64,000 nt of DNA from an uncultured Planctomycetales bacterium (GTDB lineage: Bacteria; Omnitrophota; Gorgyraeia; Zapsychrales; JANLHA01): positions 63,104 to 127,103 of the forward strand of contig CAZAXH010000003.1 in NCBI GenBank assembly GCA_964489065.1. Reading direction: 5' to 3'. The notes under the pieces are model-generated. The model was not told the origin of the DNA and ran no database searches. It saw only the letters and a list, made by a program, of their open reading frames with translations. Shown one piece after another: positions 1 through 64,000 of the stretch. Made by a program: the position numbers and the translations under genes. How positions within the stretch are numbered: the stretch's first letter is position 1; every line of letters starts with the position of its first letter.

Positions 1-3000
1 CTGTTCCGGACAGCTTTTCCTCTACCAGCGTCATAAAACTAACCAAAGCATCCACATCTTCTGCCGATTCCACGTCAGCTTCCATTTCGATAGTAAGCAA
101 GGTACCGTCCGCTTCTATGTCGCCTTTTTCCTTCGCCTCTTCTATTTTGGCAACCAATTCTGTCGCCTCTTTTTCGGGATCAAAATCCTCTCCAATCGTT
201 TTTCTTTTTATTTGGATGTAATTCTTCCCAAGAAAAGACCCATCTCTGGCAATGGGACGGAAGGTAAAACCAAGAAAATCCCGGTAAAATTTTATATATC
301 CAGAATCGTGTGAAATTGCGGACGCTACATATTCAAAACTGCCCTTAAAATTCGTGATTGCCGACATCGCCGCCACTTGGGAAAAATTATCTACCCAGAA
401 ACCGACCCGGTTATCTTCCGCCATAATCAAAAACTGCAACCCCACTTCCTGGGCTATGTCTTCATCTGTTTTCTCTGCATCTTCTTTCAGGTCATCCGGA
501 ATTGCCATACTGTCATCCCAACCCCAAGCATACCACTCCTCCGGAGCATTATATCCACCCATTTGCTCTTTTGCTTCTTCTCTTTTTTCTTCAAGCTCTT
601 CTCTTTTTTCCTGGGCCTTCAACACAGTATCTAAAGTAATGCCACCCATTTTTTGCATGGACTCAACATAGGTGCCAAATGAAGACAAGTTAGCAAACTT
701 TCCGCCAGTGGGGGCTGTTCCAACCCAGTCGCCTACTAAATTAGAAGCAAACTCCTGAAAAGCATTCCCTGTTACATTTAAGAAAATAGATCCTATGTCT
801 ACTTTTTTCGTCCCATCAGTCTTACCACCCGCTTTTTGTTGTTCCTCATAAGCTTTTGTCCCAATGGGTGCCAAATCGGAAGTTTTGAACATCCCGGCTA
901 TCGAGGCGAAAATACCTTCCGTAAGAACAGACCCCAAGAAAATTAAACTACATGTCCAAAATTGCTTGGCCCGCTCGTCCTTGTCACGTGTTTTCCCATC
1001 CGCCCCTTCGGCTTCTGAAAAATCTTCTTTACCAAAAAGAGCAAGGGCCAACAACATAGAAACTAGCGTTTGAACCGCACCCCGCCAAATCGTTCCCAAA
1101 AAAGATCCCTGAACAAACGCTTTTTCAAAAGTCCCATCACCATCATTATCAATCATGGTGACATTATGCGTTCCAGAATAATAATTTGTTACTGTTTGCC
1201 CTTCTTCGGTTGTAGTTGTAGTAGATTTTATATTCTCTTTCGTTCCAACATTTTTATAAGTATATATATCGTTTCCTTCTTCATCTTTTTCTTTCTTAAC
1301 ATCATACGTTGTTCCCCACGTGTCTCCATAAGCAATCACGTTAAACAGCGTCATCCCAATTAAAGACCCAAAATTGCCAAGAATTTGAGACATCATTGAG
1401 CTAGGGTCAAATTTATCCTTAAATATATACCTTAATATATAGCTTCCTAATCCCCCGGCCAACCGCTGCAGAGCCATCATGCCCATGTCTGCCAGGTTTA
1501 GCTTAAAAGAACTATAGCTATTCATTGCGTCTGCTTTAACTTGCGCAATCTGATCACCCGTAAGAGGTCCTTTACCATCAGCTTTTGCCTGAATTTGCGC
1601 TTTTTCAACCTGCTGATTAGCATATTGTTGCTTTGACGCCTCCGAGTCATCTTTCATACCCAGCATTTCACGCCAACCCAAACCTTCACTATCACCGTCA
1701 GCCGCGTCTTTAAACAATGCGTCTGCCGCCGCGTCCAACCCCATAGCAACAACACCCACGGCAATATCCGCAGCCAAAGAAGAAATCAAACCAACTAATA
1801 CTGACTTCAAAATCTCACTATCTATATCCAAATGCTCTTCTAAAAATTCAGCAATTTTAACTTGCACATAAGCTTTGATCATCCCGACTGTAAAGCCTTT
1901 AGCAAAAGCCTTAGCAATATCCCACAACCGCTGAGACACTGTCATGCTCGTTGTGGAAGTAGTACTCGTTGCCGTAGTTGCGGCACCGCCGCCAAACATC
2001 TTATTAAAAAACCCTTTAATCCCATTCCATATATTTTGAAGTTTTGTTATCAAACTTTGCCAAGCGCTTTGAACCCCTTCACCAAACCCACCATACCCGG
2101 CAATTAAACCTCCTGCGGCTCCAATTAAACCGCCAATAAGCGCTGCTTTAGTAGCATCTTTTCCCGTCATCTTCGCAACCGCCCACCCGAGAGCCGCACC
2201 AACAGCCGCACCAACAGCCGCATTTTGTAAAGCTGTGCTGAGAGAATTTGTAGCGGTCGAACTGGCGGTAGATTCTAAGGCGGTTTTACCGCCTCCAGCA
2301 GCAGCCTCTCCCGCGGCGTTTCCTGCCTCCGAGCCGATCCCTGCCATATAATTCAAACCTACGGAAACAGCAATTGTAATAGCTGTGCTTAAAATAAACG
2401 CATTGCTTTCACAATCGTCCCCGCCGTCATTCACACAATTAACATAATACGCTTCCCCTACGGCAGAACCAAAAGTTGAAGAAGCCAAAGAAATAATAAC
2501 TCCCAGAGGGCCACCCATAATATAAGCAATAACAATTTGGACGACCATAGAAATTACAGCCGCAAAAACGTCCGCTCCCGACAACAATCCAGGCAAGTCA
2601 TCTGATCTGTCAACCCATTTATTCCCCCACACAAACGCCTTCATGGCGTCTGATATGGGTTCATATTCCATATTTTCCTGCCGGTCCAAATTAACAGCCA
2701 ACACAAAACCGCTTATCTTTTCTTTAAATTCGTTGCGCGGCATGGATTGTTGTTTGCCTATATCAGAGAAGTAAACATTTTCCGCATCAACAGATGTAAC
2801 GGTAACAAAATGTTCAGAACCAAAATTCGCAATAAAAGGCGTATTTAAATAAAGAATATCTTGGGTGTCAACCTTGACAGCCTGAACATTCAGCCCATAC
2901 CCGCGGGCGACTTCTTCAATTGCAAAAAGTGAAGTCTTTAAAAATTTCTCTCCTGGTTCCACAATATTATTCAATAAATCTACAGAAAGAGTTGCTACCG

Positions 3001-3580
3001 CAACCTCAGCCAAGGAAGATGGAATTTTACTATACTCAAGAACATCTTTTAAAGCATAAACCCCGCAGTTAAACGGATGAATGTTTGGATCGCTCACCCA
3101 CGCCTTAACAGAATGGACATAATCCGGGGTAATTTTTCTTTTTGCGGAAATTAAAACACTATTTTCTTTAGAAACAGGACCCGAATCTCCCGAAGACAAA
3201 CCAAGCTTAATTTGGGCATTTTCTTTATTTTCAATTTGTTCCAAAAGATTAGCAACGCCAGAAGAAATCTGCGTCGCCATAATTTCTTCTTGAGAAATTT
3301 GAGGAGACTGCGAATCCAACGTCATTACTTGAACAGGAGCAGAAGTTGTTCCCCAAAGAACAGCAGGATTATAGTTAAAAGCCCAACTAACCTGCTCCGG
3401 GAGGAAAATTAAAACAACAAGAAGGGCTACCGTACGAATCCAAGACTTGAAACGACTCTTAAAAACTTCTTCTTTATATTCATTTTGGACAATATTTTTA
3501 GATGCAGCGCCTAACCCATTCTCTAATAATGCATTAGAGACAGTTCTGGCACCAAATTTTTTGTCCAATCTAAAATTCAT
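1..3580 (-). CDS. Giant membrane protein, partial (C-terminus lies beyond the window start): N-terminal signal/TM helix, papain-like peptidase C39-like domain, then a long Gly/Ala/Thr-rich polytopic region
   Basis: Minus-strand frame is open from the ATG at 3578-3580 to position 1; the ORF track lists no minus ORF here, consistent with a frame running off the edge. Hand translation: MNFRLDKKFGARTVSNALLENGLGAASKNIVQNEYKEEVFKSRFKSWIRTVALLVVLIFLPEQVSWAFNYNPA; Cys motif HPFNCGVYALKDVLEY; His/Asp motif EHFVTVTSVDAENVYFSDIGKQQSMPRNEFKEKISGFVLAV, matching the C39 CG..L / HFVV..DP pattern. Downstream region is Gly/Ala-rich with many hydrophobic helices (hand translation, unverified in detail). Confidence 0.55.
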   Translation of the reverse strand, partial: MNFRLDKKFGARTVSNALLENGLGAASKNIVQNEYKEEVFKSRFKSWIRTVALLVVLIFLPEQVSWAFNYNPAVLWGTTSAPVQVMTLDSQSPQISQEEIMATQISSGVANLLEQIENKENAQIKLGLSSGDSGPVSKENSVLISAKRKITPDYVHSVKAWVSDPNIHPFNCGVYALKDVLEYSKIPSSLAEVAVATLSVDLLNNIVEPGEKFLKTSLFAIEEVARGYGLNVQAVKVDTQDILYLNTPFIANFGSEHFVTVTSVDAENVYFSDIGKQQSMPRNEFKEKISGFVLAVNLDRQENMEYEPISDAMKAFVWGNKWVDRSDDLPGLLSGADVFAAVISMVVQIVIAYIMGGPLGVIISLASSTFGSAVGEAYYVNCVNDGGDDCESNAFILSTAITIAVSVGLNYMAGIGSEAGNAAGEAAAGGGKTALESTASSTATNSLSTALQNAAVGAAVGAALGWAVAKMTGKDATKAALIGGLIGAAGGLIAGYGGFGEGVQSAWQSLITKLQNIWNGIKGFFNKMFGGGAATTATSTTSTTSMTVSQRLWDIAKAFAKGFTVGMIKAYVQVKIAEFLEEHLDIDSEILKSVLVGLISSLAADIAVGVVAMGLDAAADALFKDAADGDSEGLGWREMLGMKDDSEASKQQYANQQVEKAQIQAKADGKGPLTGDQIAQVKADAMNSYSSFKLNLADMGMMALQRLAGGLGSYILRYIFKDKFDPSSMMSQILGNFGSLIGMTLFNVIAYGDTWGTTYDVKKEKDEEGNDIYTYKNVGTKENIKSTTTTTEEGQTVTNYYSGTHNVTMIDNDGDGTFEKAFVQGSFLGTIWRGAVQTLVSMLLALALFGKEDFSEAEGADGKTRDKDERAKQFWTCSLIFLGSVLTEGIFASIAGMFKTSDLAPIGTKAYEEQQKAGGKTDGTKKVDIGSIFLNVTGNAFQEFASNLVGDWVGTAPTGGKFANLSSFGTYVESMQKMGGITLDTVLKAQEKREELEEKREEAKEQMGGYNAPEEWYAWGWDDSMAIPDDLKEDAEKTDEDIAQEVGLQFLIMAEDNRVGFWVDNFSQVAAMSAITNFKGSFEYVASAISHDSGYIKFYRDFLGFTFRPIARDGSFLGKNYIQIKRKTIGEDFDPEKEATELVAKIEEAKEKGDIEADGTLLTIEMEADVESAEDVDALVSFMTLVEEKLSGT

Positions 3581-3844
3581 ATATTTTTCTAAAAATTAAC
3601 CAGCTTATTAAAGAAACCGTGGGCTAACTGGTGCCCGTGAATGCAAGTGGAAGGAATATTTTGAAGCATACTGAAAGAAAGCAACCAAAAATTATTTATT
3701 TTCTTACTGTGTCCTCCTGTTTTTCTAAAAATTTCTGTCATTTTTCTTTCCCAAAAACAAAAAACTACCAAGTGGTCTCTTGGTAGCCCAATAATTTACT
3801 TGAATGCTCTGAAGAGTTTAAGCAATGAAAATAATAACATTATT

Positions 3845-3930
3845 TTGTTGGCCCTCTTTCAGGAGATTCTTATAAGGCAACCTTTTACCACCTGCCCTAT
3901 AAGTATAGCATTATTATAGAGGGGCAACAA
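3845..3930. repeat. Long imperfect inverted repeat (about 86 nt): outer arms TTGTTGGCCCTCT / AGAGGGGCAACAA, inner arms CTTATAAGG / CCCTATAAG; lies in the 640-bp AT-rich gap between tadC and the giant gene
   Basis: Direct reading: outer arms 13 nt with 1 mismatch, inner arms 9 nt with 1 mismatch; the element sits about 265 nt upstream of the giant-gene start codon. Confidence 0.4.
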
Positions 3931-4224
3931 TGAATATGCAAATTTTTTTTAAAAAAAATGTTGTTTATTTACAACAGGTTACGCGCCAAAAGAAATATTT
4001 TTTAAAATTGTCTTTGAGGATTTTTTGAAAAAACGAGGAAATCGCTTTCTTATTTTTTATAATTTTCACAAAAACTATATTCAGTTCACCTCTTGCACTA
4101 CAGAATGGACAAATGCAGAGTGGACATTTTGTTGTTATTAAAATTTTGGCAAAAAACATGCAATAAGAATATTTTTTGATATTTGATCAAAAATATTCTT
4201 ATTTATAAACCCTGTCTATTGATT

Positions 4225-5112
4225 TTATTTTCCACCCAACTCGGACAACGGATTTTCTTCAATAAACTGAAGAAATATCGGTCCGGCAACAAGAATTCCG
4301 ACAACAGGAAAAATAAAGAACAAAAGCGGCACAAGCAATTTCATAGGAGCCTTCATCGCCATTTGTTCTCCTCTGCGGAACCTGGCAAGACGCATATCTT
4401 CAGACAAAAGATTTAAGGCCTCAGAAACCGAAGTCCCCATTTTGTCTGCCTGAAGAAGCGTTCTAGAGAAAGAAGAAACTTCCGGAAGGTCAAATTTTAC
4501 CGCCAAATCTTTTAAGGCATCCCGGCGGGTCTTTCCAACGTTAATTTCCTGAAGAAGAATATTCAACTCATTAATCATAACTGACGGCGTTGACTTCTCA
4601 ACAACCCATTTCAAAGCCAACATAAAGTCCAAACCGGCATTAACACAAAGCCCCAACAAATCAATAGCGTTCGGCAATTCTTTCACAATAACAGCTTTTA
4701 CTTTTTTAATTTTTCCTTTAAGCCAAAATTCCGGCATCATATAACCAATGGAAAGGCTCATAAAAAGCCAAAAAAGAATCATGTCCGGCTGAATCATTTG
4801 AAAAGTTAATAAAAGCACCAACATGATTCCGACTTCCTTCATTAAAAAAAACTCTTCCGGGGTTATATTCACATGCGCCACAGACAAATCTTTGGAAATT
4901 CTTTTCCGCAGCCCCCCTGAACACAATGGTTTATTAAACATGGCTAAGGCTCGCAATATGGACGTAGCGCTTTTTTTCTTCTTTGCCGGAGCTACTTCAT
5001 ATCCAAAAGCTTTCAATGTCGGCCTACTCTCCATTTCCACAGGAAAAAGCCCAACAACAAAACTAAATCCCGCCAAAAAACACATCGTTAAAATAAATGT
5101 CAGCATAAACAT
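4225..5112 (-). CDS. tadC: Tad pilus assembly inner-membrane protein TadC-like (T2SS F-domain family)
   Basis: 295 aa, polytopic; GspF/TadC-like stretch LGLCVNAGLDFMLALKWVVEKS...LLQADKMGTSVSEALNLLSEDMR; located next to the tadB-like gene. Confidence 0.7.
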   Translation of the reverse strand: MFMLTFILTMCFLAGFSFVVGLFPVEMESRPTLKAFGYEVAPAKKKKSATSILRALAMFNKPLCSGGLRKRISKDLSVAHVNITPEEFFLMKEVGIMLVLLLTFQMIQPDMILFWLFMSLSIGYMMPEFWLKGKIKKVKAVIVKELPNAIDLLGLCVNAGLDFMLALKWVVEKSTPSVMINELNILLQEINVGKTRRDALKDLAVKFDLPEVSSFSRTLLQADKMGTSVSEALNLLSEDMRLARFRRGEQMAMKAPMKLLVPLLFFIFPVVGILVAGPIFLQFIEENPLSELGGK

Positions 5113-5144
5113 AATAGAACCCTCTTCTTTAATTAGTCTTTTTA

Positions 5145-5999
5145 TTAAAAATCTTTAAAACTACTAATCTTCCAAATCATAAAGGCCCCTATAATTTCCG
5201 AAAAAACCGCATAAACAAGCATCCCTCTTCCTATCGTGGATTTAAACATATGATCAAAAAAGGTCGGATTTGTCCCATAAATAATCATAAAAAACATAAC
5301 GGGCAGAGCCGACATAACAACGCCTTGTATCTTCCCCTGAACAGTCAACGTATCTATCTGGGATTTGATTCTTTTTTGTTCACGAATAACATTCACAATA
5401 CGCTGAAAAATGCTGGGCAAGTTTCCTCCTGTTTCCCTGGCCAACAAAATAGCCGTTGTCATCTGCTGGACAGCAGGAGAAGGTTGCCGATTATAAAGGT
5501 GATTCAGGGCTTCGTCCAAAGAAACCCCCATATTATTTTCCCCTAAAACAATCGAAAATTCCTGATTTATAGGATCTGGCATTTCTTCCACAACCGCTTC
5601 CATAGCTTGAACCAAACTCAATCCTCCGCGGAAGGAACTGGACATAATCATAAGGGCATCTATCAACTGGTCATCGAATTTCCTCCTGTTTTGCCCTATA
5701 AGAAGGTTATTATAAACCCCAGGAAAAATTAAACCAAAAACCAAGCCGATTCCTATGCCAAAAAGCCGCAAGTCTTCCGGGAAAAACATATAACAGCCCC
5801 CGCCAAAAACAATAGGAGCGATAACATAAAATCGGGTAATTTTTTCGACTTTGGACCGAGGCAAAACCCTGTCCAACCGGGAAGAAAGCTTGTGCGCCCG
5901 TTTCTGTCCGACCTCCACCGATTTGTTATAAATCAATGGAATAACAAAATAGCCAAACATTGTGGCCGATATAAATATACAAAATAGAGAAACATACAT
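5145..5999 (-). CDS. tadB: Tad pilus assembly inner-membrane protein TadB-like (T2SS F-domain family)
   Basis: 284 aa, TM helices; GspF-like motifs DDQLIDALMIMSSSFRGGLSLVQAMEAV...ARETGGNLPSIFQRI. Confidence 0.7.
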   Translation of the reverse strand: MYVSLFCIFISATMFGYFVIPLIYNKSVEVGQKRAHKLSSRLDRVLPRSKVEKITRFYVIAPIVFGGGCYMFFPEDLRLFGIGIGLVFGLIFPGVYNNLLIGQNRRKFDDQLIDALMIMSSSFRGGLSLVQAMEAVVEEMPDPINQEFSIVLGENNMGVSLDEALNHLYNRQPSPAVQQMTTAILLARETGGNLPSIFQRIVNVIREQKRIKSQIDTLTVQGKIQGVVMSALPVMFFMIIYGTNPTFFDHMFKSTIGRGMLVYAVFSEIIGAFMIWKISSFKDF

Positions 6000-6023
6000 T
6001 ACCGAACCCCCTTCTTATCCCAG

Positions 6024-6464
6024 CTAATAATCAATAAGCTCTCTGCCTACATCCCTACAACGCGCCCCTGCTGCGGTTGATTCACTGCATCCTTCCAAAC
6101 ACTGCAGACACTGCGTGATGTACCCTGTTGTTCCTGGCGGCAGAGTACAGTCGCATGGCGCCGCATCGTAACAATCGCGTGAAATCCACCGGTTAATTAA
6201 CGTACACGGCCGTGTCGGGCCTGTTCCCGAGGTGCAATGCGTGGCATCAAAAAAACACTCTAACGTCCCGCCTCCGTCTCCATAATTCCCAAAAGGCCGG
6301 GGATCATACTGACGTCCCGCGCCAAAAGAATCTCCGGCCTTTTTCCAACTGCCATAATAAGCCCTTAAAATATAACCTTGAAAAACAAATAAGCTAGAAA
6401 GAAGAAAAACAATCAAGGTCATATACTCTAATATAGATTGGGCATGCTTCTTGTGCCGCAACAT
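6024..6464 (-). CDS. Cys-rich Flp/TadE-family prepilin-like protein (146 aa)
   Basis: N-terminus MLRHKKHAQSILEYMTLIVFLLSSLFVF has a class-III (Flp-type) signal, but with Ala rather than Gly before QSILEY; C-terminal part contains 10 Cys. Confidence 0.5.
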   Translation of the reverse strand: MLRHKKHAQSILEYMTLIVFLLSSLFVFQGYILRAYYGSWKKAGDSFGAGRQYDPRPFGNYGDGGGTLECFFDATHCTSGTGPTRPCTLINRWISRDCYDAAPCDCTLPPGTTGYITQCLQCLEGCSESTAAGARCRDVGRELIDY

Positions 6465-6496
6465 GTTTTTCCTTTTAAAACAAACAGTTACAATGC

Positions 6497-9400
6497 TTAG
6501 TTCAGCCCATTAAGAAAATTTTCGTCACACTCCACAAAACGAACCCGAAAGCCTTTATCTCCGCTATAGCCGGAACCGCCTCCCAAAAAATATTGCGCGC
6601 AGGTTGCCGTTGAATATCCGTATCTTAATAAACTTTCATGAATAAAATTCCAGCAATCCAAATACTCCGCCGAACCTCTCGGAGGCGTGGCGCTGGCTGT
6701 GGGTGTTTGGTTAATCATAAACGCATTTCTCCACCCCCATTCCCAGGTTTGGGCCGCGATATTGGGGTCAATCATAATAGCGCAAGTGACCTCCAAATCC
6801 GTCGGGTCCTGATCTGACCCTTCCGGATGATAATATTGCGGTTTCCATAAAAGGGTGCCATCCGGAAAACGTATTTTACTACCAACCGTGTCTTCATCAT
6901 AACGGATCACCCGGGCCTTAACACGGCCTGTCATCTCCTTCAATTCATAACAACGTTTCATCCCCCAACTTTTTGTATAGGTATCAATATACGGCCACCG
7001 ATCTGTTCCACATGCGCTGTTGCACCGCCCGGGAGTTCGCACCTCCACCTTAACAACATGCCAGTCTCCCCGGATTGTATTATAAACATCTTTGGGTTCG
7101 TCCTGCCAAGCATAAATGGCAAAAGACGTGGTGGCCGGAGGATAAATATTCCCCCAAGATTTACAGGCGTCAATAAGACCTTGAGCCGGACCGGAAAGAA
7201 AAGCATCAATATGGCTAAGCCCGTTCCATAATATATTTCTTATCTGAATCGCTTCTTCCTCGCGTCCTGCGAGCATTTCCCAACGCTTTGCCATTTTCAT
7301 TGACTGGTTCGCCGCAGCCAAAACACTCTGGTCTAATAAGTCTTTCCATTCTCCGGGGTCGGTTTCACCGCACGACCCAATGTTAGTATCCAATGCTGTT
7401 TCAATGGCATCAAAGAACGGGGTTGCGCCGACGCCGCAAAGCTGGCCACAGGTCCCCAAAAGATCTGTCGGCAACCCATACCAGGTACAAGAACAATTCA
7501 ATGCGTCGGATAAAACCGTGGGGCTGTCACAATCAATAGTTGTTGCCTGATCCCGGCATTGGTTCGGGAGGTTTAACGTTGGGTTAGCATTGCAAAAAGC
7601 ATACATAGCTCTTAAATTTGTTAACAGAGATGTATCTGGGGCAGGCAAAGTGGCGTTGTCAGATGTGGGAACAAAAGCAGGAATCCCGTACCCGCCAGGC
7701 AACGAAGAACAATCATCATTGCAGGTTGGAATAGACTCTGTACCCAAGCACAAAGTTAACGCGATCAAATCCGCCTCGGGCATAGGAATCGTGAACCGTA
7801 AGGCATCAAACCCAGGGACAAGCGACCTGGGCAATATCGCGCAACTGTGGCCGGAATTCATAGGATCGTTGTCACAATCCCACTTACACGCATCAAATTT
7901 CTCAAAATTTCCCACCGCCTGGGAACCAGTTACAGGATAAATAATCGGATTCCCGGATGCATCCTGCGCCAGATCATGAAGATTCCATTCCAGACAAGCA
8001 ATAACATCCTCTAAGTCGCCCCGGCCATCCCCGCTAACATCAAAAGACGCCTGTTCTTCCTGGCTTACCCCGGGACACTCCAAACCGTTATATCCTGACT
8101 GAAAACCCAGATATGCGGGATCCGCATATTTATTAGCAGCAACCTGCGGGGGCGGAACACACCAAACCGCCGGGTCAACCGCCGCACTATTGATAAAACA
8201 CCCGGAACCAACATAAAGATCCGCGTCGGGAGGATTCAGCCAGGCCCCAATTGGAATATAAAAAGAAGCCAAATCTTCGCGCCAAATATACCAGTATCCG
8301 CCATCCACATCCCCGGTGCAGCTCCCCGGACAATCCGCAGCATTCCCGCTCGGGCACGGCGTTTCAATCCAGGTCGCGGCTTCCTCGTACCACTCATCGA
8401 AATGGGATTCCAGGTAGTCCTTATCTTTATCCATAACTCCCGTCGCCCACTCATAAAATTCCGGCAACCCATAAATAAATTCATCTAATTTATCATCGGG
8501 CCAATTTGTGGACACATATTCAAAATTATTTGCTGCCTGCGTCCTGTCTATGGGCGGCGTCGGCGGTAAGGCCCCGCCTGTCCCGCAATCACAATCAATC
8601 GGCCAGGTTGTCCCTGTTTCTGGGTCCACTTCCACGCAAGGAGGAGATCCTCCGGGAGGGGCGCCGGCTTTTCTGCATTCGGCCATATAAGGCCATTCAT
8701 CCGGCGGATCACAGAATTGATCGCCACCTCTTTTCCAACCGCCTTCATCCTGCGCGCAAACAGCGTCGTCGGCCAAAATAGCATCAATGTTCGGCACCAA
8801 ATCCAGTAGCTGCGGTGGATCTCCGTCCGCCCCGGTGTTTGCGGCATCCACACACCAACCGCCGCTATACAAGGCATTATCTGGCGTCTCAGGAAGCTCA
8901 AGCGCGGTGCCAATCTCCGCCGGATAAGAAGTTATTCCGGCACAAACAGCCGGGACTGTTCCTGCGGCAACACCATCCACATCACATAAATGACACTCCA
9001 AATTGTCCCGGGCCGGGTGAATATCAGGAGGATCAGGAAGCAACGCGCCATAAGTTAACGACTGTAAATCCATGCCCCAATCCGCCAATTTATAAAAAAA
9101 CGGAAAAATACCAGGCTTATCGTCGGCAGAATAATAACCGGTTGCGTCTTCCATATAGAAATCATATTCCAAAGCGCCGGAACGGATCAGCTGAGAGTGG
9201 TCCAGGGTCGCCCCGGTGCCATCAATCAAATAATTCCAATTCGGCCTGGCTGGATTAACTGCATATTGATGATGTTCGTCGTCAAAACCAAACCATTCAC
9301 GAAATGAAATGTTGGCCGGATCCCAAGCGCCGGCATTTTTATTATTCGTGGAATCTTCGTTCATCCCTCTAAAAATATACGGATAAGACAACAAAGCATT

Positions 9401-10546
9401 AGGCGCGGCCGGAGGAAGAGGCGTGTGATATGGGCTTCGTTGATTACAAGTGGCAGGATTCCCTCCGGGAAAGCCCTCCTCCTCCACGCAAGTTCCCGTG
9501 CCACAACAAGCGGGACGAACAGAAGCATCGACACAACAGGGATCACACATAGAAGGAAAACGCATATCCCCGACAGGGTTGGACGGGCAACATGGATGCC
9601 CGGGGTTACGCTGACAATCAATGGGATCAACAAGACCCCAATCATCGGTGTCACACCCCCAATCCGTACAGATATCGGGGTTACCTCCATACAAGAAATC
9701 CGTAAGCGCGGATAAGAATTCGTCAAGGATTGATAAATTTAAATCCGGGATACCCTGAAGCCGACGGGTATAATAATAGGCAAAACGGGAAATATAATCC
9801 GGACCCGAGGCTTTATCATTAGGATCAGCCAAATTGCCAAAGGCGCTGTCGGTATCAAAGTCGAATAAATCCGGTATTTGAGCGGGGTCATTCACGGCCG
9901 TCATCAAAGCACTTTGTACCCCCAACTCCACAGCCATTTCTTTCGGCCCCAGGGAATCTCCCATCATTTTATTCCACATGGACGTTATGCCAGGCTGGGT
10001 TATCGTTACATCAATCACAGCAGCGGCCACGACAAGCACCGCGGCAACAATCGCGGCGGCCAAACCCCAGCCTTCACATTGATATGTCGCCGCACAAATA
10101 ACGACAAGAACCACGACAACAATGGCCGCAATGAGTTTGACCAAAAATCCGGTCCAGGCACAAATCTTCGTTTCTCCATCCAAAGAGGTCATAAACAGCA
10201 TCTGACCATAACTGGCAATAAAAGACGCCATTTTAGAGGCCGCCGTGTTAGCGGCAATGATTGTCAGGGTTTTGCCGTGAGAAATTCTGCCAATATTAAC
10301 CGTGACCGCATATAAAATCAATCCTATCGCCGCGGCTAAAATCAGAATTAAGCCAACCTGTCCGGCAATGTGTCTGGAAGGAATGGTTGGAGTAGTTAAG
10401 GAAGCGCCTTCCTCTTTGGGAGCCAAGAAAAAAGCATTCCATTTTTTCCTTTGCCATTTCCTCGCCTTTCTCACTCCTTTATATAAAAAATGCAACAAGT
10501 TGGCCCCCGGGGTAAAAATGTTAAGATTAAGGCGTTTCCTCTCCAA
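6497..10546 (-). CDS. Giant (1349 aa) Cys/Asp/Pro-rich, probably extracellular protein with N-terminal TM helices; candidate pilus-associated adhesin or tip protein
   Basis: Uninterrupted ORF; hydrophobic N-terminal segments (LILILAAAIGLILYAV, LIAAIVVVVLVVICAATY, AAAIVAAVLVVAAAVI), then Cys-rich stretches (CTDWGCDTDDWGLVDPIDCQRNPGHPCCPSNPVGDMRFPSMCDPCCVDASVRPACCGTGTCVEE) and many DP/DxD motifs; start overlaps the upstream TadE-like gene by about 20 nt (operon-like). Confidence 0.6.
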   Translation of the reverse strand: MERKRLNLNIFTPGANLLHFLYKGVRKARKWQRKKWNAFFLAPKEEGASLTTPTIPSRHIAGQVGLILILAAAIGLILYAVTVNIGRISHGKTLTIIAANTAASKMASFIASYGQMLFMTSLDGETKICAWTGFLVKLIAAIVVVVLVVICAATYQCEGWGLAAAIVAAVLVVAAAVIDVTITQPGITSMWNKMMGDSLGPKEMAVELGVQSALMTAVNDPAQIPDLFDFDTDSAFGNLADPNDKASGPDYISRFAYYYTRRLQGIPDLNLSILDEFLSALTDFLYGGNPDICTDWGCDTDDWGLVDPIDCQRNPGHPCCPSNPVGDMRFPSMCDPCCVDASVRPACCGTGTCVEEEGFPGGNPATCNQRSPYHTPLPPAAPNALLSYPYIFRGMNEDSTNNKNAGAWDPANISFREWFGFDDEHHQYAVNPARPNWNYLIDGTGATLDHSQLIRSGALEYDFYMEDATGYYSADDKPGIFPFFYKLADWGMDLQSLTYGALLPDPPDIHPARDNLECHLCDVDGVAAGTVPAVCAGITSYPAEIGTALELPETPDNALYSGGWCVDAANTGADGDPPQLLDLVPNIDAILADDAVCAQDEGGWKRGGDQFCDPPDEWPYMAECRKAGAPPGGSPPCVEVDPETGTTWPIDCDCGTGGALPPTPPIDRTQAANNFEYVSTNWPDDKLDEFIYGLPEFYEWATGVMDKDKDYLESHFDEWYEEAATWIETPCPSGNAADCPGSCTGDVDGGYWYIWREDLASFYIPIGAWLNPPDADLYVGSGCFINSAAVDPAVWCVPPPQVAANKYADPAYLGFQSGYNGLECPGVSQEEQASFDVSGDGRGDLEDVIACLEWNLHDLAQDASGNPIIYPVTGSQAVGNFEKFDACKWDCDNDPMNSGHSCAILPRSLVPGFDALRFTIPMPEADLIALTLCLGTESIPTCNDDCSSLPGGYGIPAFVPTSDNATLPAPDTSLLTNLRAMYAFCNANPTLNLPNQCRDQATTIDCDSPTVLSDALNCSCTWYGLPTDLLGTCGQLCGVGATPFFDAIETALDTNIGSCGETDPGEWKDLLDQSVLAAANQSMKMAKRWEMLAGREEEAIQIRNILWNGLSHIDAFLSGPAQGLIDACKSWGNIYPPATTSFAIYAWQDEPKDVYNTIRGDWHVVKVEVRTPGRCNSACGTDRWPYIDTYTKSWGMKRCYELKEMTGRVKARVIRYDEDTVGSKIRFPDGTLLWKPQYYHPEGSDQDPTDLEVTCAIMIDPNIAAQTWEWGWRNAFMINQTPTASATPPRGSAEYLDCWNFIHESLLRYGYSTATCAQYFLGGGSGYSGDKGFRVRFVECDENFLNGLN

Positions 10547-10823
10547 AAATATTGCTATTAACTGTCGCGTTTATTTTTGTAATCGAATAAAACATCGGCC
10601 GGACCTGTTCTAACGGACCCGCTGGCTGAGACGTGCTTATAGGAGAAACTAACAAGGCATCGTGAGAATTAAAACGCTTCATCAAATCAGTCCCTGTCCA
10701 GGCAAAGACCTGAATCATGCCAACGACAAGCAAAACAACCCCGATCATCCCGAACATAAATTCTAAAGACACTTGTCCCGGGCGAATATTTTTTTTAAAT
10801 CTAGTCTTTCCGTTTTTTTTCAT
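10527..10823 (-). CDS. tadE: TadE-like pseudopilin (Flp-family N-terminus G/QVSLEF)
   Basis: MKKNGKTRFKKNIRPGQVSLEFMFGMIGVVLLVVGMIQVFAW; start at the second Met (10823) is supported by GAGGGG placed 7 nt upstream; the ORF track start 10838 lacks an RBS. Confidence 0.6.
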   Translation of the reverse strand: MKKNGKTRFKKNIRPGQVSLEFMFGMIGVVLLVVGMIQVFAWTGTDLMKRFNSHDALLVSPISTSQPAGPLEQVRPMFYSITKINATVNSNIFGEETP

Positions 10824-10843
10824 AACGATTCCCCTCATTCTTA

Positions 10844-12559
10844 TTACGGGGCATATCTTCTAATCCAGCGCCTCCCTCTTAGATCGGCAATCCGGCTTCT
10901 CACAAATAACATTAAATTATCCCGGTCAAAACACGTCAATTGTGCGACCCCCGCCATATAACAATTTGTTCCTGTGCTTGGCCGGGTACAAACCTCAACC
11001 GGATTGGGGATTCCGTAAACGCCGTTAGCGCTCGCCCAAGCGGAAGTTCCCCATTCTCGGGGATTCACGTCATCCGCACAAAACCGACCGGTGTCTCTTG
11101 TCAACTGAACTTGTCGCTCAATCACATCTAATTGATCATGCCGTTCCGTGCTTCGGGTATATTGCGACGTATTAGCCGTAAAAATAGGGCCTTCTTCCGT
11201 CCTAAAATAGGTCCCCTGGCCTGTTTCCTGGCCTGGATCAGATTCTGTAAATGTATATACCTGTGCGCCTTCTGAAAAACCAACCGTGCGGGCGAGACAT
11301 TTATAATTTGAACAGACGCCCAAAGTGTTGTTTCCGGTCGTCGTTGATCCAATAACACAATTCCCTGTCGGGGTGGCGCCGCAAGCCCCGCCTATGGTTC
11401 CGGCAAAACGCCATTCCCCTGCCTGGCGGGCATCGGACATAAAAGAGCTGGACATGTCGCCTTCTTCGCTGTCAATTACGTTCACGGTTTGAAGCACTCC
11501 GGACCCCAAGGCTGAATAACTCAGGATGGACTCTTCATAATAATCCCCATCAACATCAACGCTTTCATTCTTCGAGGACTTTTCTCCGCTGGGATCAACA
11601 AAAATTCCCGGCACCCCGCTCCACGGCAAAGTCATCGCTGTTCCATCGACGACTCCGGCTACTAAAAACCACTGCCAAAACTGAATATCCCGGCTCCCGG
11701 CCGGGACATCAGGCACGCCATCAAAATCATAATCAAAGCGGATATCTTGAGGAAGATTGTTACAATTTTTAACACATGTTGTCCCGAAACAGCATGTTTT
11801 ACTTTTGGGATAATTCCCTGAAATGGTAAACAGCAACGTGCAACCTGCGGAGTTCGTTACTAAATCATATTCTCCTGTGCCGGTCCCTCCGGTCGCATAA
11901 ACACATTCCCCCATATAACCTAATTCATAATCTCCGCCATAGCCCACATAAACACAGCTTGAATAACTAACACAACTATTCCACCAACACAGCCCATAAG
12001 GAGGGCTTGCTGGCGGGGCGTTGGAATTAAAATACGCCGGAGCCGAGCCGTTACACGCGGGGATCCAAGATGGCCGGCTTCCGTCAGAATTCGCCAGAGT
12101 AACCGATTTAAAATCCGCGCCCAATAACGGAAAACGTTGCCCATTGATATAAACATCCGAAAGAGGAAGATCCCTTCGATCTCCAAAATCTGTCGGCCGG
12201 AACAAATTTTTTGTCATGGAAGCACTGGCGCTGGCTGTCATAGGGAACCTGTCCCGGGATCCAAATTTTTTACCAGCATCAACATTCAATCTGTCTTCCA
12301 AAATAACAATAGAGGCTACATTCCGGGAATTGGCTCCCTCGTCACCGGCAAAACCAATATATTCACCTTCAGAAGTCCGGTAAGACTCACTCAAAGCAAG
12401 ACGTAAAGCCCGTAATTGCATATTATTAAGCATGCTGGCCTGCATTCCAGATTTAATAATAGAGCCAATGATAAAAATAAGCATGGCCCCAAAAATAGCC
12501 AGTTCCGTTCCTGACTGCCCCAACCGAGAAACTCGAAATGTCCGCGACTCTCGTTTCAT
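10844..12559 (-). CDS. tadG: TadG-like large pseudopilin: TadE-type N-terminus (RLGQSGTELAIFGAMLIFIIGSII) followed by a large Cys/Gly/Thr-rich domain (571 aa)
   Basis: Class-III signal G/QSGTELAI; C-terminal region rich in Cys (CWWNSCVSYSSCVYVGYGG...KTCCFGTTCVKNCNN). Confidence 0.6.
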   Translation of the reverse strand: MKRESRTFRVSRLGQSGTELAIFGAMLIFIIGSIIKSGMQASMLNNMQLRALRLALSESYRTSEGEYIGFAGDEGANSRNVASIVILEDRLNVDAGKKFGSRDRFPMTASASASMTKNLFRPTDFGDRRDLPLSDVYINGQRFPLLGADFKSVTLANSDGSRPSWIPACNGSAPAYFNSNAPPASPPYGLCWWNSCVSYSSCVYVGYGGDYELGYMGECVYATGGTGTGEYDLVTNSAGCTLLFTISGNYPKSKTCCFGTTCVKNCNNLPQDIRFDYDFDGVPDVPAGSRDIQFWQWFLVAGVVDGTAMTLPWSGVPGIFVDPSGEKSSKNESVDVDGDYYEESILSYSALGSGVLQTVNVIDSEEGDMSSSFMSDARQAGEWRFAGTIGGACGATPTGNCVIGSTTTGNNTLGVCSNYKCLARTVGFSEGAQVYTFTESDPGQETGQGTYFRTEEGPIFTANTSQYTRSTERHDQLDVIERQVQLTRDTGRFCADDVNPREWGTSAWASANGVYGIPNPVEVCTRPSTGTNCYMAGVAQLTCFDRDNLMLFVRSRIADLRGRRWIRRYAP

Positions 12560-12579
12560 AGCGTAAAAATTACGGCGTA

Positions 12580-12888
12580 TTAATATGCGGCAACTCTTGA
12601 TGCCCCGTATTTCTCCTCAGTCATATTGGAATCATCATCCCGCATCGTCCACACCCCGGCATTCACCGGAATTGTGGTAATACGTGTAGAAGAAAATCCG
12701 CTGGTTCGTTCGGTAATATCTGTATTGGTCACCCTAGGGTCATATTGGTCTCCCATCCCGTCAACGGATTCCTTCCACCGCCCCTGAACCCCCCGCTTAA
12801 AATATGTGCCCATCCCCAGGAATACTCCCAAAATAATCGTAATCAGCGTCACATATTCCAAGGTGCTTTGTCCGCGTAATAACCTCAT
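12580..12888 (-). CDS. flp: Flp-family prepilin paralog 7 (102 aa, extended C-terminus)
   Basis: MRLLRGQSTLEYVTLITIILGVFLGMG: G/QSTLEY processing motif plus hydrophobic helix. Confidence 0.7.
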   Translation of the reverse strand: MRLLRGQSTLEYVTLITIILGVFLGMGTYFKRGVQGRWKESVDGMGDQYDPRVTNTDITERTSGFSSTRITTIPVNAGVWTMRDDDSNMTEEKYGASRVAAY

Positions 12889-12915
12889 ACTCCCTACCCT
12901 CTTTTTTAAAACTTT

Positions 12916-13254
12916 TTAATTATCTCTATACTGAAACCCCAGATTGGTCGTTGTCGTCGTGACCATTTGCGAATACGAACCATCATAATCAAGCCGCGTT
13001 TCCCCAAAATCTTCCCTTAACCTTTTAACAGAAGCTTGCTCCGTATCAACAATCTGTTCGACCAAATGGCCGTCGAGACCTCCGGGCTGCTCCGCCCCGG
13101 ATTGATTGCCGACCTGATCAGAAACAACCCTGACCATCCCCTGCACCGCTCGTCTCAACATGGGGGTGAGAGAAATCAAGACCGCCACTACGACACTAAC
13201 TAGCATAGCATACTCTAAAAATGTTTGCGCAGAATTTTTATGTTTTCTTCTCAT
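12916..13254 (-). CDS. flp: Flp-family prepilin paralog 6 (112 aa)
   Basis: KNSAQTFLEYAMLVSVVVAVLISL (A/QTFLEY); Thr-rich C-terminus. Confidence 0.65.
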   Translation of the reverse strand: MRRKHKNSAQTFLEYAMLVSVVVAVLISLTPMLRRAVQGMVRVVSDQVGNQSGAEQPGGLDGHLVEQIVDTEQASVKRLREDFGETRLDYDGSYSQMVTTTTTNLGFQYRDN

Positions 13255-13271
13255 TTTTTATTAAAAAAGCC

Positions 13272-13628
13272 TTAATCGGCCAGCGCCGGCGGTAACTGTG
13301 TTTGATTTGTGATTGCACTGATTTGATGTTCGTAAAGCTGTTCGACAATACCTGAGCCTAAAGGAAAAGCCCCTTCTTCTGTCATGGTCGTTGTCGTGTC
13401 CGTGTATCTTGTCGTCATTGAATTGCTATAATACGGCTCATATTGATAGTAAAAAGTTCCCGTATAATCATCCTGTACTGTGCTGGCCATATAATGCAAC
13501 GCATCTCTCGTTCTTCCCTGCAACAAACGTCGGACATAAGTTCCCATGACCGAAATAATTGACACAACCACAAAAAATGTCGTAGCGTATTCAACAAAAG
13601 AGTTTTGACCTTTTTTATTAAGCTTCAT
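13272..13628 (-). CDS. flp: Flp-family prepilin paralog 5 (118 aa)
   Basis: MKLNKKGQNSFVEYATTFFVVVSIISV; C-terminal QYEPYY motif shared with paralog 3. Confidence 0.7.
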   Translation of the reverse strand: MKLNKKGQNSFVEYATTFFVVVSIISVMGTYVRRLLQGRTRDALHYMASTVQDDYTGTFYYQYEPYYSNSMTTRYTDTTTTMTEEGAFPLGSGIVEQLYEHQISAITNQTQLPPALAD

Positions 13629-13750
13629 ATATATTATTTAATGTTCAAACTGATTATAAATAAAGTATGGCTTACCCGAAAGTTGTTTTCCCCCTCAAGT
13701 AAGCCACACTTTATTTAGCTTAAGTCATTCTGGTTATTTAATAAACAAAA

Positions 13751-14071
13751 TTAACCCCAGAACTCCTGTTCAGCATTAATGATAACCTGGTTCTGCAATG
13801 TCTCGGTAACTTCATCCGTATTCAATGTCGTGGTAGAAACACCATAGCCGAATGTTTCAGCCGTGTTACTAACAGTGGTTACAACGCGACGGATGTTCGA
13901 GTTGCCCGGTGAATATTGATCACCGATATCGTCTGTTGCACTCTTTAATCTACCCTGCACACCTCTTTTGATGTAAACTTGGATAGATAAAAGAGCACCG
14001 ATGACGATGATAATCAAGACGGCGTACTCTAAAGTACTTTGCCCTTTTATTTTTCTTAGAAACTTAAACAT
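13751..14071 (-). CDS. flp: Flp-family prepilin paralog 4 (106 aa)
   Basis: KIKGQSTLEYAVLIIIVIGALLSI; GGGAGG RBS immediately upstream of the start. Confidence 0.7.
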   Translation of the reverse strand: MFKFLRKIKGQSTLEYAVLIIIVIGALLSIQVYIKRGVQGRLKSATDDIGDQYSPGNSNIRRVVTTVSNTAETFGYGVSTTTLNTDEVTETLQNQVIINAEQEFWG

Positions 14072-14125
14072 TGAAAATTCCTCCCTATAAAATTCAGATT
14101 TTCGTTACACTAAGTTATCTGGATC

Positions 14126-14500
14126 TTAGATACCATTAATTACACCAAAATTGGTGTCATAGTTTGATCTCTGAAAACCGCCATCAGCACGGGTTCTGTT
14201 GCTGGTGGTATCTAACTGGAACAACCCAGAGGAGTCTGCTCTCATGCCCTGTACTTCTTCTTCCCTGTCATCACGCAGGACATTGTAATCAGATTCCAGA
14301 TAATAAGGTTCATACTGGTTGGTTCTACCCAAGGCGCTTGTGGAATCTGTCAAATAAGCAGAAGCGTCACGAATTCTCGCCTGAATGGTTCGTTGCGCAT
14401 AAGTTTGCATAGCAATGACCGCCGCGACAACAAGGGAAATTAACAGCGCGTATTCGGCTGTTTGCTGTGCTTTTTTATTTTTAATTAACTTTCTAAACAT
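14126..14500 (-). CDS. flp: Flp-family prepilin paralog 3 (124 aa)
   Basis: KNKKAQQTAEYALLISLVVAAVIAM; C-terminal NQYEPYY motif. Confidence 0.65.
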   Translation of the reverse strand: MFRKLIKNKKAQQTAEYALLISLVVAAVIAMQTYAQRTIQARIRDASAYLTDSTSALGRTNQYEPYYLESDYNVLRDDREEEVQGMRADSSGLFQLDTTSNRTRADGGFQRSNYDTNFGVINGI

Positions 14501-14539
14501 TTATGTTTCCTCCATTTACTTTTGTCTCTTGATAATTAA

Positions 14540-14746
14540 TTACGGATTATCATAACGAGATGTTTGTAACCGATTGGCCATATCAAACATGCCATTCGTA
14601 CCCGTACGCAAGGTTGAATTAAACGCTTGGTTAAAAATACCATTAGTCGGGTTTAAGAAAATAATCAGAATGGCAATAACACCTGTCACCAAAATAATAT
14701 ACTCGAGGGTGCTTTGCCCTTTCTTTTTTCTGTTCTTGTATACCAT
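14540..14746 (-). CDS. flp: Flp-family prepilin paralog 2 (68 aa)
   Basis: MVYKNRKKKGQSTLEYIILVTGVIAILIIF; AGGAGG RBS upstream. Confidence 0.75.
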   Translation of the reverse strand: MVYKNRKKKGQSTLEYIILVTGVIAILIIFLNPTNGIFNQAFNSTLRTGTNGMFDMANRLQTSRYDNP

Positions 14747-14811
14747 TAGTAATTCCTCCTATAGTTTGATCCACACCACTCAAAGCTAGGCGGGTTTTCC
14801 CTCCCGCCACT

Positions 14812-14961
14812 TTAATCTTTGAATCCTTCTGAAATCACCTGCTGTGTTGCCTGAATTGATCTAAACACGTAGGTGCTCATGGCAAGCATGGCTGACGCGA
14901 CTAAGGCCACGACGATGGCATATTCTACTATGTTTTGTCCTTTTTCTTGTTTCCATGGATT
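14812..14961 (-). CDS. flp: Flp-family prepilin paralog 1 (about 50 aa; start taken at an internal Met with a strong RBS)
   Basis: MGHNPWKQEKGQNIVEYAIVVALVASAMLAM; GGAGGTGA 8 nt upstream of the ATG at 14961; the longer ORF to 15036 has no RBS. Confidence 0.7.
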   Translation of the reverse strand, partial: NPWKQEKGQNIVEYAIVVALVASAMLAMSTYVFRSIQATQQVISEGFKD

Positions 14962-15167
14962 ATGCCCCATCGCGCCTTCACCTCCGTGCCCACAGATGAT
15001 TCGTACCCAACTCTTGCAACCTAAGAGTGGATTCACTCCGGGCTATATTACCGGATATTTCCGGTATCCTCCAGATTTGGGTCAAAAAACATAACAAAAA
15101 TCTGGAGGATTAAACCCCCGACAAAAGGGGTAAAAAGCTAATTTTAAAATTATGAAAGAGCTAAAAC

Positions 15168-15210
15168 AGAAACGGTTTCTTTATAAACTTAAAGAAACCG
15201 TTTTTAAAAA
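15168..15210 (-). terminator. Perfect 15-bp inverted repeat (GAAACGGTTTCTTTA ... TAAAGAAACCGTTTC) with flanking T/A runs; putative terminator after the 570-aa gene, or an operator upstream of the pilin array
   Basis: Direct reading of the palindrome between the stop of the 570-aa gene and the first flp gene. Confidence 0.35.
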
Positions 15211-15375
15211 AGCGCAGACAACACCTGTCGCTTTTAGATATCTTAAAATAATCTGGAAGAAAACTCTAAAATTTTTTGTCATATTATGACCTATCATTTG
15301 TTTTCCCAGCGATGAATGAAGTATATCATAATATATTACAAAATGTCAAGGATTGAATCTTGGGGCGAAAAGGGA

Positions 15376-17088
15376 TTATTGTCGACGGGAAAAAATTTTC
15401 ATCATCAATTTTTTTCCATGAAAAGTCACGATGTTTCTTTCATTAATTCGCGTCACGGCTGACTTCAGCTCCTCAAAACAGGCATAATCATTACCGGGGA
15501 TGAGCAGAACTTGCATCGCCTCGGGATGAGCCGAAATAGTTCCCGAAAGAGGAAGAATTATGTCCTTCAAATGCACCGGAAGTAGGCTTGTTTTCCCGGA
15601 AGAAAAATAGGTTTGCCAAGCATAATGTGCTAAAAATTCAGAAAAAATTTTTTTAATATTAATATTTCTATTAATATTATATTTATTTCCTTGAAATAGC
15701 AGGAATTGAGAATCTTTGGCCTTGACTTTTCCAACAGAATAATTAAATCCTCGTTGAAAATTAGGCCAACGACGATAGTATGTCTTTATTACATCACTGG
15801 CATGATACAAATTATTCGGAGCATTGGTTAATATGACAGCAAAAGGACTTGCCGTCGGATTTTCTTTTAACGGAAAAACACGTAACCCCAATCTTGGTTG
15901 AAAATCATCATCAAAAGGAAGCGTTGTTAAAGTTTCAAAAAAATACACGCAATCCTCGAAAAACGGATCAACAAATTTTTCTAATTTATTGCTTCGCAAG
16001 GATTTCAGCAAAGGATAAAACTCTGGTTGCCAAGGCCACAAACATGTAATGAAATATCTTTTTTTAGGGGGAATATAATCAAAACAGGCGACTTCATTCC
16101 TTTCTACATCTAACAGAGAAACCTGAATAATTTTTTTCCCTTCCTTATTATCAAAAGCCCCGCATAGATCTAAAAACTGCCGGGCACAATATGCGTGTTG
16201 AGATAAATTTTCTTTGATGTTTAAGATTGGACAAAAACAAAAAACAACAGGTTGGACATTACTGATTATCTCTTCAGAAATTGTTTTGGTACACTGTGTT
16301 ATGGTATTAAAAAATGGCAAATCTGAATCTTTTGTCCAAACTGAACTCATTTCCGCATCTAAAAACAAATTTTCACCATTCTCTAATTTCAACTGAACAA
16401 AAAACACCTGCGTCATGTAATATTGCAAATTTATCATGAACTTCAACACAATTTCTTCCCAATTTTCCATGCTGCTTAATTCTGACAATAATCCTTCTGC
16501 ATTAAAGCCCCTCTTGTCACTTTGAGAAAGGCCTTTTATCCAAAGCCCTTCAGAAATTTCATTTTTTTCAAAAATTTCCATATAAAGCAATTTTTCAACC
16601 AAGCTGTTAATTTGAATGTCTTCTAAAAACGAAAACCTTTCGGAAAAAATCTCTGCCAAAAAAGGTTCCCGGAAAAGCTCCCATTCTGCCGCTTTTATAA
16701 ACATATAACCAACATCTGGAATAACCTGACAATCTTTTTTTGACGTATCAATGTTTGGGAAGGAGGCTTCTTTTTGAATAGCCGTTTTTACTTCCAAAAG
16801 ATCTTTGGGGCATGTTTGCAAAGTTGACTTATTTATTAATGCTTTTCTGGCCCTTTTTCTAGGTGCCAAAGGTTTTTTTTCTAAAGGTGCGTTTAAAGTT
16901 CTTCTTCCTACCGGACTGTTAAGGTTAGCTTCTTTCAAAACAGCGCTAATGGAAGATTTAGATAATTTAATTACAAATTTTTTATAAACCAAATCGGAAA
17001 GCTTTCGGCAGCTTAAGGCCGGACTCGCGGCTTTTTCAGCCACAATAAAATCAATGACCTCTTCTGTAAGTTTATATACGACACCCAT
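15376..17088 (-). CDS. Hypothetical protein (570 aa) with an N-terminal HTH-like region; AT-rich gene interrupting the Tad locus
   Basis: Long ORF; N-terminus LTEEVIDFIVAEKAASPALSCRKLSDLVYKKFVIKLSKSSISAVLKE resembles an HTH; the rest could not be assigned; composition is visibly more AT-rich than neighbouring genes. Confidence 0.5.
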   Translation of the reverse strand: MGVVYKLTEEVIDFIVAEKAASPALSCRKLSDLVYKKFVIKLSKSSISAVLKEANLNSPVGRRTLNAPLEKKPLAPRKRARKALINKSTLQTCPKDLLEVKTAIQKEASFPNIDTSKKDCQVIPDVGYMFIKAAEWELFREPFLAEIFSERFSFLEDIQINSLVEKLLYMEIFEKNEISEGLWIKGLSQSDKRGFNAEGLLSELSSMENWEEIVLKFMINLQYYMTQVFFVQLKLENGENLFLDAEMSSVWTKDSDLPFFNTITQCTKTISEEIISNVQPVVFCFCPILNIKENLSQHAYCARQFLDLCGAFDNKEGKKIIQVSLLDVERNEVACFDYIPPKKRYFITCLWPWQPEFYPLLKSLRSNKLEKFVDPFFEDCVYFFETLTTLPFDDDFQPRLGLRVFPLKENPTASPFAVILTNAPNNLYHASDVIKTYYRRWPNFQRGFNYSVGKVKAKDSQFLLFQGNKYNINRNINIKKIFSEFLAHYAWQTYFSSGKTSLLPVHLKDIILPLSGTISAHPEAMQVLLIPGNDYACFEELKSAVTRINERNIVTFHGKKLMMKIFSRRQ

Positions 17089-17386
17089 AAAAGGAAGAAA
17101 AAAGATTGGACATTAATACAAATAGTATAACATAATCATTAACAAAACAAAGAACTATTGTCCAAAACAAAAAAAATAAATCAGCTGATCGCTAGACAAC
17201 GCATCCGTCTTGGCAAAAGAGAATTTTTACATAATAAAAAATTCAACAAATATTGGTCAAACAGGCAAAACATATATATAATTTATCAGGCTGCCTTTAT
17301 GTCTGGGGGATCAAAAATCAGATAAAAATTAAAAGCCTTCGCTCACACAAGACAAATTAAACCTTAAGTTCACCAGTAAAATTCTT

Positions 17387-17629
17387 ATGATCAAATGTCC
17401 CTACTGTTACGAAATGCTTCCTTCGACAGAAAATCTACGTTGTCCACATTGTTTACAATTTATCATTGATTCGGCAATAACCACAGACTTCCCTAGTCTT
17501 GATAAAAAACACTGTCTTTTTTGTGGGAAAAAAATATTATTGGAAGCTAAAATTTGCCGGCATTGTAAACGCTGGCTTGACGAAATCGAACAGGCCGCCA
17601 GAGATATCGATCCAGAAGACCTGGTTTAA
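17387..17629 (+). CDS. Small zinc-ribbon protein (four CxxC pairs)
   Basis: MIKCPYCYEM...CPHC...CLFCGKK...CRHCKRW; 80 aa. Confidence 0.45.
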   Translation: MIKCPYCYEMLPSTENLRCPHCLQFIIDSAITTDFPSLDKKHCLFCGKKILLEAKICRHCKRWLDEIEQAARDIDPEDLV

Positions 17630-17997
17630 CAGAACTCATTCGGATTTGGCTTTTCCTCCTCCAAGAGAAGGGCGTCTCCTTTTTCTGTTCGAGAAGAATC
17701 AATCACCCCAACGGGTAATTCTATTGCTTTTTTGGCCCGGAAAAAATACGGGCTTATTTGGAAGGGTTTAATATTTCTGACCAATCCTAAAACCTTATTA
17801 TTTTTATTAACAAAAATAACATCTATGGCAAAACGCATAAAAAGCATATGGATTTGCCGGCACTCTGTAATCACCAACCCTTCTTCTGGAGACAGGGATC
17901 CACGGTTAAGAAGGCCAACCAAACGAGATACAACCGTATCGGCTAACTGAGCCCGTTCGGCAATAAGTGTACCTTTTGTTTGATTAGTGATACGCAC
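17626..17997 (-). CDS. DUF192 family protein
   Basis: LIAERAQLADTVVSRLVGLLNRGSLSPEEGLVITECRQIHMLFMRFAIDVIFVNKNNKVLGLVRNIKPF matches the DUF192 pattern (GLm.r...G..l......iHm.fM.f.iDviF.d....v). Confidence 0.6.
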   Translation of the reverse strand: MRITNQTKGTLIAERAQLADTVVSRLVGLLNRGSLSPEEGLVITECRQIHMLFMRFAIDVIFVNKNNKVLGLVRNIKPFQISPYFFRAKKAIELPVGVIDSSRTEKGDALLLEEEKPNPNEFC

Positions 17998-20159
17998 TAG
18001 CTTTTGGAGGGTTTAGAAAACATCTGCTTATCAATAGAAAGCCCCATAGTCACAAAATCCTCAAAACTTTTCGGAATATACCCCGTTGCTTCATGATCAC
18101 CGATAATCGTTCCGTTTTCATCAATGCCTTTCTGATTAAAAATAAAAATATCCCGCAAATCCAAGGCATGGTCACTCGTCAGCCCAACAACTTCTGTTAT
18201 CCCGGTAATTTTCCTGGAGCCATCGGAAAATCTGGCCACGTGAACAATAAGGTCGATGGCCGAAGAGATCATGTCGTTAATGGCCCGCATCGGCAACTCA
18301 ATGCCACTTAGAAGAATCATAGAGCTCATACGAACCAAAACATCCCGGGTAGAATTAGCATGCAACGTGGTCATAGAACCGTCATGCCCCGTATTCATAG
18401 CCTGTAACATGTCCAGGACTTCTGGGCCTCGACATTCCCCAATAAGTATACGATCCGGCCGCATACGTAAAGAATTTATAAAAAGATCCCGAATAGTCAC
18501 GGCGCCCTTGCCTTCAATGTTCGTCGGACGGGACTCCAGCCGTCCCCAATGGCTCTTTTTCAGCCTTAATTCCGCAGCGTCCTCAATCGTAATAATACGT
18601 TCGTTATCCGGAATAAACTGTGAAATAACATTTAATAACGTGGTCTTCCCGGAACCGGTCCCGCCTGAAACAATTATATTTTTTCTCGCAAGAACACACG
18701 CCTGTAAAAATTCTCTCATGATCTTGCTGAAACTGCGATATTTTTGTTCCAGGTCTTCGACATCCAGTCTCTCTGCGCCGAATTTACGAATAGTGATCAT
18801 CGGACCATTTAAAGAAAGCGGAGGAATTATGGCGTTAAAACGGGACCCGTCCGGAAGGCGGGCGTCCACCATGGGGGTTGATTCATCAATGCGGCGCCCC
18901 AAAGGCGCGATAATACGGTCAATGATCGCCCGCATTTGCTGGTCGGAAACAAATTTTCTGTTCGTCAAAATAAGCTTCCCGTGTTTTTCAATATATAACT
19001 CATCTTTATTATTTCCCATAATATCCGAAACATCGGGATCAGCCAAAAACTCTTCTAGCGCCCCTAATCCCAAAGCCTCGTCAACAATTTCTTTTACCAG
19101 CCTCCGGCGTTCTTCGTGAGAAGAAATCATCGCCCCTTTCTCTTCAATAAGTAAATTGCTGACAATTTTCCTGGCGTCATCTTTCAATTCTGCCGCTTTA
19201 GCCGGATCGCTGAGGTTGTCGGGACTTAAATCCTCTATGTTAAGCCGGCTGACCAATTTTTCATGAATCCTTCTCTTTAAAGAAGTAATTTCATCCTCTT
19301 CTTTTGAAAAAACGCCTCCGGGAATATTTTGTGGCGTAATGCCAAATTTTTCCCAAAACTTACCCGGTTTATCTAGCCCTTCGGTGTTTCTTTCTTTTTC
19401 AATTTCAAAAGCCTGAACAAAAAGTTCTTCTTTCTTCAGGTCGTTCACCATCCGGCTAAAGGCTTCGGTGACAGGGCTCTTGGGCGAATCAATAATCACG
19501 GGAACCCCGCGATTTAAGGCCATGCCTACAGCGCGCCCATCCGAAGGAATACGAGAGAAGATTTCGCAGGCCAAAGCCGAACGGACCTCCTGCCAAGCAA
19601 CACCTCCCCGGCTTTCCGCGCGGTTTAAAATCAACTTAACCATTTTTAACGGAAAATGCAGACTCTGCAACATCTCTAAACACCACTTCACCTGATATAC
19701 GGCCAAAACATCGGGGGTTGCGACAAGAAAAATAACGTTACAGTGATCGAGCACCGTTAACATCGTTTCGCTGAACAATTTTCCAACATCAACAATGATA
19801 AAGTCGTAAACCTGCCCCACCTTTCTGAAAAAAGGTTTAATGTTTTCAGACGAGATATGTCCGGCTTGTTTGGCATGTAAAACGCCCGGAAGGAAATCCA
19901 GCCCGCTGGAATGAGAGCTGACGTATTTTTTGATAACTTCCGCATCTTCGCTTTTTTCTATTTCAGCCAATAAATTAACCAAGCTGTTTCGTGGCGCCAA
20001 ATTTAACATACGCGCCATGTCATGCGTAGCCTGAAAATCCATATCAAGCAACAAAACCCTCTTCCCCGACAAAGCTAACGCCGTTGCCATATTAACGCTG
20101 ACAAATGTTTTCCCAACACCGCCTTTATTGCTAAAAACACTGATTATTTTTGAACTCAT
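17997..20159 (-). CDS. tadZA: Fused Tad pilus ATPases: N-terminal TadZ/CpaE-like ParA/MinD-family domain plus C-terminal TadA/CpaF secretion ATPase
   Basis: N-terminus VFSNKGGVGKTFVSVNMATALALSGKRVLLLDMD (deviant Walker A); C-terminal half NIIVSGGTGSGKTTLLNVI, ITIEDAAELRL, TGHDGSMTTLHANS (CpaF/VirB11-type Walker A, Asp box, His box); 720 aa in a single ORF. Confidence 0.8.
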   Translation of the reverse strand: MSSKIISVFSNKGGVGKTFVSVNMATALALSGKRVLLLDMDFQATHDMARMLNLAPRNSLVNLLAEIEKSEDAEVIKKYVSSHSSGLDFLPGVLHAKQAGHISSENIKPFFRKVGQVYDFIIVDVGKLFSETMLTVLDHCNVIFLVATPDVLAVYQVKWCLEMLQSLHFPLKMVKLILNRAESRGGVAWQEVRSALACEIFSRIPSDGRAVGMALNRGVPVIIDSPKSPVTEAFSRMVNDLKKEELFVQAFEIEKERNTEGLDKPGKFWEKFGITPQNIPGGVFSKEEDEITSLKRRIHEKLVSRLNIEDLSPDNLSDPAKAAELKDDARKIVSNLLIEEKGAMISSHEERRRLVKEIVDEALGLGALEEFLADPDVSDIMGNNKDELYIEKHGKLILTNRKFVSDQQMRAIIDRIIAPLGRRIDESTPMVDARLPDGSRFNAIIPPLSLNGPMITIRKFGAERLDVEDLEQKYRSFSKIMREFLQACVLARKNIIVSGGTGSGKTTLLNVISQFIPDNERIITIEDAAELRLKKSHWGRLESRPTNIEGKGAVTIRDLFINSLRMRPDRILIGECRGPEVLDMLQAMNTGHDGSMTTLHANSTRDVLVRMSSMILLSGIELPMRAINDMISSAIDLIVHVARFSDGSRKITGITEVVGLTSDHALDLRDIFIFNQKGIDENGTIIGDHEATGYIPKSFEDFVTMGLSIDKQMFSKPSKS

Positions 20160-20356
20160 AGTCTTGTAAAATATAATTATGCTGTCGATTTTTAAAAATG
20201 TACTTTTAACTAATAGTTTTTAGTATACAAACGAAACATGCTTTTGGCAAGAATTCTTTGGAAGGAAATCAACACATCCCCCGCTGAAGAATGGCAAAAA
20301 AAGAATGCGGGTTTCTTCAACGGGGGATGTGTATTTTGTTTACAAAAACTACAAAT

Positions 20357-22363
20357 TTATTCCGATCCCGTCCCCTCTAAAACAGCTTCCTGGCTGTAAA
20401 CAATAGGGATGGTTACAACCAATTCTTCTAATTTCAGCGCTTCAGGGAAAGAAGAAAATGGGGCTAAAATACGCGCCGTATTAATTGCGTCTTTATCAAA
20501 AGCCTCGTGCCCGGAAGACGTCTGAACACGCGCATCATTAAGTGTCCCATCACTTAAAATAACCAACGAAAGAACCACCGTGCCTTCCCAACCTTGCTCT
20601 TTAGCTTCCATGGGGAACGAAATCGCCCGGGAAATTTTCTTTTGAATAGCTTGCACATATTCTGTAATCGCCTGGGACGTCGCATCGTCAATGCTTGCCC
20701 CTCCTTCAGGAGAAGTAGGCTCGGGCGAGGGTTCCTGTGGTTCCTGTTCCGCATCTGATTCGGGAACCTCCTCTGCCGGAAGATCGACCACCGATTCTTC
20801 CTCAAATCCAGCCGCCAGCTGGGACATATCGGCTTCTTCTGTTTCCATCGGTTCTGTTTTTTCCGCCATGGATTCTTCTCCGAAGGGCGACTCTTCCATT
20901 TCCTGCTCCGACAACTCTTCTGCCGGAACGTCCGCTTCCTCTGTTTCTTCTAAATCTTCAGCAAGGATGGCATCGATTTCATCTGATATAGAATCCAATT
21001 TTTCCAGAGAAGCGTCTTCCTCTTCGTCGGCCGCAATCTTGTCTTCAGGAACCACCGGCTGTGCCTGGGCTTCTTCTTGATATAAATCTTCCGCTATTGA
21101 ATATTTTTTACGAACTTCCTGGTTCTCAAGATTCATGTTTTTCTGCGTAACAATACGAGGCGTCAAAGAAATAACCACTTCCTGTTCCGTGTCCGTCGGC
21201 CAATTTTTGTTGCGGAACAAAAAGCCAATAATCGGGATCCTTCTCAGGAAAGGAACCCCGGTAACTGTTTCGGCTTTATTGTGCTTAATAAGCCCTGCCA
21301 GAACGATGGTCTGCCCATCATCCAAAAAAAGGATAGTGTCGGCGGTCCTGCTCGTAAAGGCCACGTTCTCCCCTACCGCGTTAGAGGCATCGATGTCTCT
21401 AATCCCGACATTTAACTTAACTTCTATCTTCTCCCCAACAATCTTTGGCGTAACCTTAACATCGATCCCATAAGAAGTATACTCAACATTCTCCTGGACG
21501 CTGGCGCCGCCGGTAGATGTTGTCGTGCTTCTTACCGGGATTTCCCCTCCGACCAGGAAAGATGCCGGCTCGTCGTTCTTAACCACGATGCTGGGTTTCG
21601 ATAAAACCCTGGCCTCTCCTTCCGCAATCAGCGCCGTCACAATGGCCTGAATAGCGGAAGTCCTTTGAAAATCTCCAATCTTAAACAAATCCTTAACGCT
21701 GCCGTCAAAAGTGGGCATTGTTTCTTCATAGGCAAAAATCATCCCGTCGCCGCCCGTGTTCCAGTCTATCCCCAAGGCCTTTTGTAAAGTCGTGTTCAGT
21801 TCAGAAATTTGCACATCAATCTGAATAAGGTCGCTGTATTCCTCAACGTAATTAAGCACATAATTTGAAAACGGGCCCAATATTTCTTCATAGGCTGCTT
21901 TTTTTTGATTAAGCACTGTCCCGGTTAAAATAATCTTTTGTTCAAAAATGTTTTTTTCCATTTTAACCGTCGACACGCCTATCGCGTCAAACAGCCTTTG
22001 CAGACGCGCCATAAGCGAATCCAGGTCCTCAGCTAAAACCCGAACAAAAACCTGCCGTTTTCCATATTCATCCCAGATAAACAGCTGTGTTTCCCCAACC
22101 GCTTGCCCCACGATCAGCAGCTCATCAATATCCGCATTCGCAATCTCAATAACCCCTGGTTTACTGATGGCGATCCTGGTCAGCTGATACACCTTTAACG
22201 AAATCAGATCCCCTTTATACAAATAGACATCCTGTGTCTCGGCAGAATCAAAAACATCCTGAACCTGAGCCAAGGCCGGATTTACGGAAAACTGAGATAA
22301 AATAAAACAAACAGCGAAAACACCCCTAACGATTAATTGTTTAGTACTAGTTATTTTGTGCAT
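20357..22363 (-). CDS. cpaC: Tad secretin (CpaC/RcpA family) with a C-terminal acidic low-complexity linker and a TonB C-terminal-like domain
   Basis: Secretin core ARVLSKPSIVVKNDEPASFLVGGEIPV...VISLTPRIV; acidic stretch EDLEETEEADVPAEELSEQEMEE...; C-terminal ISFPMEAKEQGWEGTVVLSLVILSDGTLNDARVQTSSGHEAFDKDAINTARILAPFSSFPE matches the TonB_C pattern (YP..A...g.eG.V.l.f.I..dG.v....v..SSG...lD.aAl.av...p.p). Confidence 0.8.
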   Translation of the reverse strand: MHKITSTKQLIVRGVFAVCFILSQFSVNPALAQVQDVFDSAETQDVYLYKGDLISLKVYQLTRIAISKPGVIEIANADIDELLIVGQAVGETQLFIWDEYGKRQVFVRVLAEDLDSLMARLQRLFDAIGVSTVKMEKNIFEQKIILTGTVLNQKKAAYEEILGPFSNYVLNYVEEYSDLIQIDVQISELNTTLQKALGIDWNTGGDGMIFAYEETMPTFDGSVKDLFKIGDFQRTSAIQAIVTALIAEGEARVLSKPSIVVKNDEPASFLVGGEIPVRSTTTSTGGASVQENVEYTSYGIDVKVTPKIVGEKIEVKLNVGIRDIDASNAVGENVAFTSRTADTILFLDDGQTIVLAGLIKHNKAETVTGVPFLRRIPIIGFLFRNKNWPTDTEQEVVISLTPRIVTQKNMNLENQEVRKKYSIAEDLYQEEAQAQPVVPEDKIAADEEEDASLEKLDSISDEIDAILAEDLEETEEADVPAEELSEQEMEESPFGEESMAEKTEPMETEEADMSQLAAGFEEESVVDLPAEEVPESDAEQEPQEPSPEPTSPEGGASIDDATSQAITEYVQAIQKKISRAISFPMEAKEQGWEGTVVLSLVILSDGTLNDARVQTSSGHEAFDKDAINTARILAPFSSFPEALKLEELVVTIPIVYSQEAVLEGTGSE

Positions 22364-22448
22364 ACAATCACTCCCTTGCCATCAGAATAATTTATCCGAA
22401 AAACCCCTCTAAGCTCAAATCATCGGGATGCTCTAAAATACCGACGTT

Positions 22449-23252
22449 TTAGAGGCTTCTGCCTCCCTGAAAGATTTGAATAAACGGCTTTACTTCATCA
22501 ACTCGACCGGTAGAAACAGGCTGTATAACCGCTCTTTCTTTAGGAATAATTAACTCCGTTCCTTGTTTTTCAAACACATAATCGGCTAATGCGCTCCAGG
22601 AAGCTGCCTGAATAATTTCGGTTTCCGTTTCAGCCGGAGCGCGGAGAATCAACTGCATTCTGCCGTGTTTTTCAATAAAAGACATTAAGCTGGCTTCTTC
22701 CGGAGTCAGCGCAAACGTAATATTAAGCGACCGTGCGGTCTGCTGTTGTTCATACCCGCCCGGCGCCTGGAGATTCGTTCCCACCGCCAATATCTGTATA
22801 TTCTGAAAAACCATCGACGACACGTTTTGTTCGCTGTTGGACACCGGATCAGGGATATCCATATGCGCAATTACGTCGATATAATCTCCGGGGTTGACCA
22901 ACCCGCCAACCGCAGACAAAGAATCAATCCGGACCGTATAAGCTCTTTTCCCTGCCGGGGTACGCAACGCCAAAGAGGATTTCGGCACCGCGGGCAACTC
23001 TGCCGGCTTTTGTTCCTGAACCTTGGTCGCCGTAGCCGCCTGCATGCTGGCCAGCTTCTGCATTTCCTTGCGCAAAGAATCAATCTCCCGCATCATAGGC
23101 TTGACTTTTTTATTTTCAAACTCCTCCGATATTTTGGCTGTTTCCTGGTCAACCCGGGTTTGAATATAGTGGCCAGTTCCAACAGAAGCCACAAGCCCGA
23201 GCCCGACAGCCAAAATAATAATGGCTATTTGTTTTTTGTTTTCTAAATTCAT
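22449..23252 (-). CDS. cpaB: Flp pilus assembly protein CpaB/RcpC
   Basis: N-terminal TM helix; SAF/CpaB-like region VRIDSLSAVGGLVNPGDYIDVIAHMD...ILAVGTNLQAP. Confidence 0.75.
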   Translation of the reverse strand: MNLENKKQIAIIILAVGLGLVASVGTGHYIQTRVDQETAKISEEFENKKVKPMMREIDSLRKEMQKLASMQAATATKVQEQKPAELPAVPKSSLALRTPAGKRAYTVRIDSLSAVGGLVNPGDYIDVIAHMDIPDPVSNSEQNVSSMVFQNIQILAVGTNLQAPGGYEQQQTARSLNITFALTPEEASLMSFIEKHGRMQLILRAPAETETEIIQAASWSALADYVFEKQGTELIIPKERAVIQPVSTGRVDEVKPFIQIFQGGRSL

Positions 23253-23256
23253 TTGC

Positions 23257-24264
23257 CTACTCCTCTAATAATTTTAAGTTAACTTGTATATCCGTCTGCT
23301 GTCTTATCTTTTCTAAATGCTCTAAAATAGCCTGTTGTTGTTTTAATAAAGTCAACCCTGTAATTATATCTTCCTTAATATCCTCGAGCTTCTGGGGCTC
23401 TCCGCCTTGTTTTTCTTCTAGTTTAACAATATAGTAGCCATTCGGCCCCTGGAAAACCCCACTCACATCGCCCACTTCCAACGCTTCTACAACCTTTTGC
23501 ATTTTTGGAAAGTCAAATTCTGATTTCAAGCCCAAATCCCCTTTTTGCCAGGCGGAGTTGCTTTTTGATTTCTCTTTCACCTTTTCAACAAAATCGGCCC
23601 CCTGATATAGCTCCACTAAAATCTGCTTCGCTTCCTCTTCTGTTTCTACAACAAGTTCTCGGATTCTCCACTGAGCTTGCTCAGTAAACTCTTCTTTATT
23701 CGCCTCATAGTATTCTTGGGCTTCCTCTTCTGTAACGGCAATCTCTTTTGTGAGTCGGCTGGCAACCTCCCTAACCAACAGTGTCCGACGAAATTCTTCA
23801 ACCGCCTCTGATATGTCTTTATCTTTAGCGATTCCTGAATTCTCGGCGTCCTGCACCAAAAGTTGTTGACGAATAAGTTCTTCCAATATCATTTTGTTCT
23901 GCTCCACATCAGCAGGATCATAATCCGGCACAACTTCTTTCAGGGCCGCCAGTCTTTCCTTAAATTCCTCTATAGTTAAAACCCAATTCCCCACCTTGGC
24001 TAAAACATTGCCAGAAACAGCAACTGAACCTGCAGTTTCCTGAGGATCGGGAGAAACAGGTTTTTTTTCTTCTGTTTGAGCAGGAGGGGCAACCGGCTGC
24101 TTAACCGGCGCGGTATTTTGTGCTAGCTGAACGACAGGCGTTGGTTTCGTTTTTACGCCCTGCGAATTATTGGTTTGTGATGACGATGTTTTTTCACACC
24201 CAAAAGCAAACACAAATAAAAAAAAGCCCACAACAACAGTTAATTTTTGTTTATTGAACGACAT
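23257..24264 (-). CDS. Lipoprotein peptidyl-prolyl cis-trans isomerase (SurA/PrsA-like, parvulin type)
   Basis: Lipobox FAFGC; SurA-N-like helical region, then rotamase-like KGDLGLKSEFDFPKMQKVVEALEVGDVSGVFQGPNGYYIVKLEE. Confidence 0.65.
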   Translation of the reverse strand: MSFNKQKLTVVVGFFLFVFAFGCEKTSSSQTNNSQGVKTKPTPVVQLAQNTAPVKQPVAPPAQTEEKKPVSPDPQETAGSVAVSGNVLAKVGNWVLTIEEFKERLAALKEVVPDYDPADVEQNKMILEELIRQQLLVQDAENSGIAKDKDISEAVEEFRRTLLVREVASRLTKEIAVTEEEAQEYYEANKEEFTEQAQWRIRELVVETEEEAKQILVELYQGADFVEKVKEKSKSNSAWQKGDLGLKSEFDFPKMQKVVEALEVGDVSGVFQGPNGYYIVKLEEKQGGEPQKLEDIKEDIITGLTLLKQQQAILEHLEKIRQQTDIQVNLKLLEE

Positions 24265-24388
24265 ATCTCCTCCTTAAGTTACTATGTTACAAATGTAAGT
24301 ATACCCTTTGAAATATCAAAAAACAAGCGCAAAGCCAATTTTTTTATTAATTAATTTTATTTATTTAATATTTATATTAATATTAATT

Positions 24389-25381
24389 TTATGTAAAATT
24401 AAATAATAATTTTTTAACAAACTTTTTTTCTTGCAACAATTCCTGTCGTGTATTTTCTATTTTTTCTTGCGCAAATGAACCATGCTCTATTCCTTGGACA
24501 ATGCTCCAATGAAGGCCGTCGGAACGAACCGGAAAGCCAAACACCAACTCTTTGTCAATGCCATAACTGCCGTCTGAAACGACAGCAACGGAAAAAAAGG
24601 CTCCTTCTTCCGTCGGATAAATTAAATTTTTTATTGTTTCCACAATGGCATTGGCGGCCGAGGCAGCAGAGGATAGGCCGCGAAACTTAAGAATTTCTGC
24701 CCCTCTTTTCTGAATTATATCAATAAAATCATTTTCTAGCCATTTAATATCAGAGATTACTGTACATAACGGTTTCTCTTGAATGACTCCATGATAAAAA
24801 TCCGGAAACTGTGTGGCAGAATGATTTCCCCAAACTGCAATATTTTTAATAAAAATGCTATCTGTATTGGCCTTAATAGCTAGCTGGGCTTCGGCTCTCT
24901 TTTGATCAAGCATCATAAGCGCAAAAAAATTTTTTTCCGAAATCCGCCTAGAAACGGATTTTGTAATGTAACAGTTTGTGTTGCAAGGATTTGCAACGAC
25001 CAAAATCTGGCAAGTTTTTTTTGCGTGCTGGTCAATGGCTTTCCCTTGCTCCAAAAAAATTTTTCCATTCCTTGTTAATAAATCGCTTCGCTCCATGCCG
25101 ATTTTCCTCGGCTCGCCCCCGAGGAGCACGGCCCAATCGGCATCACAAAAAGCATCTTGGACAGAATCTGTCATGGTTATAGATTTTAATCGCGGGAAAG
25201 CACAGTCCTGCAATTCCATAACCGTTCCTTTTAAAGCTTGCAAGGCGGATTCGACTTCTAATAAAGAAAGGTAAATATCGGTGTCTTGACCAAAGACGCC
25301 TCCCGAAGCAACCCTGAAAAGAAAAGCATACCCAATTTGTCCAGCCGCTCCAGTTATTGTTATTTTTACATTTTTTTGCAT
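24389..25381 (-). CDS. mdh: Malate dehydrogenase (NAD-dependent)
   Basis: ITGAAGQIGYAFLFRVASG, VVANPCNTNCYI, GNHSATQFPDF; 330 aa. Confidence 0.85.
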   Translation of the reverse strand: MQKNVKITITGAAGQIGYAFLFRVASGGVFGQDTDIYLSLLEVESALQALKGTVMELQDCAFPRLKSITMTDSVQDAFCDADWAVLLGGEPRKIGMERSDLLTRNGKIFLEQGKAIDQHAKKTCQILVVANPCNTNCYITKSVSRRISEKNFFALMMLDQKRAEAQLAIKANTDSIFIKNIAVWGNHSATQFPDFYHGVIQEKPLCTVISDIKWLENDFIDIIQKRGAEILKFRGLSSAASAANAIVETIKNLIYPTEEGAFFSVAVVSDGSYGIDKELVFGFPVRSDGLHWSIVQGIEHGSFAQEKIENTRQELLQEKKFVKKLLFNFT

Positions 25382-25407
25382 TTGTTTTTATAAAACAACA
25401 TAAACTA

Positions 25408-26229
25408 CTAAGTTTTTTTATTAATAAAACTTTTCCTTAATACTCCCGGCAATTTCGTCCTTGTCTTAAGGATGGTGCTCAAACCCAGCTCCGCATAAAT
25501 AATTTCTTCCTTGTAGGCTGAGGCCGCTGACAGAATTTCGCCCCAAGGAGAAAGAATCATGCTGTGCCCAAAACAAGTGGTCCCACATTCGTCTTTTCCC
25601 ACCTGGTTCGGGGCCACAACATACGTTAAATTCTCAATAGCCCGCGCTTTCAACAGCGGTTCCCAGTGGTGCTGTCCCGTCGTGTAAGTGAACGCTGACG
25701 GGATAAAAAAAGCATGACAGCCGGTTTGCGCATACTTGCGGTAATGCTCAGGAAAACGCAAATCAAAACAAATGCTCATACCGAAACACAGCTGGTCTAT
25801 TTTAAAGCTTCTTCTTTGGGTTCCCGGGAGAAACGTTTGGGTCTCATTGATTGTTTGGGCCCCAAGATTGGCCTCAAAAAGATGCCTTTTCCTATACTTG
25901 GCAATAATTTCTCCTCGGTGATCTATCGCTATTGATGTATTATACGCCTTGTCCAAGATACCAGAACGTTCATAGACCGATCCCGCCAAAATGGAAACCC
26001 GGTGCGTTTTTGCAAAATCTAATAAAGGCAAGGTAGAAGGGCCCGGGATGGTTTCAAAAACATGCTCTCGAATATCCCGAGTGTTCAAGAATCCCCGATA
26101 ATTAAAAATTTCCGGTAAAGCAATCAGCTTTACTTTTTTGCCAACGGCTTGTTTCAAGAAATCAAAGAGCTTGTTAAAATTCTTTTCCTTATGAGCCTGT
26201 GCACTGATTTGAATAACAGCAACTCGCAT
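25408..26229 (-). CDS. Carbon-nitrogen hydrolase (nitrilase superfamily)
   Basis: MRVAVIQISA...KLIALPEIFN...ICFDLRFPE (Glu-Lys-Cys triad context); 273 aa. Confidence 0.75.
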   Translation of the reverse strand: MRVAVIQISAQAHKEKNFNKLFDFLKQAVGKKVKLIALPEIFNYRGFLNTRDIREHVFETIPGPSTLPLLDFAKTHRVSILAGSVYERSGILDKAYNTSIAIDHRGEIIAKYRKRHLFEANLGAQTINETQTFLPGTQRRSFKIDQLCFGMSICFDLRFPEHYRKYAQTGCHAFFIPSAFTYTTGQHHWEPLLKARAIENLTYVVAPNQVGKDECGTTCFGHSMILSPWGEILSAASAYKEEIIYAELGLSTILKTRTKLPGVLRKSFINKKT

Positions 26230-26585
26230 TCCCCCGCGCTTTCTAATAGCATTTTTTGTTGATAAAAAACCCTATCTCCCGACGAGTTTAGGACGCATAA
26301 ACACAAGACGGCTCGTCCTTAAAGGCCGGTTTTTTTTCAAAGAAATAAACTGGATATTCCAGACAGCCTTGCTTAAATTCACCGGGAAAAAATATTCATC
26401 GATTCGGCGCAGCTTTAAGGGCTTTCCCATAGCATAAATATATAAGATGTTTAATTGCTTGAACATCTTTTTTTAGATTTTCTAACCGACCACGTTTGTA
26501 AGAAAGAATAGGCGGGAGACAACAATCAACAAAAAGTTCTGCAAGGCAGCTAATTTTGTAAAAAATGGAAGGTGCGGCCCCGAAG

Positions 26586-26612
26586 ATTAAAACGGGGCCT
26601 TCTCGGCCCCAT
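26586..26612 (-). terminator. Rho-independent terminator downstream of tRNA-Glu
   Basis: Minus-strand reading GGGGCCGAGAAGGCCCC followed by GTTTTAATCTT. Confidence 0.45.
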
Positions 26613-26620
26613 TTATTTAG

Positions 26621-26694
26621 CGACCCCAGCGGGATTTGAACCCGCGCTGCAAGCTTGAAAAGCTTGTGTCCTAACCAGGCTAGACGATGGGGTC
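26621..26694 (-). tRNA. tRNA-Glu (anticodon UUC)
   Basis: Minus-strand GACCCCATCGTCTAGCCTGGTTAGGACACAAGCTTTTCAAGCTTGCAGCGCGGGTTCAAATCCCGCTGGGGTCG; cloverleaf with anticodon loop TTTTCAA; closely resembles E. coli tRNA-Glu; CCA not encoded. Confidence 0.85.
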
Positions 26695-26806
26695 GACAGA
26701 TAAAAAGTCAAAATGTAATTTTACTATTATATTCTAGATTTCATCATGGTCAAGAAAAAAGACAGGCGGGGAAACGATCGCTAAGATTCGGAACTCGGCC
26801 AGCCCG

Positions 26807-29257
26807 CTACTCATCCTTAGCAACGACATTCGCAACTGACATAACAACATCCCCTTGCTGCAAAGAAATCAGCTTAACTCCTTGCGTGCTGCGCGAAGAT
26901 TCGCGGATATCGACAATCGGACAGCGGACCATCATTCCAGCTTTAGTAACCGCCATAACCTCGTCCTCAGGCATAACCCCCAAAACACTTACAACCGTGC
27001 CGTTTTTCGGAGTCGCTTTTATATTAATGATTCCTTTGCCTCCTCGGGACTGTATGCGGTATTCCCCAAAAGAAGACCGTTTGGCAAAACCGAGCGACGT
27101 AACGGTTAACAAAGTGCTTTCGGTCCGGTCAATCTCGGAAGGAAAGACCTGCATAGAAACAACAATATCGCCTTTCGATAAATTGATGCCCCTCACCCCC
27201 CTCGCCGCTCGCCCCATGTCCCGTATTTGCTTTTCCGAAAAACGAAGGGCTTTCCCTTGTTTCGTCGCCAGCAAAATCTCATGTTTCCCTCCGCTAATGG
27301 CAGTTCCTATCAGATAATCATCCTTATCAAGATTGATTCCGACAATGCCCCCTTTGCGCGGGTTCCCGAAAGCCGATAACGTTGTTTTCTTAACATTCCC
27401 CTGGGCCGTTCCCATCACAACATAACGATCCTCCGGAAAATCTTTGACGGCGACAATAGAGCTTATATACTCCTCCTTATCAAAAGAAAGGAGATTAACA
27501 ATCGCTTTCCCTTTGGCCCCGCGGGAAGCAATCGGGATTTCATAAACTTTCAGCCAGCGGACGATGCCCTTGTTGGAAAATATCAATAAATAATCTTTAG
27601 AGGAGGCGACAAAAATCTGCTTCACAAAATCTTCTTCTTTGGTCGCCATGGCGCTGATGCCTTTGCCCCCCCTCCTCTGCTTTCGATAAGCGCCCACCCC
27701 CAAACGCTTAATGTATCCTGTATTGCTAATCGTGATCGCCATGTCTTCTTCCGCAATCAAGTCTTCCAATTCGATTTCTTCGGCTTTAGCCGCAATCTCT
27801 GTTCTTCGCTCGTCCCCATACTTCTCTTTTATTTGGAGCAGTTCCTCTTTAATAATCCCATCAATCTTTTTCTCTGACGCCAGAATGGCGCGATACCGTT
27901 CAATGTCTTTTAACAACGCATTATATTCTTCTTCTATTTTGTTTCGCTCCAGCGCCGTCAATCGCTGCAGTTGCATTTCCAATATGGCTTGAGCCTGAAT
28001 CTCGGAAAGGCTAAACTTCTTCATGAGCTTAACCTTGGCCTCCGGGGTGCTCTTAGACGAACGGATAAGCTGGATTATTTCATCTATAAATTTAACCGCG
28101 ATCCGCAACCCTTCTAAAATATGCGCCCGCTTCAAAGCCCGATCTAAATCAAACTGCGTTCGTCTCCTGATGACAAGCCGGCGGTGATTAATATAATGAC
28201 TCAAAATCTGCCGCAAAGTCAAAACCCTCGGGCTGTTATTCACCAGGGCCAAATTAATAACCCCGAACGTCGTCTCCATCTGTGTGTGCTTATATAAATA
28301 ATTCAATATCAATTGCGGCTGCACATCCCGCCGCAACTCTATCACAACCCGTATACCTTCTTTGTCGGACTCGTCCCTGATATCAACTATCCCATCAACG
28401 CTTTTGTTCGAAACATGGTCCGCGATCACTTTAACAAGATTGGCTTTATTGACCTGATACGGCAACTCCGTAATAATAATGGTGTCTTTGCTTCCTTTTT
28501 GCCGTTCAATCGCCGCTTTCGCCCGAACAAGAAGCTTCCCTCTTCCCGTTTCATACGCCTCCCGAATGCCTTCCTTTCCGCAAATAATGCCTCCGGTGGG
28601 AAAATCCGGGCCCTTAATATATTTCATAATCTCTTTTATTTGGGCGTCCGGATTATCAATAAAAAATATCAATCCGTCAATGACTTCTCCTAAATTATGG
28701 GGGGCCATGTTTGTCGCCATCCCAACGGCGATCCCGCTGGAGCCGTTAACCAGCAAATTGGGAATCCCGGAAGGAAGGACTTCCGGCTCTTTCGTGCTCC
28801 CGTCGAAATTCGGTGAAAAATCTACCGTATTTTTGTCGATGTCTTTCAGCATCTCTTCTGATATGGCGGCCAAGCGCGCCTCCGTATAACGATAAGCCGC
28901 CGCGCTATCTCCGTCAATGGAGCCATAGTTTCCCTGCCCGGTTATCAACGGATAACGGAGAGAAAAATCCTGCACCATCCGAACCATCGTTTCATAAACC
29001 GCGACGTCCCCGTGAGGATGATATTTTCCCAACACTTCCCCAACAATGGTTGCGCTCTTTCTAAAAGGCTTGCCGGAATCAAGGCCCAAGCTTTTCATGG
29101 CATAAAGAATCCGCCGGTGTACAGGTTTAAGGCCGTCTCGAACATCCGGCAAAGCTCTCCCCACAATGACGCTCATGGAATAAGAAAGATAAGAGCTTTT
29201 CATCTCTTCTTCTATATAAACAGGAATGATTTTTTCTTTTATCGGCGCACTGTCCAT
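26807..29257 (-). CDS. gyrA: DNA gyrase subunit A
   Basis: 816 aa; GyrA N-terminal motifs ([29 protein letters not shown], active-site [10 protein letters not shown]); C-terminal beta-pinwheel repeats. Confidence 0.95.
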
Positions 29258-29323
29258 CTATATAAACACCTTTCTTTTGATCTCTCTTACGTCGATGCGC
29301 AGTCTCTCGCGGCAAGACGTTAT

Positions 29324-32067
<2,744 letters not shown>

Positions 32068-32079
32068 GCCGCTCGTTTT

Positions 32080-33168
32080 TTATATGCGCATAGGCAACGC
32101 CAAATATAAATATTTTTCCATTCGAATCACGGCGGCTTTATCCGGCCCCAACAATTCTAAATCAATAGTTTCACTATTAATATTTTTTAAAACATCAATA
32201 AAAAACTGTGGGTTAAAACCAACGACCATTTCTTTTCCGCTATACTGAATAAGAACTTCTTCTCTGGATTCTCCAACATCCGGAGTAATTTTAGAAACGA
32301 CGATTTTATCAAAAAAAACTTCAAGTTTTATTGCCTGAAAATCCGGAGTAGAAAGCAAATTGGCCCGACGGATAGCACTTAAAAATTGTTGAGTATGTAT
32401 TTTTATTTTTGTGGTAATGGGGCTAGGAATAACCTGATGATAATTAGGAAAATCCCCTTCGATAATACGGGTCGCAATCAAAACCCCTTCTATATCAAAC
32501 AAGACCTGATTGTTTCCCACAACAAACGATACCTGCCCTTCTTCATGTAAATTACGGAATATTTCTTGTATTGCCTTTATCGGAATAATAACGGAAATCT
32601 CTTTTTTGGTTGGCGTTAAAATATTATCTTCGGCCTTTGCTAGCCTTTTGCCATCAGTAGCTACCATCTTGATACGACTATCACTTATCTCCATTAAAAT
32701 GCCGTTTAAAATATATCTTGTTTCTTCATGAGAAACCGCAAACGAAGTTAACCGAATCATATCCTTTAAGACAGTCTGCTCTATTTTAATAACCTCTTTG
32801 TCTTTAAATTCTGGAAATTTAGGAAACTCTTCCTTGGGTAATCCGAGCAGTTTAAATCGGCATTTTTCACCATCGATATCAACCTGATTATTTTTTTTCA
32901 CATGAATAGAAATATCCCCAGACGGCAATTCTTTGATTATATCGCTAAATCTTTTTGCGGGAATCGTTATTGCGCCTTCTTCAACAATATCCACAGGAAT
33001 CCCACATGATATTCCAATATCTAAATCTGTTGTATTTACTTTTAAATCTTTTCCTTTAGTTTCTAATAATATATTAGATAAAATAGGGAGCGTGGCTTTG
33101 GAAGAAACGATATTTTGTACAATTTGAATACTTTCTAATAATTTTTCTTTACTAACTTTAATTTTCAT
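32080..33168 (-). CDS. dnaN: DNA polymerase III beta subunit (sliding clamp)
   Basis: 362 aa, three-domain clamp-like sequence; lies directly downstream of dnaA. Confidence 0.9.
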   Translation of the reverse strand: MKIKVSKEKLLESIQIVQNIVSSKATLPILSNILLETKGKDLKVNTTDLDIGISCGIPVDIVEEGAITIPAKRFSDIIKELPSGDISIHVKKNNQVDIDGEKCRFKLLGLPKEEFPKFPEFKDKEVIKIEQTVLKDMIRLTSFAVSHEETRYILNGILMEISDSRIKMVATDGKRLAKAEDNILTPTKKEISVIIPIKAIQEIFRNLHEEGQVSFVVGNNQVLFDIEGVLIATRIIEGDFPNYHQVIPSPITTKIKIHTQQFLSAIRRANLLSTPDFQAIKLEVFFDKIVVSKITPDVGESREEVLIQYSGKEMVVGFNPQFFIDVLKNINSETIDLELLGPDKAAVIRMEKYLYLALPMRI

Positions 33169-33327
33169 AGTTTTCCACTTTCTTTCCTACTAATTCAATT
33201 AATTATTTATAATAAACCGTAGTAATAATAGTAGAGATTGTGTAAAAATTTAATAAACTTAAAACACATTGAAATAAAACAGGTTATATCTTTTTTTTCT
33301 GTTAAAAAGCCGTGTGTTTTTTAAGAA

Positions 33328-34668
33328 TTATTGTTTTAATGTTGTCAGTAATTTTTCAACTTCATGTTTTAACTGCGGATCTTCTTTCAACCCCTCTTCT
33401 ATTTTTCTTAACGAGTGTAAAACCGTGGTGTGGTCTTTCCCGCCAAAAGAATTACCAATTTCCGGAAGAGAAAGACTGGTTAAACGCCTGGATAAATACA
33501 TGGCGACTTGTCTCGGTTTTAAAATGTTTTGAGTCCTTTTTTTTGCTTTCAAATCAGCACAGGTGATATTAAAAAATTCGGCAACGGTTTTTTGAATCAT
33601 TTCGATACTAATAATTTTTACTGTTTCTTTAACCATGTCTCTCAGGACTACTTTGGTTATCTCCAGCGTAATAGGATGTTCCTCTAATAAAGAATAAGCC
33701 AATACTCGGATTAAGGCCCCCTCCAGTTCTCGAATATTGGTTTTAATTTGTTCAGCAATAAAAGTAATAACTTCATCTGGCACGGCGACCGGTTCTTTTT
33801 CGACTTTTTTTCTTAATATTGCAACCCTTGTTTCAAAATCCGGGGGCTGTATATCGGTAATTAATCCCCAGGCAAAGCGGGAGCTTAAGCGTTCTTCTAA
33901 ATTAGATATTTCTTTCGGAGGACGGTCGGACGAGATGATAATTTGTTTATGATTATTATGAAGGGTGTTGAAGGTATGAAAGAATTCTTCTTGGGTTGAT
34001 TCTTTTCCGGCCAAAAAATGAATATCATCAATGAGCAAAACATCGATATGGCGGTATTTTTTTCTGAAATTAGACGTGGATCGGTGTCGGATAGCGTCGA
34101 TTAATTCATTGGTGAATCGTTCCGAAGAAATATAACAACAGGTACTGTTCGGGTAATTTTTCTGAATTTGATGCGTAATGGCCTGCATGAGGTGGGTTTT
34201 TCCCAGCCCGACATGTCCATAGATAAATAAAGGATTATATGCTTTGGCAGGAGATTCGGCGACCGCCATGCAAGCCGAATATGCAAACCTATTAGAAGGC
34301 CCTACGACAAAATTATCAAAAGAAAACCTGGGATTTAGATGAATCGGCGCCGGGTCTTCTTTTTTAGGTAACAGGATTTCTTTGTTGACTATTGGCGGTA
34401 TTTCGGTTTTGTTTGGAGTCAGCAAAGGATTTACCGCGACCTCGTAATGAACGGGATGGGGTATATGTAAACTAATATAATGTTGTATGACGGGAAGATA
34501 ATGTTCAATAAACCAGTTTTGGAAAAACTCATCCGGTGTATGAATAATCAGTTTTTCTGAATCAGGGGATTGTATTTGAATAGAAGAAAACCATGTATCA
34601 TAAGTCGTGGTCCCTAATTGTTCACGAAGCTGGGGCTGTATTTTTTCCCACAGGAGCAGTAGGTTCAT
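33328..34668 (-). CDS. dnaA: Chromosomal replication initiator protein DnaA
   Basis: Walker A GHVGLGKTHLMQA, LLIDDIHFLAGKESTQEEFFHTFN, C-terminal DNA-binding KKRTQNILKPRQVAMYLSRRLTSLSLPEIG..GGKDHTTVLHS. Confidence 0.95.
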   Translation of the reverse strand: MNLLLLWEKIQPQLREQLGTTTYDTWFSSIQIQSPDSEKLIIHTPDEFFQNWFIEHYLPVIQHYISLHIPHPVHYEVAVNPLLTPNKTEIPPIVNKEILLPKKEDPAPIHLNPRFSFDNFVVGPSNRFAYSACMAVAESPAKAYNPLFIYGHVGLGKTHLMQAITHQIQKNYPNSTCCYISSERFTNELIDAIRHRSTSNFRKKYRHIDVLLIDDIHFLAGKESTQEEFFHTFNTLHNNHKQIIISSDRPPKEISNLEERLSSRFAWGLITDIQPPDFETRVAILRKKVEKEPVAVPDEVITFIAEQIKTNIRELEGALIRVLAYSLLEEHPITLEITKVVLRDMVKETVKIISIEMIQKTVAEFFNITCADLKAKKRTQNILKPRQVAMYLSRRLTSLSLPEIGNSFGGKDHTTVLHSLRKIEEGLKEDPQLKHEVEKLLTTLKQ

Positions 34669-35110
34669 GGTCGATAAGGAATCATTTATTAAAGTTGTGA
34701 AAAAATTTTTTATTCACAAGTCGAGTTTTCTTAACTATTTTGAAATAATTAAGTTAAGGGATAGAAAAACAATTAACAGGTTTTCCACAGCTGTGGATTT
34801 TTATAAATCAGCCCCTTGAATTATGAATGAAGAAAATTTTGAACCTATTTGGATTTGAGTTTTCGAACAATATGCAAAACAGAGTTTATATATTATAGCA
34901 AACAAAAATGTGAATGCAACGTTTAATTCAGCAGAAGGTGCTTCCAGGAAAAAAAGTTACGACTTTTTTAAAATCGATTTGTAATTATATTATTTTCTCC
35001 TCGACGAATTAAAGAAAATTTTTATAACACCGTTAAAATATTGCTTTTTTATTCTAATTTAAAATGAAAAAACTTGACTAAGCTTAACCCTATGTTATAA
35101 TTGTCCAATT
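34669..35110. promoter_or_regulatory. Putative oriC/dnaA control region with DnaA-box-like sequences
   Basis: AT-rich intergenic region between divergent dnaA and rpmH; TTATTCACA at 34720-34728 (1 mismatch to TTATCCACA); palindromic pair TTTTCCACAG/CTGTGGATTT at 34781-34800. Confidence 0.45.
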
Positions 35111-35248
35111 ATGAAAAAAGGACTCACAACCCCTACAATATTAAAAGGAAAAAGAACGCACGGCTTTAGAAAAAGGATGTCAACTGCTGACGGTCAAGAT
35201 GTTCTTCGTCGACGTCGCGCAAAAGGCAGAATTCGTCTCTCCAAGTAA
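35111..35248 (+). CDS. rpmH: 50S ribosomal protein L34
   Basis: Hand translation [45 protein letters not shown] (45 aa); below the ORF-track size cutoff. Confidence 0.85.
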
Positions 35249-35270
35249 CTTTTCGGTAGGGCACTTTCTA

Positions 35271-35480
35271 ATGATTAGATTGTTATCGATATTGATAAAA
35301 TCTTATCAAAAGGTAAGCCGTATTTTTTTTCCCAGTACTTGCCGCTATTATCCTTCGTGTTCATATTATGCCCTTGAAGCTATTCATCGTTACGGAATTT
35401 TTCGAGGAATACCTATGGCTTTATGGCGTATAGTACGTTGCAATCCTTTTTCTAAGGGCGGCTACGACCCTGTAAGGTAA
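35271..35480 (+). CDS. yidD: Membrane protein insertion efficiency factor YidD
   Basis: MIRLLSILIKSYQKVSRIFFPSTCRYYPSCSYYALEAIHRYGIFRGIPMALWRIVRCNPFSKGGYDPV (conserved CR.YPSCS.Y and RC.PF..GGYDP); the ORF-track start 35199 overlaps rpmH in another frame, so the internal Met is preferred. Confidence 0.8.
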   Translation: MIRLLSILIKSYQKVSRIFFPSTCRYYPSCSYYALEAIHRYGIFRGIPMALWRIVRCNPFSKGGYDPVR

Positions 35481-35485
35481 TTTTT

Positions 35486-37030
35486 ATGGAAAAAAGGTTA
35501 TTACTCGCAATAAGTTTATCTTTTTTTGTGTTGTTTTTTTGGAATCTCACGCATCCTCCCACCCGCACTTTAAACGCGGTGCGGCCGAGTTTTTTAGAAC
35601 CAGACAACAATTTAACGGAGTCCGCCTCTTTATTGTCCGAGCTGGTCGTTTCTCCTGATATAAATCAACAAGAACAGCTTACGACATTAAGTAACAGTAA
35701 ATTGACGGTGACTTTTTCTACTTTGGGCGGCAGCATTAAACGAATCGTTATGAATGAATATGATGTTTCTTTGCCATTAACTCATTTTAATCAGATGGAA
35801 GATCAGAACAATTTAAATTATCGTATTATAGAAAAAAACGATTCTTTTATTAAATATTCCGCGAATTTTGAGGGAAATCAAATTATAAAACAATATTCAT
35901 TGCTTCCTAATGAATATATAATAAAAATTAATATTAATACTAATCTTAATAGATTTTCTAAAATTAAAGGCTTTAGATTGGACGTTTCCAGTTTGGACAA
36001 AAATACGCGTCAAGCACACGATAAATCATTATTAGAATATTCAATCGCAACAACCCAAAAAGTGATTCGGAAAGCTAACGCATATAAGTTGTCTAATAAA
36101 GATATATTAAATAGTAAAGAATCAGTATCTTGGTTAGGGTTTCGGGATCGCTATTTTTGTGCTATATATAAACCTCTATTTAAAAATCAAGGATATAATA
36201 CAAAATTTAATAACGATAAATTAGATTTTATAATTGAAGCCGACAATAATGTTGGTAATAATTTAGGTGCTGTTTTGTTTTTTGGCCCGCAAGATCTAAG
36301 CCTTTTAGCTTCTTATCCTTATGAATTTGATGGAATTATGAGATTTTCAAATTTTGGAATTTTAAATAGTATCTCTAAAATAGTATATAATTTTTTACAT
36401 TTTATTTATAAAATAATACCCATCTGGGGAGTTTGTATTATTTTAACTGCAATTCTTGTTTATTTTATTATGTATCCTTTGTCTATTAATGGTATGAAAT
36501 CTATGAAGAAAATTCAATCTTTGCAACCAGAAATCACAAAAATAAGGGAGCAACATAAAAACAATCCTCAAAAACTCCAAAAAGAAACTATGGAATTATA
36601 TAAAAGACACCAAGTTAATCCTTTTGGTGGATGCTTGCCATTATTGTTACAAATGCCATTTTTTATTGGAGTTTATCAGGTTTTATGGCGATCGGTTGCT
36701 TTTAAGAACGCTAAATTCCTTTGGATAAAAGATTTATCTCAGCCTGACCATCTTTTTGCTTTCCCTACATCTTTGCCTTTTGTAGGGGAGTATTTTAATC
36801 TTCTGCCGATCTTAATGATTATTATAATGGTTATCCAACAAAAATTTTCTGCTAAAAATATGGTAATTACGGATCCCGCCCAAGAATCTAGTCAAAAAAT
36901 TATGATGTTTTTCTTTCCTCTGATGATAGGCTTCGTATTTTATAATATTGCCAGTGGATTAGCATTGTATTTTACAACATTTTATTTGCTCTCCAGCTTT
37001 ACTCAATGGAAAATATCAAAAATTACCTGA
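35486..37030 (+). CDS. yidC: Membrane protein insertase YidC
   Basis: 514 aa; conserved YidC/Oxa1 core ELYKRHQVNPFGGCLPLLLQMPFFIGVYQVL. Confidence 0.9.
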   Translation: MEKRLLLAISLSFFVLFFWNLTHPPTRTLNAVRPSFLEPDNNLTESASLLSELVVSPDINQQEQLTTLSNSKLTVTFSTLGGSIKRIVMNEYDVSLPLTHFNQMEDQNNLNYRIIEKNDSFIKYSANFEGNQIIKQYSLLPNEYIIKININTNLNRFSKIKGFRLDVSSLDKNTRQAHDKSLLEYSIATTQKVIRKANAYKLSNKDILNSKESVSWLGFRDRYFCAIYKPLFKNQGYNTKFNNDKLDFIIEADNNVGNNLGAVLFFGPQDLSLLASYPYEFDGIMRFSNFGILNSISKIVYNFLHFIYKIIPIWGVCIILTAILVYFIMYPLSINGMKSMKKIQSLQPEITKIREQHKNNPQKLQKETMELYKRHQVNPFGGCLPLLLQMPFFIGVYQVLWRSVAFKNAKFLWIKDLSQPDHLFAFPTSLPFVGEYFNLLPILMIIIMVIQQKFSAKNMVITDPAQESSQKIMMFFFPLMIGFVFYNIASGLALYFTTFYLLSSFTQWKISKIT

Positions 37031-37033
37031 AAC

Positions 37034-37219
37034 ATGAATAATTTTTCTAAAAGCATAGAGGTTGAAGGAGCCACGGTAGAAGACGCCATAAAAAAGGCTT
37101 TAGAAATCTTAAACGTAGGGCGAGAAGATATTGTTGTAAAAATTGTCTGCGAAGAACAAAAAGGGTTGTTTGGTATGGAAGGTGCTAAGCCAGCCAAAAT
37201 AAAAGTTTCTTTAAAATAA
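37034..37219 (+). CDS. Small Jag_N-like protein (N-terminal domain of KhpB/Jag only)
   Basis: 61 aa, IEVEGATVEDAIKKALEILNVGREDIVVKIVCEEQKGLFG; position after yidC is typical for jag, but the KH/R3H domains are absent. Confidence 0.45.
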   Translation: MNNFSKSIEVEGATVEDAIKKALEILNVGREDIVVKIVCEEQKGLFGMEGAKPAKIKVSLK

Positions 37220-37266
37220 GAGATATTTATTTTGATTTTTCACGTGAAAACAATAAGAATAAAAGC

Positions 37267-38325
37267 ATGGTCAAAATAATTGCTGTTTGTAATCAAAAAG
37301 GCGGAACAGGAAAAACAACGACAAGCGTTAATCTTGCGTATGTGTTGGCTTCTTATGGAATTAAAGTCTTATTAGTTGATATGGATCCCCAAGGAAATTC
37401 AACGAGCGGGGTGGGGGTTAATAAAATTTCTTTACAAAATACGGTATATGAAGTTTTGTTGGGCAAGGCAAATGCGGATCAATCTATAGTTAAAAATGTT
37501 TTTCCAAATTTAGATTTAATGCCCTGTAATATTAACCTTACTGGGGCCGAAATTGAATTGGTAGGAATTTTGTCAAGAGAAACGCGGTTAAGAAAAGCTT
37601 TAGATAAAATAAAAAATGAATATGAGTATATTTTTATAGATTCTCCGCCATCCTTGGGATTGTTAACGCTTAATGCTTTGGTTGCCTGTAATTCTGTTTT
37701 GATCCCCATTCAGTGTGAATTTTATGCCTTAGAAGGGGTGTCTCAATTATTAAATACAATTAATTTAATTCGAGACAATCTGAATCCGGCGCTAGAAATA
37801 GAAGGGGTTGTTTTAACTATGGCAGACTTTCGAACAAATTTAACTCACGAAGTGATAGAAGAAATTAATGGGTATTTTTCTAATAAGGTTTATTCTTCAA
37901 TTATTCCTAGAAATGTTAAGTTAAGCGAAGCCCCAAGCTTCGGAAAACCTATTATGTTATATGATCCTAATTGTCTAGGCTCGGAAAAATATAAAGAATT
38001 ATCTATAGAATTAATTGGTTCAGAAAAATATGCAGAGCTAGTCGGCGAGGAAGCTCCTAAAAAAATGCAAATTAATAATCAGAAAATAACGGCAACAGAG
38101 GGTGAGGCTGAAAATAAAGCCGACGTGATTCCGGACAAAAAAATATCTAATGTTAATGAAAATAATTTTAGTGCTGCGAGAGCATTAGATGCCTGGCCGA
38201 CAGTTAACGAAGTAGACAGAAATACATCCGAAGCACAAATAGAATTGAACGAAGAATGGCTTTGGATGACAGAGGAGCCGAATGTTAAGCGGAGAGAAAA
38301 AAAACAGCTTAATGATTTTGAATAA
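37267..38325 (+). CDS. parA: Chromosome partitioning ATPase ParA/Soj with about 100-aa C-terminal extension
   Basis: KIIAVCNQKGGTGKTTTSVNLAYVLA (deviant Walker A); 352 aa versus a typical length near 250. Confidence 0.85.
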   Translation: MVKIIAVCNQKGGTGKTTTSVNLAYVLASYGIKVLLVDMDPQGNSTSGVGVNKISLQNTVYEVLLGKANADQSIVKNVFPNLDLMPCNINLTGAEIELVGILSRETRLRKALDKIKNEYEYIFIDSPPSLGLLTLNALVACNSVLIPIQCEFYALEGVSQLLNTINLIRDNLNPALEIEGVVLTMADFRTNLTHEVIEEINGYFSNKVYSSIIPRNVKLSEAPSFGKPIMLYDPNCLGSEKYKELSIELIGSEKYAELVGEEAPKKMQINNQKITATEGEAENKADVIPDKKISNVNENNFSAARALDAWPTVNEVDRNTSEAQIELNEEWLWMTEEPNVKRREKKQLNDFE

Positions 38326-38352
38326 AAAATGAAATTCCCAGGAGTTTTGATT

Positions 38353-39222
38353 ATGGAAAAAAGAGTGTTGGGGAAGGGGCTGTCGGCGTTAATTCCTGAA
38401 AAAATATCTTCTACAAAAGAAGGTGGTCACCAAGAGGAAGTCGCTTTTTTAAATATAGATATTATAAAAGATAATAGTCAACAGCCACGAAAAAATTATG
38501 ATGTAAAAACAATGGAAGAACTAAAAGCCTCTATAAAAGAAAAAGGATTGTTGCAACCATTGTTGGTAAGAAAAGTTGATGCGGGATATGAGGTCATAGC
38601 TGGGGAGAGGCGTTTGCGGGCGGCACGTGCTTTGAATATGAAGGAAGTTCCCGTGGTTGTGAAAAACGTTAGCAACGAAGAAGCGCTTGTTTTGGCGCTT
38701 ATTGAAAATATCCAAAGAGAAGAATTGAATGCCATAGAGGAAGGCCTTGCATATAAAAGATTGCTAGAGGATTATCATTTAACATATGAGCAGGTAGCAC
38801 AATCTGTTGGAAAAGATATTTCTACGGTTAGCAATATGGTTCGTTTATTAAAGCTTCCCAAAGGGATTCAGGATAAGGTTGTTTCTGGAGAAATAAGCAT
38901 GGGACACGCAAGAGCGCTTGTTGGGGTTGAGGATGCCCAGTTACAGAATAATTTGTTTCAAATTGTTTTAAATAAAAAAATTTCTGTTCGCGAGCTTGAA
39001 AATTTAATTAGAACGGCGCCCGTTCTTAAGGCTAAGAAAAAAAACGAACAAAAAGATCATGAAATTGTTTATTTAGAAGAAGAATTACAAAAGTTGTTGG
39101 GAACCAAGGTGAAAATTCAAGCACGCAAAAAACAAGGAAAATTAATTATTGAATATTATTCTGTTGATGACTTGGACCGAATTTTAAAAATATTTAGGAA
39201 AAACGCCACTTTTTGTGTGTAA
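38353..39222 (+). CDS. parB: Chromosome partitioning protein ParB/Spo0J
   Basis: MEKRVLGKGLSALIP..., GERRLRAARALNMKEVPVVV (ParB box), HTH; start moved to the internal Met just after the parA stop. Confidence 0.85.
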   Translation: MEKRVLGKGLSALIPEKISSTKEGGHQEEVAFLNIDIIKDNSQQPRKNYDVKTMEELKASIKEKGLLQPLLVRKVDAGYEVIAGERRLRAARALNMKEVPVVVKNVSNEEALVLALIENIQREELNAIEEGLAYKRLLEDYHLTYEQVAQSVGKDISTVSNMVRLLKLPKGIQDKVVSGEISMGHARALVGVEDAQLQNNLFQIVLNKKISVRELENLIRTAPVLKAKKKNEQKDHEIVYLEEELQKLLGTKVKIQARKKQGKLIIEYYSVDDLDRILKIFRKNATFCV

Positions 39223-39332
39223 CGCGCTGAGAACAAACAAGTTGTGTTTGTGAGAAGCGATCCCACAGCGCTACTTCAAAATAGGTTTTTTATAAAAAAT
39301 TTTTGTTAGATTAGATAAGAAATGAGGAAACA

Positions 39333-40157
39333 ATGATTGCAGGAATGACAGGTTATGGACACGTACATTTTTCTTTTGGACAAATGAAGGGGTTTATTGA
39401 AATAAAAAGTCAAAACCATCGTTATTTGGATTTTGTTTGTTATCTGCCCGTTGGCTTTGGAATTTTGGAAAACAAAATAAAAAACATTGTCCAAAAAGAA
39501 ATTTCTCGGGGGCGAGTAACGGTTTCTTTGAAAATTACAGAAAAAACTTCCCAGAATGTCCAATTTAACAAATATATTATTGCGGAATATTTAAAAGAAG
39601 CGAAAAAGCTGCAAAAAGAGTTCAGTTTGGACAATTCTTTAAGCATTGCTAATCTTGTTTCTCTTCCAGGGGTTGTGGAAACAAAGGACGCAGAATTAGA
39701 TGTAGAGAAATTTTGGACAGCCAGCCTTGGTGCGTCTTTTCAAAAGGTCATGAAAAGTTTAATGACTATGCGTAAGAGCGAGGGGAAAAGCCTGGAAAAA
39801 GACATTGCGTATGTTTTAAAGAGAATGGGTGTTCAGGTTAATAATATCGAATCCCGTACAAAAACTATTCTGCGTGAAAATAAAAAGGTTCTTAGTCCAG
39901 AAGAGTTTACGTCTTTTCAAAAGGGATGTGAAATTAATGAAGAAATTACTCGTTTAAAACATTATGTGGAAGAATATAAGTTGTTGTTAAAAGCTGCTGT
40001 CCCTGTCGGGAAAAAAATGGATTTTATTGCTCAAGAAATGCAGCGGGAAACGAACACAATAGGATCAAAACTGCAGGACCAAATTGTTTCCAATTCTGTT
40101 ATTGCTTTAAAAAGCAAAATAGAAAGACTGCGGGAGCAGGCACAAAATATAGAATAA
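39333..40157 (+). CDS. yicC: YicC-family protein (stress-induced endoribonuclease YicC-like)
   Basis: MTGYGHVHFSFGQMKGFIEIKSQNHRYLD; the yicC-gmk-rpoZ order is conserved. Confidence 0.75.
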   Translation: MIAGMTGYGHVHFSFGQMKGFIEIKSQNHRYLDFVCYLPVGFGILENKIKNIVQKEISRGRVTVSLKITEKTSQNVQFNKYIIAEYLKEAKKLQKEFSLDNSLSIANLVSLPGVVETKDAELDVEKFWTASLGASFQKVMKSLMTMRKSEGKSLEKDIAYVLKRMGVQVNNIESRTKTILRENKKVLSPEEFTSFQKGCEINEEITRLKHYVEEYKLLLKAAVPVGKKMDFIAQEMQRETNTIGSKLQDQIVSNSVIALKSKIERLREQAQNIE

Positions 40158-40166
40158 GCGATCAGC

Positions 40167-40745
40167 ATGAAACCAGGAACACTTTTTATCCTCTCTGGCC
40201 CTTCGGGGTCTGGCAAAACCACCCTTTCGAAAAAATTATTGGAGAACCCGGAACTAAAAGGCACGTTGGTAAAATCCGTTTCTGCAACAACCCGGAAACC
40301 TCGTCCCGGAGAACGACATGGGCAGGATTATTTTTTTATCAGCGAAAAAATGTTTCGTTATAAAATACGGGCCGGACATTTTTTAGAATGGGAAAAAGTT
40401 TTTCAGGCATATTACGGTACGCCTAGGAATAACGTCCTTTTAAATCTCCGTCAAGGACGGTCTGTGATTTTATGTATTGATGTCAAGGGGGCCAAAACGG
40501 TTGCTCGCAAGTTTCCTCAGGCGTGTCGGATTTTTATTCAACCGCCATCGATGGTGGTTTTAAAAGAGAGATTAGAATCCAGACAAAGCGAATCGTCCAG
40601 GGAAAGGAATTTGCGATTAAAGGAGGCACGGCGGGAAATGAAAGAAGCCTGTTCGTTTGATCATGTTATTATTAATGATAAGCTCCCCGACGCATACCGG
40701 TTTTTAGCAGAATTTTTTCACTGTAAGATTTATGCTAAACCCTGA
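40167..40745 (+). CDS. gmk: Guanylate kinase
   Basis: LFILSGPSGSGKTTL P-loop, 192 aa. Confidence 0.9.
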   Translation: MKPGTLFILSGPSGSGKTTLSKKLLENPELKGTLVKSVSATTRKPRPGERHGQDYFFISEKMFRYKIRAGHFLEWEKVFQAYYGTPRNNVLLNLRQGRSVILCIDVKGAKTVARKFPQACRIFIQPPSMVVLKERLESRQSESSRERNLRLKEARREMKEACSFDHVIINDKLPDAYRFLAEFFHCKIYAKP

Positions 40746-40944
40746 GCTGGTCTGTTCTGGGGAGCCCTGGGCTGGAAAGGTGGGAGTTAATTCGGGTGAA
40801 TTTGTGAAGATTGTGGAATAAAGATTCATTTTGACAATGGCTCAGGAATGTGATATAAGTATCATTTCGTCTGTTTCTCAATAAGATTATAGAATTGAAT
40901 AACTTAGCAGAATAAAAAGCGAGGACGCAAGGGAGGTTTTAAAG

Positions 40945-41205
40945 ATGGGATATCCGCCGTTGGAAGATTTGTTGCCTAAAACAGACCACAGTATTTATAA
41001 ATTAGTCCGTATGGCATCTACGAGAGCTATCGAACTGGCAGACGGGAAGCCCCGTTTGATTGAAACACCGTCTTTGATGAAAACAACAACGATCGCGTTG
41101 GAAGAAATCCAGAATGCCAAAGTTGTTTTGAAGGATGTTGCTGACCGGTTTTTGCCCGACCAGGCGTCTGAGAAAAAGCCCGGCGAGCTATCGGCAGAGG
41201 CCTGA
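40945..41205 (+). CDS. rpoZ: DNA-directed RNA polymerase subunit omega
   Basis: SIYKLVRMASTRAIELADG, 86 aa. Confidence 0.8.
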   Translation: MGYPPLEDLLPKTDHSIYKLVRMASTRAIELADGKPRLIETPSLMKTTTIALEEIQNAKVVLKDVADRFLPDQASEKKPGELSAEA

Positions 41206-41210
41206 TTTTT

Positions 41211-41762
41211 ATGGCAAAAAAGCGAGCAGGTGGTCATATTGTTTTGGGTGTGACGGGAAGCATTGCGGCTTACAAGGCGGGTGACATTGTCCGTCGATTG
41301 CAGGATGTCGGCCATACAGTTTCTGTTGTTATGACGAAAGAGGCAGAGTCTTTTATTGCTCCTTTAACATTAGAAACGCTTTCGGGGAACAAGGTGGCGA
41401 GGGATATGTTTAAAGGCGTGGCGGATTGGCGGTCGGATCACATTCACCTGGCGGAACAAGCCGATTTGTTGTTGATCGCCCCGGCTACGGCGCATATTTT
41501 GGCTAAATTAGCCAATGGTTTGGCGGATGATTTAATTTGTTCTACAGCCTTGGCTTCTTTGGCCCCCAAGCTGATCGCTCCTGCGATGAATAGTAATATG
41601 TATGTGCATCCGATTACCCAGGCTAATATTAAACGATTGAAAGAGATCGGGTATCGTTTTATAGATTCTATTGAAGGTCGAATGGCCTGCGGAACAACGG
41701 GGCCTGGTCATCTGGCGGATGTTATGACCATTGTGGAAGCCGTTAACGCTATTTTGAAATGA
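41211..41762 (+). CDS. coaC: Phosphopantothenoylcysteine decarboxylase (flavoprotein, CoaC half only)
   Basis: HIVLGVTGSIAAYKAGDIVRRL...LLIAPATAHILAKLANGLADD; 183 aa, no CoaB domain. Confidence 0.8.
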   Translation: MAKKRAGGHIVLGVTGSIAAYKAGDIVRRLQDVGHTVSVVMTKEAESFIAPLTLETLSGNKVARDMFKGVADWRSDHIHLAEQADLLLIAPATAHILAKLANGLADDLICSTALASLAPKLIAPAMNSNMYVHPITQANIKRLKEIGYRFIDSIEGRMACGTTGPGHLADVMTIVEAVNAILK

Positions 41763-41768
41763 TTTGTG

Positions 41769-41842
41769 GCGTGGTAGCCAAGTGGTAAGGCAGTGGTCTG
41801 CAAAACCATTATTCACCGGTTCGAGTCCGGTCCACGCCTCCA
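41769..41842 (+). tRNA. tRNA-Cys (anticodon GCA)
   Basis: GGCGTGGTAGCCAAGTGGTAAGGCAGTGGTCTGCAAAACCATTATTCACCGGTTCGAGTCCGGTCCACGCCTCCA; anticodon loop CTGCAAA; CCA encoded. Confidence 0.85.
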
Positions 41843-41912
41843 ATTCGTTGGAAGCCGGATTTCGAAGCTGTTTTGCCAACGGATGTCAAGAGTGGCGTCC
41901 TTTCGATATCTT

Positions 41913-41995
41913 GGGCAAGTGGTGGAATGGCATACACGCAGGACTTAAAATCCTGTGACCGCAAGGTCGTGTGGGTTCGACTCCCACCTTGCCCA
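41913..41995 (+). tRNA. tRNA-Leu (anticodon UAA), type II with long variable arm
   Basis: GGGCAAGTGGTGGAATGGCATACACGCAGGACTTAAAATCCTGTGACCGCAAGGTCGTGTGGGTTCGACTCCCACCTTGCCCA; anticodon loop CTTAAAA. Confidence 0.85.
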
Positions 41996-42052
41996 TGTAT
42001 AGGAAGAACATCTGGAAGGCATAAAGATAAACAAGCGGGATGAAAGTTTTTT

Positions 42053-42129
42053 GGGCGGTTAGCTCAGTTGGTTAGAGTGTCACGTTGACATCGTGAAGGT
42101 CACAAGTTCGAGTCTTGTACCGCCCACCA
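42053..42129 (+). tRNA. tRNA-Val (anticodon GAC)
   Basis: GGGCGGTTAGCTCAGTTGGTTAGAGTGTCACGTTGACATCGTGAAGGTCACAAGTTCGAGTCTTGTACCGCCCACCA; anticodon loop TTGACAT; CCA encoded. Confidence 0.85.
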
Positions 42130-42143
42130 ATATTTTTAATTAT

Positions 42144-43874
42144 ATGAACAGAAAATTAATCATAGAAGAATTACGGCATACGTGTTCGCATGTCTTAGCC
42201 CAAGCGGTTAAGGAGCTTTGGCCGGATGTTAAGCTCGCTATTGGGCCGGCGATTGAAAACGGATTTTATTACGATTTTGATAAAAAAGAACCGTTCTTAA
42301 ATGAAGACTTGGAAAAAATTGAACAACGCATGCAATCTATTATTGATGAAAATGTGCCGTTGCGGCAAATTTTTTTGCCACGAAACGAGGCCATAGCGCT
42401 GTTTAAAGAGAAGAAGGAAGATTATAAATTGGAGTTGATCGAGAACCTGCCCGACGACAATATTTCTATTTATAAAACCGGAGAAAAATTTTTAGACCTT
42501 TGCAAGGGGCCGCATGCGGACAGCACCGGGCAAATTAAAGCGTTTAAATTGTTGTCTTTGGCCGGGGCTTACTGGCACGGCGATGAAAATAACGCGATGT
42601 TGCAGAGAATTTACGGGACATGTTTTGAAAGCCGGGAAGAATTGACACAGTATCTGCAGAATCTGGAAGAAACCCAAAAGAGGGATCATCGCAAATTAGG
42701 CACCCAACTGGATTTGTTTAACATTTATCATGAATCTGCCGGGGCGGGTTTGGTTTTTTATCATCCGATGGGAGCCATGTTGCGCAAGAACATTGAGGAT
42801 TATGTTCGCGCGCAACATATGAAGAGGGGGTATGACTTTGTCATGACCCCGAATATTTTAAAGGGCAAGCTTTGGGAAATGAGCGGCCATGCGGGCTATT
42901 ATCGGGAAAACATGTATTATTTTTCGGTGGATCAGGAAGAATACGCAGTTAAACCGATGAATTGTCCGGGGCACATGTTGATTTATAAATCCAAGACGCG
43001 TTCGTACCGGGATTTGCCGATTCGATTTTTTGAGCTGGGAACTGTTTATCGTCAGGAAAAAGCCGGGGTTCTTCACGGGCTTTTGCGGGTCAGAGGTTTT
43101 ACCCAGGATGACGCGCACATTTTTTGCCGTCAGGATCAATTGCAGACCGAGGTCATGGGCGTGATTGATTTTGTTTTTTCAACGATGAAAGATTTTGGTT
43201 TTACGGAATACGAAGTGGGCCTGAGCACCAGGCCGGAGAAATTTATCGGAACGGTAGAAAATTGGGATTGCGCCACGGAGGCCCTGCGGAAATCTTTGGA
43301 AGACAAAAATGTACCGTTTCATATTAATGAAGGGGATGGGGCGTTTTACGGTCCGAAAATTGATATTGAATTAAAAGATGCCTTGGGCCGGTCTTGGCAA
43401 TGCGCAACCATTCAGTGTGATTTCGCTCTTCCAGAGCGGTTTGATTTGTCCTATGTGAACGAACAAGGGGAAAACCAACGCCCGATCATGATTCATCGGG
43501 CCATTTTGGGGAGCGTGGAACGTTTTATAGGAACCCTGATAGAGCATTATGGAGGAGCCTTTCCTCTTTGGCTGGCCCCTGTTCAGGCGATGGTTATTCC
43601 GATAAAAGACAGCCATCAACCCCGTGCCGAGAAGGTAAAAGAGAATTTGCAAGGGAAAGGGCTACGCGTTATAATTGACGCAAGAAACGAGAGCTTGAAT
43701 AAGCGGATCCGGGAGGGAACCATGCAGAAAATTCCGTATCTTCTTATTGTGGGAGACCGGGAAGCATCTTCGGATCAGGTGTCTGTCCGTAAACGCTCCG
43801 CAGGAGACTTGGGCAGCAAAAGTTTAGATGATCTTTATTCCCAGATGCAGAGGGAGATTGATTTAAAAGAATAA
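42144..43874 (+). CDS. thrS: Threonyl-tRNA synthetase lacking the N-terminal TGS domain
   Basis: Starts MNRKLIIEELRHTCSHVLAQAVKELWP (the N2/editing-domain His-Cys motif appears right at the N-terminus); class II core and anticodon-binding domain present; the ORF-track start 42093 lies inside tRNA-Val, so the internal Met is preferred. Confidence 0.9.
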   Translation: MNRKLIIEELRHTCSHVLAQAVKELWPDVKLAIGPAIENGFYYDFDKKEPFLNEDLEKIEQRMQSIIDENVPLRQIFLPRNEAIALFKEKKEDYKLELIENLPDDNISIYKTGEKFLDLCKGPHADSTGQIKAFKLLSLAGAYWHGDENNAMLQRIYGTCFESREELTQYLQNLEETQKRDHRKLGTQLDLFNIYHESAGAGLVFYHPMGAMLRKNIEDYVRAQHMKRGYDFVMTPNILKGKLWEMSGHAGYYRENMYYFSVDQEEYAVKPMNCPGHMLIYKSKTRSYRDLPIRFFELGTVYRQEKAGVLHGLLRVRGFTQDDAHIFCRQDQLQTEVMGVIDFVFSTMKDFGFTEYEVGLSTRPEKFIGTVENWDCATEALRKSLEDKNVPFHINEGDGAFYGPKIDIELKDALGRSWQCATIQCDFALPERFDLSYVNEQGENQRPIMIHRAILGSVERFIGTLIEHYGGAFPLWLAPVQAMVIPIKDSHQPRAEKVKENLQGKGLRVIIDARNESLNKRIREGTMQKIPYLLIVGDREASSDQVSVRKRSAGDLGSKSLDDLYSQMQREIDLKE

Positions 43875-43901
43875 AAATTATTGATAAAAAGAAGTTAGGA
43901 G

Positions 43902-44429
43902 GTGATCTTTATTCAAAAAAATATCCGTATTAATGAGCGTATTAGGGCCCCGGAAGTCAGAGTGATCGGCCCGAATTCAGAGCAACTAGGGGTTGTTGTT
44001 ATTAAACGTGCCCTTGAGTTGGCGGAAGCTAATGAGCTAGATCTTGTTGAAGTGGCTCCAACGGCGAAGCCGCCGGTCTGCCGGATCATGGATTTTAGCA
44101 AGTATAAATATGATCAGGAAAAGAAAGAGCGGCGTGTTAAAAAGAATCAAAAAATCACGCATCTTAAACAGATTCGGGTTAAACCTCATATCGATGAAGG
44201 GGATTATCAGATAAAGCTGAAGCAGGTAAAGAGTTTTTTAGAAAAAAAAGACAAAGTAAAGGTGAATCTTATGTTCCGGGGTCGGGAGCTTGCTTTTAAA
44301 GACCAGGCCCGGCAAATTCTGGAACGGTTTATCGCAGATACCGCTGAGCATGGTCTGCCCGAGAAGTCTCCTATTATGGAAGGTCGGATTATGTCGGTTG
44401 TTTTTTCTCCAAAGTCAGACAAGAAATAA
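43902..44429 (+). CDS. infC: Translation initiation factor IF-3
   Basis: INERIRAPEVRVIGPNSEQLGVV...; 175 aa; thrS-infC-rpmI-rplT order. Confidence 0.85.
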   Translation: MIFIQKNIRINERIRAPEVRVIGPNSEQLGVVVIKRALELAEANELDLVEVAPTAKPPVCRIMDFSKYKYDQEKKERRVKKNQKITHLKQIRVKPHIDEGDYQIKLKQVKSFLEKKDKVKVNLMFRGRELAFKDQARQILERFIADTAEHGLPEKSPIMEGRIMSVVFSPKSDKK

Positions 44430-44555
44430 GCCTTTATCCGGAAATAAGGCGTCTTGTATGGCGGAGAGGATGTTTGACATTTGCGAAAGAAGAAAGTTAA
44501 GCAAGAGGCGGGGACGACCCGGCTCTTAGAGGTGAGGGTGAGGAGGAATAAAAGA

Positions 44556-44753
44556 ATGCCAAAACTGAAGACAAACAGATCGGCCGCCAAAAGGTTTAAA
44601 ATAACTAAAAGCGGAAAGGTTAAGAAAGTGGCTGCCGGAAGAAAGCATATTCTTGGCAAAAAGACGCGGAAGAGAAAGAGAGCGTTGAGGAAAAGCGGGT
44701 ATCTATCTGCTGCGAACGAGAAGAAGATAAGGAGGTTGTTGCCTTATGGTTAG
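44556..44753 (+). CDS. rpmI: 50S ribosomal protein L35
   Basis: MPKLKTNRSAAKRFKITKSGKVKKVAAGRKHILGKK; start taken at the internal Met of ORF 44481..44753. Confidence 0.85.
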   Translation: MPKLKTNRSAAKRFKITKSGKVKKVAAGRKHILGKKTRKRKRALRKSGYLSAANEKKIRRLLPYG

Positions 44754-45114
44754 AGTGCGAACGGCTGTTCCGTCGAGAAAAAGAAAGAAAAGAGTCCTCA
44801 AGGCGGCGAAGGGGCAATTTGGCCATCGGAGTAAACATTTTTCACAGGCGAAAAGGTCTATTATCAAAGGTATGGCGTATTCATACCGCGACCATAAAGT
44901 GAAAAAACGGGAATTTAGAGGATTGTGGATCGTCCGTATTAATGCGGCCTGTCAGGAAAATGGCATAACGTATAGCCGTTTTATAAACGGGTTGAGCGTT
45001 GCCCACGTGGATATTAACCGGAAAATCCTGGCGGATTTAGCGGTTACTTCTCCGGAGGCTTTTAAGGAACTGGTGTCTGTCGCCCAGAAGGCGGTGGAGA
45101 ATAAAGCCGGATAA
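44746..45114 (+). CDS. rplT: 50S ribosomal protein L20
   Basis: MVRVRTAVPSRKRKKRVLKAAKGQFGHRSKHF... Confidence 0.9.
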   Translation: MVRVRTAVPSRKRKKRVLKAAKGQFGHRSKHFSQAKRSIIKGMAYSYRDHKVKKREFRGLWIVRINAACQENGITYSRFINGLSVAHVDINRKILADLAVTSPEAFKELVSVAQKAVENKAG

Positions 45115-45192
45115 CAACAAAATGGTTGTCTTGTGGGGGATGGACGTAACACGATTTTTTGGTTATGTTGGACCGACAGACATGATTTTGAT

Positions 45193-45226
45193 CAGGGCCC
45201 TAAAATATAGGGCCCTGTCTTTTTTG
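45193..45226 (+). terminator. Rho-independent terminator after rplT
   Basis: Perfect 10-bp stem CAGGGCCCTA / TAGGGCCCTG, loop AAATA, followed by TCTTTTTT. Confidence 0.65.
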
Positions 45227-45891
45227 GGGCAGGTGAGCGTTCTCGTTACGCGTTAGCCGTCATAACGCAGGAAGCTCGAAGAATTAAAATTGTTATCGTT
45301 GGGGCAGGCGAAAATGGCTCCTGCTAGACCAGGTTCCCTGATCGAGCAGAATGAAGTCACGGTTAGGAAGGTTCAGAAAAAATGGATATTAAAATCGCGA
45401 CCGGAAGCGAATCTGACTCAGATATCCTTAAACAGGTGTGGATGGAGGGCGCAGGTTGAGTTGTGGCGGTTACAACGTCTGACGAGATTAATTTTAGATG
45501 TGTTTCCGGGGGAAGGACTCGTCTTCGTGGCCCTAATGATTCGAAAATCTAAAAAAGCGATGATTTACGGCGCGTCTGATATCGGACTGCGTATCGCCCG
45601 ATGGATCGTAAACCTGTTTTGCCATCGGTAACCACAGGGGTTTTGGTTTATCCTTTTCTTTATATTTTTTGTTTGTTCCTGGGGGCTGATTTTGACAAGA
45701 GTAAATCCTTGTGTTTTTGTCACGGCGCTTTCCGCTTGTGTGGCGAGCTTTATTCCATTTTGATTTTTTGTTTCTTGCGGCGCGGAGAACATAAGGGGTT
45801 GTCTATCGCAACATTGTCCCAGGAAAGAGCTTTTCGGGGGGAAGAAAAGGTGGTATAATGGGCCGATATTTTTTGTTAAGGAATTAAAAAG

Positions 45892-46923
45892 ATGTGGAAT
45901 TTTGACGACATTCAACTTAAGGCCCTACAAGAGATCGACGCTTGTAAGGATCTGGATTCCGTGGAAGCCTTGAGGGTCCGGTATTTGGGCCGTAAAGGTT
46001 TGTTGCAAGAAATTTTTGCCAGTCTTGCACAGGCGACTGCGGAAGAAAAACCGTTGATCGGCAAAGGCGCCAATCAACTCCGCGCCAGATTGACGGAAGC
46101 GCTTGAGGCTACCAAAAAGCGCCTTGTGGCCAAGGTCCGTTACGCTACGCAAAGCATAGATGTTTCCCTCCCGGGAGTAGCGTCGGCGTTGGGGCACAAA
46201 CATGTCTTGACGCAGATCATCGACGAGATTTGTCAAATTTTTGTCGGATTGGGCTTTGTTGTTCAGGAGGGGCCGGAAACGGAAACGGAATTTCATAATT
46301 TTTCCGCCCTGAATATCCCGGTTGACCATCCCTCGCGAGACGCCTTTGACACTTTTTATCTGGAATCGAAAGACCCTCAGAATCCGGAGCGCCATTTGCT
46401 GTTGCGCTCTCATACGTCTCCCGGACAGATTTGTATTATGGAGAAATACGCGCCTCCTTTGGCGGTTGTGATCCCGGGGAAAGTGTACCGGCCGGACGCG
46501 GTTGATGCCAGCCACTCTTTCATGTTTCATCAGATAGAAGGTCTTTTGGTAGACGAGCACGTGAGGTTTTCCGACCTGAAAGGGCTTTTAACGGTTTTTT
46601 GCAAGCGGTTTTTCGGCGAAGAAATCATCATGCGTTTTCGTCCGCATTTTTTTCCTTTTACAGAACCGTCCGCCGAAGTGGACATCTCCTGTTATATCTG
46701 TAAAGGAAAAGGTTGTTCGGTTTGTGGGCGTAAAGGCTGGCTGGAAATTTTAGGTTGCGGGATGGTGAATCCCAAGGTGTTCTCGGCTGTCAATTATCCC
46801 AAAGGAAAATATACCGGGTTGGCTTTTGGTCTTGGGGTCGAACGGATGGCGATGTTGAAGTATGGGATTCATGACATCCGCATCTTTTTTGAGAACGACA
46901 AGCGTTTTTTAAATCAGTTTTAA
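45892..46923 (+). CDS. pheS: Phenylalanyl-tRNA synthetase alpha subunit
   Basis: Class II motifs (FHQIEGL, GLAFGLGVERMAML); 343 aa; extended -10 TGGTATAAT at about 45851. Confidence 0.9.
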   Translation: MWNFDDIQLKALQEIDACKDLDSVEALRVRYLGRKGLLQEIFASLAQATAEEKPLIGKGANQLRARLTEALEATKKRLVAKVRYATQSIDVSLPGVASALGHKHVLTQIIDEICQIFVGLGFVVQEGPETETEFHNFSALNIPVDHPSRDAFDTFYLESKDPQNPERHLLLRSHTSPGQICIMEKYAPPLAVVIPGKVYRPDAVDASHSFMFHQIEGLLVDEHVRFSDLKGLLTVFCKRFFGEEIIMRFRPHFFPFTEPSAEVDISCYICKGKGCSVCGRKGWLEILGCGMVNPKVFSAVNYPKGKYTGLAFGLGVERMAMLKYGIHDIRIFFENDKRFLNQF

Positions 46924-46938
46924 AGAGAAATTATTGCT

Positions 46939-48969
46939 ATGAAGATCAGCATGAAATGGCTTAAAGATTATGTCTCGTTTCAGCTTCCGCCTGAAAAGCT
47001 GGCGCACAAATTGACGATGGCCGGCTTGGAGGTAGAAAAAATTGAGAACGCCGGAGAAGATGTTGTTTTAGAGATGGAGATCACTCCCAACCGCCCGGAC
47101 TGTCTGAATTTCCAGGGGATTGCCCGGGAGCTGTCGGCGGTTTTAGATAAACCCTTAAAGCTCCCGAAAACGAAAAAAATAATTTATCCCAACACAAAAT
47201 GTGACATTGAAATCGTTGACCCCAAAGACTGCTGTCGTTATGTCGGAACGGTCATTGAGCCTGTTGAGGTAAAAGCCTCTTCGACCTGGATAGGGAGCCG
47301 CTTGTCGGCTTTGGGCGGACGACTTATTAATAATGTTGTGGATATTACTAATTTTTGCCTGTTGGAAACCGGGCAGCCGTTGCATGCGTTTGATTATGAT
47401 AAACTGATCGGGGGAAAGATTGTTGTCCGCAGGGCGAACCCGGGAGAAACTATCGTAACCCTGGATGGCGTGGAGCGCACCCTGGATCCGTCCGTTTTGG
47501 TGATCGCGGATGCTCAGCGGCCGGTCGCGATCGCCGGGATTATGGGGGGGCAGGCTACGGAGGTGACCGCCCAGACCCGGAGGATTTTTTTGGAGAGCGC
47601 CTGTTTTGATCCCGTTTTAATCCGGAAGGCGTCGCGGCTGTTGGGACTCAAGAGCGATTCATCGTATCGTTTTGAACGGGGGGTGGATTTTTCTGCCGTT
47701 GAAGCCGGGGCAGCCAGGGCCGTTTCTCTGATTTTGACAGAGGCCGGAGGGCAGATTGTGGCCCGCAGGGATGTTAATCTGGCGCGAGGGCGGGGGCAGA
47801 GGAAAAGCGTTATTGTTAAATTGGCGGACATCTATGCGCTATTAGGAGCAGAATTATCTGTGGCGAAATGCCGCACGATTTTAAAAAAGTTGGGCTTCCA
47901 GGTTTCTGCCGATAGCCCAGGGAACCTTAAGGTCGTTGCCCCCAGTTCGCGGTCGGATATTAAAGACCAGGTAGACGTGATTGAAGAGATCGCACGGATT
48001 GTGGGATATGATAATTTGCCGTTGACCCTTCCCTTGGTTCGGGCCCAAAACGTGCCGCCCCAGCCGGAATATTCTTTTGCGAACAAGCTGAGGGATATTT
48101 TTGTCGGTCAGGGATACAGCGAAACGATTTCCTATTCTTTGCTCAATCAGTCCTCTTTGGAAAAAAGCCGGCTTTCCCACTTTTCGGTTGTCCGGGTGAA
48201 AAATCCTTTGTCGCTGGATCAGGAGATGATGCGGCCCTCGATGTTTCCGAGTTTATTAGGGATTATCAGGAGCAATATTCACCGCGGGCAGAAGGACAAT
48301 AAAATTTTTGAGATCGGAAAAGTTTATTTAGGACAGACCGAACGTAAGATTTTAGCCGTTATGGCCAGCGGAGACGTGGACAGGGACTGGCGGAACGCGA
48401 AACCTCGAGCCGGGGATTTTTATGATCTTAAAGGGGCGATAGATCAAATGATCGCGCGCTTGGGCCTGCCGGAGGCTGTTTATGAAGCCTGCGAAGATAC
48501 TCTTTTTAAACAAGGAACGGGCGCTGGTATTCGGGCCGGACAGACCGCGCTGGGTTGTATTGGAGAAGTGGACGGTTCTTTGTTGCAGGAATGGGATATA
48601 AAATACCGGACGGTTTTTTATGCGCAATGTGATTTTGAGGCCTTGTATAACTTGGCGGATAGGAAAGTAGCTTTTAAAAAGTTTTCTGACTTCCCGCCCG
48701 TGACGCGGGACATTAGCCTGGCCGTGAAAGAGTCGGTTTCTTTTCAGGAAGTAAAAGACGTGATTTTAAAACAGGGCGGCGATCTTTTGGAAGATGTTTC
48801 TTTTTTGGAAGAATACCGGGGAGAAAAAATTCCGCTAGGGCATAAAGGCTTTATTTTTTCGCTTGTCTACAGGTCTTTTTTAAAAACCCTAACCGAAGAC
48901 GATATTTCCCGCGTTCACGGGGATATTGCGCAGGCGTTAAGTGACCAATTAGGTGTTGTCTTGCGTTAA
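46939..48969 (+). CDS. pheT: Phenylalanyl-tRNA synthetase beta subunit (short form, about 676 aa, no EMAP/tRNA-binding insert)
   Basis: B1/B5/B3-4 and class II-like domains by motif; directly follows pheS. Confidence 0.9.
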   Translation: MKISMKWLKDYVSFQLPPEKLAHKLTMAGLEVEKIENAGEDVVLEMEITPNRPDCLNFQGIARELSAVLDKPLKLPKTKKIIYPNTKCDIEIVDPKDCCRYVGTVIEPVEVKASSTWIGSRLSALGGRLINNVVDITNFCLLETGQPLHAFDYDKLIGGKIVVRRANPGETIVTLDGVERTLDPSVLVIADAQRPVAIAGIMGGQATEVTAQTRRIFLESACFDPVLIRKASRLLGLKSDSSYRFERGVDFSAVEAGAARAVSLILTEAGGQIVARRDVNLARGRGQRKSVIVKLADIYALLGAELSVAKCRTILKKLGFQVSADSPGNLKVVAPSSRSDIKDQVDVIEEIARIVGYDNLPLTLPLVRAQNVPPQPEYSFANKLRDIFVGQGYSETISYSLLNQSSLEKSRLSHFSVVRVKNPLSLDQEMMRPSMFPSLLGIIRSNIHRGQKDNKIFEIGKVYLGQTERKILAVMASGDVDRDWRNAKPRAGDFYDLKGAIDQMIARLGLPEAVYEACEDTLFKQGTGAGIRAGQTALGCIGEVDGSLLQEWDIKYRTVFYAQCDFEALYNLADRKVAFKKFSDFPPVTRDISLAVKESVSFQEVKDVILKQGGDLLEDVSFLEEYRGEKIPLGHKGFIFSLVYRSFLKTLTEDDISRVHGDIAQALSDQLGVVLR

Positions 48970-48991
48970 TAGCCCTCTTTTTAGCTTTTGT

Positions 48992-49019
48992 TTTACAAGC
49001 ATTTGAATGATGGTATAAT
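48992..49019 (+). promoter_or_regulatory. Sigma-70-like promoter (TTTACA, 16-nt spacer, extended -10 TGGTATAAT)
   Basis: Direct reading: tttaca agcatttgaatgatgg tataat, with TG at -15/-14. Confidence 0.4.
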
Positions 49020-49025
49020 AAACCT

Positions 49026-49180
49026 TGCCCTGCTGTGTACGTTAGCGGCTCTATAAATTGAACCAACACATTTAGGACGGGACGCTAATCTTCCGAGGAA
49101 CCTTTGGGTTTCTTGGAGAGGTTCCCACTTAGGGAATGGGTTCACCGTTTCTAAAGCCCGACGGCATGGTGGGGTTTTTT
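49026..49180 (+). ncRNA. Candidate small RNA or structured 5' leader of rarA (promoter to T-run)
   Basis: About 150-nt transcript predicted from the promoter above; internal hairpin GGAACCTTTGGGTTTCTTGGAGAGGTTCC; ends GGTGGGGTTTTTT just before the rarA start; no match to SRP, tmRNA or RNase P signatures I could see. Confidence 0.25.
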
Positions 49181-49202
49181 ATTGAAGCGAACATGTTTTG
49201 TT

Positions 49203-50558
49203 ATGCGAGAAAATGTCCCGAACGAAAATAATGGCGATCTTTTTGTTGAGTCTCCGAAACAAACCCCGCAGCCATCCGCACCCTTAAGTTTCCGGATGCG
49301 GCCATCCCGGCTAGATGACATCGTGGGGCAGAAACATATTCTCGGTCCGGGGAAATTGTTGACCCGGGTTATAGAAGCCGACCGGTTAAGCTCCCTGATC
49401 CTTTACGGCCCTCCTGGCGTAGGAAAGACGACCTTGGCCGTCTGCATCAGCCATACCACCGAATGCCCGTTTGTGCGGATTAATGCCGTGACGTCCAATG
49501 TTGAAGAAATGAGGAGAATTCTGTCTGCCGGACAGCACCGCTGGCACAGTAGCGGAAGAAAGACGATTTTGTTTATTGATGAAATCCACCGGTTTAATAA
49601 AAGCCAGCAGGAAGTTCTTTTGCCGGATTTGGAAGAAGGGAGCGTGGTGTTAATAGGGGCCACGGTGTTTAATCCGTATTTTTCTCTGGTTGGGCCGTTG
49701 ATTTCGCGATCGCTGGTTTTTGAGCTTAAAGCCTTGAGCGAGCAGGAAATAGCCGTCATTTTAAAACGGGCGTTAGCGGACAAAGAAAAAGGCTTGGGGC
49801 GGCTGGGCGTAAATGCGGACGAAGAGACGCTGATGTTTTTAGCGAAAATGAGTGATGGGGATGCTCGCAAAGCGCTTAATGCGTTAGAAATCGGGGTGTT
49901 AACGACTCCCCCGGATAATACAGGGGGGGTGTTTTTTTCCGGGGATATCGCCCGTGAATCTATCCAGAAAAAAATCGTGTATGACCGCAACGGGGATGAC
50001 CATTATGATACCGCGTCTGCGTTTATCAAATCCATGCGGGGGTCGGATCCGGATGCAACTTTATACTGGCTGGCGAAAATGATTTTTGCCGGAGAAGATC
50101 CCCGGTTTATTTCCCGGAGAATTTGTATTTGTGCGGCGGAGGATGTGGGGAACGCAGACCCGCATGCGCTTATAGTGGCTAATGCAGCCATGCAGGTTTC
50201 CGAATTTATCGGCATGCCGGAAGCCAGGATTCCCTTGGCGCAAGCCGCAGTCTATGTTGCCTGCGCCCCGAAATCCAACGCCAGTTATATGGGGCTGGAG
50301 AACGCTTTAAACGATATAAAAACCAATAAGACGCAAGAGGTTCCGTCTCACCTGCGGGACGCTTCTTATCCTGGGGCCAAAAAATTAGGCCGGGGGGATG
50401 GCTATCAATATGCCCATGATTATCAGAATCATTATGTGGACCAGGACTATGTTTATTTCAAGAAACAGTATTATTTTCCTACAGAACTGGGCGTTGAGAA
50501 GAAAATTAAGGACTGGCTTGTACGCTTGCAAAAAATGAAAGAAGACGGAAAAAATTAA
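49203..50558 (+). CDS. rarA: Replication-associated recombination protein A (RarA/MgsA AAA+ ATPase)
   Basis: LILYGPPGVGKTTLA Walker A, ILFIDEIHRFNKSQQ; start taken at the first ATG (MRENVPN...); the ORF track begins at an upstream TTG. Confidence 0.85.
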   Translation: MRENVPNENNGDLFVESPKQTPQPSAPLSFRMRPSRLDDIVGQKHILGPGKLLTRVIEADRLSSLILYGPPGVGKTTLAVCISHTTECPFVRINAVTSNVEEMRRILSAGQHRWHSSGRKTILFIDEIHRFNKSQQEVLLPDLEEGSVVLIGATVFNPYFSLVGPLISRSLVFELKALSEQEIAVILKRALADKEKGLGRLGVNADEETLMFLAKMSDGDARKALNALEIGVLTTPPDNTGGVFFSGDIARESIQKKIVYDRNGDDHYDTASAFIKSMRGSDPDATLYWLAKMIFAGEDPRFISRRICICAAEDVGNADPHALIVANAAMQVSEFIGMPEARIPLAQAAVYVACAPKSNASYMGLENALNDIKTNKTQEVPSHLRDASYPGAKKLGRGDGYQYAHDYQNHYVDQDYVYFKKQYYFPTELGVEKKIKDWLVRLQKMKEDGKN

Positions 50559-50736
50559 TATGTTATTTTGCGGTTCAAGGGCTTTTTTCGGGAGAAAAGG
50601 ATTAATGTTATTTTGGCTTGCCTGAGAAAAATTAAAGTTGTATATTTAAGTAAAAAGTGATACCATGGAAAGTCTATAATAAAAGATGCGTATGTGTGTG
50701 TAAGAGAAGAAATTAGGAAAATAAACAATTTGCTAT

Positions 50737-51309
50737 GTGGGTGTTGTTAAGGTGATTGAACGTTTAAAAGAGGAGATTCGGAAGCAGGTTTTGAACGATT
50801 TAAGAACCCAAAAGGAGGAAGAAAGGCTTAGAAAAAGCTTGGTGATTCAGGAGAAGCTCTTTGCTCTTCCTGAATTCTTAAATTCTAAGACAATGCTTTT
50901 TTATGCATCCTTTGATGGAGAAGTGGAAACTTTCGACATGCTGAAGCAGGCAAAAAAAATTGGAAAGACAATAGCGTTGCCGTATATTTTTAAAAAAACA
51001 AAGCGGTTCGTTCCGGTGTTGGTTAAAAATTTGGAAACACTGGAACCGGGCCCTTACGGTATTAAACAGCCTTCTTATGCCCCGGAGTCATGTGTGGCCC
51101 TAGAGGCCATTGATCTCTGCGTGGTTCCCGGAGTAGCCTTTGATCGTGCCCGGCACCGTTTGGGCCGGGGTGCCGGTTATTATGACCGGTTTTTATCGAC
51201 CTTGTGTCCGCGAACGCATACGATAGGTCTTGCTTTTCAATTTCAAGTCTTTGACTGTCTGCCTCATCAAGATCATGATGTTTCTGTCTCCCATCTTATT
51301 TGCGATTGA
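50737..51309 (+). CDS. 5-formyltetrahydrofolate cyclo-ligase
   Basis: LPYIFKKTKRFVPV..., GIKQPSYAPESC, LCVVPGVAFDRARHRLGRGAGYYDRFL; 190 aa. Confidence 0.75.
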   Translation: MGVVKVIERLKEEIRKQVLNDLRTQKEEERLRKSLVIQEKLFALPEFLNSKTMLFYASFDGEVETFDMLKQAKKIGKTIALPYIFKKTKRFVPVLVKNLETLEPGPYGIKQPSYAPESCVALEAIDLCVVPGVAFDRARHRLGRGAGYYDRFLSTLCPRTHTIGLAFQFQVFDCLPHQDHDVSVSHLICD

Positions 51310-51392
51310 ATCCAAGCTGTGCCGAATAATCCCAGTATCTAATTAGCGAGACAAGAGGGTTTTCTTGTCTCTGGAATAGAAGGAGATGCGCT

Positions 51393-52964
51393 ATGGTTGA
51401 CAGTGTTACAATGCAGAGCCTAGTTTTATCCACGCTTTTTCTGGTCGGGTTGGCTATCGGTTACTTGTTGAGGGCGTTTTTTGCCAGCAAAACATTGAAA
51501 CAAGCGGAACAACGAGCGAAAGATTTGACTGTTTTCGCCGAGCGGGAGGCAGAAAGCCGGAAAAAAGAAGCGGAACTTGCGGTCAAGGATTTGATGTTAA
51601 AGTTAAGGCAGGATTTTGAGAAGGAAACCAAGGAAAGGCGGGAGGAAATTTCCGCGGCAGAAAAACGGATTTTGCAGAAAGAGGAAAATTTAGATAAACG
51701 GGTCGACCTTTTGGAAAAGAAGGAAAAAGACATTAATAACCGCGTGACAGCGTTAAGGCAAGAAGAGGACGCCATAAAAAATAAAAAAGAGGAATTAACA
51801 AAACTTATTGAAGAAGAGAAAAAGCGGTTGCAGGAGATTTCTTCTTTAACCGAAGATGACGCGAAACAAATATTGTTAAGCCGGCTTGACGAAGAATTGG
51901 TGCAGGAAAAAGCCATCCGGATCCGTAGGTCTGAAGAAGAGGTGAAAAGCACCTGCGAGAAAACGGCCCGGCAGATCATAGGCACCGCTATTCAGCGGTG
52001 CGCTTCGGATCACACCGCGGAAACGACGATCAGTGTGGTCGCTTTGCCCAGTGATGAAATGAAGGGCCGTATTATAGGCCGGGAAGGCCGCAATATCCGG
52101 ACGTTAGAAATGGCGACAGGCGTGGATATTATTATTGACGATACGCCGGAGGCGGTTACCATTTCCGGTTTCGATATGGTGCGGCGGGAAATTGCCCGTA
52201 TCGCATTGGAAAAATTGATCGCGGACGGCCGTATTCACCCCGGACGCATTGAGGAAGTTGTGGAAAAAGCGAAGAAAGAAATAGAAGAACATATTAAGGA
52301 AGAAGGGGATAAGGCTGCTTTTGATTTGGGAATTCATGAAATGCATCCCGAGTTGCTTAAGCTCGTGGGGCGCTTGAAATACCGGACCAGCTTTGGCCAA
52401 AACGCCCTTGTGCATACCAAGGAGGTTGCCCGGTTAATGGGGTTGATGGCGTCACAGTTGAATATAGATGTTAAGATTGCCGTGCGGGTAGGCCTTTTGC
52501 ATGATATCGGGAAAGTCGTTTCCCAGGAAGTGGAAGAAGGGACGCATGCGACCGTGGGCGCAAATTTGGCCAGAAAATACGGGGAAAACGAAATCATTGT
52601 TAACGCCATCGCCTCCCACCATGATGAAGTCGAATGCGAGAGCCTTTATGGCGTTCTTTTATGCGCGGCGGACGCCATCAGCGCGGCCCGTCCCGGAGCC
52701 AGGGCCGAAACCCTGGAAACTTACGTTAAACGGCTGGAAAGCCTGGAAAAGATTGCGAATATATTTAAAGGCGTTGATAAAGCATACGCCTTGCAAGCTG
52801 GAAGGGAAATCCGTATTATGGTCAGCCCGGAGAAGATCAATGATGATGAGGCGATCGTCTTGGCCCGGGATATCCGGAAACGCATTGAGCAGGAGCTGGA
52901 GTATCCTGGGCAAATTAAAGTGATTGTTGTCCGGGAAACCCGTGCGGTCGAATACGCCAAATAA
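51393..52964 (+). CDS. rny: Ribonuclease Y
   Basis: N-terminal TM helix, coiled coil, KH ([13 protein letters not shown]), HD domain (LLHDIGK); 523 aa. Confidence 0.85.
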
Positions 52965-53162
52965 GACGAAAACATGTGCGGCCGTTTTGGAATCCCTGCC
53001 TTCGCGGAAGACCACGGCCTGCCCGTGGATGAAGGCGAGCGGTTAATAAGGGTTACCGCTTCGGGGAGGTATGTTGAGAAGTCGTATTATCCAGCGAAGC
53101 GTTTTGTTAATAGAGGGCCTGCCCGAGGTCGCGGGGCTTCATTATAACAGGACAGAATCTGT

Positions 53163-53957
53163 GTGGAGAATATGAAGATTTTATGCGTAGGTGATGTTGT
53201 TGGGAAGGCTGGCCGAACCCTTCTGCACGAACTTCTTCCTAAATTGAAAGAGGAGTTTGCTCTCGATTTGGTGGTTGTAAACGCGGAAAACGCGGCGGGA
53301 GGGTCGGGGTTGACGCCTAAAATTGCGTCCCAGTTGTTTTCTTACGGCTGTGACGTGCTGACACTGGGTGATCATGTCTGGGACAGAGTTGAGCTCACGG
53401 AAACACTGCAGGAAAACCCCAGGATTCTTCGCCCGGCCAATCTTCCGGAAGGAGTGCCGGGGAAGGGGTGGTGTGTCGTTGAAACGGCCTCTGGCGAGAA
53501 AGCGGCCATAATAAATCTTTTAGGCCGGGTGTTTATGCGTTATAATGTGGACTGCCCGTTTCGTGCTTTTGAATATTTGTGGTCCATGATCCAGGAGCAA
53601 ACGCCGGTCGTGATCGTTGATTTTCATGCGGAAGCGACGAGCGAGAAAGTTGCTTTTGGAAAATTTTCAGCAGGGAAGGCTTCTTTGGTTTTCGGCACGC
53701 ACACGCATATCCAAACGGCCGATGACACCATTCTTCCTCCAGGCACGGCGTATATTACGGATTTGGGCATGACGGGTCCGTATGATTCGGTCATTGGGCA
53801 GGACACGCAGAAAATTATCCGCAGGTTTTTAACCGGAATGCCGGAACGATTTGAAGTCGCCCAAGGAGACCCGTGGTTGTCCGGGGCCTTGGTTGAAATA
53901 GACGCTAAAAGCGGAAAAGCCATTTATCTGACACGTTTACAAAGGAGCCTTCCATGA
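53163..53957 (+). CDS. ymdB: YmdB-type metallophosphoesterase (2',3'-cyclic-nucleotide 2'-phosphodiesterase family)
   Basis: MKILCVGDVVGKAGRTLL...LVVVNAENAAGGSGLTPK...LTLGDHVWD; rny-ymdB pairing is conserved; the start may instead be the ATG at 53172. Confidence 0.8.
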   Translation: MENMKILCVGDVVGKAGRTLLHELLPKLKEEFALDLVVVNAENAAGGSGLTPKIASQLFSYGCDVLTLGDHVWDRVELTETLQENPRILRPANLPEGVPGKGWCVVETASGEKAAIINLLGRVFMRYNVDCPFRAFEYLWSMIQEQTPVVIVDFHAEATSEKVAFGKFSAGKASLVFGTHTHIQTADDTILPPGTAYITDLGMTGPYDSVIGQDTQKIIRRFLTGMPERFEVAQGDPWLSGALVEIDAKSGKAIYLTRLQRSLP

Positions 53958-54334
53958 GCGCTTGGGATGGAATTAATCGGCGAAAATTCCCCCGGGTTAT
54001 GTATCCTTGCTTGGTGACGATTCGTCACGATAAGGGGGAAAAGGAAGTCTTTTTGACGCATACGGAAAATATCGGGATCGGGGGAATTTGTGTTATTTTG
54101 AAAAATAATATCAAAATGTTTGCTCCGGTTGAGGTTGAGCTGGATATGCTGGATTTGAACGAGCATATTGTCTGCAAAGGGCGGGTTGTTTGGGCGGTTC
54201 GGAGGAAAGATTTCGAGCAGGAGAAACCGTCTTTTTATGATATCGGTATTGAGTTTGTTGATTTGCCGCCGGAACAGTATGAACGCATAAACGCTATTGT
54301 TAAAAGACTGGTCGCGCGGAAGATGACCGTATAG
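53954..54334 (+). CDS. PilZ-domain protein (putative c-di-GMP receptor)
   Basis: RRKFPRV (RxxxR) and TENIGIGGICV (D/NxSxGG) motifs; 126 aa. Confidence 0.7.
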   Translation: MSAWDGINRRKFPRVMYPCLVTIRHDKGEKEVFLTHTENIGIGGICVILKNNIKMFAPVEVELDMLDLNEHIVCKGRVVWAVRRKDFEQEKPSFYDIGIEFVDLPPEQYERINAIVKRLVARKMTV

Positions 54335-54475
54335 AGCGGGGCTTCATATTTTTTCCCCTAGCAGGAGAAAAAATGTCCGCTTTCGCGTGTAGGTTGAGAA
54401 GGCGGATATTTCCACGAAGTGAATTGTTAACCGAGACCACGCCCGCGGGCGTGGTGTTCTATTGAGGAATATATT

Positions 54476-55753
54476 ATGGTGAAAGTCCGGTTTGCTCCCA
54501 GCCCAACGGGATACCTTCATATTGGAGGAGCCCGCACAGCGCTTTTTAATTGGCTTTATGCTAAAGCCCAGGGCGGCATTTTTGTCCTGCGCATAGAAGA
54601 CACCGACCAGGAAAGATCGCGGGATATTTATTTGGAAGAAATTCTTCAAAGCATGACCTGGCTGGGGCTAGCGTGGGATGAATTGTATAAGCAGTCTGAC
54701 CGGTTTGATCTTTATCGGGAACAGGCCCGGAAGCTTGTGCAGGAAGGCAAGGCCTATGAAGAAGGCCCGGCGGTTATTTTAACCATGCCGCAACAGGAAA
54801 TTAAGTTGTTTGACCTGATCCGGGGGGAGATCGTGTTTGATTCCTCGCTTTTGAAAGACGAAGTCCTGCTTAAATCCGACGGGTCTCCGACATATAGTTT
54901 CGCCTGCGTCGTGGACGATGCCCTGATGGGCATTACGCATGTTATCCGGGGGGATGACCATATTTCCAACACCCCCAAACAGTTGGTTATGTATCAGGCC
55001 CTGGGATTGAAGCCGCCCAAGTTCGCGCATTTACCGCTGATTATGGGGGAGGATGGCGGGCGGCTGTCCAAACGGACAGGGGCGGTTGCGGTCACGGATT
55101 ATAAGCGTCAGGGTTTCTTGCCCGAAGCTTTGGTAAATTATTTATTGTTGCTAGGCTGGTCGCCGGGGAATAATCAGGAAAAAATTTCTCTTGATGCGGC
55201 GGTGAAAAAATTTTCCATAAAACAGGTTCAGAAATCTCCGGCGGTGTTTTCTTTGGAGAAACTGACGTGGCTTAATTCTCAATATATTAAGCAGTCTGAT
55301 CCGGCGAAAATCGCGGAGCTGCTGGTCCCTTTTCTTCAGGAGAAGGGTTATTTAGCTGAGAAATATGATAGGAAAAAACTGGAAACTAGTGTAAAATTAT
55401 ATCAAAGCCGCATGCCGACCTTGTGTGATTTTTTGGACCGGGCGGATTTTTTATTTAAAGACCATGTGGTCTTTGAAGAAGGGGCGCTCTGCTGCCTTAA
55501 GGAGAGTGGACAGGACAGCCATTTGGTCGTTTTAGCGAAGAGGCTGTCAGGGGTTCCCGACTTTACAGAGGACGCCGTGGAGCGCGCTTTTCGCGACGTG
55601 GTCGCGGAACTGGGCGTCTCTGCCGGCGACCTTGTTCATCCGGTGCGGATTCTGCTTACGGGGAAAACGGTCGGGCCCGGCCTTTTTGAAACAATGGCCC
55701 TGATCGGCAAAGAAAAGACCGTGCAGCGGTTAAGTCAAAAGGTATCTGTTTAA
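54476..55753 (+). CDS. gltX: Glutamyl-tRNA synthetase (short, 425 aa)
   Basis: HIGGARTALFNWLYAK (HIGH), RLSKRTG (KMSKS). Confidence 0.9.
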   Translation: MVKVRFAPSPTGYLHIGGARTALFNWLYAKAQGGIFVLRIEDTDQERSRDIYLEEILQSMTWLGLAWDELYKQSDRFDLYREQARKLVQEGKAYEEGPAVILTMPQQEIKLFDLIRGEIVFDSSLLKDEVLLKSDGSPTYSFACVVDDALMGITHVIRGDDHISNTPKQLVMYQALGLKPPKFAHLPLIMGEDGGRLSKRTGAVAVTDYKRQGFLPEALVNYLLLLGWSPGNNQEKISLDAAVKKFSIKQVQKSPAVFSLEKLTWLNSQYIKQSDPAKIAELLVPFLQEKGYLAEKYDRKKLETSVKLYQSRMPTLCDFLDRADFLFKDHVVFEEGALCCLKESGQDSHLVVLAKRLSGVPDFTEDAVERAFRDVVAELGVSAGDLVHPVRILLTGKTVGPGLFETMALIGKEKTVQRLSQKVSV

Positions 55754-55765
55754 AAAGAGGTGATT

Positions 55766-55900
55766 ATGGTTAAGAAAGCGTTTGTCTTTTTCCTTTTTTT
55801 AGCCTGTATAGGCGTAGTGGTGAGTGGTTGCCAGACAGCGAGCGATTCGGTCAACAAGACGGACAAATGGATGGACGAAGAGCTTCATAAGCATATGTAA
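55766..55900 (+). CDS. Small lipoprotein (44 aa)
   Basis: Hand translation MVKKAFVFFLFLACIGVVVSGCQTASDSVNKTDKWMDEELHKHM; AAGAGG RBS 7 nt upstream; lipobox VSGC; below the ORF-track cutoff. Confidence 0.4.
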   Translation: MVKKAFVFFLFLACIGVVVSGCQTASDSVNKTDKWMDEELHKHM

Positions 55901-55926
55901 AGAGTTTTCTGGAAAACGCCCTTAAT

Positions 55927-55998
55927 ATTGTAGTTTTGCCCTGTGGTGTAATTGGTAACACACTTGACTCTGGATCAAGCATTTCTGGTTCGAGTCCA
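55927..55998 (+). tRNA. tRNA-Gln (anticodon CUG)
   Basis: TGCCCTGTGGTGTAATTGGTAACACACTTGACTCTGGATCAAGCATTTCTGGTTCGAGTCCAGACGGGGCAG; anticodon loop CTCTGGA; CCA not encoded. Confidence 0.8.
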
Positions 55999-56049
55999 GA
56001 CGGGGCAGTTTTAAAAAACTCAACGAAACATTGTTGAGTAAAACAGAAA

Positions 56050-56080
56050 CCCTGATCGGCTTTGCCGATCAGGGTTTTAT
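56050..56080 (+). terminator. Rho-independent terminator after tRNA-Gln
   Basis: Perfect 11-bp stem CCCTGATCGGC / GCCGATCAGGG, loop TTT, followed by TTTTATT. Confidence 0.65.
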
Positions 56081-56285
56081 TACTATGAACACGTCTTGAG
56101 CAGGAAACTTTAAAAATTTTTATAATACGCCGTGGGGGCCGCTTTGATGTTTTTAGCCTCCGAGGAAAGATAAATACGCATGGGCCGTCCTCTAACCAAG
56201 GCGTTGTTCCCGTGTTCGGCTCCTTGACAGAATATTTATAGTATGCTATAAGTTTAGTGAAATCTATAAATTTGTAGGAGGCCCC

Positions 56286-56948
56286 ATGGAAACGAAAGAA
56301 TATTCCCTGCGCGAGAGGAAACATGCCCAAACAAAGATCGCATTAATGAACGCCTTTATTAAGCGTTTGGAGCGAACCAGATTTGAGGAGATATCCATCC
56401 GGGAGATATGCAAGATCGTTGAGGTTTCGGAAGGGACTTTTTTTAATTATTTTTCGGCGAAAATAGATATTATCCACTATTATTCCTCTCTTGTTTTCTT
56501 GAAGGTTTTTTGGAACGCCCAGAAGGAAATTCCCCCAGGAAAACACCTTGCTTTCATTGAATCCATTTTTAAAAATATGGCGGTAGAAATTAGTAATGGC
56601 AACGTTATATACCAAATGCTTTCTATTATGATTATGCAAAAAGAAAAGCCAAGAGCGGCTGTTGTTTCTGATATTGAAAAACAATTCCTTTTTCCAGATT
56701 GTCCCGGTATAGAAAATGTTCCTATAAAATTTATCGATGATATTTTAGCGGATTGTTTAAACGTGGCTTATAAAAACGGCGAGCTTCCTAGGACAACTAA
56801 AATTGATGATGTGCAGGTCTCTTTGATGACAATACTCGGGGGTACGGTGCTGGCCACACGGTTTACGAACACGAAAGATCAAACCTACCACCTCATGCGG
56901 CAATTAAGGCTTCTGTGGAAAGGGATTGGGGTCAAGGTGCGGAGGTGA
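56286..56948 (+). CDS. TetR-family transcriptional regulator
   Basis: N-terminal HTH FEEISIREICKIVEVSEGTFFNYF; 220 aa; upstream of the efflux operon. Confidence 0.8.
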   Translation: METKEYSLRERKHAQTKIALMNAFIKRLERTRFEEISIREICKIVEVSEGTFFNYFSAKIDIIHYYSSLVFLKVFWNAQKEIPPGKHLAFIESIFKNMAVEISNGNVIYQMLSIMIMQKEKPRAAVVSDIEKQFLFPDCPGIENVPIKFIDDILADCLNVAYKNGELPRTTKIDDVQVSLMTILGGTVLATRFTNTKDQTYHLMRQLRLLWKGIGVKVRR

Positions 56949-56953
56949 AAAAA

Positions 56954-58297
56954 ATGAAAAGGCAAACGAGTGTCATCCTGAATTTTGGCATGGGAGTGTT
57001 GCTTTCCTTTAATAATATAGCCTTTGCGGGCGATTTTTCAGCAGAAACTAGCCTACAAATAGATCTTGAGGAAACCATCCAACGGGCTTTAGATAGTAGC
57101 GAGGAATTGAAAATACAAAATTGGGCGGTTGATAAAAAACAGGGCGATTACAAAAAAGAACGGTCCGGAATGTTGCCTCATGTCAGCGCCCAGTCGACAT
57201 GGACCCGAAATATGTCTTATCCCGAATCGGCGGCAAGCGAAATTGCGGATTATCAGCTCGACCGGGGAATCAATGCTTCACAAGTTGTTTGGGCGTTTGG
57301 TAAGGTTATGTTTGCGGTTGAAGCCGCACAAAAGGCGGTTGAGGCCAGTCGATTGCAGCGGGAGGCGAGCCGACAAGAAATAATTTATACCGCGAAATTG
57401 AGTTATTACACGGCTTTGCTGGCCAAGAATACGTTAGCTATCACCGAAAAGTCATATGCTAACGTTTTGGAAAACAAGAATTTGTTGGCGCAGCGCTCCT
57501 ACGGAGGGCGGAGCTCCACCTATGAAATCATTCGGATGAACGCGGATGTGGCGGCCCGGGTGCCGACCGTTAACGAATCCCGCACACGTTATTATGCGGC
57601 TTTGGAAACTTTAAAAAAAACAATCAACGTTCAGGGCTGCGAGATTTTTCTGGAAGGGAACTTTCAAGAAAATTACGACGAGTATTCCTATGATGCGTTG
57701 GTTTCTGAAATGTTTGAACGGGAACCGTATTTAAAGAGCCTCGAGATGGCCGTTGAATCCGCAGACGCCGACGTCATGAGCCGAAGAGCCGCTTTTTTGC
57801 CTTCCGTGTCGGTTTTCGGTGCTTGGAGTCAAAAGGGGGCCTCCCAGGAGAGGTCTTTCCCTGATCAGGCTGACATGGGCGATTATCTTTGGGCTGGGGT
57901 TAAACTCGATATTCCGATCTGGGAGGGGGGAGCGAACGAAGCGAAGCTTATTCAGTCTCAGGCGGACAGAGAGACGGCGGTTTTGAGAAAAAAACAGGCG
58001 AGGAGAAATTACATGCTTGAACTTAGGAAGGCCTTTTTGGAATATGAGCAATATAAGGACAATCTTGCGGCTAATATGGAAGCGGTTGATCTGGCGCAGG
58101 AGTTGTTTCAACAGGCGCAGGAGTTGTTTTCTTCCGGACAGGTAACCCTGACGGACCTGAATGATGCCGAGCTTCTTTTGACCAATCAGAGGTTAAATAA
58201 AGAGATGACGCTTTATAATATCAATATGACTTTAGCTAAGGTTGAGAAATTAGTTGCCGGAGGAAACGAGGGAAGTTTGGGTGATGAAAAATTTTAG
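56954..58297 (+). CDS. Outer membrane efflux protein (TolC-like OMF)
   Basis: Signal peptide MKRQTSVILNFGMGVLLSFNNIAFA; two OEP-like repeats with coiled-coil character; about 447 aa. Confidence 0.7.
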   Translation: MKRQTSVILNFGMGVLLSFNNIAFAGDFSAETSLQIDLEETIQRALDSSEELKIQNWAVDKKQGDYKKERSGMLPHVSAQSTWTRNMSYPESAASEIADYQLDRGINASQVVWAFGKVMFAVEAAQKAVEASRLQREASRQEIIYTAKLSYYTALLAKNTLAITEKSYANVLENKNLLAQRSYGGRSSTYEIIRMNADVAARVPTVNESRTRYYAALETLKKTINVQGCEIFLEGNFQENYDEYSYDALVSEMFEREPYLKSLEMAVESADADVMSRRAAFLPSVSVFGAWSQKGASQERSFPDQADMGDYLWAGVKLDIPIWEGGANEAKLIQSQADRETAVLRKKQARRNYMLELRKAFLEYEQYKDNLAANMEAVDLAQELFQQAQELFSSGQVTLTDLNDAELLLTNQRLNKEMTLYNINMTLAKVEKLVAGGNEGSLGDEKF

Positions 58298-58949
58298 ACG
58301 AAGGACGCTTTATTGCGGAATAGTTATCGTTTTCTGTGCTTCTGTTGCGGCAAGAATTCAGGAAGTCAACGCGTATCGCGCGAAAGCCATCGTCAGCTTT
58401 TACGAGGAATGGCGGCAACACGGAAAGCCGGTTGAGGTGCGGGTGATTGAGGCAAGGGATATTCCCGTGCGTGTTCAGTTTACGGTCAGGGTCGTTAACG
58501 GCGATGTGGCCCAGGGGTTTGTCACTGGAGATGTCAAGGATGTGCTTCGGGAAGGTTGGGAGATATATGATTCGGCCGACAGCACTTCTGCCTTTGCCCG
58601 ATTGAAAAGCGTGTCGAATGAGCTTGATATTAAGACCGGGATGTTCCCGGTCTTAATCGTGTTGGACACACCCAGAAACGACGGAGAGTTTCTGGTCGTT
58701 TTCGCCCATATTGAAACACTGTACAGCGCCTTGGCGGTTCCCAACGAGGTCCTCGATATTTCCGGAGGCGAATATTTTCTTTGGAAGGCCGAGAAAGGCG
58801 TTGCCAAAAAATGCAAGGTTACACTGGGGTCGCGCAACGGCTACGGGTCGGTGATTAGCAAGGGAGCACGAGCCGGGGATACGGTCATCTTCACCGGACA
58901 AAGCGGGCTTAAGGAAGAGGACAAGTTATGGTCTGTCAACGCCCTATAG
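58284..58949 (+). CDS. Short periplasmic adaptor (membrane fusion protein-like, about 220 aa)
   Basis: N-terminal anchor MKNFRRRTLYCGIVIVFCASVAA; beta-barrel/MP-like C-terminal region; lies between the OMF and RND genes; lacks the usual long hairpin region. Confidence 0.6.
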   Translation: MKNFRRRTLYCGIVIVFCASVAARIQEVNAYRAKAIVSFYEEWRQHGKPVEVRVIEARDIPVRVQFTVRVVNGDVAQGFVTGDVKDVLREGWEIYDSADSTSAFARLKSVSNELDIKTGMFPVLIVLDTPRNDGEFLVVFAHIETLYSALAVPNEVLDISGGEYFLWKAEKGVAKKCKVTLGSRNGYGSVISKGARAGDTVIFTGQSGLKEEDKLWSVNAL

Positions 58950-58971
58950 TTGATATAAAGGAAAAGACGCG

Positions 58972-61900
58972 ATGATAGAATTTTTCGTAAAACACCGAGT
59001 TACCACCGTCATGTTTGTTTTAGTATTTGTGGTGCTGGGGGTGTTCAGCTATTCTAATTTGATGATCGAAAAGACCCCGAAGATAGATTTTCCGATTGTC
59101 ACGGTCTCGATAACTTATCCCGGCGCCACGCCGCTGGAAGTGGAGACGCTGGTGGTCAAGAAGGTCGAGGACGCCATTTCCGAGGTTTCCGAGATCAAGA
59201 AGATCAAAAGCCAGTCTTATGACAGTTTCGGCTATGTTTTTGTGGAGTTCCTGCTTTCCGCAGATGTGAATATCAAGTCGATCGAAGTTAAAGATAAGGT
59301 GGAGGCTATTCTTAACGACCTCCCTGACGCCGTAGAGAAACCGGTCGTGGAAAAATATGATCCTCTGATTGAGCCCGTGTTGGACATGGTCCTGACCAGC
59401 GACCGTGGCGACCTGCGGGAAGTTTATGAATACGCCGACAAGACCCTCAAAACCCAGTTTTCTTCTATCCGGGGAGTGGCCAAGGTGGATGTGTATGGAG
59501 GGAAGAAACGACAAATCAATGTCCGGCTTGATCCTATGTTGATGAAGCAGCATTATATCAGCATCCATGAGGTGATTGCTGCCCTTGTGGCCAGGAACAA
59601 GAACGTGCCCGCTGGGGATATTGAAAAGGGGTTTGATGCGCTCAGTGTGCGTTTTACAGGGGAATTCCAGAGCGTGGAGGAAATTGCCGAGACCCGACTG
59701 GTCTCCACGGACGGAGGGGAATTTCGTTTGAAGGATATTGCCGTTGTTGAAGACAGCCACAAGAGAATTTCCACGATCGCTAGGTATAACGGAAAAGAAG
59801 TAGTAGGCCTTTCGGTCAACAAATCTTCCGACGGAAACGCGGTGTTTATTTCTCATCAAATGAAACGCAGGATGGAAGATTTCCGCAAGGGCCTTCCGCA
59901 GGGCATGCATCTGGATATTGCTACGGACACCACGACCTTTATCGTTAATGAAACCGGGGATACGGAAGGGAATATTGTTATAGGTATTGTTTTGACCGTG
60001 GCGCTTTTGTTGCTGTTTTTGGGCCGGTGGGACATGTCGTTCATATCTGCGATCATTATCCCGACGTCCATCCTCTCCACGTTGTTCCCGGTCTGGGCCT
60101 CCGGCTTTTCGATCAACATGATGACCCTGCTGGCCATTGCCACCGTGCTGGGGACATTGATTTCCAATGCTTTGGTCATTCTGGAAAACGTGATGGTTCA
60201 TCTTGACCGCCACGATGACCCCGAACGGGCAGCCATAGAAGGGACCAAAGAGGTTCTTGTCCCGATCATCGCAGCGACCGGAACCAACCTGGTTGTTTTT
60301 ATGCCTATTGCCATGATGGGAGGGATGGTGGGGCTGATGATGAGGTCTTTCGGGCTTACGGTGGTCTACGCCACCTGTTTCTCTTTGCTGGCGTCCTTTT
60401 CTTTGACCCCTATGTTATGTGCGGCCATGCTTAAGCCCAAGAAGCACGAGACGATGCCCAGGGCTAAATGGATGCAGGTGGTCTTCTCCAAGGGCGAACA
60501 AGTTCTGCATATTCTTGACAAAGCCCTGAATTGGCTTAAAACACAATATCGGCATATTTTTGAGCTGATGTTCCATTTCCGGAAGTCCACCATTATTTTG
60601 TGCGGACTGTCCCTCGTGGGGGTGTTTATGCTGGTGCCTTTTGTGGAGAACGATTTTGCTCCTAAGTCGGACGAGGACAAGGTGGTTATTAGTTTTTCTT
60701 TACCTCAGGGGTCCACCATTGAACGCACCGAACAAGTCGTCAAGCAGATCGAATCGTTCCTGGAGACCATTCCGGAGAAGCGGGCTTATTTGTCTCATAT
60801 CGGGGAGAACGGCGTGGAAAATGCGAAGATTACCCTTGATTTGATTCCTTCGGGTCAGCGTAAGCGTTCCGATCTGGATATAATCTCTGTGCTTATCCCG
60901 TTTCTTTCTCGAATTCCGGACGTGGAAGCTGTTTGTATGCGTCAGGGGATGAGCTCGATGACTGACGGAGACGTGGCGATTGATCTTTACGGAACGGATT
61001 ACGCTGTCATGGCTGATCTGGCCCAACAGATGAAAGAGATCATGTATAAGACGGGAAATTTTCAGAGCATCATTTTGTCTTATAAAGCGCCCCAAAAGGA
61101 GATGAGATTGGTCCCCGACGAAGAGAAACTCAACGAATTTGGGCTTAAGGCGGCCAGCGTTGGCGCACTGATGCGGTATTCCATTTACGGCGATGATTCT
61201 AACGTGTATAAAGAAAAGGGAGAGGAATATAAGGTCAACGTGGAGGTGGATGATCGTTATGTCCGGAACTTTGATGACATCAAAGGGATATCTATCCTTT
61301 CCCGCCAAGGACTGATCCCGATCAATGAGTTGGGGGAAGTTAAAATTGATAAGGCCGTTCCCACGATTTGGCGCAGAGACCGTAATCGCATTATTCGGCT
61401 TGATGGATATTTGGGGAAAAGCTCGCTGGGCGTTGTCAGCCGGGATTTGGACAAGAAATTCCGTTCGCTTCGTTTTCCCCCCGGGTATAGCTATAAATAT
61501 TCGGGGTATTCGGAACACATGGAAGAGTCGAATATCGAATTAGGCAAGGCGTTCCTGTTGGCGCTTATTCTCACCTTTATGCTGCTGTGCGCGATCATGA
61601 ATTCCTTGATCGCTTATCCCTTGACGGTCATGACGACAGTGCTTATGTCTTTTGTCGGAATGATTTTAGGGTTGTTTTTTTTGAATCAGAGTATTAATAT
61701 TGCTTCGATGATGGGGATGGTTATGCTTGTGGGCATGGTGGTGAATAACGCGATTTTGCTTTTGGATCAAACACTGGTCAAAATGAAAGAAGGCCTGCCT
61801 GTTCAAGATGCTTTGTGGGAGGGGGCCTCGGATAAATTCCGGGCGATCATCATGACATCTCTGTCCATTATACTGGGTGTCCTGCCGCAATTATGGAGTT

Positions 61901-62034
61901 TGAGCAGAATCAAACAGGCCATGGGTGCGGTCATGATCGGGGGGATGCTGGCTTCGATAGTTTTTACGTTTGTCCTCGTCCCTGTGGTTTTCTGGTATTT
62001 GGATCGATTCGAAAAAATGTTTTCGAGGCCATAG
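58972..62034 (+). CDS. RND-family efflux transporter permease (AcrB/CzcA family)
   Basis: 1020 aa; 12-TM RND architecture with two large periplasmic loops by hydropathy pattern. Confidence 0.9.
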   Translation: MIEFFVKHRVTTVMFVLVFVVLGVFSYSNLMIEKTPKIDFPIVTVSITYPGATPLEVETLVVKKVEDAISEVSEIKKIKSQSYDSFGYVFVEFLLSADVNIKSIEVKDKVEAILNDLPDAVEKPVVEKYDPLIEPVLDMVLTSDRGDLREVYEYADKTLKTQFSSIRGVAKVDVYGGKKRQINVRLDPMLMKQHYISIHEVIAALVARNKNVPAGDIEKGFDALSVRFTGEFQSVEEIAETRLVSTDGGEFRLKDIAVVEDSHKRISTIARYNGKEVVGLSVNKSSDGNAVFISHQMKRRMEDFRKGLPQGMHLDIATDTTTFIVNETGDTEGNIVIGIVLTVALLLLFLGRWDMSFISAIIIPTSILSTLFPVWASGFSINMMTLLAIATVLGTLISNALVILENVMVHLDRHDDPERAAIEGTKEVLVPIIAATGTNLVVFMPIAMMGGMVGLMMRSFGLTVVYATCFSLLASFSLTPMLCAAMLKPKKHETMPRAKWMQVVFSKGEQVLHILDKALNWLKTQYRHIFELMFHFRKSTIILCGLSLVGVFMLVPFVENDFAPKSDEDKVVISFSLPQGSTIERTEQVVKQIESFLETIPEKRAYLSHIGENGVENAKITLDLIPSGQRKRSDLDIISVLIPFLSRIPDVEAVCMRQGMSSMTDGDVAIDLYGTDYAVMADLAQQMKEIMYKTGNFQSIILSYKAPQKEMRLVPDEEKLNEFGLKAASVGALMRYSIYGDDSNVYKEKGEEYKVNVEVDDRYVRNFDDIKGISILSRQGLIPINELGEVKIDKAVPTIWRRDRNRIIRLDGYLGKSSLGVVSRDLDKKFRSLRFPPGYSYKYSGYSEHMEESNIELGKAFLLALILTFMLLCAIMNSLIAYPLTVMTTVLMSFVGMILGLFFLNQSINIASMMGMVMLVGMVVNNAILLLDQTLVKMKEGLPVQDALWEGASDKFRAIIMTSLSIILGVLPQLWSLSRIKQAMGAVMIGGMLASIVFTFVLVPVVFWYLDRFEKMFSRP

Positions 62035-62217
62035 AAGCACAAAATTTTTTGAATGGTTTGTGCGGCGGTTCGATCTTTGAAGGAGGCGGCGTCAGGGGTG
62101 TGGATTTATTGATCGTGTTGACAAAAGGGATGTTTTTGATTTAGGATTTAAAAGATGTTTGGTCAGAAAAAGTTGGCAGAAAGGCCCTTCGGGCCGCAAT
62201 GAACACAGGAATTTTCT

Positions 62218-63510
62218 ATGAAAAACATTTCCATTTTGAACCTCGGAGAAAGGGCCTTTGATTCGCCGCTTTGTCTCAATCACGTGAAAGGCGATGTTTT
62301 GCCGAATTTTATAAATGACGGCGCGAGGGTTTTCAACCGGATTGAATCCGGGGAGGGGTGTTCGGATGAAGAGATGGCCTTTGAAAAGGCGGGTCCGAGA
62401 GATAAAATATTTTTTAATCCGGCGGTGATCCGCGCGGCCATTGTGACCTGCGGCGGACTCTGCCCGGGGCTGAATAACGTAATCCGTTCCCTGGTGTTGG
62501 AACTTTATTATAATTATGGCGTGCGGGACATCTGCGGGATTCCTTACGGTTATCAGGGGATGGGAGAGAATCCGTTGAAACCCATGATGGCGCTTGCGCC
62601 GCAAAAGGTCGATGAAATTAACCGTCAGGGGGGCTCCATCTTGGGATGTTCCCGGGGCACCCCGTCTGTAGAACGAATCGCGGATTTCTTGGTAACACAG
62701 AAAATTGATGTTTTATTTACCGTTGGAGGCGACGGGACCCAGCGGGGCGCGTTGGAGATTTCCCGGGAGGTGCGACGCAGAGGATTGCCGATCGCCATTG
62801 TCGGCGTTCCCAAGACGATTGATAACGACATCAGCTATGTCGATCGGACGTTCGGCGTAGCCACGGCCATTGAGCGGGCGACGGATGTTCTCGAAGCAGC
62901 GCATGCGGAGGCGAGGAGTTATCCGAATGGTATCGCCCTGGTCAAACTGATGGGCCGGGGCTCCGGCTTTGTTGCTGTCGGGGCCACTTTGGCCAGCCAA
63001 CAGGTTAATTTTGTTCTTATCCCGGAATCGTCCTTTAAGCTTAACGGAAAATCAGGGTTTCTTGTCGCCCTGAAGGAACGCGTATTGCGGAGGCACCATG
63101 CTCTTGTTGTGGTGGCCGAGGGGGCCGGGCAGGATCTTTTGCGCGGAACCCGGGAACGGGATGCGTCAGGCAATGTGCTTCTTGGGGATGTAGGGTTGTT
63201 TTTAAAAGAGAACATAGCGGCTTATTTTTCTCAAGAAAACGTGCCGGTTTATTTAAAGTATATCGATCCCAGCTATTACATTCGCAGCGTGCCAGCCAAC
63301 ACAGAAGACAGCATGCTTTGTGATCTGTATGCGAGGCATGCTGTGCATGCGGCCATGTCGGGACGGACAGAAATGATCGTTAGCCTGAGGCGGCAGTTTA
63401 TCCATGTCCCGATGGATATGGCGACATCTGCGCGTCAGAGGATCTCTTTGGACAGCGATATGTGGCGCAGCGTGTTGTCCTCCACCGGGCAACCGGCTTT
63501 ATTTGGCTGA
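62218..63510 (+). CDS. pfk: 6-phosphofructokinase (long form, possibly PPi-dependent)
   Basis: GGLCPGLNNVIRSLV, TVGGDGTQRGA, GVPKTIDNDI, MGRGSGFVA; 430 aa. Confidence 0.85.
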   Translation: MKNISILNLGERAFDSPLCLNHVKGDVLPNFINDGARVFNRIESGEGCSDEEMAFEKAGPRDKIFFNPAVIRAAIVTCGGLCPGLNNVIRSLVLELYYNYGVRDICGIPYGYQGMGENPLKPMMALAPQKVDEINRQGGSILGCSRGTPSVERIADFLVTQKIDVLFTVGGDGTQRGALEISREVRRRGLPIAIVGVPKTIDNDISYVDRTFGVATAIERATDVLEAAHAEARSYPNGIALVKLMGRGSGFVAVGATLASQQVNFVLIPESSFKLNGKSGFLVALKERVLRRHHALVVVAEGAGQDLLRGTRERDASGNVLLGDVGLFLKENIAAYFSQENVPVYLKYIDPSYYIRSVPANTEDSMLCDLYARHAVHAAMSGRTEMIVSLRRQFIHVPMDMATSARQRISLDSDMWRSVLSSTGQPALFG

Positions 63511-63659
63511 TTCCTCAAAAACGAAACAAGACAGTGATGACCGGACAACCTCCGATCCGTTTTAATGACAACGTCAAGCATTCTCGCGTAATTTGATAAG
63601 ATCAGCCGGCGGTATTTCCCGATGGGGGAGCCCCGGGCAGAGGAAAAGGCCGAGGTGTT

Positions 63660-64000
63660 ATGAAAAAAATTTTCCATAAGGGCAATTCTCGTCCTTCCTC
63701 CATTTGGAGGATAGAGGATCGAGCGGCCATTAGGATTATTCGCCTTCAAGGGCCGACGGATATGGAAACAGTGGCCGAGCTTGAAAGCTTCTGGAAAAAG
63801 ATGGAAGGCCAGAAGAATTTTCGGCATAAAGATATATTGCTTGATTTCGAGAAGGTCACTCACACCGACTCGGCGACCGTGGCGGCTTTAATCAATGCGA
63901 CCGCTATTCTTAAAAAAGAACACCATAAGCTGGGGATGATTAACCTCGGAGAAAAGCTGCGCAGTTTGTTTGAAATTTTTCAGGTTAATAATCTTGTTTA
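63660..64000 (+). CDS. STAS-domain protein (anti-sigma-factor antagonist-like), 3' end beyond the window
   Basis: Hand translation from ATG 63660: MKKIFHKGNSRPSSIWRIEDRAAIRIIRLQGPTDMETVAELESFWKKM...ILLDFEKVTHTDSATVAALINATAILKK (SpoIIAA-like pattern). Confidence 0.55.
   Translation, partial: MKKIFHKGNSRPSSIWRIEDRAAIRIIRLQGPTDMETVAELESFWKKMEGQKNFRHKDILLDFEKVTHTDSATVAALINATAILKKEHHKLGMINLGEKLRSLFEIFQVNNLV

Follow-up and report, generated by a model that had tools for sequence, protein, structure and literature searches.

A conserved array of seven prepilin-type genes in a Tad locus of Omnitrophota and the composite pilus that it may encode

The array and its Tad locus

Why does one Tad locus carry seven prepilin genes in a row, and are these genes alternative copies of one subunit or different parts of one filament? 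The question is raised by a window of 64,000 nucleotides (the whole stretch of DNA that was analysed) from a diderm, secretin-bearing bacterium of the Omnitrophota, an uncultured and possibly predatory phylum. A complete Tad (type IVc pilus) locus surrounds the array; all of its genes described here are on the minus strand, and the whole gene order of the locus is common to related loci. The upstream machinery assigned by Pfam consists of RcpC/CpaB (22449-23252), a secretin with a TonB_C domain (20357-22363), a fused ParA-like and CpaF ATPase (17997-20159) and DUF192 (17626-17997); orf570 (15376-17088) is next before g1, the first gene of the array. Homologs of all of these were found in the same order upstream of g1 in 52-70 loci.

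Downstream of the array, a 571-aa protein (10844..12559) with the prepilin-like N-terminus RLG/QSGTELAIF (slashes separate positions -1 and +1) is a candidate large tip pilin; it had no Pfam or NCBIfam match, and its homologs in 69 loci lie downstream of the array where the contig suffices. It is followed by a 98-aa TadE-like pseudopilin (10527..10823; RPG/QVSLEFMF...W.G.DL..R..HD), present in 63 loci. When 25 orthologs of this gene were pooled with 25 N-termini from the next protein, Pfam TadE matched 11 of the 50 sequences (best E 7e-5); the matches were counted for the pool as a whole, and we attribute them to the 98-aa orthologs. The next protein, of 1349 aa (6497..10546), has a pilin-like N-terminal transmembrane segment, AG/QVGLILILAAAIGLILYAVTVNIGR, with no Glu; it may be TadG-like and is a candidate tip backbone. 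It had no Pfam match, and its homologs in 58 loci lie between the 571-aa protein and an eighth paralog where the contig suffices. This 146-aa paralog (6024..6464; HKKHA/QSILEY...GRQYDP) is g7-like (hhalign probability with g7, 99.1%), and beyond it are tadB-like (5145-5999) and tadC-like (4225-5112) platform genes, each with a T2SSF match. On its two sides the array has T2SSE, two T2SSF, Secretin and RcpC domains, the locus context expected of Flp pilins. No A24-type ORF or GxGD[VAILFM][KR]-type peptidase motif was found in the window, and in the related loci of about 20 kb the motif matched only three times, in ORFs that are not peptidase-like; prepilin processing is therefore assumed.

The array itself comprises seven consecutive ORFs at 12580-14970. 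The initial annotation had its extent right except that g1 starts at 14970, not 14961. The first gene, g1 (14812..14970, with an ATG at 14970), encodes a 52-aa Flp-like prepilin beginning MGHNPWKQEKG/QNIVEY, and g2 (14540..14746) a 68-aa prepilin with KKKG/QSTLEY and a Pro-broken helix. The longest product, of 124 aa, is that of g3 (14126..14500), with KKA/QQTAEY, a QYEPYY motif and a C-terminal hairpin; that of g4 (13751..14071; 106 aa) has IKG/QSTLEY, GDQYSP and a Thr-rich C-terminus with EFWG as its last residues. They are followed by g5 (13272..13628; 118 aa; KKG/QNSFVEY, YQYEPYY), g6 (12916..13254; 112 aa; NSA/QTFLEY) and g7 (12580..12888; 102 aa; LRG/QSTLEY, GDQYDP, a long beta-hairpin). 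The 112-aa start of g6 is favoured over the 96-aa gene call in locus L001 because the class III motif is kept in 63/63 orthologs. The mature forms would have 41 aa in g1, 58 aa in g2 and 91-113 aa in g3-g7.

In every one of the seven, a short basic leader leads to Gly or Ala, then Gln, Glu-Tyr and about 20 hydrophobic residues. The pattern M.{1,16}[GA]Q.{3,4}E[YF] matched 9 of the 716 window ORFs of at least 40 aa, and all 9 were in the pilin locus on the same strand, so the class III pattern is far beyond chance. Gln at +1 was found in 76/76, 78/78, 79/79 and 74/74 orthologs of g1-g4 and in 57/64, 63/63 and 63/63 of g5-g7. The Glu that the initial annotation had placed at +5 throughout is there in six genes and in every orthogroup but g5, where it is at +6 (G/QNSFVEY), as in most g5 orthologs. 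The two paralogs reported to carry Ala at -1 are indeed g3 and g6; Gly and Ala exchange at this position inside all orthogroups save g2 (Gly in 78/78), and in g3 both Ala at -1 and QYEPYY were invariant among the 27 sequences compared. The QYEPYY motif is, as first noted, shared, by g3 and g5, and the related GDQY[SD]P occurs in g4 and g7. Although seven genes stand in tandem, the same signal type extends to the 146-aa paralog, the 98-aa TadE-like gene and the 571-aa protein.

Family membership, predicted structure and conservation

All pairs among g1-g7 gave hhalign probabilities of 94-99.9%, the closest being g3/g5 (99.8% over 91 columns) and g4/g7 (99.9%), and g2-g7 share a TY..R..QGR segment with g1. 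The seven tandem prepilin genes are real, and the evidence supports g1-g7 as intact prepilin-type Tad paralogs. The label Flp, which had been applied to all of them, holds for g1 only. Against Pfam Flp_Fap (PF04964), g1 scored 26.9 bits (E 4e-6), under the 32.2-bit gathering threshold, and 64 of 73 g1 orthologs matched at E<=0.01 (best E 3.2e-7), while g2-g7 gave no match even at E<=1; g1 is therefore Flp-like and g2-g7 are non-members. The cleavage motif and hydrophobic helix typical of Flp (G/XXXXEY) are found in all seven, with variants in g3 and g6 (Ala at -1) and in g5 (shifted Glu), and only g1, and arguably g2, has the Flp size and fold (about 40-60 aa mature, one or two helices, no beta domain). 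Pfam Class_IIIsignal (PF04021, DUF361) was matched by g2 (31.2 bits, above the 23.7 cut-off) and below the cut-off by g3 (14.4 bits); g1 and g4-g7 did not match it. No curated Pfam or NCBIfam threshold was reached by g3-g7, none of g1-g7 matched TadE (PF07811) at E<=1, and a PDB sequence search returned nothing significant, the Flp chain 8U2B having only E=1.9. Together, g2-g7 and the eighth paralog form an uncurated family, in which an Epd-like signal with Gln at +1 leads into an N-terminal helix, followed by a QY[ED]P motif and a hairpin rich in Thr.

The extensions described earlier as enlarged C-terminal domains are present, but AlphaFold2 predicts a long two-stranded beta-hairpin in them and not a globular domain. 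The g3 model has a helix at 2-56 with high pLDDT (10-residue block means of 76-96 over residues 1-50); its hairpin, at 74-104, has low pLDDT. In g7, a helix at 9-44 is followed by strands at 54-75 and 78-99, and the hairpin reaches a pLDDT of about 84, so that the C-terminal hairpin is modelled with moderate confidence in g7 and with low confidence in g3. In addition, conservation along the g7 C-terminus has a period of 2, with autocorrelations of -0.49, +0.39, -0.30 and +0.42 at lags 1-4. The mature form of g1 is essentially a single helix. The Thr-rich tracts of the initial annotation were borne out across orthologs, Thr making up 10-18% of the C-terminal parts against 5.9% in machinery proteins; these tracts could be glycosylation sites, and Thr-richness is also expected of exposed beta-strands.

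Each of g1-g7 is its own orthogroup with a fixed position in about 80 species of Omnitrophota. The order from g1 to g7 was exact in 51 of 81 loci, and the others end at contig edges or have added copies. In close genome pairs, dN/dS was 0.02-0.3 for every gene (dS of g2 against L003, 0.046), revealing purifying selection. Across the phylum, identity was 46-82% in the mature N-terminal helix and 28-47% in the C-termini; the first 38 mature residues of g4 were 82% identical over about 74 species. For g3 we found 822 homologs, many of which are full-length with 60-97% identity. At the DNA level, the paralogs share only tracts of 14-32 nt, mostly in the signal-coding part (66-81% identity; longest tract 32 nt), all copies are full-length, each with its own signal peptide, and no truncated cassettes or invertible promoter repeats were found. 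Duplication was observed for the g2-g3-g4 triplet, as one block, in four lineages; in a few species with such duplicates, identity between the g3 copies has fallen to 63-67%.

Because the order is fixed, the orthogroups are separate, dN/dS is low and long DNA repeats are missing, recent duplication, pseudogenes and cassette-type antigenic variation are excluded. The pseudogenised recent duplicates against which the initial annotation had set its interpretation were not found, the genes being intact, and a silent-cassette system of the pilE/pilS type was rejected on the full-length copies, the 32-nt limit of shared DNA and the distinct orthogroups. The pattern indicates seven old, specialised subunits, neither recent nor fast-varying copies. 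Of the earlier suggestions, functional diversification or a heteropolymeric filament stays viable.

Expression signals and the proposed shaft subunit

A near-consensus, TG-extended sigma-70 promoter (TTGACA-N18-TATACT, minus strand, 15320..15349) lies about 350 nt upstream of g1 and matches 11 of 12 consensus positions. A near-consensus box, mostly with 11/12 matches, was found between orf570 and g1 in all 42 tested loci, with a leader of 125-670 nt. The initial annotation had given each gene a strong ribosome-binding site of its own; Shine-Dalgarno sites were found at five of the seven, among them GGAGGTG at g1, and g5 and g6 are without one. Sites of at least 5 nt were present in 94-96% of g2-g4 orthologs (94% for g2) and in 11-44% of those of g5-g7 (g5, 11%; g6, 22%), and they were more consistent in g2-g4 than in g1.

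Right behind the g1 stop codon, a GC-rich stem-loop (minus strand, 14789..14808), which the motif scan reported as a palindrome on the plus strand only, is a possible attenuator or 3' stabiliser. The minus-strand RNA of the 65-nt g1-g2 spacer (14747-14811) folds at -18.5 kcal/mol with a z of -1.4, which is not significant alone; z was below -2 in 34% of g1-g2 spacers against 7-18% of other short spacers, and the hairpins occupy the same place in many loci while their sequences differ. The g4-g5 spacer contains a terminator-like hairpin (minus strand, 13657..13717) made of an A-run, a 26-bp stem and a T-run, with -38.8 kcal/mol and a z of -7.8 in the window. Across loci this spacer has a median length of 164 nt and a median z of -5.4, with z below -2 in 98% of loci; 38 of 74 loci have the stem GGCTTAY...RTAAGCC, which is almost absent elsewhere in the loci. 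The hairpin had no Rfam match, and no conserved promoter was found downstream of it in related loci.

Synonymous-codon identity of g1 (0.59-1.0) was the highest of the genes in 14/14 genome pairs and every time exceeded the locus background, which ranged from 0.25 to 0.91 between pairs; that of g2-g4 was raised in close pairs only, and g5-g7 were at background. Taken as proxies, the promoter, Shine-Dalgarno sites, hairpins and synonymous sites suggest an expression gradient of g1 > g2-g4 > g5-g7, which would argue for unequal stoichiometry, with a shaft and accessory subunits, over seven equal subunits.

We consider it very likely that g1-g7 are genuine Tad pilins, each with a role that the others do not fill, and they were probably built for one composite pilus. 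As a whole, our best explanation, to which we give a probability of roughly 0.55, is that the Tad (type IVc) pilus of Omnitrophota has these seven as its conserved set of pilins, with the following roles; the division into g1 as major subunit and g2-g7 as minor or adaptor pilins is, on its own, about an even bet. All seven would begin as prepilins whose class III signal is of the Epd/Tad type (basic leader, Gly or Ala at -1, Gln at +1, Glu-Tyr at +5/+6); a prepilin peptidase encoded outside the locus would presumably cut them, and the TadB/TadC platform and the fused TadZ-CpaF ATPase, whose genes flank the array, would pull them out of the inner membrane. With its 41-residue mature helix, g1, the sole Flp-like member, would be the shaft subunit. 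The genes g2-g4 and g5-g7 would supply two accessory-pilin modules, made in smaller, graded amounts, whose members would retain the polymerisation helix and have, after it, a QY[ED]P turn and a polar beta-hairpin that is rich in Thr and conserved on one side. Placed between the g1 shaft and a distal tip complex formed from the TadE-like 98-aa, the 571-aa and the 1349-aa proteins encoded just downstream, they may act as adaptors, prime the filament or decorate it. The failure to find a prepilin peptidase gene in the window or the related loci, the low confidence of the g3 C-terminal model and the TadG-like label of the 1349-aa protein, which has no database match, count against this explanation.

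The same signals also bear on a heteropolymeric shaft, in which g1-g4, perhaps all seven, are abundant and co-polymerise regularly, with the helices as core and the g3/g4 hairpins as outer sheath. Since g2-g4 share the promoter with g1, have the strongest Shine-Dalgarno sites, steadier than that of g1, and follow a weak post-g1 hairpin (z -1.4), they could match g1 in abundance. Their raised synonymous-codon identity in close pairs, the strongly conserved helices of g3 and g4, the conserved hairpin face, as expected for packing, and the duplication of g2-g3-g4 as a block fit such a shaft. However, g1 alone retains synonymous-site conservation in distant pairs, a stem-loop is often found behind g1, and g5-g7 are weakly signalled for translation and lie behind a strong hairpin; in addition, described Tad filaments have a single major pilin (Herrou et al., PMC12075869; PMC11067988). 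We regard this arrangement as possible but unlikely.

Inverted roles, with g3 or g4 as major subunit and g1 as a low-copy Flp-type adapter like Myxococcus KilK/KilO, are suggested by the Kil system, in which the minor adapters are short, 59-aa all-helical Flp proteins and a longer protein is the major pilin (PMC12075869). The helices of g3 and g4 are the most conserved of the set (80-82% identity across the phylum against 67% for g1), and close homologs of g3 are very numerous in metagenomes. However, in all loci tested a near-consensus promoter is followed first by g1, which alone matches the Flp model, and we consider the inversion improbable.

Archaeal sugar-binding proteins carry class III signals. 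It is conceivable that g2-g7 are not filament subunits but class-III-signal proteins displayed or released by the Tad machine, in a bindosome-like assembly or as secretion cargo or a pseudopilus, because archaeal class III signals are not restricted to pilins and the type IV filament superfamily includes the non-pilus bindosome (Bas) system (PMC6668835). The lack of curated matches for g3-g7 and the polar, not confidently globular C-termini agree with this, whereas the full polymerisation helix with its Glu and the TY..R..QGR segment shared with g1 do not; the helix is the best-conserved part of each protein, which is a signature of subunit-subunit packing, and we consider a non-filament role very improbable. 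Finally, the antigenic diversification first proposed, with the paralogs as alternative major pilins switched or recombined to escape recognition, might be read from the many tandem paralogs, the more variable C-termini and the diverged g3 copies of duplicated triplets, but it is contradicted by the separate, positionally fixed orthogroups under purifying selection, by the short shared DNA without cassettes or invertible repeats and by paralogs unlike in length, motifs and translation signals, and we give it almost no weight.

Known counterparts and a layered organelle

The composite pilus with a g1 shaft finds its nearest comparison in the Tad-like Kil predation pilus of Myxococcus xanthus, with the major pilin KilP, the Flp-type adapters KilK/KilO and tip trimers of the TadE/F/G-like KilL/M/N that bear large distal domains (Herrou et al. 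2025, PMC12075869). Each is the Tad machine of a predator, a putative one in the case of Omnitrophota, and each has many pilins: 15 in Kil and at least 10 prepilin-like proteins in the locus described here. Small Flp-type helices and graded transcription signals occur in both, and both encode a small TadE-like pilin beside very large pilin-like proteins that bear distal domains. Unlike Kil, the extra pilins of Omnitrophota all belong to a single homologous family (helix, QY[ED]P, beta-hairpin) for which no TadE, TadF or Kil match was detected, they stand in one fixed seven-gene array by the machinery instead of four dispersed alternative tip clusters, and the small Flp-like gene holds what its signals suggest is the high-expression position.

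Canonical Flp pilins (Aggregatibacter Flp1; Caulobacter PilA, PDB 8U2B, 'Flp family type IVb pilin') resemble g1 in the short leader, G/xxxxEY, the mature helix of about 41 aa, the position in a tad locus and the sub-threshold Flp_Fap match. They differ from the array in that the latter has Gln fixed at +1 and tolerates Ala at -1, and in that g2-g7 have 68-124 aa with beta-hairpin extensions and no PF04964 match. The EppA-dependent Epd pilins (DUF361/PF04021) of Methanococcus maripaludis have leaders of 5-13 aa that end in Gly and are followed by Gln at +1 and Glu at +5 (PMC3875500), and Epd and Tad are sister groups (PMC6668835). The array leaders, Gln at +1 and Glu at +5 are alike, g2 exceeds the PF04021 threshold, and a very short major pilin with several essential minor pilins would be a further likeness if the roles proposed here are right. 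However, the Omnitrophota system is bacterial and diderm, with a secretin and RcpC, its pilins often have Ala at -1 and are clustered in one array, and no EppA-like peptidase was seen nearby.

The minor pilins GspH-I-J-K of T2SS and FimU-PilV-W-X-E of T4aP are likewise several conserved, non-redundant paralogs in fixed operon order, with a level below that of the major pilin (in the array, as suggested by signal proxies) and one member with an atypical Glu position, here g5. GspK-type tip pilins lack Glu5. These minor pilins have no sequence or fold relationship to the array proteins; their domains are globular alpha/beta, whereas the array has a single hairpin, and gene number and two-module layout differ.

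A bolder and rather doubtful form of the composite pilus is a layered organelle, in which a three-start g1 shaft would be capped by heterotrimeric rings, first of g2-g3-g4, then of g5-g6-g7 and then of the 98-aa, 571-aa and 1349-aa proteins, the conserved hairpin faces zipping the layers into a rigid collar with a giant host-binding or host-piercing head. If this were true, the fixed seven-gene order would encode the assembly order, the pilin architecture would have no described counterpart, and the locus would offer a concrete handle on host attachment or attack by these nanobacteria.

Seven prepilin genes in a complete Tad locus

The seven genes, named g1 to g7 in transcription order, lie inside a complete Tad (type IVc pilus) locus approximately 10 kb from dnaA, dnaN, gyrB and gyrA. 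The locus is transcribed in the order PPIase, RcpC/CpaB, secretin, ParA/MinD-CpaF fusion, DUF192 protein and 570-aa protein (orf570), followed by g1-g7 and then by a 571-aa protein, a 98-aa gene, a 1349-aa protein, a 146-aa paralog of the array genes (p146), and tadB-like and tadC-like genes. The initial annotation of seven tandem prepilin genes was essentially right; they are seven consecutive minus-strand ORFs at 12580-14970, comprising g1 (14812-14970, 52 aa), g2 (14540-14746, 68 aa), g3 (14126-14500, 124 aa), g4 (13751-14071, 106 aa), g5 (13272-13628, 118 aa), g6 (12916-13254, 112 aa) and g7 (12580-12888, 102 aa). The upper bound of the array, previously placed at 14961, is corrected to 14970, where g1 starts, and the count of seven was too low, as the locus holds more than seven prepilin-like genes. 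Of the 716 window ORFs with 40 aa or more, 9 matched a prepilin regular expression, and all 9 were found in the Tad locus on the same strand. The two matches besides g1-g7 were the 98-aa gene (10527-10823, minus strand; RPG/QVSLEF, with the slash at the cleavage site) and p146 (6024-6464, minus strand; HKKHA/QSILEY...GRQYDP). In addition, the 571-aa protein, encoded downstream of g7 on the minus strand, has a prepilin-like N-terminus (LG/QSGTEL), and the 1349-aa protein, encoded on the same strand between the 98-aa gene and p146, has a pilin-like transmembrane segment without the Glu. Eleven members of a mixed set of 98-aa orthologs and 1349-aa N-termini matched Pfam TadE, supporting a TadE-like label for the 98-aa protein, and no Pfam TadG-type match was found for the 1349-aa protein.

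Each of g1-g7 encodes a short basic leader, Gly or Ala, Gln, 3-4 residues, Glu-Tyr and approximately 20 hydrophobic residues. The Gln at +1 is nearly invariant across orthologs. Ala at -1 had been reported in two paralogs, correctly, and these are g3 and g6. Gly and Ala interchange at this position in every orthogroup but g2 (Gly in 78/78), with Ala in 67/79 g3, 33/63 g6 and 25/64 g5 orthologs; the recurrence of Ala thus marks it as an accepted conserved state and not a defect. The Glu at +5 held for six groups, in which it is fixed, but not for g5, where it lies at +6 (G/QNSFVEY); within the g5 orthogroup, Glu is at +6 in most members and at +5 in eight. The g5 protein could have a relaxed N-terminal salt bridge, for example as a terminal subunit of the assembly. 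For g6, automatic gene calling on the source contig (L001 11295-11585) picked an internal Met start, giving 96 aa and losing the class III signal, whereas the 112-aa start is backed by this signal in 63/63 orthologs. The same combination of short leader, Gln at +1 and Glu at +5 occurs in the EppA-dependent pilins of Methanococcus (PMC3875500), whose system and Tad are sister groups (PMC6668835). A search of the window and of the related loci L003-L082 found neither an A24-type prepilin peptidase gene nor a convincing GxGD[VAILFM][KR]-type motif. The peptidase, by which the g1-g7 prepilins are assumed to be cleaved, must be encoded elsewhere, unlike in many tad loci.

The ParA-like/CpaF fusion (17997-20159, minus strand, 720 aa) combines a ParA/MinD-like (TadZ/CpaE-like) part at residues 3-250 with a CpaF/TadA-type T2SSE domain at residues 364-643. 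To our knowledge, these parts are separate proteins in the Tad systems described in the literature. The Tad secretin (20357-22363, minus strand) carries a C-terminal TonB_C domain at residues 581-656. The DUF192 (COG1430) gene (17626-17997, minus strand) lies directly 3' of the ATPase gene, shares base 17997 with its stop codon and is kept at the same place in 64 loci. Directly upstream of the pilin promoter, orf570 (15376-17088, minus strand) shows a weak N-terminal HTH_32 match alone. We considered whether it was an inserted IS transposase; it occupies the same position in 70 of the 81 loci and is therefore not an insertion sequence; in Omnitrophota it is a conserved Tad-locus component or regulator, as yet uncharacterised. 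Directly downstream of tadC, an ORF of more than 1193 aa (2-3580, minus strand) runs off the window start and encodes a papain-fold domain of the Peptidase_C39-like type together with a Gly-zipper; it is possibly a further locus component or an effector. A stand-alone PilZ-domain protein of the c-di-GMP receptor type is encoded at 53954-54334 on the plus strand, approximately 30 kb from the pilus locus.

Conservation of the array and relations among the paralogs

By exact protein matches, the locus was assigned to a metagenome contig (Logan SRR15237810). Named homologs of these genes come from Candidatus Omnitrophica/Omnitrophota. The Omnitrophota Tad locus has already been recognised as a marker of predatory or parasitic life, and V. 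archaeovorus expresses it; the earlier analysis took in TadB, TadC and RcpA and left out the pilins (PMC10066038). Full-text searches on pilins or pili of Omnitrophota/Omnitrophica or V. archaeovorus turned up no description of the g1-g7 array.

We scanned one genome per GTDB species with the g3 alignment as query and obtained 80 loci, which by record title belong to Omnitrophota MAGs, 'uncultured Planctomycetales/Planctomycetia' MAGs and a few MAGs with another or no phylum label. Profile HMMs of the seven genes recovered the exact order g1-g2-g3-g4-g5-g6-g7 in 51 of 81 loci, and the flanking genes were also syntenic among related loci. The loci without the exact order were cut by contig ends or had extra copies or a displaced g1. 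An extra g2-like gene, a separate and older paralog, lies between g4 and g5 in 11 loci (e.g. L033, L052, L058, L074 and L080), a second g2 copy precedes g3 in 3 loci, and g1 is displaced to after g4 in L013 and L059. Four lineages (L013, L032, L049 and L072) have duplicated the whole g2-g3-g4 triplet, with copies 60-100% identical.

The array had been suggested to reflect antigenic diversification, and this proposal is refuted by its fixed-order orthologs and by the following two results. First, pairwise dN/dS values between close genomes were 0.02-0.3 for each gene. Second, the DNA common to the paralogs was limited to stretches of 14-32 nt, most of them within the signal-coding region. These results rule out recent duplication, pseudogenisation and cassette-type antigenic variation. 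We also considered whether g5-g7, with their low identity between close strains, were a swapped cassette, and rejected this; the sliding identity profile showed that it is g1-g4 that are unusually conserved. Between close genomes (L003, L004 and other close pairs), the DNA of g1-g4 (window 13700-15070) is 91-98% identical, compared with approximately 80% for the surrounding locus, and within the same genome pair the dS of g2 was 0.046, while those of g5-g7 were at least 1.0.

All of the g1-g7 proteins are homologous, with hhalign probabilities of 94-99.9%. The closest pairs were g3/g5 (99.8% over 91 columns), g4/g7 (99.9%) and g7/p146 (99.1%), and the extra g2-like gene before g5 resembles its counterparts from other species more closely than it does the g2 in the same genome. 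The pairing of the paralogs and the g2-like gene preceding g5 suggest an old duplication of a g2-g3-g4-like module, and an ancestral array of two modules, g2-g3-g4 followed by g2'-g5-g6-g7. The original Flp label applies to g1 only, which is Flp-like below the cut-off (26.9 bits, cut-off 32.2; 64 of 73 orthologs match at E<=0.01), and not to g2-g7. The g2 protein passes the archaeal-type Class_IIIsignal model, and g3-g7 reached no curated Pfam or NCBIfam threshold. An NCBIfam scan of g1-g7 and their neighbours returned nothing meaningful, and no significant PDB sequence match was obtained for g1 or for the g1 orthogroup and g3 profiles, the best matches being pilin N-termini (E 0.013-1.9). Clustering at 50% identity gives 889 clusters (E<=1e-10) for the g7/g4 type alone, in which the few named members are Omnitrophota and one MAG labelled Phycisphaerae, and this type adds a large uncurated pilin family.

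Predicted pilin shape and expression architecture

AlphaFold2 was run with family alignments for g3 and g7. In the g3 model, residues 2-56 form a confident helix and residues 74-104 a low-confidence hairpin; the g7 model has a helix at residues 9-44 and a beta-hairpin of 22+22 residues (pLDDT approximately 84). Column conservation in the g7 C-terminus has a period of 2, as expected of strands with one packed face. What had been described as enlarged C-terminal domains is better described as a QY[ED]P turn with a predicted beta-hairpin, which probably needs partners to fold. The QYEPYY motif, attributed to several paralogs, is present in g3 and g5 only, while g4 and g7 have GDQY[SD]P instead. 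These C-terminal extensions are polar and Thr-rich; the Thr enrichment noted initially is confirmed and holds across orthologs (Thr makes up 10-18% of the C-terminal parts, compared with 5.9% of the machinery proteins). Foldseek found nothing in the PDB at E<=0.001 for the g7 model, and its top matches (E>=0.1), the long hairpins of pore-forming toxins and flagellar rings, appear to be generic hairpin geometry. A pore role was set aside, as the hairpin is polar and has no amphipathic character.

The expression architecture was read from sequence proxies, not from measurements. A near-consensus sigma-70 promoter (TTGACA-N18-TATACT) lies at 15349-15320 on the minus strand, and a box of the same quality was present in 42/42 loci. 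It is followed by an untranslated leader before g1 of 125-670 nt across loci (14971-15319 in the window), the sequence of which is no more conserved than the locus background; in the window it contains two more stem-loops (15170-15203 and 15104-15119). Among conserved residues, the share of identical codons in g1 was far above the locus background in 14/14 genome pairs, whereas that of g2-g4 was raised in close pairs only and that of g5-g7 was at background level. Synonymous-site constraint is thus strongest and most persistent in g1, a pattern that fits strong synonymous-site selection in a highly expressed gene. The strong ribosome-binding site attributed to every gene does not extend to g5 and g6, which have no Shine-Dalgarno sequence; across loci, such sites are near universal in g2-g4 and mostly missing in g5 and g6.

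A stem-loop often directly follows g1 across loci and is weak in the window. The g4-g5 spacer is long and contains a very stable, terminator-like hairpin (13657-13717, minus strand) with a stem of approximately 26 bp, preceded by an A-run and followed by a T-run (z -7.8 in the window; median z -5.4 across loci). The stem sequence GGCTTAY...RTAAGCC recurs in 38 of 74 loci, across very divergent species, and is almost absent elsewhere in the loci. Such sequence conservation is unusual for a terminator stem, and the hairpin may be a protein-binding or processing site. An Rfam search of 12400-15400 gave two chance-level matches only and no family for this hairpin. No conserved promoter was found 3' of it, the best score between g4 and g5 being 8.25 compared with 8.27 in shuffled sequence. 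Judged by the promoter, codon, Shine-Dalgarno and hairpin proxies, the array therefore splits into a putative high-output unit of g1 and then g2-g4, and a putative low-output unit of g5-g7 together with the downstream large proteins, p146, tadB and tadC.

Proposed roles of the pilins and significance

The g1-g7 genes encode a specialised, conserved set of multiple pilins for a known machine, in a phylum that is itself poorly known. In the best-supported reading, g1 would be the Flp-type shaft subunit, the g2-g4 and g5-g7 modules and p146 would be helix-plus-hairpin accessory pilins acting as adaptor, priming or decorating subunits, and the TadE-like 98-aa protein and the 571-aa and 1349-aa pilin-like proteins would form a distal complex. 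The Kil pilus, the Tad-like pilus of Myxococcus, is alike in having a major pilin, Flp-type adapters and TadE/F/G-like tip trimers, there shown genetically; the accessory family and the fixed seven-gene layout found here are different (PMC12075869). The main uncertainty concerns the major subunit. The g2-g4 proteins might be co-major subunits, as they share a promoter with g1 and have the best ribosome-binding sites. Alternatively, g1 might not be the major pilin, given that the short Flp proteins in Kil are the minor ones (PMC12075869).

Omnitrophota are widespread, uncultured and mostly ultra-small bacteria, and the Tad locus is among the main genomic arguments for their predation or parasitism (PMC10066038). 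Our analysis provides a parts list of their probable host-contact organelle, comprising eight pilins of the helix-plus-hairpin type in a strict order across the phylum, a TadE-like protein and two giant pilin-like proteins, and it carries the recent idea that minor-pilin complexes functionalise Tad pili (PMC12075869) over to a different architecture. Testable predictions follow on stoichiometry, on how Ala(-1) substrates are processed and on attenuation by the g4-g5 hairpin. These findings are of interest mainly because they define what the probable host-contact organelle of Omnitrophota is made of, and because they offer clear experiments.

Follow-up and report, generated by a model that had tools for sequence, protein, structure and literature searches.

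A C-terminal TonB/TolA-type domain fused to the Tad pilus secretin of an Omnitrophota bacterium

We analysed a stretch of 64,000 nucleotides (hereafter the window) and identified a gene whose product is the outer-membrane secretin of an Omnitrophota Tad (type IVc) pilus machine, and whose open reading frame continues, through a long low-complexity linker, into a folded TonB/TolA-type domain. The fusion is real and ancient, and the added domain is under as much constraint as the secretin core. We propose, with about an even chance of being right, that the domain is a passive periplasmic docking module tethered to the outer membrane, and not a transducer of the proton motive force.

Secretins are usually aided by separate accessory factors (pilotins, AMIN/LysM anchors and plugs); a secretin with a TonB/TolA-type domain at its own C-terminus represents a different solution. 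The Omnitrophota are ultra-small, probably predatory or parasitic bacteria. Their Tad locus is considered a key element of host attachment, and its expression has been reported in the one cultivated member (PMC10066038). The sequence-only reading of this DNA knew of no earlier description of the fusion. We likewise found no paper describing a secretin-TonB_C fusion in the literature searched, but the proteins are already present in databases under automatic names, either “CpaC” (JGI) or “TonB family protein” (NCBI), the latter of which conceals a secretin. Members of the present secretin family may also underlie the “TonB-domain content” that a 2026 preprint mentions, with the proteins unnamed, in the pilus- and secretion-rich flanks of giant Omnitrophota genes.

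Domain architecture of the secretin

The gene and its parts are as follows.

20357..22363, minus strand: Tad-type secretin with C-terminal TonB_C domain (ORF list, translation, Pfam, NCBIfam)
22268..22363, minus strand: Sec signal peptide, residues 1-32 (hydrophobic N-terminal segment; cleavage after PALA, an AxA motif, placed by eye)
22244..22267, minus strand: QVQDVFDS motif at the mature N-terminus, residues 33-40 (candidate ligand strand)
22037..22216, minus strand: T2SS-T3SS_pil_N domain, residues 50-109 (Pfam PF13629; pLDDT >90)
21149..21634, minus strand: secretin core (outer-membrane beta-barrel and gate), residues 244-405 (Pfam PF00263)
20687..21133, minus strand: acidic low-complexity linker, residues 411-559 (composition, net charge, pLDDT, dN/dS)
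20393..20686, minus strand: TonB/TolA-type C-terminal domain with its leading helix, residues 560-657 (Pfam, NCBIfam, models, Foldseek)

The open reading frame is complete (668 aa, ATG start, stop codon at 20357-20359); its limits agree with those of the sequence-only reading, and the strand is to be given as minus, since a plus-strand reading is full of stops. The protein begins as expected for Sec export, with a hydrophobic N-terminus followed by a putative cleavage site (PALA|QV), whose alanine at position -1 is kept in 79% of the sequences (66 aligned homologues). This signal peptide is the sole 19-residue window in the protein with a Kyte-Doolittle value above 1.6. It is followed by a pil_N domain (PF13629, E 9.2e-8, 32.1 bits against a Pfam cut-off of 23), an N-terminal periplasmic domain typical of CpaC/RcpA secretins, and by the secretin core (PF00263, E 2.2e-41, 141.7 bits against a cut-off of 27.5), which ends at ISLTPRIV (residue 405), as had been read from the letters. 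Sequence comparison with the PDB matched the protein to the A. caldus secretin (8jvb, 4e-29) and to RcpA (8odn, 6e-21), and the Foldseek matches of the core are secretins. A homologue 92% identical to the protein has the identical set of four Pfam domains. Our structure models represent the monomer of a protein whose superfamily assembles into 12-15-mer outer-membrane rings.

We utilized Pfam, NCBIfam and structure prediction to identify the C-terminal domain. TonB_C (PF03544) matches residues 581-656 with an E-value of 1.5e-14 (54.6 bits against a gathering score of 24.6), tonB_Cterm (TIGR01352, NCBIfam) matches with 3.4e-15 (56.1 bits against 27.1), and TonB_2 (PF13103) gives a weaker match at residues 568-640 (E 2.2e-6); in the PDB, the sequence matches the C-terminal domain (CTD) of H. 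pylori TonB (3e-5). AlphaFold models the domain with confidence, both in the full-length protein (pLDDT 90-96) and in the isolated last 113 aa (mean pLDDT 86), and predicts for residues 560-657 a helix, a short helix, two strands, a helix and a strand, with the three-stranded sheet packed against helices that characterizes the TonB/TolA-III fold. The top 25 Foldseek matches in the PDB are exclusively TonB CTDs, TolA domain III, HasB or FusB, nearly all with a probability of 1.00 (0.57-0.97 for three of the weakest); the best is the H. pylori TonB CTD (5lw8; E 1.6e-5, 30% identity, rmsd 2.2 Å) and the second-best is TolA domain III (1lr0, E 2.7e-5). The TonB_C identity that had been proposed for this domain is thus borne out by the two profile libraries and by the fold: a missing TonB_C profile match or a different predicted fold, either of which would have spoken against it, was looked for with Pfam and with AlphaFold and Foldseek, and neither was found. 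Four patches in the domain are conserved and specific to this family (GWEGT, FDKDAxNTA, ILAPFxPFP, and TIPIVYS), the last of them with a conserved proline within the last strand; H. pylori TonB shares this IPI-YS motif.

Between the core and the TonB_C domain lies a linker of about 150 aa. Residues 430-565 contain 27% Glu, 10% Asp, 13% Ala, 10% Ser, and 9% Pro, with a net charge of -47, and AlphaFold predicts most of the linker to be disordered (pLDDT <50 at 441-450 and 474-557); short helices at 407-433 and 454-472 are predicted with low confidence in the full-length model. An acidic linker had also been noted from the letters; this holds for the present Glu-rich protein, but acidity is not kept across 118 homologues, among which the charge varies (some linkers are Lys-rich) and the length ranges from 41 to 238 aa. 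The linker has a mean column identity of 0.18 and a dN/dS of 0.227, and its variation in length and charge fits the expectation for a spacer.

The Tad locus around the secretin

The neighbouring genes identify the machine to which the secretin belongs.

23257..24264, minus strand: SurA-like peptidyl-prolyl isomerase, upstream (Pfam Rotamase_2 1.3e-19, weak SurA_N)
22449..23252, minus strand: CpaB/RcpC, Tad periplasmic alignment-ring protein, immediately upstream (Pfam RcpC 8.4e-23, TIGR03177 2e-24)
17997..20159, minus strand: fused CpaE/TadZ (ParA/MinD-like) and CpaF/TadA (T2SSE) ATPase, immediately downstream
17626..17997, minus strand: DUF192 protein (Pfam DUF192 4.8e-16)
12580..15036, minus strand: seven small Flp/class-III-signal pilin genes, at 14812-15036, 14540-14746, 14126-14500, 13751-14071, 13272-13628, 12916-13254 and 12580-12888 (G/xxxxEY-type N-termini, Pfam)
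4225-5112 and 5145-5999, minus strand: two T2SSF-domain genes, TadB/TadC-like platform proteins

In the CpaE-CpaF fusion, Pfam places AAA_31/ParA at 3-241 and T2SSE at 364-643, and NCBIfam assigns the protein to the TadA family (4.6e-93). The pilins were recognized by Class_IIIsignal (1.9e-7) and by Flp_Fap (1.1e-5, below the Pfam cut-off), and the two T2SSF genes by Pfam E-values of 5.3e-14 and 1e-17, respectively. These Tad genes form one co-directional cluster in the window. The presence of CpaB, CpaE-CpaF, Flp pilins and two TadB/C genes around it makes the secretin a Tad secretin, as the sequence-only reading had it.

We compared this locus to those of the 80 best-matching GTDB species. 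Synteny within the 10-kb flanks is kept in 50-79 of the 80 related loci: CpaB/RcpC was found in 79, the fused CpaE-CpaF in 75, the SurA-like isomerase in 70, and the DUF192 gene in 62. We also checked if genes for partners of TonB, TolA or secretins are encoded nearby. ExbB, ExbD, TolQ and TolR gave no phmmer match at E<0.01 in the 64-kb window or in the 1.23 Mb of the 80 related loci, in a search of these neighbourhoods with the limited sensitivity of phmmer (the ExbB/ExbD queries being single verified E. coli sequences). The Pfam scan of the locus ORFs revealed neither a TPR/TadD-like gene in this neighbourhood nor any AMIN, LysM, or OmpA-like domain, and no TonB-dependent receptor was found among the window proteins scanned with Pfam.

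Conservation of the fusion

Of the 80 best-matching GTDB species loci, 78 encode the secretin and the TonB_C domain in a single ORF; the remaining two are explained by one contig-end truncation and one apparent frameshift (L024). Thus the search of other genomes that had been suggested reveals the fusion to be the standard architecture across all 80 loci examined, and no rarity of one genome. Similarly, 118 of the 120 best homologues carry the TonB_C domain (a subclade has two in tandem), and among 136 further cluster representatives with the C-terminal profile as their best match, 64 also have the secretin module. Most of the 80 loci have titles that name Omnitrophota, and many others are called “uncultured Planctomycetales”; “Phycisphaerae” and “Bathyarchaeia” labels are also found on the contigs of some relatives. 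We treated the labels other than Omnitrophota as placeholder or mis-binned names, since those loci share the same synteny.

The TonB_C domain is under strong purifying selection, and its constraint equals that of the secretin core: the two have mean column identities of 0.70 and 0.68 and dN/dS values of 0.023 and 0.030, respectively. Such a protein could in principle come from an assembly error, from two genes read through as one, or from a remnant domain in decay, and two sequences might be taken to point that way, namely the frameshifted copy mentioned above and a 139-aa “stand-alone” TonB_C (P0121), on whose nanopore-type contig the secretin gene appears as three ORFs (pil_N, Secretin, and TonB_C). 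The CpaE-CpaF gene is fragmented on the same contig as well, which points to indel errors in the assembly, and we therefore rejected P0121 as a naturally split gene. An artefact is refuted by the single ORFs in 78 of 80 independent species-level assemblies and by the strong purifying selection on the domain (dN/dS), and the confident AlphaFold model of the domain also speaks against it; its probability is negligible.

A word-indexed search with the 109-aa C-terminal domain alone returned 13 candidates and two matches; it missed the whole fusion family and is therefore uninformative as to the nearest relatives that are not secretins. In an exhaustive search with the C-terminal profile, unrelated proteins carrying 3-6 TonB_C repeats in tandem made up part of the output, so that it informs the size of the family and gives no clean nearest relative of the domain.

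A proposed docking role

By analogy with other secretins, the C-terminus of the protein probably lies in the periplasm; and since the polypeptide lacks any membrane-spanning helix apart from its cleavable signal peptide, the TonB_C domain would be held to the outer membrane from the periplasmic side. Strand addition is the mode in which TonB engages TonB boxes and TolA-III the N-terminus of TolB. Complexes of the fold neighbours have been solved, including BtuB:TonB (2gsk), FhuA:TonB (2grx), FoxA:TonB (6i97) and TolAIII with a TolB peptide (6s3w). In canonical RcpA, the last four residues of a short unstructured S-domain bind the TadD pilotin (PMC10499894). We infer a docking function for the present domain, in which a folded TonB/TolA-type head, carried on some 150 residues of flexible linker, would stand in for the short tail of RcpA. 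A ring of 13-14 secretin subunits would then bear 13-14 heads on leashes able to span the periplasm, and each head would bind a periplasmic partner, most probably by capturing a short exposed strand at an edge strand (beta-augmentation); the proline of TIPIVYS could weaken such edge-strand pairing. Docking of this kind may anchor, align or help to assemble the secretin, and may partly take over the role of the pilotin-binding S-domain tail. Candidate partners are the N-terminal motif of the secretin itself, CpaB, an outer-membrane protein or lipoprotein, and peptidoglycan; the contacts with periplasmic proteins or peptidoglycan that the sequence-only reading had suggested are plausible.

The first of these candidates is the QVQDVFDS motif at the mature N-terminus. 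Its family consensus is E-[LVI]-Q-D-V-[VIF]-D-[ST], with D39 kept in 97% of the sequences; it lies outside the Pfam pil_N match, and the unfused A. caldus secretin (8jvb) can be aligned only from residue 40 on. The motif resembles the N-terminus of E. coli TolB (EVRIVIDS), a likeness that is short and post hoc, and judged by its letters it is a candidate ligand strand comparable to the TolB “TolA-box” or to a TonB box; a candidate partner peptide for residues 556-668 is QVQDVFDSAETQDVYLY. The TonB/TolA-type heads might capture this strand of the secretin itself, in cis or from neighbouring subunits, and so form a self-contained, pilotin-free latch for assembly or gating, in which the base of the periplasmic N-domain ring would be tied to the top of the barrel, or the strand would be freed upon docking of CpaB. 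We regard this self-capturing version as having a slim chance. If true, the protein would be a “Rosetta-stone” fusion, indicating that a pilus secretin can be a direct ligand of TonB-family C-terminal domains, and it would offer a mechanism for the need for TonB3 and TonB2 in type IV pilus function (see below).

The heads could also bind peptidoglycan, and thereby fix the secretin ring to the sacculus, an explanation that we consider rather unlikely. Peptidoglycan binding has been reported for the TonB CTD, so the ligand may be the cell wall and not a protein. The domain as placed here is periplasmic and multivalent, the leash of the family suits a reach to the wall, and the scanned locus lacks AMIN, LysM and OmpA-like domains; moreover, Tad machines have no known component that handles peptidoglycan (PMC12307814) and no known equivalent of the N-terminal AMIN domains of PilQ or of TsaP (LysM), which do a like job in type IVa pili, where TsaP anchors PilQ to peptidoglycan (PMC8811193). 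However, the domain has no sequence or fold match to a recognized peptidoglycan-binding domain, its fold matches being protein-binding domains of the TonB/TolA type, and none of its four conserved patches is a known peptidoglycan-binding motif. Alternatively, the domain might be a built-in substitute for a pilotin, docking an outer-membrane protein or lipoprotein, or BAM or Lol, in place of the interaction between the RcpA tail and TadD; it would in that case target the secretin to the outer membrane and seed its assembly there. The TonB_C domain sits exactly where the pilotin-binding S-domain does (PMC10499894), the scanned conserved locus lacks a TadD/TPR lipoprotein (although TadD could be encoded outside it), and the SurA-like chaperone kept adjacent in most loci suggests a dedicated outer-membrane assembly route. 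A very long leash would be superfluous for reaching the protein's own membrane, however, and this explanation, which we consider unlikely, is a special case of docking and not a truly separate mechanism.

Two further roles would make the domain part of a gate or a motor. Undocked PilQ channels were found in a 2026 study to leak and to be sealed by the periplasmic plugs SlkA/B, and its authors speculate on other types of plugs in bacteria without SlkA/B (PMC13392014). By analogy, the heads might enter, as a ball and chain, the periplasmic vestibule of a secretin undocked from its inner-membrane platform and seal it, keeping the outer-membrane barrier intact; engagement of CpaB or of the pilus would displace them. 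A small folded domain that is linked to a channel subunit by a long, flexible tether fits that geometry. Against this, the Slk proteins show no similarity to the domain and the argument is one of analogy only, 13-14 heads per pore (26-28 in the tandem subclade) far exceed the need, and the conserved TonB-type features suggest a specific ligand over steric plugging, so that we judge a plug quite improbable. Coupling to an energised inner-membrane partner, in which a TonB/ExbBD or Tol-type machine would gate the secretin or drive the passage of the pilus or a substrate, had been put forward in the sequence-only reading, and it fares worst among the three roles named there. The domain family does couple inner-membrane motors to outer-membrane proteins, and in P. 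aeruginosa and A. baumannii the paralogues TonB3 and TonB2, respectively, influence the function of type IV pili through an unexplained mechanism (PMC8811193). But the only hydrophobic segment of the secretin is its signal peptide, and with no inner-membrane anchor, force from ExbBD could not be transmitted through the polypeptide in the manner of TonB; the absence of such an anchor and of ExbB/ExbD (and TolQ/TolR) from the window and the 80 related loci searched makes TonB-style energy transduction unlikely. The linker is also disordered and variable, and not a conserved rigid Pro-rich rod. We consider energised coupling very improbable. In the passive docking module that we favour, the TonB_C fold would be used while tethered to the outer membrane and apart from ExbBD, and the fusion may bear on the effects of TonB paralogues on type IV pili in pathogens.

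Comparison with known systems

RcpA/CpaC secretins (P. aeruginosa RcpA, 8odn; the A. caldus secretin, 8jvb/9wfd) have the signal peptide, the pil_N domain and the secretin core in common with the present protein, and share its neighbours CpaB/RcpC, a TadZ/TadA-type ATPase, Flp pilins and TadB/C. They differ in ending with a short TadD-binding tail, whereas the present secretin has a linker of about 150 aa and a TonB_C domain; in addition, the latter has a conserved heptapeptide at its mature N-terminus, and its locus is without a TadD-like gene among the ORFs scanned, whereas RcpA/CpaC systems use TadD.

The spacer of E. coli TonB is a rod of alternating Glu-Pro and Lys-Pro, in contrast to the acidic, disordered spacer found here; a long low-complexity spacer before the CTD is nevertheless common to both proteins. 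The H. pylori TonB CTD (5lw8/6sly) is 30% identical to the present domain and has the same fold, with the leading helix and the IPI-YS last strand shared; GWEGT, FDKDAxNTA, and ILAPFxPFP are specific to the secretin family. TonB has an inner-membrane anchor that pairs with ExbB/ExbD, whereas the present domain is on an outer-membrane secretin whose neighbourhood is without the genes for these partners. TolA domain III (1lr0, 6s3w) shares the fold and gives a weaker Pfam match (TonB_2), the present domain scoring better as TonB_C. TolA-III binds the mature N-terminus of TolB (6s3w), whose EVRIVIDS resembles QVQDVFDS of the secretin, but neither the TolQ/TolR/TolB/Pal context nor the inner-membrane anchor of TolA is found at the present gene.

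The AMIN domains of PilQ, TsaP, GspAB, the pilotins PilF/TadD/AspS, and SlkA/B likewise tie secretins to the wall or the outer membrane, or protect them (PMC8811193, PMC10499894, PMC13392014). A TonB/TolA fold occurs in none of these modules. The AMIN domains lie at the N-terminus and the remaining factors are proteins of their own; the present module, by contrast, is a C-terminal fusion on a long leash. P. aeruginosa TonB3 (PA0406) and A. baumannii TonB2 also link a TonB-family CTD to a pilus/secretin machine; these proteins are free-standing, anchored in the inner membrane and act with type IVa pili, whereas the domain described here is a covalent part of a Tad secretin.

Domain composition of the secretin

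The secretin gene at 20357-22363 is a single ORF of 668 codons with an ATG start; the sequence-only reading had its limits right, but the ORF lies on the minus strand, and the plus-strand frame is closed. The translation has the following Pfam matches:

Residues 50-109, T2SS-T3SS_pil_N (E = 9.2e-8; 32.1 against a cut-off of 23)
Residues 244-405, Secretin (E = 2.2e-41; 141.7 against a cut-off of 27.5)
Residues 568-640, TonB_2 (E = 2.2e-6; 28.1 against a cut-off of 22)
Residues 581-656, TonB_C (E = 1.5e-14; 54.6 against a cut-off of 24.6)

NCBIfam likewise matched tonB_Cterm (3.4e-15), and its GspD, PilQ, and MshL secretin models matched partially. The acidic linker that had been read between the secretin core and the last domain is confirmed by composition: Glu makes up 27% of residues 430-565, Asp 10%, Ala 13%, Ser 10%, and Pro 9%, and the stretch carries a net charge of -47.

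A full-length AlphaFold2 model (input alignment of 66 sequences) has pLDDT values above 90 in the N-terminal domains, mostly 75-93 in the barrel, below 50 at residues 441-450 and 474-557, and 90-96 at residues 560-657, where the C-terminal domain is predicted to run long helix, short helix, strand, strand, helix, strand. Its fold matches are secretins (A. caldus 9wfd/8jvb, GspD, PilQ, InvG, and RcpA) and, separately, TonB C-terminal domains (CTDs). When the last 113 residues were modeled alone (mean pLDDT 86, pTM 0.73), the top 25 Foldseek matches in the PDB were all TonB CTDs, TolA domain III, HasB, or FusB; the best was the H. pylori TonB CTD (5lw8; E = 1.6e-5, 30% identity, rmsd 2.2 Å), followed by P. 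aeruginosa TolA-III (1lr0; E = 2.7e-5). The H. pylori CTD is also the closest solved relative by sequence alone (E = 3e-5), and the two domains have in common the leading helix (EFLMKIQTAIS versus EYVQAIQKKIS, H. pylori first) and the last strand (KIPIAYS versus TIPIVYS). The proposed TonB_C domain would have fallen with a missing profile match or a different fold; neither was found, so the assignment stands.

Conservation of the fusion

The secretin-TonB_C fusion is real and conserved. The closest homologue (92% identity) comes from a Candidatus Omnitrophota MAG, and 118 of the best 120 among 464 homologues carry both domains. When one genome per GTDB species was scanned, at least 545 relatives were recovered; the loci of the best 80 are titled Omnitrophota or bear other names, which we take to be placeholders. 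A TonB_C profile match lies in the same ORF as the secretin in 78 of these 80 loci; of the two exceptions, a contig edge cuts off one, and in the other an overlapping ORF points to a frameshift. No other TonB_C gene was found within 10 kb of the secretin in the 80 loci. An exhaustive profile search over 1.84 billion cluster representatives returned 91 proteins at E ≤ 1e-30, and 64 of 136 new best matches also contained the secretin module, the remainder being fragments, or else unrelated proteins in which TonB_C is repeated several times. The few divergent representatives with a named source organism also come from Omnitrophota (Ca. Aceula lacicola, for instance). The multi-repeat proteins (P0123, P0136, P0138, P0148, P0159, P0176, and others) score with the best against the C-terminal profile; they are 300-1300 aa long, consist of three to six TonB_C-like repeats in tandem, and lack a secretin module.

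Two tandem TonB_C domains occur in eight of the 80 loci (L001-L080). The proteins of this subclade (P0012-P0014, P0025, P0028, P0030, P0031, P0037-P0041, P0065, and P0071) match the family profile at E ≤ 1e-29 with each domain, and in several an acidic insertion separates the signal peptide from a conserved N-terminal motif. One close relative (L081; ENA ERZ21869516 contig_25) looked like a natural split of the gene, with the secretin called as three ORFs; we rejected this as an assembly error because the neighboring CpaE-CpaF gene is fragmented too (two ORFs), probably from long-read indel errors. Such assemblies call for caution when “stand-alone” TonB_C proteins are counted.

Over the 66 aligned sequences, TonB_C is as conserved (mean column identity 0.70) as the secretin core (0.68) and pil_N (0.67), against 0.18 in the linker. 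Compared with L001, the closest available DNA (79% amino acid identity), the TonB_C region has a Nei-Gojobori dN/dS of 0.023 and the secretin core one of 0.030; the N-domains reach 0.093 and the linker 0.227. With dS near 1, the values are approximate. Invariant or nearly invariant residues include Y569, P584, A587, W592, G594, G606, S617-G618, F622-D623, N628-T629, P635, F639, P653, and Y656. The linker varies from 41 to 238 residues and from strongly acidic to Lys-rich across lineages, which is the behavior of a spacer.

The Tad locus and its chromosomal setting

The genes around the secretin make up a Tad system, all in the same orientation (minus strand) from the SurA-like gene to the T2SSF genes:

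23257-24264 (-), SurA-like peptidyl-prolyl isomerase (Rotamase_2 and weak SurA_N), directly upstream of cpaB
22449-23252 (-), CpaB/RcpC (Pfam and NCBIfam)
20357-22363 (-), secretin (Pfam and NCBIfam)
17997-20159 (-), CpaE/TadZ (ParA/MinD-like)-CpaF/TadA (T2SSE ATPase) fusion, 720 aa (Pfam and NCBIfam)
17626-17997 (-), DUF192 (Pfam), its start overlapping the CpaE-CpaF stop
15376-17088 (-), 570-aa ORF without Pfam or NCBIfam match
12580-15036 (-), seven small pilin-like genes whose class III signal sequences are of the G/xxxxEY type (Class_IIIsignal 1.9e-7, Flp_Fap 1.1e-5)
6024-12559 (-), larger pilin-like or unidentified ORFs (translations), without any Pfam match
4225-5999 (-), two T2SSF (TadB/C) genes (Pfam)

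The isomerase, kept in 70 of the 80 related loci, might serve the secretin as a dedicated chaperone in the periplasm. CpaE/TadZ and CpaF/TadA are separate genes in model Tad systems; here the ParA/MinD-like module (residues 3-241) and T2SSE (residues 364-643) share one protein, which has a homologue in 75 of the 80 loci. DUF192 is kept in 62 and the 570-aa ORF in 56. Pilin-like genes are unusually numerous: beside the seven small Flp/class-III-signal ORFs there are larger ones (571, 103, and 146 aa) with pilin-like N-termini, among which sits a Cys-rich 1349-aa ORF with a TTG start and a hydrophobic N-terminal region. Between the 570-aa ORF and DUF192, an 80-aa double-zinc-ribbon ORF (17387-17629, plus strand; DZR_2 2.1e-5, below the Pfam cut-off) may not be a real gene. 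Adjoining the TadB/C genes, an ORF of at least 1193 aa (1-3580, minus strand) runs off the left end of the window; it has a Peptidase_C39 domain, of the bacteriocin-processing cysteine protease type, at residues 216-297 (E = 4.6e-10), and may be a portion of a long protein typical of Omnitrophota.

Because the Tad locus adjoins mdh, CN-hydrolase, gyrA, gyrB, dnaN, and dnaA (24389-34668, minus strand), with yidC, parA, and parB on the opposite strand (35486-39222), the region is origin-proximal. The mdh/CN-hydrolase/gyrA neighborhood is kept in 36-61 of the 80 loci. The cultivated Ca. Velamenicoccus archaeovorus expresses a Tad locus at 12,382-29,832 of its chromosome (Seymour et al., PMC10066038); judged by the coordinate alone, this fits an origin-proximal position.

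Likely function of the TonB_C domain

The signal peptide is the sole hydrophobic stretch of the secretin, so the polypeptide is exported and anchored through the outer-membrane barrel only. Verified queries found no ExbB, ExbD, TolQ, or TolR homologue, either in the window or across the 1.23 Mb surrounding 80 orthologues. Together these make a TonB-like, motor-driven role unlikely, and the coupling to an energised inner-membrane partner that had been suggested for the domain is disfavored. We favor a passive docking module: the 13-14 heads of a ring would bind a periplasmic or envelope partner, probably by strand addition, by analogy with the TonB:transporter and TolA-III:TolB complexes among the fold matches, and docking would anchor, align, or assemble the secretin. 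Alternatively, the heads might anchor to peptidoglycan, the domain might substitute for a pilotin (we saw no TadD-like gene in the locus), or it might plug undocked channels as a ball and chain, by analogy with SlkA/B (PMC13392014).

A possible partner for a docking head lies in the secretin itself. Directly after the predicted signal cleavage, and outside the pil_N match, is a conserved heptad/octad (QVQDVFDS here; family consensus E-[LVI]-Q-D-V-[VIF]-D-[ST]) with D39 kept in 97% of sequences. It is similar in type to a TonB box and has a likeness, short and post hoc, to the EVRIVIDS with which mature E. coli TolB begins and which TolA domain III binds (6s3w); the alignment to the unfused A. 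caldus Tad-like secretin begins only at residue 40. Where a lineage has N-terminal insertions, the motif remains beside pil_N and not at the extreme terminus, and the tandem-TonB_C subclade has only one. We consider it improbable that the motif is the partner.

Comparison with known systems

We found no description of a secretin, RcpA, or Tad protein joined to TonB in the literature searched, in line with the sequence-only reading, which knew of none. Hundreds of such proteins are already in databases under the name “TonB family protein” or “CpaC.” Seymour et al. (2023) analyzed Omnitrophota Tad loci and an RcpA phylogeny and never mentioned TonB (PMC10066038), a 2026 preprint reports “TonB-domain content” beside giant genes, in flanks rich in pilus and secretion functions, and leaves unnamed the proteins, which may belong to this family, and TonB paralogues have been genetically linked to type IV pili, the mechanism being unexplained (PMC8811193).

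Characterised secretins have a C-terminal S-domain on the periplasmic side of the barrel. That of P. aeruginosa RcpA is an unstructured tail that binds the pilotin TadD through its last four residues, an interaction essential for assembly (PMC10499894). Here a leash and a TonB/TolA-type head stand in its place: this is a Tad secretin that lacks the canonical TadD-binding tail and has gained a TonB_C module instead.
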